Origin: Candidatus Heimdallarchaeota archaeon
Lineage (GTDB): Archaea > Asgardarchaeota > Heimdallarchaeia > Heimdallarchaeales > Heimdallarchaeaceae
DNA: 33,116 nucleotides
Direction: 5' to 3'
Assembly (NCBI GenBank): GCA_018238545.1
Contig: JABCTC010000037.1
Span: 1-33,116 of the forward strand
In this document: in pieces, positions 1-33,116 of the stretch
How the letters are laid out: each line of letters opens with the position of its first letter
Position numbering within the stretch: position 1 is the first letter of the stretch
Position numbers and translations under genes: made by a program
The notes under the pieces: model-generated
The model's input: the letters and a program-made list of their open reading frames with translations, nothing else
Database searches by the model: none
What the model was told of the DNA's origin: nothing

Positions 1-59
1 AGGTTTTTGTTGGATGTAGCCCCGAGGATCACTATGGGACTAGTGCATAGCTACAATCC
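1..59 (-). ncRNA. 5' part of a structured non-coding transcript (identity unknown; possibly a stable-RNA or pre-rRNA leader), running off the window edge
   Basis: GC-richer than its flanks. On the minus strand GGATTGTAGC (59-50) pairs with GCTACATCC (20-12), enclosing a CACTA/TAGTG hairpin. TTTAAATA box at 91-84 lies 25 nt upstream. No ORF. Confidence 0.35.
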
Positions 60-83
60 TTCAACATATGAGCTACACTGGTC

Positions 84-91
84 TATTTAAA
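84..91 (-). promoter_or_regulatory. archaeal TATA box (TTTAAATA)
   Basis: Canonical TATA sequence ~25 nt upstream of the start of the structured segment at 59. Confidence 0.4.
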
Positions 92-180
92 CACCAAAAA
101 AATGTACAAAAAAAATGTTATAATTACTCACGCATATATTAACCCAAAATGTTTAATTTGTACTGTGTAATCTTCTATTT

Positions 181-1650
181 ATGGTATCATTATTTGCTAG
201 AATTATCAACAGTTATGCTAGAATTATTGGTCGAATTTTAATGTTCATTCTACCAGTTACTGTTTTTGCAGGAATTATTTATCTTAACATTGTTCAAAGT
301 CTTGCTCCTTCAGAGATTCAACTAACTGTTGACATTTTGTGGTACGCCTTTCTCTTCAATAGTTTAGTACTTGCACTTAATGGAGTGTTAGTTTCATTTT
401 CTTTTGATGGGGAAGTGAAAAAGCTCACTAAGAAAGGAACACCGATTAACTCTTCAGCAGGATTTAGAAACTTAGAGAGAAAATATAAAGCCAGTAATCT
501 TTATTTGCTAATAATCTTGTTATTTGTTGTTCTATCCTATGGATTGTATGTGTTATCAACATATGGTTCCGCTGAAGTTGCACAATGGTTTAATGTTTCT
601 GCTGAAGGATTTTCAACTCTTACTTTCTATTTAGCTATTAGTAGCATAATTTTTGCTTTTTCAGCTACAATCATCATTAAAGTGCCAACATTGACTGGTT
701 TAGCAGTTGGTAGTTTGTTGCAATACTACGAGACAACTAGACATCCGTTCATACTCAAAGCTTTGATCTCTGAAGGTATTTCCACTTTAATTGACCCAAT
801 TACTAGAGTTTATTTCTTGCAGTGGTCTGAGATTATAGCTAATGATATCAGCGATGATTTTGCCCCCGGCTTAAGCCACAAAACAGAAAGGTCGTCTTTG
901 GCTGTACAAAATGTTCTAGTTTTATTATATCTACATTATCGTTTTCCAGAAATAATCGATAAAGATAATTTGGAAAGAGAATTATTCAGAATAGTATCAT
1001 TTGATTCTGTAGAAAAAGTAATTTATGGAGATCAGCTTAATCTTAAAGATTGGAAGACCATATTTGAGTATTTAACAAAACAAACACCTGAAATATTCTT
1101 GATTATCGACCGAATTATTCTGACTCTAACTGAAACTCCAGAACAGTTTGATGCAAAAAATTTCTGGATCAGTTCTGCTGTCCCACCCATTCAGAAAAAA
1201 GAAGAATCTCAAAACATACTATTCTTCATACTTAATCGTAAAGCTAGTGACCCCCATCCTCAAAAACTTGAAATGAACTTTAGTGGAGCTGATGAACTAT
1301 CACCTCGTGATCTAGATGTAGAATTTACCATTCGCGCATATGATGATTTTGTAACAATACCAAAAAATACATCCAACTTCTTGACATCTGAAAGAAGGCA
1401 GTTAATTAAATTAACAACTGGAATCCTATATCAAGGAACAGGAATCTGGTTTTCAGTCCATTCCGAGAATATTGGATCTAATTTGGTAGCCTTATCTTTC
1501 TCATCTAATACCGAGCCTGTTGCGACTCAAATTTTTAACTTAAGAGTTGTAAGAGACGTCAAGTTTTATATTCAATCATGGGGACCTAAACTTCTTGCGT
1601 CACTAGGTATCTTTCTACCAATTATTCGAGCCCTACTTGGGCTTGGTTAA
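181..1650 (+). CDS. hypothetical membrane protein (about 4 N-terminal TM helices, soluble middle/C-terminal region, hydrophobic C-terminal tail)
   Basis: 489-aa ORF with hydrophobic segments in aa ~15-170 and at the C-terminus; T-tract directly after the stop. No family recognised. Confidence 0.75.
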   Translation: MVSLFARIINSYARIIGRILMFILPVTVFAGIIYLNIVQSLAPSEIQLTVDILWYAFLFNSLVLALNGVLVSFSFDGEVKKLTKKGTPINSSAGFRNLERKYKASNLYLLIILLFVVLSYGLYVLSTYGSAEVAQWFNVSAEGFSTLTFYLAISSIIFAFSATIIIKVPTLTGLAVGSLLQYYETTRHPFILKALISEGISTLIDPITRVYFLQWSEIIANDISDDFAPGLSHKTERSSLAVQNVLVLLYLHYRFPEIIDKDNLERELFRIVSFDSVEKVIYGDQLNLKDWKTIFEYLTKQTPEIFLIIDRIILTLTETPEQFDAKNFWISSAVPPIQKKEESQNILFFILNRKASDPHPQKLEMNFSGADELSPRDLDVEFTIRAYDDFVTIPKNTSNFLTSERRQLIKLTTGILYQGTGIWFSVHSENIGSNLVALSFSSNTEPVATQIFNLRVVRDVKFYIQSWGPKLLASLGIFLPIIRALLGLG

Positions 1651-1702
1651 TTTTTTTACAAATTATTCCAAAAGATATTTATTAAGCCGTTGAAGAAATT
1701 AA

Positions 1703-2767
1703 TTGAACACATTGAACAAAACAGATCCTCGCATCAGAGAAGCTTATTTGTATAAAAAAATAGGTAATGGTAGTGTTCAATGCACTATTTGTCATGTAAA
1801 TTGTGTTCTGAAAGAGGGAGAGATTGGGTTTTGCAAAACAAGAAAAAATATCGAAGGAAAATTACATACAATAGTGTATGGAGACATATCAAGTTACAGT
1901 CTTCACCCGATTGAAAAGATACCTGCTTATCACTACTTCCCTGGTTCAATTGCTTTAACTTTCGGGAGTTGGGGGTGTAACATGGCGTGTGATTGGTGTA
2001 ATAATTGGGATATTACGATGAATAAACCTCCTGAGAAATTTACTCATGCAAGTTTAATGACACCTGAGAAAGTTATAGAAAATGCCAATTTCAATCCTTC
2101 CATAAATGGTGTCTGTTTTTCTTTTAATGAGCCTACTCTTTCTTTTGAATTTGCATTAGATGTATTTCATTTACTTTCTAACAACTTCTATAAATATTTT
2201 GCAACAAATGGATATATGACAGTAGAAGTACTTGATTTACTCATTAGTTCTGGATTGAATGGTTTGACTGTTGGTTTTAAAGGAACAGAGAACATCACCA
2301 ATACTCTGTTAAACATTAAACAGAGAAAAATCTGGGATAATTTGCAAATTGCTGCTCAAAGAGGAGTGCATCTAGAACTTTCATACCTATTGATTCCATC
2401 AATAAATGATGATGAAGAATTCATCAGAGATTTTTCTCAAAAAGTTATTAAAAAACTATCTACAAATATTCCTGTCCATTTTTTGCGATATTTTCCATCG
2501 CACTTAACTAAAGGTGAAAAAACTTCAGTTTCCAACCTTCAAAAAGCACATACAATTGCAAAGAATGAAGGTTTAAACTATGTATATATAGGTAATATAC
2601 CAGGGCACCCATTTCAGAGTACTTACTGTCCTGATTGTTCGGAACTTCTAATAAAACGAGATCAATTTTCTGTAATTTTTAGTAAGCTTACACCTGACAA
2701 CAGATGTCCTAGCTGCAATTATCCTCTTCATGTCTTTCCTTACAGACCTCAATACATAAACAGTTAA
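1703..2767 (+). CDS. amrS: AmmeMemoRadiSam-system radical SAM enzyme (PflA-like)
   Basis: N-terminal CxxCxxxC-x8-C (CTICHVNC...GFC), PIEKIPAYHYFPG, radical SAM GCNMACDWC, FNEPT, C-terminal YVYIGN..GH...TYCPDC and CPSC. TTG start. Confidence 0.85.
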   Translation: MNTLNKTDPRIREAYLYKKIGNGSVQCTICHVNCVLKEGEIGFCKTRKNIEGKLHTIVYGDISSYSLHPIEKIPAYHYFPGSIALTFGSWGCNMACDWCNNWDITMNKPPEKFTHASLMTPEKVIENANFNPSINGVCFSFNEPTLSFEFALDVFHLLSNNFYKYFATNGYMTVEVLDLLISSGLNGLTVGFKGTENITNTLLNIKQRKIWDNLQIAAQRGVHLELSYLLIPSINDDEEFIRDFSQKVIKKLSTNIPVHFLRYFPSHLTKGEKTSVSNLQKAHTIAKNEGLNYVYIGNIPGHPFQSTYCPDCSELLIKRDQFSVIFSKLTPDNRCPSCNYPLHVFPYRPQYINS

Positions 2768-2808
2768 AAACCGCTCAAATCAAGAAAACTTACATTAACT
2801 TTAAATGA

Positions 2809-3960
2809 ATGCAACATTATTTTCTATTGATGATTATTCATTCACTTGTTTATGCAGCTATTTCATTAACAATTATAATCGCTATGATAATTGTAGTAAT
2901 TTGGAAACAATTTGAGCTCGCATCGTCATCAGTCTATTTCATGTTGGGCATTTTAGTAGGTATTGCAGGTTGGATAATTGGAGATATGATGCAAATTATT
3001 TTAAGTCAACCAGGCTATGAACCTTGGGTGTTAGTTTTTTCCCAGTTTGCTACTATTTGCAACATGGTAGCAATGATTTCTACTGTTCTATTTGCTAGAG
3101 TATTAAGTGCTCGAGAAACACTTAATTCCAAAGCTGTAGCATTCGCATTTGCTTTATTCGGTGCAGTAGTGTTGATGACATTAGCTGGAGGATATCCCCA
3201 TGACGATAATCAATTATGGACATATACTGTTCTAGAATTTAATCCCGCACTCGATTTTACTGTAACCACAGCTAGTATTCTTTGGATGGTAACAGATGGA
3301 GTTATGGTTCTTTTTGCTGGAGGAACGCTGATGTGGTATCTTTATCGTCAGAGAAGATTTATTGAAGATAGACACAAGAAAATTATCACTTTTATGATGG
3401 TTGGTACCTTCTTAGCATTTATTGTAAGTATAATTATCTACGCATTCTATGCAATAGCACCTGATGTTTTCAGTGTTATTCTTCATTTAGAGCTTATTAC
3501 CGCGGCAATTGGAGCTTCCATGATCGGTATAGGAATGATTTGGGGCGGAAAACAGGTACTCTATGGGTCTTCAAGAGTTTATTCTGTTCACATCTTTGAT
3601 GAAGGTGGTCTCAGTCTTTATGCAGGGTTGTTAGGTGCTGCTGAATACGATGTTAATGAACACTTAATCTCTGGAGTTGCAACAGCAATTTCTAACTTCA
3701 CAAGTCAGCTAGTTGGTAAAGATATTGTGCCATATGAAATTGAACTTGGTGACTACGCAATGATGCTAGAACCAAAAGGAGAGTACATAGGTTTCATAAT
3801 CTGTGAATTTCCATCAGCTCAAGTCAGAGCAGGTTTAAAAAACATAATGAACGATTTTGACCCTAAAATGGGCAATGATGAAATTTCAGGTATAATTGAT
3901 AGTTATATGCCCTATGGAAAGCCAAGAGTTATGGATATATTTGAGGATTTTCCTGAGTAA
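2809..3960 (+). CDS. 7-TM membrane protein with C-terminal longin/roadblock-like domain
   Basis: About seven hydrophobic helices in aa 1-245, then a ~125-aa domain VYSVHIFDEGGLSLY...LISGVATAISNFTSQL...EIELGDYAMMLE...IGFIIC with longin-like beta-beta-alpha-beta-beta-beta-alpha patterning. Confidence 0.65.
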   Translation: MQHYFLLMIIHSLVYAAISLTIIIAMIIVVIWKQFELASSSVYFMLGILVGIAGWIIGDMMQIILSQPGYEPWVLVFSQFATICNMVAMISTVLFARVLSARETLNSKAVAFAFALFGAVVLMTLAGGYPHDDNQLWTYTVLEFNPALDFTVTTASILWMVTDGVMVLFAGGTLMWYLYRQRRFIEDRHKKIITFMMVGTFLAFIVSIIIYAFYAIAPDVFSVILHLELITAAIGASMIGIGMIWGGKQVLYGSSRVYSVHIFDEGGLSLYAGLLGAAEYDVNEHLISGVATAISNFTSQLVGKDIVPYEIELGDYAMMLEPKGEYIGFIICEFPSAQVRAGLKNIMNDFDPKMGNDEISGIIDSYMPYGKPRVMDIFEDFPE

Positions 3961-4010
3961 AGTAAACTCTATTTGAAAAATCTAATATACTCCTTTTTTC
4001 TTTTTATCTC

Positions 4011-5360
4011 ATGGACTTAGCTGTTAGAGGGAAAGTTGCACTTTATTTTGATTATCAACAGAAATTACAAATTGTGAAGAACCCACTAATTGTTGTTGAA
4101 GATAATTCAATTGTGGATATCGGTACTTTTAATGACAAAAAAGATCTCATCTCTGGTCATGATATTGTTGGAGATGAAAACCAGTTACTAATCCCAGGTC
4201 TTGTAAATTGTCACACTCATTTAACTATGACACTATTCCGAGGATTAGCTGACGACCTCCCTTTAGATATATGGCTCAGGGAACACATCTGGCCATTAGA
4301 AGAAAAACTTCAAGCAACTGATGTACATTCTGGAGCTAAACTTGGTGCTTTGGAATCTATAGCTTCAGGAGCAACAACAGTTAATTCCATGTATTGGTTT
4401 CCCTCCGAGGAAGCAAGAGCTTTTGCAGAAAGTGGTTTAAGAGGTTTCATTGCTGCCCCTGTTATAACAGGAATTGCAACTTTACCTGAGGCCATAAAGG
4501 ATATAGAAAATCATCATGACACAGTAGATGGAAGGATAAGAGTGTGTTTGGCATTGCATTCTCCTTATACAGTAACCATACAGGATTTCAAAGATTCCGC
4601 GAAATATATCAAAGATTATAATGAAAATACCTCTAAACCAGAATTACTCTTGCATACTCATTTAGCTGAATCTAAAACTGAAATGCAAGATAGTAGAGAA
4701 TTGAACAGAAAACATAATCTAGCTTTTCCAGATGTTTCAACACCAACAGAATTCTTGAATGAAATAGGTATTTTGAATGAGAATCTTATTGCAGCTCATT
4801 GCATACATCTTACTGAGACAGACATTCAACTTTTCAAAAATACAAGAGCGAGAATCTCTTTGAACCCTCTTTCGAATGCTAAACTTGGCAACCATATGCC
4901 TCCAGTTTTAGGAATCATAGATCAAGTTGAAAATGTTGGCATAGGAACTGATGGACCTGCTAGCAACAATACTTTGGACCTTTTTGATACCGTCAGGTTT
5001 TTAGCTCTATATTACAAAGGTTTCTACCATGATCCAACACTAGTTACAGCTGAACAAGTCTTTCGTTTAGCCACTATCGGTGGAGAAAAAGCTGTTAATT
5101 GGAAAGGTATAGGTTCGCTAGAACCCAACACTCTAGCAGATATTGTAACTATCAACTTGAAAAAACCCCATCTAACACCCAATGATCCAGATGATGCAAT
5201 TTTGAATCATTTTGCTTATTCAATGAAGGGAAGTGATGTGGAAAATGTAATTATTGATGGAAAGCTAATTTTCGAAAATAGAAACTTCATTGATCAGAAT
5301 GTAGATGAAGCCATTACGAAGGTGGAAAAAATTGCTCAACGATTATTATCCAAAGATTGA
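4011..5360 (+). CDS. mtaD: amidohydrolase, 5-methylthioadenosine/S-adenosylhomocysteine deaminase family
   Basis: PGLVNCHTH metal motif, FRGLADDLPLDIWL, HSPYT, HTHLAES, AHCIHL, NPLSNAKL, GTDGPASNN. Confidence 0.8.
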   Translation: MDLAVRGKVALYFDYQQKLQIVKNPLIVVEDNSIVDIGTFNDKKDLISGHDIVGDENQLLIPGLVNCHTHLTMTLFRGLADDLPLDIWLREHIWPLEEKLQATDVHSGAKLGALESIASGATTVNSMYWFPSEEARAFAESGLRGFIAAPVITGIATLPEAIKDIENHHDTVDGRIRVCLALHSPYTVTIQDFKDSAKYIKDYNENTSKPELLLHTHLAESKTEMQDSRELNRKHNLAFPDVSTPTEFLNEIGILNENLIAAHCIHLTETDIQLFKNTRARISLNPLSNAKLGNHMPPVLGIIDQVENVGIGTDGPASNNTLDLFDTVRFLALYYKGFYHDPTLVTAEQVFRLATIGGEKAVNWKGIGSLEPNTLADIVTINLKKPHLTPNDPDDAILNHFAYSMKGSDVENVIIDGKLIFENRNFIDQNVDEAITKVEKIAQRLLSKD

Positions 5361-6253
5361 TGCTTATGTTCTAGACTAAGGATTAGTATTCCTATCAGTG
5401 CGACTGTGATTGCAATGCCTAAAATAGCTTGGTTGAGCACGCTTAAAACCCGCCATTCAAATAATACTAGACCACCAAACAAGATAGGAATTATGGTTAT
5501 AAACCCATTATACAATGCCATGATGTTAGTTACTTTCCCTTTTCTAAAAGCAAGCTGGAGTCCACCTGTTGAACCTAGAGCGGTTAACAAGAAACCTATG
5601 ATGTACAGAATTAGCACATAAATAGCAGGACTGCTTTCTGTAGAAGAGAACCAGATAATTATTCCTTTTACTAAAATCGCTTGTATTCCAGCTGCTACTC
5701 CAGCTACAAATGCAAACGAGTATGTAGTATGTTTTTTTAATTTGAAGAAAAATATTAATGGCAAAACAACACATAATGCAATTGAGCTCAGGATCAGTAT
5801 TAACCCACCATAGGAATGAGCTAGTAAGTTCCAATCAGTCCAATTTAGTGGTTCTGTGCTTAAACTTGTGAAATATGAAGAAACACTTACACCAGCAATA
5901 ACCAAAATAATCCCAATAATTTCTTTGTAATTGAATGATTCTTGGAGATCGATGTGAGCATATGTTATCAAAATAACTAATCCGAATCCTGAAAGGGGAG
6001 CAATAGCACTTAATGGAGCCCAGATTAAAGCAATGAAATATAGAATAATACTCAGTAGTGTAAGTAAGAAACCTAATAGCCAAGTCTTACTACGTATTAA
6101 CAGTTTCAGCATCACAATTATGCTTTTCTGATCCTCAGGGCTGAGTTTCTTAACAGCTTTTTTCTCCAAAGCAAATCCGATATTAAATGCAGTGTAAGAA
6201 AGTAAACCAGAAAGAATAGACACTATAAACAACCAAGAGCTCATTGTGTTCAA
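5336..6253 (-). CDS. DMT-superfamily / NIPA-like membrane transporter
   Basis: About 9 TM helices; G.ALEKK, WLLG and ALIWAPLSAIAPL motifs typical of NIPA/DMT proteins. 3' end overlaps the convergent deaminase gene by 25 nt. Confidence 0.7.
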   Translation of the reverse strand: MNTMSSWLFIVSILSGLLSYTAFNIGFALEKKAVKKLSPEDQKSIIVMLKLLIRSKTWLLGFLLTLLSIILYFIALIWAPLSAIAPLSGFGLVILITYAHIDLQESFNYKEIIGIILVIAGVSVSSYFTSLSTEPLNWTDWNLLAHSYGGLILILSSIALCVVLPLIFFFKLKKHTTYSFAFVAGVAAGIQAILVKGIIIWFSSTESSPAIYVLILYIIGFLLTALGSTGGLQLAFRKGKVTNIMALYNGFITIIPILFGGLVLFEWRVLSVLNQAILGIAITVALIGILILSLEHKHQSLDNNR

Positions 6254-6295
6254 CTTGGTGAAAATGCTTTTATATGTTTTTACATCGATTATTTT

Positions 6296-7201
6296 GTGAA
6301 CTCAGAGTGGTATGATTCTGCAATTATGAATCTAAAAGCAGATAATATAAGTGGATCAGAGGAAATTGTAAGAAAAGCAATACATGTTGTTAAGCAACAA
6401 ATTTCTAACAATCCAGAAAAATATACAACAATAAATGACCTTATCACAATGTTGAGAGAGATAATAAAAATCAAAAAAGAGATGGTTGCTTTACGTAATG
6501 TCCTCATCTACTTCATCGACTTTTTCCAATTAGGTGTAAGAGTGGAAGATATAGCTGATAGAGTTTTAGAAAAATTGGATAATCAAAGAGAATCTCTGTC
6601 AGAGAAACTTGTTCCTTTGTTGACTAAGAGCAAAACAATAATGACCCATTCTCGTTCAAGCACATTTGTTTATTCTTTATTCAAACTCTTAGATTTTAAG
6701 AAGAGAGAAGAATTACCTGAATTAGTAATCTTCGAATCTAGACCAGCACTTGAAGGCAAGAAATTGGCGCTAGAAGCTTCCAAAGCGGGATTTAAGGTAA
6801 GCTATCTTGTGGATGCAGCAATGGGTTTAGCATTGAAAATTTTCAAACCAGACATAGTTTTAATCGGAGCTGATGTTATTTTTCCAAATGGTAATGTAGC
6901 AAACAAAATCGGATGTCATGCATTAGCAATGTTTGCTTATCAATATCAAGTACCAATGTATGTTGCAAGTACCACCTTAAAATTGCTTTTGAAAGCAATC
7001 CCATTCACCATCCAGAGCTATAAATCTACCGAAATCTGGCCAAAGGATAAACCAGATGATGTTAAGATTTTCAACCCATACTTTGAAATGATTCCAGCAA
7101 ATTTAATCCACGGTTTTATAACAGAATTTGGTATCAGTGACAATATTCCTGATGTGAAATTGGAAATAGAAAAAGAATACATCCATAAATTGTACGAATG
7201 A
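6296..7201 (+). CDS. eIF2B alpha/beta/delta (IF-2B) family protein
   Basis: MTHSRSST, ESRPALEG, VDAA, IGADVI..NGNVANKIG and NPYFE.IP...I..FITEFG motifs. Confidence 0.85.
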   Translation: MNSEWYDSAIMNLKADNISGSEEIVRKAIHVVKQQISNNPEKYTTINDLITMLREIIKIKKEMVALRNVLIYFIDFFQLGVRVEDIADRVLEKLDNQRESLSEKLVPLLTKSKTIMTHSRSSTFVYSLFKLLDFKKREELPELVIFESRPALEGKKLALEASKAGFKVSYLVDAAMGLALKIFKPDIVLIGADVIFPNGNVANKIGCHALAMFAYQYQVPMYVASTTLKLLLKAIPFTIQSYKSTEIWPKDKPDDVKIFNPYFEMIPANLIHGFITEFGISDNIPDVKLEIEKEYIHKLYE

Positions 7202-7205
7202 TTTT

Positions 7206-7922
7206 CTAAGTTTCTAGCATTCTATCTTTGTTTTCTGGAACAACAGGTTCGATATAATAAGCAATTTTTCCTGCCCATCTTACTTCTCCTGTTCGATAAA
7301 CAGGATTAGATCGTATATTACGTAGAGTTGACACTGGGATATTATACTTAAGACTGAGGGTTTTAAGAGATGCAAAAGGATTATCAAACTCTCCAAAGAG
7401 TCTTCTGATTAAACCTCTTTTACTTTCATCTATTACTAATCCTCCTTTATCGTTTACAGAATAACCGAAAGGTGGTCGTGACATGACTTTTTCTTCCTTT
7501 ATCCGTCTTAACATACCCTTATATCGTTTTTCTCTATATTTCTCTAATTCCATTTCACCGAACAGATCTTTTATTCTGGAGAAAGCCTTGTTATCTTCAT
7601 CATCTAAGCAAACTATGGGTATTTCTCTTTTCTTGAGTAAAATACGGATATAACCTAGAACGTCAACATCTCTAGATAATCTATCTCGACTTTGACTCCA
7701 AAGTTCATCAAACTCTCCCTCTTCAGCCATTTTTAGAACTTTCTTGAAACCTTCTCTATACTCAGGTTCACTATCTCCAGGAATATCTTCATCTTTAATA
7801 ACAGCTACAATTTCTCTATCCCCGACTTGATAAATTTTCGCTGATACATCATCAATTTGCGTTTCAAGACCTGATTCTTGATCTGCTGTTGATGTTCTCG
7901 AGTATACTACACACCTAATCAT
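7206..7922 (-). CDS. serine recombinase (resolvase/invertase catalytic domain + short recombinase/HTH tail)
   Basis: YSRTSTADQ catalytic Ser motif, DEDIPG, R.GF, RDRLSR, PPFGY, HTH-like C-terminus ending NPVY. Confidence 0.9.
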   Translation of the reverse strand: MIRCVVYSRTSTADQESGLETQIDDVSAKIYQVGDREIVAVIKDEDIPGDSEPEYREGFKKVLKMAEEGEFDELWSQSRDRLSRDVDVLGYIRILLKKREIPIVCLDDEDNKAFSRIKDLFGEMELEKYREKRYKGMLRRIKEEKVMSRPPFGYSVNDKGGLVIDESKRGLIRRLFGEFDNPFASLKTLSLKYNIPVSTLRNIRSNPVYRTGEVRWAGKIAYYIEPVVPENKDRMLET

Positions 7923-7924
7923 TT

Positions 7925-7966
7925 TAACCTTATTAAGAAGGTCAGTAACCTTCAGTAAAAGGTAAG
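7925..7966. repeat. two tandem 21-bp units, each an ACCTT-N6-AAGGT palindrome (putative recombinase binding / res-like site)
   Basis: taACCTTattaagAAGGTcag (7925-7945) and taACCTTcagtaaAAGGTaag (7946-7966), immediately upstream of the recombinase ATG. Confidence 0.6.
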
Positions 7967-7994
7967 TAATACAGAGAAAATATGTTTAATCTCA

Positions 7995-8441
7995 TTACTC
8001 TTCGAAGACGATTTGCTCAACTAGTCTATCGTCTTGTTTCTTAGTAATGTATCTATAGATGAAGTATTCAACAGTTTCAATTGCTTTTTCTAGATCAAGT
8101 GGAACAGCTCTACCAGCTTCTTTGTATTGCAATAATTTCTGTCTTAATATCCCCAATGTCAGAGCAACAACTCTGTTTCTTTCATATAGTTCATTTGCTT
8201 TTAATCTTATCAGCGCATATTCTTGAAAAAGAGTGGAATAATTCTTACTAATTTCTGTAAATTCCTTTTCATCTTTGTTTTTCTTCTCTTTGATATCTTC
8301 TATTTCCCATTCAGCTAGCTCATTAGGAATAACATCTAAGTAATAAAGATAGTAAGCAAGATCACTTGCAAAAATCATTTCATTCTCACAGGGTATTTTA
8401 TTTTTGAATTTTACTGTATACATTGTTGTACCTATTTTCAT
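7995..8441 (-). CDS. hypothetical protein (helical)
   Basis: 148-aa ORF directly abutting the upstream ORF; no family recognised. Confidence 0.7.
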   Translation of the reverse strand: MKIGTTMYTVKFKNKIPCENEMIFASDLAYYLYYLDVIPNELAEWEIEDIKEKKNKDEKEFTEISKNYSTLFQEYALIRLKANELYERNRVVALTLGILRQKLLQYKEAGRAVPLDLEKAIETVEYFIYRYITKKQDDRLVEQIVFEE

Positions 8442-8804
8442 CTAGAGACCCTCCTCAAACTGCTTGACAATCTTTTCTATTCTAATTATGCTGTCATAGT
8501 CTTTTTCATATTCTACAAGAGCTTCTCTTAAAATAACTACATGTCTATTTATAGTATCTAATTCTGTATATCGAGCATTTAACCTAAATGCAAATTCAGC
8601 ATACTTCATTACAGTAAGAAAGAAACTGCGAAAGCTTACTTCTTCAGTTTTACTATAACTCTTTTCCCATGCGTGAAAAATTATGTTCATTGTATGTGGA
8701 AATTTTTTCAATAAAACCTCTTCTTTGATCTTTAATTTCTGAGCATAATTCTTAATCCTTCTACTTTGAGTTATATCAAAAGTAAGCTGCTTTATTTTCT
8801 TCAT
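8442..8804 (-). CDS. hypothetical protein (helical, basic)
   Basis: 120-aa ORF; its stop is adjacent to the next ATG, suggesting translational coupling. Confidence 0.7.
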   Translation of the reverse strand: MKKIKQLTFDITQSRRIKNYAQKLKIKEEVLLKKFPHTMNIIFHAWEKSYSKTEEVSFRSFFLTVMKYAEFAFRLNARYTELDTINRHVVILREALVEYEKDYDSIIRIEKIVKQFEEGL

Positions 8805-8902
8805 TGTCTTATTTCTGTTACCTTTACAAAATTGATAAACATTTAGTTAGTTTTTACTGCTACTTTTTGTGTGAGAAAAGTTCTTGAAAAACTAATAGTG
8901 TT

Positions 8903-9595
8903 TCATGAATACACTTGATTTGCTAGATAGTTAAAGATAATCGTAAGAGGTATTTCATAACACTGGGCGTTTACATTAGAAGTTTCATAAAAAACAATCT
9001 CTCTGTCCACCAGAGATGAATAAACTATTCTTTCTGCAATTTCCTTCCCAAGATATACTCCTTTCTCTCTTAGATCAGACTTGTTAATAAAAACAATAAC
9101 AGGTATTTTCCTTTGTTTTCTTTGTTCTTCTATATTTAACATATCTAAGTAATGTACAATTTTCTCCATAGAAGATATATTTGTTCCATCTGCCATAATA
9201 ATAACTAAATGAGCACCTTGAATTGCAATTTCTTGCATGAAATCAAATCTTTCTTGGCCTGCAGGATCATTGAATAGTACTTGAAAAGCTTCGTCTATTG
9301 ACTCATAATCAATAGTATTCAATTCATTAAATTTTTTCACAAGTATCTTGTTAAAACGGGTTAGAACAATCACAGAGTTTACAACATTAAGAGAGATTGT
9401 TGTTGTGCTTTGACTAAAATTATTATATTTTAATGGAGTAAAATCTAAATTGTCTCCTACTTCTTTGAAAACACGTCTAGCAACATCATTCTTCTCAAAA
9501 TCGCCAAATAATGCTTCCAGAAAAGAAGTTTTCCCAGAACCTGTTGTACCTAACACTGTTATCTTCTTCATGATTAAAGGTTCAACTAGTGTCAT
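8903..9595 (-). CDS. small Ras-superfamily GTPase with insertions
   Basis: G1 GTTGSGKT, G2 STTTIS, G3 DPAGQERF, G4 NKSD, G5 ETS. Confidence 0.85.
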   Translation of the reverse strand: MTLVEPLIMKKITVLGTTGSGKTSFLEALFGDFEKNDVARRVFKEVGDNLDFTPLKYNNFSQSTTTISLNVVNSVIVLTRFNKILVKKFNELNTIDYESIDEAFQVLFNDPAGQERFDFMQEIAIQGAHLVIIMADGTNISSMEKIVHYLDMLNIEEQRKQRKIPVIVFINKSDLREKGVYLGKEIAERIVYSSLVDREIVFYETSNVNAQCYEIPLTIIFNYLANQVYS

Positions 9596-9679
9596 AGCCA
9601 GTACTCCATTTTAAAATTATCGAATCATAATTGATAAGTCTTTTTTTTGTCCTAGTAGGAAAGTTTTGAAAAACAGTTG

Positions 9680-10726
9680 TTACGAAACAAAATATATTGA
9701 TTGTCTTGCATCCCTTAGATGAGCCCTCTGACTTATCACACCTTTCTCTTTTAGGATGTTTAAAGCATTCCTAACAGTTCGATTAGGTAGACCAGTACTC
9801 TCAATCAACTCTTTTTGTGTCATTTCACCTTCTGTTACCAGTAATTTGAAAACATATTTAGCTGCAGGAGGAACTCCTTCCAGATGTCTTAAATCTAATT
9901 CTACTAATCGATTTCTTAACTTGGCAAGAATGTTTTTTCTTGCTTGAAGTCTAATTATTTTCACATCAGCTGTAGTTTGTTTAATACTTATGTTTTCTTC
10001 GAGTCTCACCCTTATTTGCCCATCAATGATAGCTTCAATGGCCGACCGAGATTTTAAGTTAGTTAATTTTACATCGGCATTTAATGGAACAACTACGGGG
10101 ATGTGATCTTTATTCAACGGGTTTACTGGGACTAGCAATAGTATCTCTGGGTCACTAACAGCTATCGGTCCTCCCGAAGAAAGAGCATATCCTGTGCTTC
10201 CTAAAGCAGTTGAAATAATCAAACCATCAGCCCTTCCTCTGTAAAGTACATTATTATCAACAACTAAAGTATAATTCATTAACAGAGCAGAATCTTTTGG
10301 AAAAATAGCAATTTCATTTAAAGCAGGTAAAGGGTTTTTATTTCTGTTATCTTTGATTTCAACTCTATGGTAAGTATCTACTAAGAAATTCTGTGAAAGT
10401 ATCAAAGCTAGACTATCTCTAATGTTTGAAGGAGTAATTTCTGTAAAAAAACTGATTCTTTCAGATGAAGCTGAGACAACAGGGATAGAATCCCGACTAA
10501 GGAAAATAGCTCTAAGAAATGTTCCAGTATCACCAATCGCAATTACCGTATCAATGTCGTTTTGTGGAAAAATTCGTAGTTGTCCTTCCCAATTATCTTC
10601 TTCTAGTTCTTGATCTTCAATTTCCAAAATCTCTGTTTCAGGTTCTAGCTCTAGTATCATCTCCTTGATAGTATTCGTATATTCAGTAGAACTCTTACCT
10701 CTCAACGAATATAAAGCTATTTTCAT
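9680..10726 (-). CDS. NAD kinase-family domain fused to C-terminal winged HTH
   Basis: ALNE and ADGLIISTALGSTGYALSSGGP, IDGQ (NAD kinase); GGDGT motif altered to GDTGT; C-terminal PPAAKYVFKLL..EGEMTQKELIESTGLPNRTVRNALNILKEKG wHTH. Confidence 0.85.
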   Translation of the reverse strand: MKIALYSLRGKSSTEYTNTIKEMILELEPETEILEIEDQELEEDNWEGQLRIFPQNDIDTVIAIGDTGTFLRAIFLSRDSIPVVSASSERISFFTEITPSNIRDSLALILSQNFLVDTYHRVEIKDNRNKNPLPALNEIAIFPKDSALLMNYTLVVDNNVLYRGRADGLIISTALGSTGYALSSGGPIAVSDPEILLLVPVNPLNKDHIPVVVPLNADVKLTNLKSRSAIEAIIDGQIRVRLEENISIKQTTADVKIIRLQARKNILAKLRNRLVELDLRHLEGVPPAAKYVFKLLVTEGEMTQKELIESTGLPNRTVRNALNILKEKGVISQRAHLRDARQSIYFVS

Positions 10727-10818
10727 CTGGACTAACTCTGATATTTATGCATTTCTAATAACTCATAAGATTATTTATATTTATGCACCAAATACGATTA
10801 GTATCAGCTTTTTTTTCA

Positions 10819-10850
10819 CAATACATAATTGTTCTGACATGTATGTATTG
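10819..10850. promoter_or_regulatory. imperfect palindrome in the divergent NADK-wHTH / nadA intergenic region (candidate operator)
   Basis: CAATACATAATTGT-tctg-ACATGTATGTATTG; 14-bp arms with 12/14 complementary, outer 9 bp perfect. Confidence 0.4.
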
Positions 10851-11045
10851 CATCCACATTGACAGTATTACAACCTATATCTAAGTGAATTTTGCATGAA
10901 TTTAGAAAAATTAATAGGTAAATATTGCTTCAATTTTCTTTGTTTATTTTAAAATTATTATTTTAACGTGCCAAAACTCAAGTTTAATAACCACAGATGT
11001 AAGTTTGGCCACTAACAAATGTTCTTTAAATAGCTTCATACAAAA

Positions 11046-12086
11046 TTGTCTTCGATTGTGATGGTTACCGTGGAAGAGGTCATAATTATACCAAGCCAGG
11101 ATCAAGAAAAATTAAAAGAAGAAGTTGATCGTCTTTACGCCAAACTAGCTAAATTAGGATGGACAAAAGAAGCCTGTGAAAGTATTGCACCATTTACACT
11201 TAGAATTAATACAATTAAAAAAGAAAAAGGCATAAAGATTTTTGCTCATTCTTACCAAACAGCTGACATAATTTTTGGTGTAGCTGATATTGTAGGTGAC
11301 TCATTAGGTCTCGCAAAGAAAGCTACTGAGGTTGAAGAAGACACAATTCTGCTCTGTGGAGTAGACTTCATGGCGGAAACCATGAAAATACTTAATCCTG
11401 AGAAAACTGTTTTTGTTCCAGAACCGGGTAGAGATTGTACTTTAGCTGATTCAATCACAGGGGAAGATGTTAAAAGACTTAAAAAAGAACATCCAGGCGT
11501 ACCAGTTATCTGTTATGTTAATACCAATGCAGGTGTAAAGGCTGAATCAGATATCTGTTGTACTTCTGCAAACGCCAGAAGAATTGTTGAGCAACTTGAA
11601 GCTGAAACCATTATCTTTGTTCCAGATGAGAATATGGGAAAGAACCTTGCAGAGCTTACAGGAAAAAATATTATCACTTTTCCTGGATATTGTAGAACTC
11701 ATCATGCACTTTCTGAAAAAAGATTCAACACATTACAGGACGATGCAGCTATCAAAACATTTGCTCACTTAGAATGCAAACCAGAAATCATTCAAAAGGT
11801 GGATTTTGCTGGTGGAACTGGTGACATGCACAGATTCGTTAAAAAGGCTAAACCTGGAGAAAAAGTCCTATTTCTAACCGAACAAGGTTTTGTCGACCGA
11901 ATGAAGATTGAATTCCCAGATATCGAATTCGTAGATAGTAACATGATCTGTATAAGCATGAAAAGAAATGATCTTCCAACCATATTGAAAGCAATAGAAA
12001 ACCCTACATCGGAAAATATCATTGAACTCGATGAAAAGGTTAGGAAGAAGGCATTCAAAGCTGTAAACAATATGCTAAAATACTAA
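11046..12086 (+). CDS. nadA: quinolinate synthase A
   Basis: AHSYQ, GDSLGLA, CGVDFMAET.KILNPEK, C.LADSI, YVNT.A.VKA.SDICCTSANA, C..H, HLEC, C.SMK. True start may be ATG 11061. Confidence 0.93.
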   Translation: MSSIVMVTVEEVIIIPSQDQEKLKEEVDRLYAKLAKLGWTKEACESIAPFTLRINTIKKEKGIKIFAHSYQTADIIFGVADIVGDSLGLAKKATEVEEDTILLCGVDFMAETMKILNPEKTVFVPEPGRDCTLADSITGEDVKRLKKEHPGVPVICYVNTNAGVKAESDICCTSANARRIVEQLEAETIIFVPDENMGKNLAELTGKNIITFPGYCRTHHALSEKRFNTLQDDAAIKTFAHLECKPEIIQKVDFAGGTGDMHRFVKKAKPGEKVLFLTEQGFVDRMKIEFPDIEFVDSNMICISMKRNDLPTILKAIENPTSENIIELDEKVRKKAFKAVNNMLKY

Positions 12087-12105
12087 TTCCTCGAGTTGGT
12101 TTCAA

Positions 12106-12942
12106 ATGATACCTCAAGTTTTAGTTGACGAAGATATCAAGAAATGGTTAGAAATTGATGTACCTTATTGGGACGTAACATCCAACCTCATCCCCAATAG
12201 TAAAGCTAAAGGGAAAATTTATGCAAAGCAAGATGGTATTATAGCCGGATTGCCATTTGTTAAGAGAGTTTTTGAAATTGTTGGAACAGAATTTGAAGCT
12301 CGTGTTGAAGAGGGAGCAAGAGTTTCTAAGAAAACAATTATAGCTTTAGTAAAAGGAGATATTCACAATCTGCTTCAAGCTGAAAGGTTAGTTTTGAATA
12401 TACTTGGTCGAATGTCAGGTATTGCAACTCAAACAGATATTATGAGACAAATAGCACGCAAGAATAATGAAAATATCAGAATTTGTGCAACAAGAAAAAC
12501 TGTTCCTGGATTAAGCAAATATGATAAATATGCAGTTACAATCGGAGGAGGAGATACGCACAGATTCAACCTGTCAGATATGATTCTGCTCAAAGAAAAT
12601 CATTTGAGGATGTTCAATACCATATCTGAAGCAGTAGCCAAAGCTAAAGAAACTATTAGTTTCAGTAAAAAAATAGAGGTTGAAGTTCAGAACGAAGAAC
12701 AAGCAATTGAAGCTACAAAAGCTGGAGCAGATATTGTCATGTTAGATAACTTCTCTCCTCAACAAGCAAAACACGTAATAGCAAAAATAAAAGCAATTAA
12801 CAATTTAATGTTGATAGAGTTAAGCGGAAATATATCGCTGGATAACTTGGAAATTTACTCATTTGAAGGTATAGATCTAATCTCTTCAGGAGCTCTAACC
12901 CATTCAGTTAAGAATTTTGATTTGACCATGCTCATAGAGTAG
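12106..12942 (+). CDS. nadC: nicotinate-nucleotide pyrophosphorylase (quinolinate phosphoribosyltransferase)
   Basis: ER..LN.L.RMSGIAT, TRKTVPG, GGG.THRF.LSD.ILLKENH, IEVEV, MLDNF, ISSGALTHS. Confidence 0.95.
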   Translation: MIPQVLVDEDIKKWLEIDVPYWDVTSNLIPNSKAKGKIYAKQDGIIAGLPFVKRVFEIVGTEFEARVEEGARVSKKTIIALVKGDIHNLLQAERLVLNILGRMSGIATQTDIMRQIARKNNENIRICATRKTVPGLSKYDKYAVTIGGGDTHRFNLSDMILLKENHLRMFNTISEAVAKAKETISFSKKIEVEVQNEEQAIEATKAGADIVMLDNFSPQQAKHVIAKIKAINNLMLIELSGNISLDNLEIYSFEGIDLISSGALTHSVKNFDLTMLIE

Positions 12943-12956
12943 AAAAAAAAAAGAGA
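12943..12956 (-). terminator. oligo-T terminator after the WH2-like/TPR gene
   Basis: A10 run (T10 on the minus strand) between two convergent stop codons. Confidence 0.5.
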
Positions 12957-15737
12957 TTAAGTCTCACTTTTGCTTATCCTTACAGCAATTTTCTTACGTT
13001 CTATCACATTATCATAAAAGTCTTCGTTTTTCTTAATGAAAATCTTAGTTGCTTTGTCATATGAGGATATAGCGTGGTTAATATTTTCTTTTTTATTTTC
13101 CTCAATAGAGAGAACAGTATAGATATCACCTAGGATAGTGGTAGAGATAGCATACTCAAAAGGAAACTGCGCTTGGTTTCTGACAGTTAATGCATCATGT
13201 AAAACTAGAAGTGCTTGTTTACAGTTAAGAGATTTTTCTTGAGTTTCTGCTAAAAGGCGATATGCTACACCAATATTGCTATAGATCATTGCTCTTTCTG
13301 TTGGCATTTTATCTAAAGTGCCTGTTCTAAGTGCTGCATTGTAGGAATCAATAGCAAATGTTGAATAATACTCGTTTGCTTCAATTCCAGAAAGAGTTTG
13401 ATAAGCAGCACCTTGATTAACTAAAGTCACACCATGATCAAACGGAAAGTTTGCTAAATCTCTACCAAGTATTGCTTCTTTGTAAGAAAATATTGCATAT
13501 TTGCTATTAACCTCTTTTTCTTCTAGTTCTGCTAAGGTTTGATAAGCTAATCCAAGATTATGATTAACTTGACTGTACTTATGCACAAATAAATCAACAG
13601 AGAACACTTGTAAAGCCTCCTTGTAGGAACTAATTGCAAAATTATAATTCTCCACCTTATTTTCGATTTCTGCAAGACTAGAATAGAAGTTTCCCAAATC
13701 ATTATGAGTTGTAGCAAAAAGAAGTGGTGAGTTTTTCAAAGTATACTTCTTCAAAGCAGCTAAATACGCCTTTATTGCTAATTTTATGAAGATAATCCTC
13801 CATTTCTTTACTGATAATTCTCCAATGAAATTTTTAATATTCCAAAATTGAGAGGAATACAAACTATCAATATTTGCTATAAAATATGCCGCTTCCCCTA
13901 TTTTTAACATTTCTTCTGGAACGTTTTTGAACAAGCTAATAAGTTTCTTGAAGTTTGAAGGTATATCTGGAGATAGATTTCCACCAAATCCAAGTGCTTC
14001 TCTCATGTATTGCTCTTCTACTGGTAACTCATAATTATCCATCATTAATAGTTTATCATCATTCAGATCCCCTAGCCATTCCTTCCATAAATAACGACCA
14101 CCTAAGAAAGATTCAGTTTTATAAGCTGCTTTTATTGTCCATACTCTGGGAACTTGCTCTTCCTCGCTATCAGATTTTGTGTCTGATATTTCTTTAAGAA
14201 GAGCTTCCTCAGCTGAATAATTATCATAGCTTGTTTCAATTACTGTATCGCCTATCTTCTGAATTAACACTCCTCTTTTCTTCATTGCATGAGCAGCAAC
14301 TAATTGATAATGACCTCCGTAAACGGCAAAATCAAGAATTTGATGAATATGATCATCAGAAGTCTGAAAAACACTTCTAACCTCTCTCACAGAAGTATTT
14401 CTCGCATAAGCTATATCTATAAAAGTTAAATTAATCTCTTCTTTTAGATGCCAAATATACCACTGATTATCCTCGAGTAATAGTGGATAAGGATTTTCTA
14501 TACGCATGTAACCATATCTAAGCAAAAACCTGTAAGCTTGCCCAAACTGAACAAGATCTCCTCCCATAATCAAATTATTGATTGACAAAGGTTCTTTTTC
14601 GTCCAATAATTCTATTTTATTAAATTGTGTTCTTGGATTAATAGTAATTTTTAGCAATGGTTTTCTCTCTTTCTCTTGCCAATAACTAATCTGGTTTTTA
14701 TATTCAGTTTTATCTGCTAGAAATTCTTTTATGTGAGATAAATTCTTTATTTCGAAAAGCTGTACATCACCGGGTATAGGCAATAATTCTCTCTTAATTT
14801 TATCTCCTTCTTCTTTTATAGTTTCACCCAATGTAGCTGTAGCTAGATTACGAGCGCTATCTGGGACTGCTTGTAGAGGTGATTGAGAATCTTTGATAGC
14901 GGTTCTAAGTTGTTTCACAGACATCTGAGGACGCTGTACCTTTCCGAATACTGGTGTTAAATTAGCTCTAGCATCTTTTATTGTGGTTGCAAGATCTTTC
15001 TTAGTTAGCGCATGCCTTCTCTCACTAGCTGACAATTTTTTTAACCCTCCTTTAGCATCACGAATCTCAGATTGTAAATCTTGTTTAGTTAAGACATGCT
15101 TCTTTTCAGAATCTGATACTTTCTTTAAACCTTTTTTAACATCACGAATCTCAGATTGTAAATCTTGTTTAGCTAAAGCATGGTTAATTTTTTCCTCCGC
15201 TACGGGTCTTAAGCTTGAAATAACATCTTTTATAGCTATCTCAAAATCCTGTTTAGAAAGGGCACGTTTCTTATCACTCTTAGAAACGGGTTGTAAACTT
15301 TCTAAAGCGTCTTGAATTGCAGTTTCTAAGTCTTTCTTTAGAACCCTTTTCTTATCTGATGCTTCAGGAAATTTCTTCAGATTAGCTTTTGCGTCTTTAA
15401 TCTCAGTTTGTAAATCTTGCTTAGAAAGAGCATGTTTTATCTCATCATCAGACACAGGAATCAAGCTATCTATCACTTCCCCAATTGCTGTTTCTAGATC
15501 TTCTTTTGACACACGTTTGTTATCATGTACTTGATCTGAGATTGGTTTTAACTTTCCTATAGCATCCTGAATTGCACTTTGCAGATCTCTCTTAGTTACA
15601 CCTTCAGTTTCAGTTTTATCCACCTTTTTTAGTGTTTTCTTTAATTCATCTTTTGAATCTTCCAATAAAGCAGCTGTTGGAGATACTCCTTTCTTCACTT
15701 TTGCTTTTTTTGAACGCTTACCTTTTTTGTTTGACAC
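12957..15737 (-). CDS. 926-aa protein: polybasic N-terminus, tandem WH2-like repeats, unknown central domain, C-terminal TPR array
   Basis: GTG start. Nine 28-29-aa repeats (aa 47-299), e.g. LQSEIRDVKKGLKKV, FEIAIKDVISSLRPV. Five ~47-aa TPR-like units (e.g. THNDLGNFYSSLA...AISSYKEAL). Confidence 0.85.
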   Translation of the reverse strand: MSNKKGKRSKKAKVKKGVSPTAALLEDSKDELKKTLKKVDKTETEGVTKRDLQSAIQDAIGKLKPISDQVHDNKRVSKEDLETAIGEVIDSLIPVSDDEIKHALSKQDLQTEIKDAKANLKKFPEASDKKRVLKKDLETAIQDALESLQPVSKSDKKRALSKQDFEIAIKDVISSLRPVAEEKINHALAKQDLQSEIRDVKKGLKKVSDSEKKHVLTKQDLQSEIRDAKGGLKKLSASERRHALTKKDLATTIKDARANLTPVFGKVQRPQMSVKQLRTAIKDSQSPLQAVPDSARNLATATLGETIKEEGDKIKRELLPIPGDVQLFEIKNLSHIKEFLADKTEYKNQISYWQEKERKPLLKITINPRTQFNKIELLDEKEPLSINNLIMGGDLVQFGQAYRFLLRYGYMRIENPYPLLLEDNQWYIWHLKEEINLTFIDIAYARNTSVREVRSVFQTSDDHIHQILDFAVYGGHYQLVAAHAMKKRGVLIQKIGDTVIETSYDNYSAEEALLKEISDTKSDSEEEQVPRVWTIKAAYKTESFLGGRYLWKEWLGDLNDDKLLMMDNYELPVEEQYMREALGFGGNLSPDIPSNFKKLISLFKNVPEEMLKIGEAAYFIANIDSLYSSQFWNIKNFIGELSVKKWRIIFIKLAIKAYLAALKKYTLKNSPLLFATTHNDLGNFYSSLAEIENKVENYNFAISSYKEALQVFSVDLFVHKYSQVNHNLGLAYQTLAELEEKEVNSKYAIFSYKEAILGRDLANFPFDHGVTLVNQGAAYQTLSGIEANEYYSTFAIDSYNAALRTGTLDKMPTERAMIYSNIGVAYRLLAETQEKSLNCKQALLVLHDALTVRNQAQFPFEYAISTTILGDIYTVLSIEENKKENINHAISSYDKATKIFIKKNEDFYDNVIERKKIAVRISKSET
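14841..15599 (-). repeat. intragenic ~84-nt tandem repeat encoding WH2-like units
   Basis: Identical 33-mer catcacgaatctcagattgtaaatcttgtttag at 15056 and 15140 (84 nt apart); protein periodicity of 28 aa. Confidence 0.9.
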
Positions 15738-15776
15738 TTTACTTCCATCCTTTTAACTCAATTTTCATTCAAATCT

Positions 15777-16748
15777 TCAAAATTTATATTCAGATATTTC
15801 TCTGCAATTTTCTCGTGGAATTTTCAGAGTTGAAGTAATGAATTCAATTAATTCTTCTTTTGTTTCAGCAACTTTTTTCTCAAGGTGATCATAAATTAAT
15901 TCAATAAGTCTTTGCGCATCTACTTGAGAATCATCTGGTTCAGTTATTAGTGATAATACTATTTCTCCCCTTTCTTGAAACACAATTTGACCATAATTTG
16001 AAACGACACTTGCAATCTTCTCTTCACTAAGAGCATGTTCTTCATCTTTTAATACCTCTGAAAGCAAATCCAGAACAGAAATTAGATTTTTGTTTACATC
16101 AGAAAAATCTAAGAACAGTTTAATATTACCAAAAATTGAGGAAATTATCAAACCCTTGGGTGAAACTGTTCGATCGCTGGAAAGGTCCTGTACTTTTCTG
16201 GTAAACCACTCCATAGCGTTATTAATATTCACAGAGGTTTTTACACTTACTTCGAAAATTTGGAAACTGATTTTTGGAAACTTGCTAAGTTCTTGTAGAT
16301 TTAGAGTGTCAATGATTTCATCAAGTCGCATTGATTCTAAATCAGCTTTGTTAGCTAGAAAAGCTAAAGCAATTCTTCTTTCTACCTTTAAATTATTTAT
16401 CAGATACCAAAACCATTCTTTACCCTCTTCAGTTCTCTTCTTGTCAGAAGCGTCAAAAAGAAATAAAACACCATAACTATTTGCGGCGTAATTTATCCAA
16501 AATTGACGTCTTAAGACCTCGTGTCCTCCAACATCAAATATTTTTAGGAGGCTATCTCCAGCTCTATAGGTCTCAAAGTTAACTCCGATTGTTTGAGCAG
16601 TATTGTCTACCCACTCCCCAGTTGCAAGTCTTAACGCTAAACTTGTTTTTCCAGCATTATTTAAACCCAATAAAGTTACAGGGACACCTTTTTTTTCAAA
16701 ATTTAAATTTACCATAATTATCACTTTTCTCCAATTTTTATCATTCAA
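15777..16748 (-). CDS. Arf/Sar-like small GTPase with C-terminal longin/roadblock-like domain
   Basis: GLNNAGKT, QTIG, DVGGH, FW..Y, LANKAD, EVSVK; ~135-aa C-terminal extension. True start may be ATG 16715. Confidence 0.85.
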   Translation of the reverse strand: MNDKNWRKVIIMVNLNFEKKGVPVTLLGLNNAGKTSLALRLATGEWVDNTAQTIGVNFETYRAGDSLLKIFDVGGHEVLRRQFWINYAANSYGVLFLFDASDKKRTEEGKEWFWYLINNLKVERRIALAFLANKADLESMRLDEIIDTLNLQELSKFPKISFQIFEVSVKTSVNINNAMEWFTRKVQDLSSDRTVSPKGLIISSIFGNIKLFLDFSDVNKNLISVLDLLSEVLKDEEHALSEEKIASVVSNYGQIVFQERGEIVLSLITEPDDSQVDAQRLIELIYDHLEKKVAETKEELIEFITSTLKIPRENCREISEYKF

Positions 16749-16754
16749 ATTTCT

Positions 16755-18071
16755 TTACTCGACAAACACAACTTCCCTAAATTGTGAAAGTTCCTCTTTT
16801 GTCATTCTATTCGGATATTCAAACTTGTCTATCAATTCGCAGAATCTTTTTTCTATGCTTATATTTGAAATCAAAAATTCTGTTTTTCTATTTGGTAAAA
16901 TCACAGCAATAAGGTAATATTGTTTTCCTCTCATACGATGATCGAGAGGAATATCATCTTTTCCATGGAAAGCATATATTATTGTTCTATAATTTTCCAA
17001 TTTGGGTGCTGGAATAGGTCCAAAAACCCCAATCGGTTGAGTATTTCCTTGAGCAATACTAGTGTAACACATAGTTGAGAAATATTCAGGAGCTATTGCT
17101 ATACTTCTAAGGTCCTCTTTGACTAGTTCACCTCCAAAAGAAGCGAATCTGAAAAGTGCGACACCTATATTATCTTCGTTTGCCATGGACCTTCTCAGAT
17201 TCTTAATCTCTTCCTCTTGTTTGAGATGATAACTAGCATCATTTAAAGTCAGAATGAGTGTTGTTTCTTCACCTTTTGTAACTTGGGTGAGTTTTACATG
17301 ACTTGGAAACTCAGAACCGTCTTTTCTTCTTATGTTGTAGATCAACCCTTCCACAGTATCCCCTTCTAGGAGTATAAAGGTGAGATCAGGAAAGATATTG
17401 TTAATGAGGGTTGATGAGGTTTTCAGTTCTTCTGACGTGTAACCAGTCATCATTTCGAACATTTGATTAGCAAAAAGAAACATTCCTTTTGAATCGATGG
17501 ATGCAATACCTGAGGAGATACTCTGAATTATTTTTGTTGTCTCAGTTGATTCGTTATCCTTTTGTTTCTGTTTATCCACTTTTTGTAAACCTATATAGAC
17601 AATAGGTAGAATTTCTCTAAGTTCACCAATAATCTTTTGAGTATCAGAAGATAAATCATTTAGTGGTATTTCTAGCAGAAACTCCAAATCTCCGTGAAAA
17701 ATAAAAGGATAATAAATAGTGGGAGTGTTTTTCCTTTTTGAAATTGATCTTTTCCTAAGAACAGGTTTTGTAAGTGATTTTATTCTAGTAATGAGTTTTT
17801 CATCTAGAATTGCAAACCGTTCAAGTTTTTCATCCTTTCTTTTTGAAGCTATTACACTATTGTCACTTTTGTATTGACGATAGAAAATACAATCGTCATT
17901 ATTGTATAATTCATGAAGCAAAATAAGCAATTTATCTAAGATTTCTGAAACTGACGATGCATCTATTAAGGAATGTAAGAACTGAATGAATGAATTATTT
18001 TCTATTATTTGTATTTGAGAATTTTCTCTCTCTCGTTTTGTATCATAGGTTGAAGTGGTCAAATCAATCAC
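16755..18071 (-). CDS. GAF-like + PAS + unknown (possibly longin/uDENN-like) C-terminal domain protein
   Basis: PAS: IIQSISSGIASIDSKG..LFANQMFEMMTGY...RKDGSEFP. N-terminal GAF-like pattern. C-terminus GVALFRF...FGPIP...YAFHGKD...RMRGKQYYLIAVI. Confidence 0.75.
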   Translation of the reverse strand: MIDLTTSTYDTKRERENSQIQIIENNSFIQFLHSLIDASSVSEILDKLLILLHELYNNDDCIFYRQYKSDNSVIASKRKDEKLERFAILDEKLITRIKSLTKPVLRKRSISKRKNTPTIYYPFIFHGDLEFLLEIPLNDLSSDTQKIIGELREILPIVYIGLQKVDKQKQKDNESTETTKIIQSISSGIASIDSKGMFLFANQMFEMMTGYTSEELKTSSTLINNIFPDLTFILLEGDTVEGLIYNIRRKDGSEFPSHVKLTQVTKGEETTLILTLNDASYHLKQEEEIKNLRRSMANEDNIGVALFRFASFGGELVKEDLRSIAIAPEYFSTMCYTSIAQGNTQPIGVFGPIPAPKLENYRTIIYAFHGKDDIPLDHRMRGKQYYLIAVILPNRKTEFLISNISIEKRFCELIDKFEYPNRMTKEELSQFREVVFVE

Positions 18072-18095
18072 TCATCAGCTCATTTGATAATCCAT

Positions 18096-18995
18096 TTAGA
18101 ATTCCCATTTTATTGATTCAGCAAGGTTCTTGATTACTTCCTTATCTATTTTCAATTCTCTTTTAATTCTTGATAATACTTCAAAGAACATAGTTAGACC
18201 TGTTTCTCTTGCAAGGCTCTGTTCATCGTCTTTATCAACATAGAGAATTGCGTAGTAATCACCTTTCTTGAGCATGTGAACAACAAAATTATCAATATTA
18301 ATCGAAGGCAATGAATCAATCATTTTCAACGAGTGAGCACGGAATACTTGTTGAACATCCAGCAGATCGTTTTTTTTCTCATTTTCTATTAGTATTTCTT
18401 CTACTATTGGTTCAAGTCTTTCATCCAACATTTCAAAAGCATAGATGTTTATTGTTGGTTTAGCCTCCATTCTTCTTCTTATCGACTGAGACAACCAAGT
18501 CCAACACTCTTGAATGTTCTCACCTGAAAGACTTGAAGTTTCAAAAACTCTAAAGCTTTTCAATGGTGACTCACTGAATTTTGTTAAATCTAACTGTTTA
18601 ACAATATTCTCTAAACTGAGTATATCTTCTAAATCTGATTTATTGGCAAAGAAAGCAAAATTCGCATCTTTAGGAATCCATTCTTCTACTTTCCATAACC
18701 ATTCCTTTACAAGTTCCATTCTGTTTTTGTCTGATCTATCAAAAACAAAAATGCAACCTTGACAAGAAGAAACAAAGTTTTCCCAGAAGTTGGATCTAAA
18801 TGATTGATGCCCACCAAGGTCTACAACATCAAAGCGGAAATCCTTTTCCTTAATAATTGAAAGATCATATCCTACTGTTGGATGGAAATCTGCTCTAAAC
18901 TCACCTGTTTTTAACCTATGAACAAATGTTGTTTTTCCAGCTTTTTCAAGCCCTGTAATAGCAATTAATGGATGAATTTTCTTTTTAATACTCAT
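18096..18995 (-). CDS. Arf/Sar-like small GTPase with C-terminal longin/roadblock-like domain
   Basis: GLEKAGKT, PTVG, DLGGH, FANKSD, ETSS; ~120-aa C-terminal extension. Confidence 0.87.
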   Translation of the reverse strand: MSIKKKIHPLIAITGLEKAGKTTFVHRLKTGEFRADFHPTVGYDLSIIKEKDFRFDVVDLGGHQSFRSNFWENFVSSCQGCIFVFDRSDKNRMELVKEWLWKVEEWIPKDANFAFFANKSDLEDILSLENIVKQLDLTKFSESPLKSFRVFETSSLSGENIQECWTWLSQSIRRRMEAKPTINIYAFEMLDERLEPIVEEILIENEKKNDLLDVQQVFRAHSLKMIDSLPSINIDNFVVHMLKKGDYYAILYVDKDDEQSLARETGLTMFFEVLSRIKRELKIDKEVIKNLAESIKWEF

Positions 18996-19032
18996 ACTTA
19001 TCCCAATTAATTCTCTGCAAGATATATTAACT

Positions 19033-19075
19033 CTATATCGAAAAGAATGTGAAAAAATAGGGAAAAATAGGGAAA
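19033..19075 (-). promoter_or_regulatory. conserved upstream motif, copy 1 (upstream of the leftward GTPase operon)
   Basis: Minus strand TTTCCCTATTTTTCCCTATTTTTTCACATTCTTTTCGATATAG; 37/43 ungapped identity to copy 3. Confidence 0.7.
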
Positions 19076-19172
19076 AGGTTTTTGTATTATGAAAAGATAT
19101 CGTCTAGTTAATACTTAATAGATTGAGGTCAATTAATAACTTATCTTGATGTATTAGAAGAGGGGATATCAC

Positions 19173-22100
19173 TTGGGTATTGGAACAATCAGCATACAAT
19201 TGCTGTTGGACATAGCAGATTTTATCTATATTGCAGTTGATGTTAATCAAAAAGTCACTTTAGTTAATAAAAAAGGATGCGAGATTCTTGGTTATTCAGA
19301 GGATGAGATTATTGGTAAGGACTGGTTCGATAATTTTCTCCCAAAAGGAGTTGCTAAGGAAATTAAATCTAGTTTTATTAAACGAATTGATGAAAAAGAA
19401 GAGTTCAAACTTACTAAGAGCTATTCTATATTAACAAAGGAAGGAGAGGAAAGATTAATTTCTTGGCAAAGCACTTTTTACATTGATAAGGAGGGAAATT
19501 TAAGTGGTGTTTTATGTTCAGGAGAGGATATTACAGAAAAACGTAAAATGGAAGTAGAATTAGAGAAAGAAAGAAAAACAACGAAACAATGTTTAGAAAT
19601 TGCAAATGTCGTTTTAATTGCAATTGATGCGAATGAAAATGTTACATTAGTCAACAAAAAGGGTTGTGAACTATTAGGCTATGAACACGAAGAGATAATT
19701 GGAAAAAATTGGTTTGATAATTTTCTACCCAAAAGAATATGTAACAAAACAAAGGAAGTTTTTAAAAAGATAATGAATGATGAAATTGCTCAATCTGAGT
19801 ACTATGAGAATCTCCTTCTTACTAAAGATGGCGAAGAGAAACTAATAGCATGGGATAATACCGATATTAGAGATGAAGAAGGAAGAATCATAGGAACTTT
19901 AAGTTCAGGAAGAGACATTACTGAAAAGAGACAAGCAGAAGAAAAACTGAACGAAAGAGAAAGATTATCAAATATCATCCTCAACCATGCTTTTCAATTA
20001 ACTGGAATTTTAGATCTTGAAGGCAGATTACTTCAAATCAATCAAACAGCTCTAGATTTTGCAGGATTGAAGGATGAAGATGCAATCGGAAAGTTGATCT
20101 GGGATACATATTGGTGGTCTCATTCAGAGGAAGAAAGAATTAGATTACGAAAGAATATAAGAAGAGCTTCCAAAGGGAAAATTATTCAAGATGAAATTAC
20201 AAATATAGATAAGAACGGCTATATTCGGACTATGGATTTTTCTGTGAAACCAATAACAGATAATAGAAGTAATGTTACTTCATTTATAATTGAAGGACAG
20301 GACATTACTGAGAAGAAACTGGTATATTCGAACCTTCTTAAAAGTGAACATAAGTTCAGAAGTATTTTCAATCATTCCAATGATGGATATATTTTAAGAA
20401 CAGTCGAAGGTATTATTTTGGAAGCAAATCCTAGATTTCTTGAGATGTTTGGATACGAATCTTCTGAGGTTATTTCTAATAATACAATGTTTATCAACAC
20501 ATTTGAAACTGAAGAAGAACATAAAAGAAGAGGGAAAGAAATCGAAAAGAAAGGATATGCTATGTTCGAAACTTTAGCCAAAAGAAAAGATTGTTCTATT
20601 TTTCCAATGGAAGCAAATGCAGTTAAACTATTACTTGGTAGCGAAGAAGTAATCTTTGTAATTTTTAGAGACATCACTGAAAGGAAAGAAATTGAAGAAA
20701 AAATCAAATCTTCAGAAGCGTTGTACAGAGCACTTTTCGCATATACAGGTACAGGAATGATGCTATTAGAAGAAGACTTTACCATAACACTAGTCAATGA
20801 TCTATTGATAGAAAAATCAGGTATCTCACAAGAAGAATTTATTGGTAAAAAATGGACAGATTTTGTTCAGAAAGAAGAAAGAGAAAATATAACAAAAGCA
20901 GTCAAAAGGATGAATATAGATTTCATTCCACCATTGACTTTTGAAACCTCGGAGTTTAACATATTTGGGGAAAACAAAACTCTACTAGTAACAATAGGAA
21001 TTATTCCTGAAACAAAACAACAAATAGCTTCACTAATTAATATAACTGAACAGAAAAAACTTGAAAAAGAACTTAGAGAAAGTGAAGAAAAATACAGAGA
21101 TCATTTTGATAAATCACCTATTGGTTTAATTCAAAATAAACCTAATGGAGAAATTATTGCTTGTAATCCTGCTTTCTTGAAATTTTTTGGCTATGAAAGT
21201 GTGGAAGAAATAAAGAAACTTCACGTTGAAGAGTTCTATTTTGATTTAGAAGACAGCAAGGAAATTCTTGGAAAATTTGATACAGAAGGTTCTTATTATA
21301 ATCGTCTTATGAAGGCGAAAAAGAAAGATGGTTCTCTTTTTTGGATTGAGTTGTACTCTCGAGTTATCTATGATGAGAATAATGATGCTACTTATCACAA
21401 TTCATCTTTGATAGATGTAACGGAGAAGAAAATAAATGAAGAAATGTTAGTAGAAAGTGAAGAAAGACTTAGAAATCTGTTTGAAAACATCCCCCTTGCT
21501 ATTTCTATTGATTCCTTGGATGGAGGATTAATCGATATAAATCCGGCTTTTTGGAAGCTTTTTGGATATAGCAATAAAGAAGAATGTCTCTCAACCCCTT
21601 TTGCTAATCATTGGTTCAATATCAGAGATCGTGAAAGACTTTATGATTTATTACGTCAAAGGAATTTTGTTTATAACTTTGAAACAAAACGTTCTAGAAA
21701 AGATGGAAGCGAATTCTGGGGTTCAATCACTGCCATAGCTCAGATGGATACTTCAGGAGAAAGAATATACTTCACAGCACTTAGAGACATCACAACTAAA
21801 AAGCAAAGAGAGGATGAGCTGAGAAGACAAACCTTGAGACATCATTTGGAAGAATCTCATTTGTATCTATCAGAAGAAGAGCGCCCATATATTTCAAAAG
21901 AAGTTTTTTATGATTTGCTAAGAGTTGGATATAATGGTCTCGTTCTATCAAGATTACCTGAAACTGAATGGAAGAAAGATACAAATTATGAATTTGATTT
22001 CTTTAGAATAGCTGAAAAAGGGCACCTAAAAACCATCTCTTCCGAGTTAAGCAAGATAGAACAACTAATAGAAGAACTTCCAAACAAGCACGTTATAGTT

Positions 22101-22517
22101 ATTGATAGGCTCGATTATCTCATTGCTAAGAATGGTTTTGAGACCACTTTGTTCCTCATCTTTAGATTAATGGACATTGCCTACCTCTCTAATCACATAA
22201 TCATTGTAACACTTGATCCTGCAACTATCAATGAAAAAGAGAGTAGATTATTGAGAAAAGAGATGCGAATGATTAAATCCTTAGCTGAAGCTACTCTGCC
22301 TGAAGAACTAATCGAGATATTGGAATTTGTTCATAAAAGGAATATTAAAGGAAACAAACCTTCCTATACAGATATTGTTGAAGCTTTCAATATAAGTAGA
22401 CCTACAGCGAGGAAACGAATAAAGGATTTAATCAGCGACGATTACACATATGAATTAACTAAAGGAAGAAGTAAAGTTCTTGGGATAACAGCAAAAGGAA
22501 AAGCTATTTTTGATTGA
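19173..22517 (+). CDS. multi-PAS (7x) - DUF835 - winged-HTH one-component regulator
   Basis: Seven PAS/PAC units ending in DITE-type motifs; DUF835-like VIVIDRLDYLIAKNGF...LDP; C-terminal PSYTDIVEAFNISRPTARKRIKDL...ITAKGK wHTH. TTG start after gagggg. Confidence 0.85.
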   Translation: MGIGTISIQLLLDIADFIYIAVDVNQKVTLVNKKGCEILGYSEDEIIGKDWFDNFLPKGVAKEIKSSFIKRIDEKEEFKLTKSYSILTKEGEERLISWQSTFYIDKEGNLSGVLCSGEDITEKRKMEVELEKERKTTKQCLEIANVVLIAIDANENVTLVNKKGCELLGYEHEEIIGKNWFDNFLPKRICNKTKEVFKKIMNDEIAQSEYYENLLLTKDGEEKLIAWDNTDIRDEEGRIIGTLSSGRDITEKRQAEEKLNERERLSNIILNHAFQLTGILDLEGRLLQINQTALDFAGLKDEDAIGKLIWDTYWWSHSEEERIRLRKNIRRASKGKIIQDEITNIDKNGYIRTMDFSVKPITDNRSNVTSFIIEGQDITEKKLVYSNLLKSEHKFRSIFNHSNDGYILRTVEGIILEANPRFLEMFGYESSEVISNNTMFINTFETEEEHKRRGKEIEKKGYAMFETLAKRKDCSIFPMEANAVKLLLGSEEVIFVIFRDITERKEIEEKIKSSEALYRALFAYTGTGMMLLEEDFTITLVNDLLIEKSGISQEEFIGKKWTDFVQKEERENITKAVKRMNIDFIPPLTFETSEFNIFGENKTLLVTIGIIPETKQQIASLINITEQKKLEKELRESEEKYRDHFDKSPIGLIQNKPNGEIIACNPAFLKFFGYESVEEIKKLHVEEFYFDLEDSKEILGKFDTEGSYYNRLMKAKKKDGSLFWIELYSRVIYDENNDATYHNSSLIDVTEKKINEEMLVESEERLRNLFENIPLAISIDSLDGGLIDINPAFWKLFGYSNKEECLSTPFANHWFNIRDRERLYDLLRQRNFVYNFETKRSRKDGSEFWGSITAIAQMDTSGERIYFTALRDITTKKQREDELRRQTLRHHLEESHLYLSEEERPYISKEVFYDLLRVGYNGLVLSRLPETEWKKDTNYEFDFFRIAEKGHLKTISSELSKIEQLIEELPNKHVIVIDRLDYLIAKNGFETTLFLIFRLMDIAYLSNHIIIVTLDPATINEKESRLLRKEMRMIKSLAEATLPEELIEILEFVHKRNIKGNKPSYTDIVEAFNISRPTARKRIKDLISDDYTYELTKGRSKVLGITAKGKAIFD
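19524..19926 (+). repeat. ~400-bp PAS-coding segment duplicated at 24107-24509
   Basis: Collinear high-identity DNA at a constant offset of 4583, from gaggata(t/c)acagaaaaacgtaaaat to ttactgaaa. Confidence 0.85.
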
Positions 22518-22521
22518 CTTT

Positions 22522-22547
22522 TTTCCCTATTTTTCCACGTTTTTTCA
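22522..22547 (+). promoter_or_regulatory. conserved upstream motif, copy 2 (upstream of the histidine kinase operon)
   Basis: TTTCCCTATTTTTCCACGTTTTTTCA, followed at the same spacing as in the other copies by TTTC and GTTA. Confidence 0.65.
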
Positions 22548-22633
22548 TTAATATTTCTAAATTTAGTTATAGAGATAAAAGAATGTTAAACTAAAAGAAT
22601 ATCTGAAAAGATGTAGATCTCTTTCAAAAAACT

Positions 22634-25600
22634 GTGATTAAATTGCGTGTACAACCAGAAACTAATAGCAAAATTGAGAAGAATTCCAATGATTTAGCTT
22701 ATTTCTCTGGAAGATTTGATGATTTAGGTGAAAACCTATTGAAACTATCTCCTAACGAGCATATCTGTACTATTTATCGAAAGGATGAGGATAAGATAGA
22801 TTCTATAATGGAATTCCTTAAAACAGGCATAGTAAAAAAAGAGAGATGTGTAATCATAGTTGATAATAAAACTATAGAAGATATTCAAACAAAGATAAAG
22901 GCTTCAAAAGAAATTAAGAATCTTCTCAATACTTCTGCATTAGAGATCGTAGATTCAGAAGATATTTATGGTAATAAATCTGAGTTCAATCTAGCTAGAA
23001 CTATTGAATCAATTGAAGCTCATTTAGAAATTCCACAAGAAGACAAGTTCAATGGATTAAGGTTAAGCATTGAGATTTTACCTTTAAACAATAAGGACTC
23101 AACTATGAATATAAGTATGGAACTTCATTCATTTTTCGATAAACTCATTTCAAATAAAGATATTAGTTTTTTCTGTTTATATAACGAATACAAATTCGAT
23201 TCTAGAACGCTATTAGAGGCTATTATTACACACTCTAAGTTAATTTTTAATGGTTATTTATGTAGAAATGTTTTATTTATGGACCCTCATCAACTTCAAT
23301 TAATACTAGAAGATAGGCTAGATGAAACACTCTACAAAAAAACAGTCTACGAAATCGTTCAAAGGGAGATAGCTGAACAAAAAAGAGAGAAAGAAGTTTC
23401 TCACATTCAAACAGAAACTCTCAAAGGCATAAATGATTCTGCCTTTATTATAGATTTTAAAGGCAATATACTTGAAGTAAACGAAGCTGCATACAAAACA
23501 AGAGGATATACAGAAGAAGAGATGCTAAGTCTGAATATTTTAGACATTATGACCTCAGTAAATAGAGACTTATTTGATTCGAGAATTGAAGAACTAAAGA
23601 AAAAGGGAGAGATAACATTTGAAACAACTCATAATTGTAAATATGGGTCAGTATTAGATGTTGAGTTTAAGGCAAAAATTATCAGTTATGATAATCAACA
23701 ATCTATTTTAAGTGTTGGAAGAGATATAACTGAAAGAAGAATCGCTAAAGAAGAAGCAAAAACTAGCGAAGAAAAGTTTCGTACTCTTTTTAATGAAATG
23801 AAACAAGCTTACGCCTTATATGAAGTAATATATGATAGAAAAGGTGACCCTGAAGATGCAATATTAGTAGAAGTTAATTCAGAATACGAAAAATTAACAA
23901 ATAAGAAGAGAGAGGAAATAATTGGTAAGAAAATAACAGAAATCTATCCTAACATGAAGAAACAAGAGGTTAATCCAATAGTAATTCTAGGAAGAACCAT
24001 GATAACAGGACAGACTGTAATATCAGAGTACTATAACAAAGATATTGGTAAATGGCTTTTAGCAAAATCTTTTTCTCCAATGAGAGATCATGTTGCAGTA
24101 TTATATGAGGATATCACAGAAAAACGTAAAATAGAAGGAGAATTAGAGAAAGAAAGAAAAACAATGAAACAATATTTAGACATTGCAAATATCATCCTAA
24201 CTGTAATTGATACAAATGAAAATGTTATATTAGTCAACAAGAAGGGTTGTGAACTTTTAGGCTATGATAAAGAAGATATAATTGGAAAAAATTGGTTTGA
24301 CAATTTTCTACCTGAGAGAGTTCGAGAAGAAACAAAAGAAATTTTTCAAGAACTATTAGCAGGTAAAATAACACAATCTGAGTCTCATGAGAACCTGATT
24401 CTTACTAAAGATGGTGAAGAGAGATTAATTGCATGGGATAATACCTTCATTAGGGATGAAGAAGGAAAAATTATAAGAACTTTAAGTTCGGGAAAAGATG
24501 TTACTGAAATAAGAAAAACTCAAAGAGAACTTAAAGACAGCGAAGAAAAATACAGGATGATTTTTGATAACACTAATGATGCAATATATCTTTATAGTAT
24601 TGATGAACAGATTCTATCAAATTTTATTGAAGTTAATGATGTAGCCTGTAATATGTTAGGTTATACTAAAGATGAGTTCAGAAAAATGTCTCCAGTTGAT
24701 ATAGCCTCAAAGGAAATTAAAAAGCAAATTCCAGAGATAATTAGCAAACTTACAACATTAAAAAACCTAACCTTTGAAGGGACTCATTGTACAAAAGAAG
24801 GGAAAATAATTCCAGTTGAAGTTAGTGCTCATACTTTTTATTATCACAACAAACAAATGGTATTAACAATTGCTAGAGATATTTCTGAAAGGAAAAAATC
24901 TGAAGAGAAATTAAGTAAGTTGAATGAAGAACTAGAAGAGAAGGTTATTCAGAGAACTTACCAAATGGAAACATTGTACAATATTATTAAAGATATATCT
25001 GAAACTTTTGATTTAAAAGAAGCCATGGAAATTATTGCTAAGTATATTTCACAGTTAATTGATTATGATATCATTGTCCAGCTAATAACTCAAGAGGGAT
25101 TAAACCTCATTCAAATTGGAGCACCAAAGGGTAATAAAGAAGTAATCGATGATTTTCTAAAAACAGTTAAGGATGAATTAGTAGAAATAAATCCTGATGC
25201 TTCAACCAATCGCGATTCTACAACTATTATTACGTCAAATGAGAAGAAACTTCAAAAAATTTCATCTCGCTTATCCATACCGCTTATTGCAGAGGATAAG
25301 GTTGTTGGACTTATTGTTGTAGGTTCAGAGCAAGAGGATGCTTATATTGAAGAAGAGATCTGGTTCTTGTATAAAATAGCGGACAATATTTCTCATACTC
25401 TTCAAAGATTAAAGGTAATTATAACAGCAAAGGATGAATTAGAAACAGTTCTCAATCATACATCTGACGGCGTCATTCTCTTGAATAGTCAAGAATCTGT
25501 AGTAATGGTGAATAAAGCTGCAAATAGATTTTTAGAGATAATCAAAGATTCTAAGACTAATGGAATAAACAATGAAATATTAGACCTTGGAGAGCTAAAA

Positions 25601-26878
25601 CAAATTGGCAAAAAGGAATTATCTCTGAATGGTTATACCTATTATGTCTCTATGAGTCCAATAAAAAGTGATTTTGTTCATGGTTGGCTACTAACTATTC
25701 ATGACATAACTGAAGAAAAAGTGATGCAAAAGAAGATACTGCATCAAGAGAGATTAGCTACATTAGGAAAGATGGCTGGTGGTATCGCTCATGATTTTAA
25801 CAATATTCTTGCCTCTATAATTGGTGCAGCAGATTTCTCTTTAATGAATGCTGATAATATAGAGTCAAAAGAGTTTCTGAATTTAATAATCAAGCAAAGT
25901 GAGAGAGGGGCATCTTTGATAAGACAGATGTTAGACTTTACAAGACAAACAGTGATTCAACCACAACCTGTTTCAATACTTGATTTTATTACAGAATTTT
26001 CTAGAGTTATCAGATCGTCCTTACCGGAAAATATTATTTTATCTGCCAATACACAGGATTGGACAGTTTTAATGGATCAAGTTCAATTGCAACAGCTTTT
26101 TATGAATCTCATATTTAATTCTAGAGATGCTCTTGTTCGTGGAGGTAAAATCAATATCACTGTAGAAGAAATTGATCATTCAAAGATAGTGGACTTTGAA
26201 GAAATAGAAATAGACAAAAATCGAGAATACATTCAGCTTACTATTGAAGACAATGGAGAAGGGATGAATGAACAAACAAGAAAGATGATTTTTGAACCCT
26301 TTTTTACTACAAAAGACCCAGGAAAAGGAAGTGGGCTAGGTTTAGCACAGGTTTATGGTATAGTTAGGCAGTCTAATGGTTATATTAATGTGGAAAGTGA
26401 ATTGAAAGAAGGAACAAAAATTCATATCTACATTCCAAAGCATGAGGGATTGGTAGAAGAAGAGATTGTGGAATCAGCAAGCAATGGAGAAGGAAGAATT
26501 TTACTAGTTGAAGACGATGAAAATGTAAGAGAGATTACCAAAATGATGCTAGAGAACTATGGATTTAGAGTAGTTACTGCAGAAAACGGGAAAATTGCTC
26601 TAGATTTATTTAACGATACCTTTGATTTAGTCTTAACAGACATTATTATGCCTGTTATGGGAGGAGAGAAACTGATCAAGAAGGTATTAGAAATCAATCC
26701 ACAAGTAAAATGCTTAGCTATGACAGGATATTCAGATGTGGATGTACCAGAAGGTATCAAAGTTCTAAATAAACCTATAACAACTTCAAAACTAGTCAAC
26801 TATATTCAAAACGAACTTGATCAAGTAGATCGTCAAGAAAAGAAAGTTCAGAATGAAAAAAGAGAGGATGGTGGTTAA
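22634..26878 (+). CDS. hybrid sensor histidine kinase: MEDS - 4xPAS - GAF - PAS - HisKA - HATPase - REC
   Basis: MEDS (EHICTIY...FLKTGI..KERC...CLYN...THS), H-box GGIAHDFNNIL, N-box NLIFNSRDA, DNGEGM, FEPFFTTK..GKGSGLGL, REC ILLVEDD...TDIIMP...KP. Confidence 0.92.
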   Translation: MIKLRVQPETNSKIEKNSNDLAYFSGRFDDLGENLLKLSPNEHICTIYRKDEDKIDSIMEFLKTGIVKKERCVIIVDNKTIEDIQTKIKASKEIKNLLNTSALEIVDSEDIYGNKSEFNLARTIESIEAHLEIPQEDKFNGLRLSIEILPLNNKDSTMNISMELHSFFDKLISNKDISFFCLYNEYKFDSRTLLEAIITHSKLIFNGYLCRNVLFMDPHQLQLILEDRLDETLYKKTVYEIVQREIAEQKREKEVSHIQTETLKGINDSAFIIDFKGNILEVNEAAYKTRGYTEEEMLSLNILDIMTSVNRDLFDSRIEELKKKGEITFETTHNCKYGSVLDVEFKAKIISYDNQQSILSVGRDITERRIAKEEAKTSEEKFRTLFNEMKQAYALYEVIYDRKGDPEDAILVEVNSEYEKLTNKKREEIIGKKITEIYPNMKKQEVNPIVILGRTMITGQTVISEYYNKDIGKWLLAKSFSPMRDHVAVLYEDITEKRKIEGELEKERKTMKQYLDIANIILTVIDTNENVILVNKKGCELLGYDKEDIIGKNWFDNFLPERVREETKEIFQELLAGKITQSESHENLILTKDGEERLIAWDNTFIRDEEGKIIRTLSSGKDVTEIRKTQRELKDSEEKYRMIFDNTNDAIYLYSIDEQILSNFIEVNDVACNMLGYTKDEFRKMSPVDIASKEIKKQIPEIISKLTTLKNLTFEGTHCTKEGKIIPVEVSAHTFYYHNKQMVLTIARDISERKKSEEKLSKLNEELEEKVIQRTYQMETLYNIIKDISETFDLKEAMEIIAKYISQLIDYDIIVQLITQEGLNLIQIGAPKGNKEVIDDFLKTVKDELVEINPDASTNRDSTTIITSNEKKLQKISSRLSIPLIAEDKVVGLIVVGSEQEDAYIEEEIWFLYKIADNISHTLQRLKVIITAKDELETVLNHTSDGVILLNSQESVVMVNKAANRFLEIIKDSKTNGINNEILDLGELKQIGKKELSLNGYTYYVSMSPIKSDFVHGWLLTIHDITEEKVMQKKILHQERLATLGKMAGGIAHDFNNILASIIGAADFSLMNADNIESKEFLNLIIKQSERGASLIRQMLDFTRQTVIQPQPVSILDFITEFSRVIRSSLPENIILSANTQDWTVLMDQVQLQQLFMNLIFNSRDALVRGGKINITVEEIDHSKIVDFEEIEIDKNREYIQLTIEDNGEGMNEQTRKMIFEPFFTTKDPGKGSGLGLAQVYGIVRQSNGYINVESELKEGTKIHIYIPKHEGLVEEEIVESASNGEGRILLVEDDENVREITKMMLENYGFRVVTAENGKIALDLFNDTFDLVLTDIIMPVMGGEKLIKKVLEINPQVKCLAMTGYSDVDVPEGIKVLNKPITTSKLVNYIQNELDQVDRQEKKVQNEKREDGG
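24107..24509 (+). repeat. second copy of the duplicated PAS segment
   Basis: Matches 19524-19926 (see above). Confidence 0.85.
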
Positions 26879-27269
26879 AATTTATGTTTACAAAAGGAAG
26901 GAAAACCTTGTTAGTAAATACAGTGAAAAGAAAAGAATTTTACTAGTAGAGGATGACGATATGCTACGTGAGATAACTACATTAATTCTTAGGAAATGCC
27001 AATTTGATGTTGTCGAAGCGATTAATGGTTTCGAAGCATTGCAATTGTTTGATAATACTATTGATCTGGTCTTAACAGATATTATCATGCCGAAAATGGA
27101 TGGAATTGAACTAATTCAAGAGCTGCAGAAAAAGGATCCAAATCTGAAATGTATTGCTATAACAGGTTTTTCTAATATAACTGTTCCTCAAGATATCGAG
27201 GTTCTTCAAAAACCAATTGGAGGTAAGAAACTCGTTGCGATCTTAAACGAAAGACTCACAACGGCATAA
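26853..27269 (+). CDS. stand-alone response regulator (receiver domain only)
   Basis: ILLVEDD, LVLTDIIMPKMDG, ITG, KP. Start codon uncertain. Confidence 0.9.
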   Translation: MKKERMVVKIYVYKRKENLVSKYSEKKRILLVEDDDMLREITTLILRKCQFDVVEAINGFEALQLFDNTIDLVLTDIIMPKMDGIELIQELQKKDPNLKCIAITGFSNITVPQDIEVLQKPIGGKKLVAILNERLTTA

Positions 27270-27300
27270 GAAATATCAAAGGAACAGTGAGGTAGAAAAA

Positions 27301-27741
27301 ATGGTAATCAAAGTAACTCTAAACAGTGATGATTTCAGAAAATATAAACACAATAATAAAACAGTTAGAATCCTTCTAGTTGAAGATAATGAAGAAGTTA
27401 ATTTAGTTATTAAAAGATTGCTGGAAAGATTAGGATATGAAGTCATCTCTACTTCAAATGGTAGAACAGCACTGAATTTATATAACAAATCATACGATCT
27501 TGTAATTACAGACCTTATAATGCCAGAAATGGGAGGAGTAGAATTAATCCGAAGGTTAAGGGAACAAAATCCCGGAGTGAGATGTGTAGCAATTACTGGA
27601 TACACAAATCAAGAACTTCCTGAAGGGATACCCGTTTTGAATAAACCATTTTCAACTACATTACTGCTAGAATATGTAACTGGAGTACTAAATGATCAGA
27701 TAACTCTAGAAAAACGAAATAGGGAGAGTATTTCACAATAA
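27301..27741 (+). CDS. stand-alone response regulator (receiver domain only)
   Basis: ILLVEDN, LVITDLIMPEMGG, ITG, KPF; gaggt RBS-like sequence upstream. Confidence 0.9.
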   Translation: MVIKVTLNSDDFRKYKHNNKTVRILLVEDNEEVNLVIKRLLERLGYEVISTSNGRTALNLYNKSYDLVITDLIMPEMGGVELIRRLREQNPGVRCVAITGYTNQELPEGIPVLNKPFSTTLLLEYVTGVLNDQITLEKRNRESISQ

Positions 27742-27795
27742 GGTGTTTCAATCAACAGTGTAGAAAATATGAAAGTTATAATTAGAGGCTGAAGT

Positions 27796-29241
27796 ATGAA
27801 AGTTCAAGAGAATAAAAATCAAGAAAATCAAATATTTTCCATAAGTGAAGATATTTTCAGAGAAATAAGCGACAATATTCAAGTTGGTATTTCAATAGTA
27901 GAAAATGGACATTATATCTTCATGAACAAAGAATCAAAAGAGATTTTCGGTATAACCATTGGGGAAGAAACCAAGAATTTTTCTATGCTAGATTATGTTG
28001 TTCCTGAAGATGCCGACAGGGTTAACAAAATAATTAATTCATCACTTAAAACAGACCAAATACCCGCAGAACTTCAATTTTGGATCATTAGAGAAGATGG
28101 AGAAAGAAGATACTTAAACAATAAATATACTGTCCTTAAGGGAAGAGAAAAAACAAATACTCACTTAATATCAACAATTGATTACACTGAACAACAAATA
28201 GCACTTGATTCATCAAAAATGTTTGAAAAGAAATTCAGAGAAATGTTTAATTATGCGAATGATGCGATGTTTCTTTCAAGAATAAGTGGAGACGAATTTC
28301 TAAGTGATTTTATTGAAGTAAATGATTTAGCGTGTAGTATGCTTGAATATACAAGAGAGGAATTACTTGAAATGAGTTCGCTAGATATTACTGCTCTTGA
28401 AGCAAAAACAACTAATAAAGAGATAATTCGTCAAATTATAAAAGAAGAACAAGGAAATTTTGAAACAATACTAATCAGCAAAATGGGGAAACAAATACCT
28501 GTTGAAATCCAATCTCACTTTTTCAATCTAGAAGGGGAAAGAGTCATTCTGACAATAGCTAGAGATTTAACTGAGCATCTAGAAGCTGAGGAAGAAATCA
28601 AGAATCTTAATGAATCATTAAAGATAATTAATAGCATTTTACGTCATGATTTAAATAATAACCTTTCTGTCATAATGGGAGCTATCACCGCTTACGAGGA
28701 TGTAAAAGAACATATATTGTTGGAGATGACAGTGAAATCAGCTCAAAAGAGTTTCGATCTCATTCAAAAGATGGAAGAATTAGAGAGAGCATTAATTCAA
28801 AAAGAAAATCTAATAAAAATGGATTCTGAAGAGCTATTTAACAAAGTTATTTCAAGTTATTCACCCTTTAATATCACTTTTGAGATTGAAGGTAGCTGTA
28901 GTTTGTATGTTGATGCAGCCTTTACTTCAGTAATTGACAATATTATAAGTAATGCTATTAAACATGGTCAAGCCGATATAATAAAAATTTCAATCAAATC
29001 TAGTGATGGCTTTTGCACGATAAGGATAGCTGATAATGGTTCTGGTATCTTGAATAAACATAAGATCCATGTATTTGAAAGTAGTTTTAAGCATGGTACT
29101 ACAGCTGGAACTGGTCTTGGGTTATATATTACCAAAAAAACCATAGAGAGATATGGGGGAGAGATTACTCTTAAGGATAATTTTCCTAAAGGCACAATTT
29201 TCGAGATTAAGTTGAAGTGTAGAGAGGAAAAGGGATTCTAA
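27796..29241 (+). CDS. PAS-PAS sensor histidine kinase
   Basis: Two PAS domains, H-box ILRHDLNNNL, NIISNAIKHG, DNGSG, GTGLGL. Confidence 0.92.
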   Translation: MKVQENKNQENQIFSISEDIFREISDNIQVGISIVENGHYIFMNKESKEIFGITIGEETKNFSMLDYVVPEDADRVNKIINSSLKTDQIPAELQFWIIREDGERRYLNNKYTVLKGREKTNTHLISTIDYTEQQIALDSSKMFEKKFREMFNYANDAMFLSRISGDEFLSDFIEVNDLACSMLEYTREELLEMSSLDITALEAKTTNKEIIRQIIKEEQGNFETILISKMGKQIPVEIQSHFFNLEGERVILTIARDLTEHLEAEEEIKNLNESLKIINSILRHDLNNNLSVIMGAITAYEDVKEHILLEMTVKSAQKSFDLIQKMEELERALIQKENLIKMDSEELFNKVISSYSPFNITFEIEGSCSLYVDAAFTSVIDNIISNAIKHGQADIIKISIKSSDGFCTIRIADNGSGILNKHKIHVFESSFKHGTTAGTGLGLYITKKTIERYGGEITLKDNFPKGTIFEIKLKCREEKGF

Positions 29242-29245
29242 GTTC

Positions 29246-29288
29246 TTTCCATATTTTTCCCTGTTTTTTCACATCTCTTTCAATATAG
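29246..29288 (+). promoter_or_regulatory. conserved upstream motif, copy 3 (upstream of the rightward pseudo-receiver/GTPase operon)
   Basis: TTTCCATATTTTTCCCTGTTTTTTCACATCTCTTTCAATATAG; inverted relative to copy 1. Confidence 0.7.
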
Positions 29289-29353
29289 TGTTATTACTAA
29301 ATATGATATTATCAATTGAAAAAAAAACTTATAGAACAAGAGGAGTAAATAAA

Positions 29354-29905
29354 TTGAACTCTAAAAACAAAAATGTCAAAGAAGAAAGTGAAACTTCTGA
29401 TGATTCTACAAGAGGCATTTTAGACCTAGTTTCAGAGAAATCTGACAAAAAATTAATCAAGCAATTAAATGATTTTCTAAAATCTAAACTTAAGTTACCA
29501 AGATTTCGAAATAGAGATATAAACAGAGATGTTTTAGTTGTTGCTAGAAACTTTCAAACAAGATATCTTTTCGAGATAATATTAAGAAAACAAGGTTTTT
29601 CAGTTACAACTATATCTAACGTAGATGAAATTTTAGATATAATCAATGGTAATTACAAAGTAATTCTTTTTGATGAAACAGACCACAATACAGAAGACTT
29701 AGATATTATTGAATTGATAAAAATGTCCAATCCTGAAGTAAAACTACTGACAATTTCAAAGAATCTTAAATCTAATCATCAAACAAGTGTTCCCAGTTCT
29801 AATAAAATGGTTTCAAATTACAGAGTTAAAGCTGTAGGTGAATCATCATCTAAAATATCAAATTCATTTACTGTTAAGGAAATTACAATTAGCAAGAGTG
29901 TTTAA
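29354..29905 (+). CDS. degenerate (pseudo-)receiver domain protein
   Basis: VLVVARN..TRYLFEIILRKQGFSV...YKVILFDE...IELIKMSNPEVKLLTIS fits the REC fold but lacks the acidic pair and KP. Start taken as TTG 29354 behind GAGGAG (ORF track starts at 29288). Confidence 0.6.
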   Translation: MNSKNKNVKEESETSDDSTRGILDLVSEKSDKKLIKQLNDFLKSKLKLPRFRNRDINRDVLVVARNFQTRYLFEIILRKQGFSVTTISNVDEILDIINGNYKVILFDETDHNTEDLDIIELIKMSNPEVKLLTISKNLKSNHQTSVPSSNKMVSNYRVKAVGESSSKISNSFTVKEITISKSV

Positions 29906-29907
29906 AA

Positions 29908-30810
29908 ATGGGAACTAGAAAACAACCAGTCAATATCGTGATACTGGGTATAGAGAATGCAGGAAAAACCACTCTCTTAAGAAACATCTCAGGAATGAAA
30001 TTTGCTGAGACTTTGACTACCATTGGTTTGAATGTTGAGATGTTAAAACACAAAGGATTTGATTTCCAAGCAATAGATATCGGAGGACAGCTTCATTTTC
30101 GTGAAACAATGTGGCAATATTACACGACTTTAGCAAAAGGGGCTATTTTCGTATTTGATATTTTTGACAGGAGCAAATTCACAGAAGCTAAAAAATGGTT
30201 TGAATATATTTCACATAGACTTTCAAAAAAAGCAGTTCTAATGTTTCTAGCTAATAAAATAGATCTTAAAGATGAAGACGATACATTTCTAACAACTGAA
30301 GAAATAATAAATATGTTTAAACTTGATGATGTTTTCAGATACCCTGAAAGATCCTTTAGAATATGGGAAACATCAGCTAAAACAGGTGAAAATGTAGATA
30401 ACGCAATTTCATGGATGTTCAATAAACTAGTGGAGTATATCAAAGAGGAAACAAGAATCTCTTTTGTATCGATTTTAAATCAGAACAATGAAATCATATA
30501 TCGGACATCAGTAACCAAGAAAAATGATGAATATGAGACAATCATTAAGAAATGCATTGGTCAGATGAATGATCTTGGTGCAAATGAAAACATGATCTCA
30601 ATACAAGATTGTTCCGCAAGTATAAGAAAAGAAAAGGATTTCAGCGTAGTTGTAGGGGCTGAAAGTAACGTGTCTAAAGACGATCTATCTATTGTAACAC
30701 TATCTATAGCTCAAATAATAAAAGATGACTTTTACCCTCCTGAAAATTTCAAAGAACAATTAGATGAAGTTGTAAACATTGCTCTTCTTCAACAGTTAAA
30801 CAAAAAATAG
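29908..30810 (+). CDS. Arf-like small GTPase with C-terminal longin/roadblock-like domain
   Basis: GIENAGKT, TTIG, DIGGQ, W.YY, LANKID, ETSAK; ~120-aa C-terminal extension. Confidence 0.88.
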   Translation: MGTRKQPVNIVILGIENAGKTTLLRNISGMKFAETLTTIGLNVEMLKHKGFDFQAIDIGGQLHFRETMWQYYTTLAKGAIFVFDIFDRSKFTEAKKWFEYISHRLSKKAVLMFLANKIDLKDEDDTFLTTEEIINMFKLDDVFRYPERSFRIWETSAKTGENVDNAISWMFNKLVEYIKEETRISFVSILNQNNEIIYRTSVTKKNDEYETIIKKCIGQMNDLGANENMISIQDCSASIRKEKDFSVVVGAESNVSKDDLSIVTLSIAQIIKDDFYPPENFKEQLDEVVNIALLQQLNKK

Positions 30811-30814
30811 AGAG

Positions 30815-31765
30815 ATGATTAAAATTAAGAGAACTACCATAGCAATTACCGGATTACCCAAAGCAGGAAAAACATGTTTCACACAGAGACTCATAACAGG
30901 GAATCATGTTGAATCTCAACCTACTTATGGGGTGGATGTAGAATTTGCCTCATATAGGGATCTTCCTTTACAGATCTGGGATATGGGGGGACATATGGCA
31001 TTTAGAACACATATTTGGGAAAATTACATCAAAATGTCTTCTGGATTAATATATATCTTTGATGCTTCAGATTTATCACAGATTGAGGAAAGCGCTGAAT
31101 GGTTTTGGAAATGCTTCTCTTGGATAGAAGATAAGAAAGCCCCCATATTGTTTTTAGCTAACAAATGGGATTTAGTTGAAGATGAAGAAGCTGTAATTAA
31201 TACTATTGTTTCAGGTTTCAGATTAAATGAAATTGCTCTTAAATCTATAGATTCTCCTTTCAGATTCTTCTTCGTATCTGTGAAATCTGGGGCTTACATC
31301 TCCGAAGCTATGAATTGGTTGGTTGTAAAACAGTTTATTGAGAAGAGAAAATTTCAGAATAAAATACTTTCATTAGATATTTTTGTAAAAATCGATAACA
31401 GCATAGCGCATATTCATGATAATTCACGGGAAAGAAATGAAGTTATTGGCACAATTAATACATATAAAAAGAAGTTTGAAGAATCTGATGATAATTCATT
31501 AAATTTGCTCGAAGAAATAAGTTATGACGGTCATAAGGTGCTTTACATTTCATATTCCCAATTATCCCTATTAGTTATTTCTAGAGATGATTTTATTGAT
31601 AGATCAGGATTTTCAAATATCTTGGATAAAATCAAAACAGATCAATGTTTTGAGGATGTTAATGAATTCTATACTTTATACGAAAATATCAAGGATTCAG
31701 TTTCGAATAATTTTCATGTAGATATTACTTCCACACTTAGTTGTGATTTACTAATAACTAATTGA
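30815..31765 (+). CDS. Arf/Sar-like small GTPase with C-terminal extension
   Basis: GLPKAGKT, PTYG, WDMGGH, LANKWD, VSVK; ~135-aa C-terminal extension. Confidence 0.88.
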   Translation: MIKIKRTTIAITGLPKAGKTCFTQRLITGNHVESQPTYGVDVEFASYRDLPLQIWDMGGHMAFRTHIWENYIKMSSGLIYIFDASDLSQIEESAEWFWKCFSWIEDKKAPILFLANKWDLVEDEEAVINTIVSGFRLNEIALKSIDSPFRFFFVSVKSGAYISEAMNWLVVKQFIEKRKFQNKILSLDIFVKIDNSIAHIHDNSRERNEVIGTINTYKKKFEESDDNSLNLLEEISYDGHKVLYISYSQLSLLVISRDDFIDRSGFSNILDKIKTDQCFEDVNEFYTLYENIKDSVSNNFHVDITSTLSCDLLITN

Positions 31766-31795
31766 ATCAATGTCTTTTGAAAAAGGAAAAAGAGA

Positions 31796-32860
31796 TTAAA
31801 GAGGTAGAAATGAATCCTCTTCTTTTATGTCTTTGATGAATTCCACCATTAGTTTTATGATGTTTTTTACGTCTTCTAAGTGAATAATTTCTGAAGCTGT
31901 ATGCATGTATCTATTGGGGATAGCAACCAATCCTGTTGCAGCACCTGCAAGTTGTATAGCATTTGCATCAGTTCCAGTTCCTCTATTAGCAGCATGTCTT
32001 TGACTTGGTATTCCATGTTTTTCTGCTGTCTCAAAGAGTCGTTTAACTACGACTGGATTGAGATTTGGACCGATTGATATAATTGGACCTCCTCCCATTT
32101 TTGTATCACCTATTGCTTTCTTCTCCATATCGGGTGCATCTGCTGCAAATCCTACGTCAAATGCTATTCCAACATCAGGTTTTAGGTTTCTAGCTGATAC
32201 TGTAGCACCCCTTAAGCCTATCTCTTCTTGAACTGTTGAAACTCCATATACTCCTGCATAGAAACTCTTGTCTTTTGCCAATTCCTTCATAATTTCTGCT
32301 ACAATAAAAGCACCAATAGCATCATCAAATCCAGCAGCAACTGCTAAACCATCATCACCTAAGCGTGCGTAGCCATAATCAAAAACGGCAAAATCGCCAA
32401 CATCAACCTTAGTCAATGCTTCTTTCTTATCTTTGCATCCTATATCAATAAAGAGTTTTTCCATTTCTGGAGCTTTCTTGCGTTCTTCAGGTTTCATTAA
32501 ATGGATTGCTTTCTTTCCTATTACACCTAAAAATTCGCCTTTTTCACTGTAAACCTTCACACGTTTTCCAGGTAGTGTTGTAGTATCAAAACCACCCAGA
32601 GGAAGGAACCAAAGATAACCATTGTCATCAATATAAGAGATCTGAAAACCGATTTGGTCTATATGTCCAGCAAGCATAATCTTGAAAGGACTATCTGGAT
32701 TAATTATTGCACAAAGATTACCTAAATTATCAGTTGTAATCTTATCAACGACATTTTCGAGATATGATTTCATCTCTAACTGAGCAGGGAATTCATATCC
32801 TGTTGCTCTTGGTACTGAAACTAGTTTTGCTAAAAATTCTTCGTTTACTTCATAACTCAA
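31796..32860 (-). CDS. M42 family metallo-aminopeptidase (TET/FrvX-like)
   Basis: G.E, DNLGN, AGHIDQIG, LGGFD, FDD..G, QEEIGLRGA, DV, GTGTDA, IPNRYMHT..E. Confidence 0.93.
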   Translation of the reverse strand: MSYEVNEEFLAKLVSVPRATGYEFPAQLEMKSYLENVVDKITTDNLGNLCAIINPDSPFKIMLAGHIDQIGFQISYIDDNGYLWFLPLGGFDTTTLPGKRVKVYSEKGEFLGVIGKKAIHLMKPEERKKAPEMEKLFIDIGCKDKKEALTKVDVGDFAVFDYGYARLGDDGLAVAAGFDDAIGAFIVAEIMKELAKDKSFYAGVYGVSTVQEEIGLRGATVSARNLKPDVGIAFDVGFAADAPDMEKKAIGDTKMGGGPIISIGPNLNPVVVKRLFETAEKHGIPSQRHAANRGTGTDANAIQLAGAATGLVAIPNRYMHTASEIIHLEDVKNIIKLMVEFIKDIKEEDSFLPL

Positions 32861-32964
32861 TTAGGTCACCGCCTAACAATTTCTTCTTTACAAATTTATT
32901 TTTAAAGTATTTGCTTTCAGCATGAGTAACCTTTCCGAACGTTAACGAACATTTAAGGTCTTCA

Positions 32965-33116
32965 ACTGTTATCATCTCTATAGCGATTGCTCTAAACAGT
33001 CCAACAGTGAGGATGACTCACGGCATCCACTGTCCCGTAGGTGAAAACCAGCGGGAATACTTTTCGACCGATATTGCCAGCTGAGTTGCAATCAGCGTTA
33101 AGCAGGATACCGGTTT
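32965..33116 (+). ncRNA. structured non-coding region (possibly a stable-RNA or pre-rRNA leader), running off the window edge
   Basis: GC-richer than flanks, no ORF. Hairpins ACAGTG..GATG/CATC..CACTGT (33004-33033), CCCG..GGT-GAAA-ACC..CGGG (33034-33055, GNRA loop), GCTGA/TCAGC (33080-33096). TTTAAG box at 32952. Confidence 0.4.

Follow-up and report, generated by a model that had tools for sequence, protein, structure and literature searches.

Asgard archaea are close relatives of complex cells, and several described systems offer points of comparison for the repeat protein analysed here. Spire carries tandem repeats with a period of about 28-30 aa, while MRTF/Phactr (with RPEL repeats) and JMY are G-actin-sensing transcription cofactors. 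In LGN/Pins, tandem helix-plus-extension GoLoco motifs, i.e., a helix followed by a D/E-Q-R triad, bind the GDP-bound G protein, and a TPR array is located on the same chain. For WH2 motifs of the WASP family, a sequence pattern has been derived from 1080 motifs (PMC3298513), and it is known that standard databases overlook genuine WH2 motifs (PMC4314737). The Asgard actin regulators described to date are mainly profilins and gelsolins (bioRxiv 10.1101/2025.11.30.690169, PMC12050087). The WH2-like linkers of the gelsolins read LRRV, LKHV, LRRT, or LVDV/LKDV (PMC9433394, bioRxiv 10.1101/2025.11.30.690169), and non-basic variants, e.g., LVDV, are used to bind actin (PMC9433394). A literature search, with a coverage that lay mostly outside the subscription journals, turned up no description of WH2-like repeats arranged as a free-standing tandem array in Asgard archaea.

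The present study concerns a 926-aa protein encoded in a contig of a Candidatus Heimdallarchaeota archaeon; the window, i.e., the whole stretch of DNA that was analysed, comprises 33,116 nt (Table 1). The protein combines a basic tail, a portable helix-plus-LxxV array, a sigma4-like helix-turn-helix (HTH) unit, and a TPR region, an architecture that is real and was previously undescribed. Across the family, between 7 and 10 short amphipathic helices, all with L-x-[PK]-[VI] behind them, form a probably flexible chain, to which the alpha/beta plus HTH unit and the TPR region are attached. The homologues share the position of the GTG start codon, and nine of the N-terminal 20 residues are K/R.

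Table 1. Features of the repeat-protein gene and the adjacent gene run (positions in the window)
Feature	Position	Strand	Basis or remark
Whole gene, 926 aa, GTG start	12957..15737	(-)	ORF translation and 16 full-length homologues
Basic N-terminal tail, aa 1-16	15690..15737	(-)	Extended in host genus, reduced in Heimdallarchaeum
Degenerate unit 0, aa 20-42, ends LKKV	15612..15680	(-)	Sequence and homologue alignment
Nine repeats of 28-29 aa, aa 43-295	14853..15611	(-)	Profile, unit listing, DNA period
Repeat 6, aa 184-211, sole core unit with exact LKKV	15105..15188	(-)	Unit listing
Degenerate tenth unit, aa 296-322, ends LLPI, strongly conserved	14772..14852	(-)	Homologue alignment
Small alpha/beta subdomain, aa 326-407	14517..14762	(-)	Shared with stand-alone 175-aa Heimdallarchaeaceae proteins
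Sigma-70 region-4-like HTH, aa 415-475, invariant R454	14313..14495	(-)	Profile and structure matches
Conserved segment, aa 476-590, poorly modelled	13968..14312	(-)	Homologue alignment, model
TPR superhelix, about aa 592-923	12969..13964	(-)	Weak TPR_12 match (E 5e-5), model
Arf-like small GTPase with C-terminal extension	15777..16748	(-)	39 nt upstream, same strand
PAS-domain protein of operon-like run	16755..18071	(-)	Pfam scan, gene order
Second Arf-like small GTPase of run	18096..18995	(-)	Pfam scan, gene order

An earlier sequence-only reading had proposed nine tandem WH2-like repeats preceded by a degenerate unit and a polybasic N-terminus, and followed by a TPR array. The repeats, the leading unit, the basic tail, and the TPR array all proved to be present; the strongly conserved tenth unit and the folded middle region (aa 326-475) had been overlooked. 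Membrane association, also proposed in that reading, is not supported; in Heimdallarchaeum the basic tail is far shorter than in the host genus. The repeats follow the consensus K-x-D-L-x-x-[AE]-I-x-D-[AV]-x-x-x-L-x-[PK]-[VI] with a period of 29 and then 28 residues, and each of the nine units scores 43-49 bits against a profile built from the units. At the DNA level, eight copies of 50 nt with 60-74% identity recur at a spacing of 84 nt (87 nt in one case). Calculated against three relatives, dN/dS amounts to 0.08-0.14 for the repeats and 0.06-0.07 for the folded parts. Profile scores, DNA period, and low dN/dS thus indicate that the repeats are real and maintained by purifying selection. Among homologues, the copy number varies from 7 to 10 and changes by exact steps of 28 aa. 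The unit endings are more diverse than the L[KR][KP]V given at first, which overstated their uniformity: in order, they read LKPI, LIPV, LKKF, LQPV, LRPV, LKKV, LKKL, LTPV, and LQAV, so that five of the nine have L[KR][KP] and one has LKKV. The repeats quoted for that consensus were the best five of nine; the unquoted ones (LIPV, LQPV, LTPV, and LQAV) end without a basic residue. Units 1, 2, 4, and 5 are of a more hydrophobic L-x-P-V type, and units 3, 6, 7, 8, and the degenerate unit 9 are of a more polar type.

The motif is not confined to this protein. Among 6793 host ORFs, the top non-self match of the repeat profile is an unrelated protein encoded on another contig (C33; E 0.0015), which scores 16.7 bits with a profile lacking the host units, whereas the highest score in any of 12 proteomes that had been reversed or shuffled was 9.6. 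In the reverse search with a motif profile of the C33-type family, the 926-aa protein is the best outside match (E 0.003, with several weak units summed). The C33-type family is likewise the top outside match in both Heimdallarchaeum genomes and in a genome of another family (G186; E 0.005); with the same repeat profile, it came second in genome G024 and was absent from the matches in G004. The C33-type protein is near-core (24 of 27 genomes of the family). It begins with a coiled coil, which is followed by a Pro/Gly/Ala linker, two to three motif copies, a helix, and an acidic patch that often ends in F. The protein is disordered and its layout is WASP-like; in 20 of 25 sequences, the helix after the motif agrees with the C-domain pattern from the literature. 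Searches against the PDB yielded generic coiled coils for the coiled coil, with no WASH/WAVE chain among the matches listed, and no WASP chain for the C-terminal part. The lineage thus employs one short motif in two unrelated proteins, the second of them disordered and near-core, and judging from this reuse the repeat unit looks like a portable, reusable partner-binding motif. Since single motif copies in proline-rich linkers cannot form a solenoid, the unit most likely binds a partner that is common to the repeat array and the C33-type protein. It is pattern likeness that points to actin as this putative common partner.

To what extent the pattern is that of WH2 was assessed by comparing 157 units of the family with the WASP-family pattern (PMC3298513). 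Residues conserved among the units are K(-7), D(-5), L(-4), I(0), D(+2), A/V(+3), L(+7), P/K(+9), and V/I(+10). The amphipathic helix expected of WH2, i.e., a large hydrophobe, I/L four residues on, and then K/R/Q, is found, with a large hydrophobe at -4 in 96% of the units, I/L at 0 in 89%, and K/R/Q at +1 in 76%, and with hydrophobic moments of 0.43-0.63 for the repeat helices. The linker length agrees with the WH2 pattern (4-10 residues), L occupies +7 and V/T/A/I/L occupies +10 in 99% of the units each, and most positions of the published pattern are matched. The second large hydrophobe [LM] of the LL hallmark is found in none of the 157 units, which have E/Q/R/K there instead. The full L[KR][KR][VTA] ending occurs in 14 of them (9%) and in one of the nine repeats of the protein itself; an ending that allows P/H and I/L is found in 46%, and in 27 units (17%) a basic slot is taken by an acidic residue.

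Database searches did not place the repeats among WH2 motifs either, and the WH2 label given to them in the sequence-only reading has to be weakened. No single unit matched Pfam WH2, thymosin, RPEL, or GoLoco; the unit listing also lacks the R-P-x-x-x-E-L core of RPEL and the D/E-Q-R triad of GoLoco. Pfam WH2 gave no hit above cut-off over the host and 200 Asgard genomes, a PDB search with the repeat profiles recovered no WH2 chain, and a two-unit profile run against 5.8 billion proteins returned family members only, with no WH2 protein among 21 matches. Neither the Pfam scan of the whole protein nor feature searches of the ESM Atlas with it yielded anything useful on the repeats. A strict LKKV regular expression was no commoner in the host proteome than in shuffled proteomes, and a relaxed WH2 pattern (after ELM) fitted 58 of the 157 units yet gave 1.4 matches per 1000 aa of host proteome and is too permissive. 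The ESCRT MIM1 motif was considered as well and dropped on its leucine spacing. A formal assignment of the repeats to WH2 is thus not supported. Because databases miss genuine WH2s and Asgard gelsolins use LVDV-type variants, the failed hallmarks weaken the statement that the repeats are WH2 more than the statement that they act like WH2.

The positions L(-4), I(0), A/V(+3), and L(+7) are also those of one face of any ordinary amphipathic helix. So plain a stripe also fits a reading in which the repeats contact one another, further copies of the protein, or the protein's own TPR groove, forming a bundle, a spacer, or an autoinhibitory arm without an outside partner. The full-length structure model shows each repeat as a helix of its own, with coil linking one to the next, at a confidence that is mostly low; the solenoid that the sequence-only reading had named as evidence against itself did not appear. 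Units 1, 2, 4, and 5, which carry an additional hydrophobe (I/L at +4, A at -1), are the sole repeats to reach a pLDDT of 66-77, which hints at a small four-helix bundle, and partial self-packing of these four units is possible according to the model. The polar-type units remain at 29-43, however, and the copy number varies. In the C33-type protein, moreover, isolated copies of the motif are embedded in Pro/Gly linkers, a setting in which a solenoid cannot form. Self-packing as the main role of the array is considered unlikely.

If the repeats do act like WH2, the host, a member of the Heimdallarchaeaceae, encodes a candidate partner. As had been presumed, actin is present: the assembly (92% complete) contains genes for two true actins, with E values of 5e-135 and 1e-132, together with a divergent member of the actin family and two gelsolins. 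Host actin matches eukaryotic actin at about 60% (read off the alignment) and aligns with the solved Heimdall actin (PDB 9wc4) and eukaryotic actins, with the residues of the barbed-end cleft retained according to the alignment. Pfam profilin gave no match in the host, which is uninformative. The named homologues of the repeat protein are from Heimdallarchaeota/Heimdallarchaeaceae, and neither the middle domain nor the repeat array had a strong match outside Heimdallarchaeaceae among 250 Asgard genomes sampled. One closed genome (G005) has the gene in intact form (856 aa); in H. endolithica an insertion splits it, and in another genome (G001) it is frameshifted and decayed. The family is thus narrow and dispensable. 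Its patchy presence (11 of 30 Heimdallarchaeaceae genomes) as opposed to the near-universal presence of actin, together with the lack of an actin gene near the repeat-protein gene, was counted against a role in actin binding.

The gene neighbourhood points to small GTPases. The gene lies directly downstream of an Arf-like GTPase/PAS/Arf-like GTPase run, and 10 of 13 loci, which are kin and thus statistically non-independent, have an Arf-like gene as immediate neighbour, versus a background of 2.1% of host genes that touch a small GTPase. The adjacent gene is upstream in some loci and downstream in others, with at least three gene orders, and the linkage is absent at three loci, those of Heimdallarchaeum and a relative (P0020). 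Linkage that is kept through rearrangement favours a functional link with the GTPases, as had been suspected from the sequence. The repeat unit might then be a portable motif for a non-actin partner, e.g., the adjoining Arf-like GTPases, in a GoLoco-like manner as in LGN/Pins. Besides the conserved gene order, the failing WH2 hallmarks and the TPR region speak for this alternative, as the TPR domains of LGN/Pins are among its best natural fold matches (E about 3e-5). This TPR likeness is generic, however, with a designed consensus TPR ranking first and OGT/SPY also among the best matches; a Foldseek search with the whole model returned TPRs only. Furthermore, the GoLoco signature is missing at the level of both Pfam and the triad, the repeats persist in Heimdallarchaeum although the GTPase linkage does not, the C33-type protein has the motif but no GTPase neighbour in the host, and the loci are not independent of each other. 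A non-actin partner of the repeats, such as these GTPases, appears unlikely.

The sigma4-like HTH alters the architecture as it was first read. In an exhaustive profile search, aa 296-600 matched three small proteins that stand alone, with E values from 5e-7 to 6e-4 and an HHalign value of 97% for the best of them; two are labelled Heimdallarchaeaceae. Two of the three are encoded by the first gene of a run of three, in which the last gene codes for a PIN-type RNase or is an ORF of similar size, and two of the three have weak Sigma70_r4 matches. When a joint profile of the middle region and the stand-alone proteins was compared with the PDB, six ECF sigma chains ranked first (E 0.009-0.7). Residues 318-500 were modelled with confidence (pLDDT 84), and in the model aa 415-475 adopt a tetrahelical HTH fold: nearly all of the 13 best structural matches are to sigma region 4 or a similar HTH (Z 7.9-9.4, rmsd 1.2-2.3 A over 52-59 residues). 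No fold match was obtained for the alpha/beta subdomain in structure searches, and Foldseek gave no E below 0.001 for the middle domain. The helical bundle of sigma region 2 is absent; the preceding subdomain is alpha/beta in the model, and the whole-domain TM is < 0.5. A Pfam match to HigB at aa 441-496 was below cut-off and overlaps the HTH, and was dismissed.

The protein could accordingly be read as chiefly a DNA-binding HTH-plus-TPR regulator, in which a small Heimdallarchaeaceae HTH protein was fused to a TPR array, with the tail and the repeats aiding oligomerisation or DNA contact and no role for actin. This is in line with the sigma4-like fold, the homology to stand-alone proteins of the RNase-containing runs, the invariant R454, which aligns with an arginine of the sigma-E recognition helix, and the stronger conservation (dN/dS) of the middle region relative to the repeats. 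For a small helical domain, however, Z values of 8-9 show the fold only. Where the stand-alone proteins have basic residues after R454, the fusion family has neutral or acidic ones, and because of this change in the second half of the recognition helix, DNA binding by the fusion may be lost. Moreover, a chiefly DNA-binding role leaves unexplained the motif common to the C33-type protein. It is regarded as distinctly unlikely. Such a role would be compatible with a GTPase-linked scaffold.

Taken together, the preferred reading is that of a GTPase-linked scaffold with an array that binds several copies of one partner, for which G-actin is the leading single candidate; its probability is put at roughly 35%. 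The protein would act in the cytoplasm, as a scaffold or relay within a signalling island of Arf-like GTPases, and each repeat unit may fold upon binding one copy of the common partner. The least secure step is the nature of this partner: if it is monomeric actin, the helix would sit in the subdomain 1/3 cleft and L-x-[KP]-V would lie on subdomain 1, in a WH2-like manner. The TPR groove may receive regulatory input, perhaps from the adjoining GTPase. Direct actin binding by the nine-fold array is likewise held tentatively. Its mixed, often non-basic endings suggest weak, avidity-driven binding, by which monomers might be held, delivered, or sensed, rather than efficient Spire-type nucleation; the latter is improbable, and DNA binding gated by actin is very improbable. 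Given the failing WH2 hallmarks and the narrow family, the original reading as an actin nucleator is less striking than it had seemed.

Under the actin-binding reading, the protein is a candidate for an archaeal actin regulator of the tandem-monomer type or for a transcription factor that senses actin. Asgard archaea would then have a third class of actin regulators, one that gene order ties to Arf-like GTPases. Heimdall-group archaea might, by the same tentative account, own a free-standing WH2-like monomer-binding motif in at least two unrelated proteins, with the array coupling G-actin to Arf-like signalling and a domain of the DNA-binding type. As the family is narrow and dispensable, the array would illustrate lineage-specific use of a motif rather than an ancestor of Spire. 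The reuse of the motif in the C33-type protein and the fusion to an HTH are new here.

Compared to known systems, the HTH and the C-terminal TPR array resemble sigma-70 region 4 and LuxR-type HTHs, RRNPP proteins, and MalT-like HTH-TPR regulators. Unlike in these, there is no sigma region 2, the HTH is internal and follows the alpha/beta subdomain and the repeats, and the recognition helix is less basic. With LGN/Pins/AGS3, the protein shares a TPR superhelix and tandem helix-and-extension motifs on one chain in a G-protein context, but its domains are arranged in the opposite order, it has no GoLoco signature, and its TPR region resembles theirs in a generic way. Provided that G-actin is bound by the repeats and DNA by the HTH, MRTF/Phactr and JMY would be functional analogues, by analogy only; the repeat protein differs from MRTF/Phactr in having no RPEL match. 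The linkers of Asgard gelsolins have the same four-letter L-x-x-[VT] actin motif, including the non-basic actin-binding LVDV, but are single linkers between folded gelsolin domains, in contrast to the free-standing helix-plus-motif array. Compared to Spire, Cordon-bleu, and VopL/VopF (WH2, PF02205), the repeat protein lacks the LL pair, rarely has the basic doublet, contains nine or more units fused to an HTH and TPRs, and has no match to WH2 in Pfam or among PDB sequences; it shares with them the tandem arrangement of a short amphipathic helix followed by L-x-x-V, a probably disordered context, and a similar period.

The signalling island beside the main gene encodes four Arf-like GTPases and two histidine kinases, together with multi-PAS proteins and ORFs of receiver size, and several of the GTPases carry C-terminal extensions that were judged by eye to be longin-like. 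In G001, another genome, Arf-like GTPase genes still lie directly downstream of a remnant of the main gene's repeat region. In H. endolithica, the main-gene orthologue is split by an insertion of ~1.7 kb containing a 504-aa ORF whose appearance suggests a transposase gene or one of the TnpB type; a second ORF of such appearance lies just upstream.

Coordinates of the features (window, the stretch under study; G000, host assembly; C, contig; L, extracted locus)
Feature	Location
Signalling island	window 15777-31765
Additional small GTPase, outside the island	window 8903-9595
NAD kinase with C-terminal winged helix, adjoining nadA and nadC	window 9680-12942
Split main-gene orthologue, H. endolithica (G006)	L022:7609-11963
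Frameshifted remnant, main-gene repeat region, G001	L087:1519-1933
Stand-alone sigma4-like HTH gene runs	L062:714-1908; L064:5001-6168; L074:1468-2670
Two close host actin paralogues	L001, L002 = G000 C21, C52
Divergent actin-family gene	L003 = G000 C42:17305-18774
C33-type protein gene	L008:5996-6928 = G000 C33:11995-12924

In the stand-alone runs, a 175-aa sigma4-like HTH gene is followed by an 83-aa gene and then by a PIN/NYN-type RNase or an ORF of similar size, with HEPN, HNH or Schlafen-type genes close by; the runs look like toxin-antitoxin or mobile cassettes.

The two host actin paralogues are 83% identical, and a second actin copy also appears in genome G014. The divergent actin-family ORF, 490 aa long if its earliest start codon is used, opens with an extension that resembles a zinc ribbon of the CxxC type.

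The motif of the main protein's repeat array recurs in the C33-type protein, which is near-core in Heimdallarchaeaceae; elsewhere in the order, relatives from other families have helices reading VLSEL/LLSEV and motif ends reading LKPV or LKKA. The C33-type protein itself has a WASP-like arrangement: besides a coiled coil, a Pro-rich linker and two to three motif copies, it contains a helix of C-like type, an acidic patch and a helix at the terminus.

Follow-up and report, generated by a model that had tools for sequence, protein, structure and literature searches.

Asgard archaea, close archaeal relatives of eukaryotes, encode many eukaryote-like small GTPases, and to our knowledge nothing is known about when and how these GTPases are expressed. 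The question is raised concretely by a 33,116-nt stretch of DNA from Candidatus Heimdallarchaeota archaeon (hereafter designated the window), in which a preliminary description, made from the sequence alone, had noted three copies of a 26-nt core upstream of two operons for Arf-like GTPases and one operon for two-component kinases. The core was described as three TTTC(C) units at a 10–11-bp period, and was proposed to be the operator for an adjacent protein containing seven PAS domains, a DUF835 domain, and a winged helix-turn-helix (wHTH). We asked what this element is and which protein reads it.

The pattern of the 26-nt core had exactly three matches in the window, at 19050–19075 (minus strand), 22522–22547 (plus), and 29246–29271 (plus), as described, whereas none is expected from 100 dinucleotide-preserving shuffles of the window, even with 3 mismatches allowed. 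The TTTC units were located at offsets of 0, 10, 21, and 32 in all three copies, which confirmed the period; being direct and 10–11 bp apart, all units would thus be displayed on one face of the helix. The ungapped continuation at fixed spacing was also found as claimed, with a fourth TTTC, an AT-rich octamer, and GTTA following in a single register in each copy, so that the promoter module amounts to about 55 bases per copy. Alignment of copies 1 and 3 reproduced the reported 37 matching positions out of 43, and 44 of 61 positions were alike over the longer module. The modules and their downstream operons are as follows.

19028..19080, minus strand: module copy 1 (class 1), with core at 19075-19050, fourth TTTC at 19043-19040, AT-rich octamer at 19039-19032, and GTTA at 19031-19028
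22517..22569, plus strand: module copy 2 (class 2), with core at 22522-22547, fourth TTTC at 22554-22557, AT-rich octamer at 22558-22565, and GTTA at 22566-22569
29241..29293, plus strand: module copy 3 (class 3), with core at 29246-29271, fourth TTTC at 29278-29281, AT-rich octamer at 29282-29289, and GTTA at 29290-29293
12957..18995, minus strand: operon downstream of copy 1, with intergenic gaps of 6-40 nt
18096-18995, minus strand: Arf-like GTPase, first gene of the copy-1 operon
16755-18071, minus strand: PAS protein of the copy-1 operon
15777-16748, minus strand: Arf-like GTPase, second in the copy-1 operon
12957-15737, minus strand: repeat/TPR protein of the copy-1 operon
22643..29241, plus strand: operon downstream of copy 2, encoding a MEDS-PAS-GAF-HisKA-HATPase-REC hybrid kinase, two receiver-only proteins, and a PAS histidine kinase
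29354..31765, plus strand: operon downstream of copy 3, encoding a 183-aa protein and Arf-like GTPases of 300 and 316 aa

Each copy faces its own downstream operon, in agreement with the preliminary description, and copy 1 is indeed situated between divergent genes, and ends 33 nt ahead of the ATG (18995) with which the first Arf-like GTPase operon begins. Copy 2 lies between the stop codon of the regulator gene and the hybrid histidine kinase operon, whose start was refined by orthologue alignment to a conserved TTG behind a Shine-Dalgarno-like TGGGAT/TGTGAT. Copy 3 follows the stop codon of the PAS kinase gene and precedes the genes for the 183-aa protein and two Arf-like GTPases. The ORF call at 29288-29905, which begins within the copy 3 module, was corrected on the basis of a six-species orthologue alignment to a TTG start at 29354, and copy 3 is thus located about 80 nt upstream of its gene.

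The module was further found to be confined to this island. Weight matrices of 26 and 60 nt applied to the whole 3.63-Mb assembly recovered only the three sites, at 41–43 bits, the next best hit scoring 20. The motif is therefore not common at gene 3' ends genome-wide, a distribution that the preliminary description had held to indicate a terminator, and the wider regulon it had envisaged, including actin or other cytoskeletal genes, was not borne out, as regular-expression and matrix scans revealed no such member in the assembled 92% of the genome. Near-miss sites were rejected as further regulon members, being antisense inside long ORFs; the sole exception, on contig C74, is intergenic and weak (14.8 bits). 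When the strict pattern was run against 185,579 species genomes, it matched Heimdallarchaeota metagenome-assembled genomes (MAGs) only. A loosened pattern gave 48 matches in a metagenome scan, none of which had the downstream half, and these were discarded as unrelated repeat families or 10-mer tandem arrays.

Comparison across the genus revealed the module at the equivalent, syntenic promoters in at least seven other species. Four copies are present in each of G001 and G023 and three in G006, and the module was also found in G010, G016, and G017; all of these differ from it by 0–1 mismatch, except for the third copy of G006, with 3. Pairwise identity of the module between species was 0.84–0.93, as compared with 0.36–0.46 at the 4-fold degenerate positions within the neighboring GTPase gene (G000 versus the same species) and 0.57–0.63 in the spacer upstream of the module (classes 1 and 3). 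Judged from these identities, the module is under strong purifying selection at the syntenic promoters. Copy 1 is conserved in G001, G023, and G006, diverged in G013, G015, and G019, and absent in G002, and copy 3 of G017 has an intact module in a different upstream context.

We then analyzed the candidate regulator, whose gene lies between copies 1 and 2.

19173..22517, plus strand: candidate regulator, 1114 aa, with seven PAS domains, DUF835, and a C-terminal winged helix-turn-helix (Pfam, AlphaFold2, Foldseek)
about 21894-22265, plus strand: DUF835, inactivated KaiC-like (Pfam PF05763)
about 22302-22505, plus strand: C-terminal winged helix-turn-helix (AlphaFold2 and Foldseek)

AlphaFold2 modeling of the C-terminal 245 residues with a 42-sequence alignment gave a pLDDT of 90.9; the alignment was required, as the single sequence gave only 45. 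The predicted winged helix consists of helices H175-189, H196-203, and H207-219 and strands E223-228 and E231-236, and Foldseek matched this second domain to MepR, MepR-DNA, AF1382, and MarR with a probability of 1.0 and an rmsd of 1.8–3.4 Å over the C-terminal 70–90 residues. These models bear out the wHTH postulated for the protein, which is the only one of the island with a winged-helix fold demonstrated in this way. HTH families were detected among the 42 homologues (DUF6293_C in 25 and HTH_24 in 24, with E up to 0.01), the match of HTH_24 to the regulator itself being sub-threshold (E 3e-4; 20.6 bits against a cut-off of 21.9 bits). The DUF835 match in the regulator scored 69.9–73.3 bits against a gathering cut-off of 33.1, and Foldseek matched this domain to FlaH (4yds, 4wia), RecA, and PH0250. 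For the entire model, an ORC2-type ATPase plus winged helix came out on top with TM-scores of 0.22–0.30, which are low because the architecture alone is common to both. DUF835 has been classed as an inactivated KaiC (PMC5847659), which accounts for the lack of a P-loop in the regulator. A profile search of the regulator against PDB sequences was dominated by PAS domains. The genome encodes only one other DUF835-wHTH protein, 26% identical to the regulator. DUF835 is scarcely mentioned in the literature searched.

Natural variation in gene content links this protein to the motif. G002 has retained the PAS protein along with the GTPase and the repeat/TPR protein (both 89% identical), but neither the motif nor the regulator is present, and the kinase operon and the 183-aa gene are likewise missing. 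In G023, most of the kinase/receiver operon is gone, and the regulator remains together with four motif copies. Both genomes are MAGs, in which apparent deletions could be assembly errors. Moreover, G013, G015, G019, and G021, whose regulators are 40–53% identical, have 2–4 copies of a species-specific variant with TTTTCTAT-type units at equivalent positions, including directly behind the regulator stop codon, and in G021, too, the repeats adjoin the regulator gene. Indeed, phased TTTTC units were found behind the stop codon of every regulator orthologue of the genus for which the downstream sequence was cleanly read. In G010, G016, and G017, the motif is present and the regulator was not found, on contigs that end inside the island. 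A co-evolution of the recognition helix and the repeat unit received no simple support, since G000, G015, and G019 share one helix sequence (ISRPTARKRI) despite their differing repeat units, so that protein and DNA have changed without simple correspondence. At 22 loci of DUF835-wHTH homologues in another genus, no phased TTTTC triplet was found within 1.5 kb, indicating that the link between motif and regulator is not general to the protein family. It also counts against this reader that MarR-type winged helices usually act as dimers on palindromes, not on direct repeats. Taken together, these natural variants point to the PAS-DUF835-wHTH protein as the partner of the motif, and every computational test available supports the proposed assignment of the modules as its candidate operator. 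We thus hold, with reasonable though not high confidence, that the three copies are operator modules of a small, island-restricted regulon read by the PAS7-DUF835-wHTH protein, with activation likelier than repression.

Four other explanations must be weighed against this assignment. The modules may be a true operator or upstream activating sequence with another reader, namely the 183-aa protein, the repeat/TPR protein, a receiver complex, or an unlinked transcription factor, which we consider unlikely. The distribution of the 183-aa protein follows that of the motif no less closely than the regulator's, since the protein occurs in every genome with the motif and is missing from G002, and to this extent it counts against a regulator-specific reading; yet no DNA-binding domain was detected in it, the domain search yielding no confident domain but a weak receiver-like match (E 0.02). 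As for the repeat/TPR protein, related species have a fourth module before its gene, which is missing in the present genome, but G002 holds the protein without the motif; a Protein Atlas search with the middle of its sequence gave no match. A receiver complex is hardly compatible with G023, which retains its four motifs without the receivers and most of both kinases. Among the island proteins, it is again the modeled winged helix of the regulator that argues for this protein as the reader.

A second explanation requires no dedicated factor, the T-runs acting through DNA curvature, histone positioning, or transcription termination that insulates the units from one another. T-tracts at a 10–11-bp phase are a signature of curved DNA and of histone-favored sequence, and the modules contain T-tracts of 4–6 bases every 10–11 bp. 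Archaeal RNA polymerase terminates at oligo-T, and copies 2 and 3 start 4 nt past a co-directional stop codon with runs of T5 and T6; a scan for bacterial-type hairpin terminators, a bacterial model applied to an archaeal host, found none. Such effects, however, need the T-runs alone, whereas the most conserved columns of the module are the C positions and the spacing (2.2 bits). Furthermore, the exact word is limited to one island in a 3.6-Mb AT-rich genome, phased TTTTC triplets of any kind number only 12 per genome, and in the diverged species all copies have shifted jointly to a species-specific variant. As for termination, copy 1 lacks any co-directional upstream gene that could be terminated. 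Structure or termination as the main role is accordingly judged to be distinctly improbable.

Action at the RNA level, with the module serving as a pyrimidine-rich 5' leader that is recognized by a small RNA or an RNA-binding protein, would agree with the strand-specific element being always co-oriented with the downstream genes and with the class 1 conservation, which runs on as far as the start codon. On the other hand, no Rfam family matched anywhere in the window at the gathering score of the covariance models, and the predicted folds were weak and inconsistent (z-scores of −1.5, −0.2, and −2.4), the repeats being unpaired or paired differently in each copy. In addition, a 10–11-nt period is natural for duplex DNA and not for RNA, and the BRE/TATA matrix described below found no consensus promoter upstream of copy 1 from which the module could be transcribed. 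This leaves the RNA explanation with very little probability. The last possibility, that the modules are functionless remnants left when paralogous operons were duplicated as segments or underwent gene conversion, is strongly disfavored, to the point of being nearly negligible. In its favor, the operons behind copies 1 and 3 both encode paralogous Arf-like GTPases. However, these paralogues are only about 31–39% identical in protein, as against 37 of 43 bases in the modules; the gene behind copy 2 encodes an unrelated kinase; and the module is maintained at 91–93% identity across species with saturated synonymous sites.

Returning to an operator read by the PAS7-DUF835-wHTH protein, we analyzed the core promoters with a BRE/TATA matrix built from the genome's own tRNA promoters, where the median score is 10.5 bits. 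On the modules, the matrix gave at most 5.3 bits anywhere, and a weak match was located directly behind the fourth unit in a common register in all three copies. Such a weak core promoter following the repeats suggests that activation is likelier than repression. In the proposed mechanism, the three or four TTTC(C) units of each module would abut this poor BRE/TATA-like box at a fixed register, and their likeliest reader would be the product of the gene between copies 1 and 2, with its PAS sensors, DUF835 as a putative oligomerization domain, and MarR-like winged helix. Signal-dependent head-to-tail oligomers would place one winged helix on each repeat and help TFB/TBP onto the poor core promoter, so that both Arf-like GTPase operons and the two-component operon would be switched together. 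At copies 2 and 3, the T5–T6 runs probably also terminate the upstream gene. The divergent promoter of the regulator itself, which presumably lies in the following spacer, would be contacted from copy 1 as well.

19076..19172, plus strand: spacer with the inferred regulator promoter, where the first repeat gives a purine-rich BRE-like run and then a T-rich box

Because the plus strand of copy 1 provides this BRE-like run and T-rich box, its occupancy could autoregulate the regulator gene. The best match of the BRE/TATA matrix in the spacer (6.0 bits) overlaps the reverse-complemented repeats, and conservation of the spacer is limited to the motif-adjacent T-run and the Shine-Dalgarno region. 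The motif with its uniqueness and conservation, its co-occurrence with the regulator, and the regulator fold are observed, whereas binding and its stoichiometry, whether transcription is raised or lowered, and where it starts are those parts of the scheme that we infer.

The proposed arrangement resembles known systems in part. The OmpR/PhoB and SARP winged helices bind head-to-tail to 10–11-bp direct repeats (pho boxes) near the core promoter and recruit the polymerase machinery. The phased direct repeats are shared with the present modules, the resemblance being one of proposed mechanism only; a Pfam search of the 1114-aa regulator found neither a receiver nor a Trans_reg_C domain, the setting is an archaeal TBP/TFB promoter, and oligomerization is proposed to proceed via the KaiC/RecA-like domain, not a phosphorylated receiver. 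The archaeal activators EarA, Ptr2, and TFB-RF1 have their sites just upstream of weak BRE/TATA elements, EarA acting at the fla operon through four 6-bp sites that directly precede the BRE (PMC5512572). Here, too, several short sites adjoin a core promoter that departs from the consensus of the organism. Unlike those sites, however, the present units are strictly direct, one helical turn apart, and repeated at three to four promoters per island, and the candidate protein combines a PAS array, an inactivated KaiC, and a MarR-like winged helix, with activation being the presumed outcome. The MarR family (MepR, AdcR) and archaeal AF1382 provide the best structural matches to the regulator C-terminus; in contrast to the small MarR dimers on palindromic operators, the domain forms the end of a 1114-aa multi-PAS protein with a candidate direct-repeat operator. 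DnaA and Orc1/Cdc6 similarly have a RecA/AAA-like fold followed by a winged helix, and site arrays in the same orientation would suit a head-to-tail oligomer, although the regulator lacks the P-loop and the sites are at promoters of signaling genes with no sign of an origin.

By extension, and quite tentatively, since we regard it as doubtful, DUF835 might drive a DnaA/ORC-like head-to-tail assembly, with which the MEDS domain of the kinase, also an inactivated KaiC, might co-assemble into a single nucleoprotein switch for Arf-family GTPases. If so, PAS-sensed signals and two-component signaling would converge on the GTPase modules, and the switch would give Asgard small GTPases their first defined transcriptional circuit and the large DUF835-wHTH family its first operator. 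In any case, the island offers a concrete, testable circuit in which a single sensor regulator would act through a 26-nt consensus at three or four promoters, coupling the Arf-like GTPase operons to environmental signals perceived by PAS domains and two-component kinases. The three modules moreover provide a first candidate target on DNA, short and sharply delimited, for the DUF835-wHTH module, a family comprising more than 300 representative clusters at an E of 1e-30 or better.

The preliminary description had placed a 26-nt core pattern at three sites of the window, and a pattern search returned exactly these three occurrences on the same strands (hereafter copies 1–3 of the module, an element of about 55 bases); no match was obtained in 100 dinucleotide-preserving shuffles with up to three mismatches allowed. 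The sites and the genes that they adjoin are as follows.

19050-19075 (-): core of copy 1, before an operon for two Arf-like GTPases, a PAS protein encoded between them, and then a repeat/TPR protein of 926 aa (12957-15737)
19173-22517 (+): gene between copies 1 and 2 for a protein of 1114 aa in which seven PAS domains and DUF835 precede 80 C-terminal residues without domain assignment in the first domain search (the candidate regulator)
22522-22547 (+): core of copy 2, before an operon for a MEDS-PAS-GAF hybrid histidine kinase, two receiver proteins, and a PAS kinase
29246-29271 (+): core of copy 3, before an operon for a small protein of 183 aa with no confidently assigned domain, followed by two further Arf-like GTPases

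Alignment of the three copies bore out the fixed spacing and the 10–11-bp unit period proposed earlier: TTTC units lie at offsets of 0, 10, 21, and 32 in each copy, and the fourth is followed by an AT-rich octamer and then GTTA in equal register throughout. As also described before, copies 1 and 3 are identical at 37/43 bases, every copy faces its downstream operon, and copy 1 is flanked by divergent genes; copies 2 and 3 start four bases past the stop codon of the gene before them.

The Asgard assembly (3.63 Mb in 128 contigs, AT-rich at 34% GC, covering 92% of the genome) was scanned with a regular expression allowing up to five mismatches and with two weight matrices, 26 and 60 positions long, derived from 16 instances. 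Each retrieved the three sites of the window only, the core scoring 41–43 bits there and the runner-up in the assembly 20 bits; near misses fall within long ORFs in antisense orientation, and TTTTC triplets of any kind at 10–11-bp spacing are rare, numbering 12 in the genome, including two in the island of genes around the copies. Since the motif is confined to three island sites, it cannot be a motif frequent at 3′ ends genome-wide, the refuting case named in the preliminary description, and the scan for further regulon members suggested there revealed no wider regulon within the assembled 92%. Among 185,579 species represented by one genome each, the strict pattern was found in six Heimdallarchaeota MAGs only, and close homologues likewise came from MAGs titled Candidatus Heimdallarchaeota. 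A looser pattern matched 48 metagenome contigs; the second half of the module was present in none, and they are unrelated repeats.

The sole intergenic near-match outside the island (contig C74 of the same genome, 10112-10137 (-), L081:3113-3138; 14.8 bits) has three TTTTC units at 10-bp spacing just past a Roadblock/LC7 gene and some 100 nt ahead of a DUF7121 gene, and could be a weak additional site or a chance match. About 20 short contigs from a single metagenome (among loci L089-L134, many of which come from Ga0209679) have another conserved element in common, a motif-like 26-mer with GCCCC in the second unit and a conserved 25-nt tail, which is unrelated to the Heimdallarchaeota module. 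In a genome of a different family of the same order (G035:C4, L046:5115-5170), a similar phased array, in another lineage and setting, consists of five TTTCCA units at exact 10-bp spacing between two small ORFs without Pfam matches, beside a DNA methylase gene.

Among 60 related genomes, the pattern occurred at 0–1 mismatches in the same genus only and always within the syntenic island. Genomes G001 and G023 carry four copies each on one contig, G006 carries two plus a third recognized by the weight matrix at 3 mismatches, and G010, G016, and G017 carry one each on short contigs. These copies fall into four positional classes across species, the fourth of which, before the TPR gene, is missing in the genome under study, where the intergenic gap is only 40 nt. 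Alignments by class revealed a sharp left boundary about 8 nt ahead of the first unit and near-invariance up to GTTA, past which conservation is partial as far as Shine-Dalgarno-like sequences and the start codon. The module is 0.84–0.93 identical in pairwise comparisons, against 0.36–0.46 at the 4-fold degenerate sites of the neighbouring GTPase gene when this genome is compared with the other three species; the proteins of the GTPase paralogues that follow copies 1 and 3 are about 31–39% identical. These values point to purifying selection on the module and rule out a residue of duplication. Comparison of window 15737-15777 with L021:1931-2157 indicated that the genome under study lacks an intergenic segment of about 190 nt bearing the fourth copy in G001, G023, and G006; the TPR gene is fused here into the copy-1 operon.

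We regard the module as a real, strongly selected cis-regulatory element limited to one island, and most probably as the operator to which the adjacent one-component regulator, PAS-DUF835-wHTH, would bind. In kind, this is an ordinary transcription factor plus its candidate operators, set apart by a protein family without a characterised target, a candidate operator made of direct repeats at helical phasing, and predicted targets that are Arf-like GTPase operons in an Asgard archaeon.

The C-terminal 95 residues of the regulator gave only sub-threshold HTH matches. Together with DUF835, the C-terminal region forms a 245-aa module of a family of 333 representative clusters at E ≤ 1e-30, located C-terminally, after PAS arrays or receiver domains, in 150/150 of the best matches listed. 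For this module, AlphaFold2 with a 42-sequence alignment yielded a confident model (pLDDT 90.9) in which an alpha/beta domain of the RecA/KaiC type precedes three helices and a beta-hairpin. In Foldseek searches, the C-terminal domain matched MepR/MarR, including DNA complexes, and AF1382, the first domain matched FlaH, RecA, and PH0250, and the whole model matched ORC2-type ATPase plus winged-helix subunits. Only one other DUF835-wHTH gene, a distant one, is present in the genome under study. The regulator reading frame has 1001, 1119, 1748, or 2020 codons in different species through gain and loss of PAS repeats (L021:5555-10777, L025:1461-7469), and the DUF835-wHTH C-terminus stays 80–83% identical despite this variation. 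DUF835 of the regulator (21894-22265) and the N-terminal MEDS (22643-23250) of the kinase that it appears to control are both of the inactivated KaiC type, as a census of signalling proteins in archaea classes them (PMC5847659), so that hetero-oligomers of the two are conceivable.

Four more species of the genus have regulator orthologues 40–53% identical over the C-terminal module, and the island of each contains a species-specific variant, made of TTTTCTAT-like units and present in two to four copies. The variant copies keep positions and orientation, one lying directly past the stop codon of the regulator gene; the phasing and the TTTTC core are retained, the remainder of the unit being altered jointly in every copy within a species. 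Species with differing repeat units have an identical recognition helix, and DUF835-wHTH homologues in another genus lack the motif association, both of which count against the regulator, as does the fact that MarR-like domains usually read palindromes.

Another trans-factor may read the module, and natural variation in gene content narrows the candidates, the variant genomes being MAGs and the deletions therefore apparent. In G002, the PAS protein and a divergent GTPase are retained, as are the first GTPase and the TPR protein at 89% identity each; neither the regulator nor the kinase operon nor the small protein was found in this MAG, its 277-nt divergent spacer is free of repeats, and its whole genome lacks the pattern. 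In G023, the regulator and four motif copies are present, and the kinase operon is a 1.3-kb remnant, which could reflect a real deletion or an assembly collapse. Taken together, G002 and G023 speak against maintenance of the motif by the TPR protein, the kinases, or the receivers, and would leave as co-distributed candidates the regulator and, as its only equal alternative, the small protein, which lacks a DNA-binding signature. The G002 island (L070, G002:C48:4088-7629) is compact, its two GTPase operons directly divergent across the spacer; the G023 remnant (L023:14400-15800, G023:C107), between classes 2 and 3, comprises an ORF of 264 aa that bears MEDS and a remnant of 110 aa, and a search of the rest of that genome revealed no orthologue of the PAS kinase.

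A purely structural role, such as curved DNA, histone positioning, or oligo-T termination, fits in part, agreeing with the phased T-tracts and the location of copies 2 and 3, but accounts neither for the invariant C positions and the confinement to one island nor for the concerted species-specific variants, and copy 1 has no gene to terminate. A role at the RNA level is disfavoured by the helical periodicity and by the lack of an Rfam match and a consistent fold.

As to how the regulator would act on its putative operators, the upstream regions of 29 tRNA genes of the genome provided a usable promoter model for the lineage, with a very clear BRE/TATA consensus (an A-run, then TTTAAA) 38–59 nt before the mature 5′ end and a median score of 10.5 bits. 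The highest score anywhere in the three modules or leaders was 5.3 bits, and a weak match recurs in equal register in 3/3 copies, the fourth TTTC occupying the BRE position and the AT-rich octamer that of the TATA box. Archaeal activators typically bind just upstream of a sub-consensus BRE/TATA, as EarA does through four short sites immediately upstream of BRE (PMC5512572). The weak core promoter and this precedent favour activation, which we consider somewhat more probable than repression by occlusion. Read on its opposite strand, the first unit of copy 1 resembles a BRE, being a purine-rich run with a conserved T-run after it, which suggests that occupancy of this copy may also touch the regulator's own promoter. 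At 29288-29354, a mechanically called ORF has its GTG start within copy 3, and orthologues show a stop codon or indels there; the conserved start of the first gene of the operon is TTG at 29354, after a GAGGAG-like ribosome-binding site.
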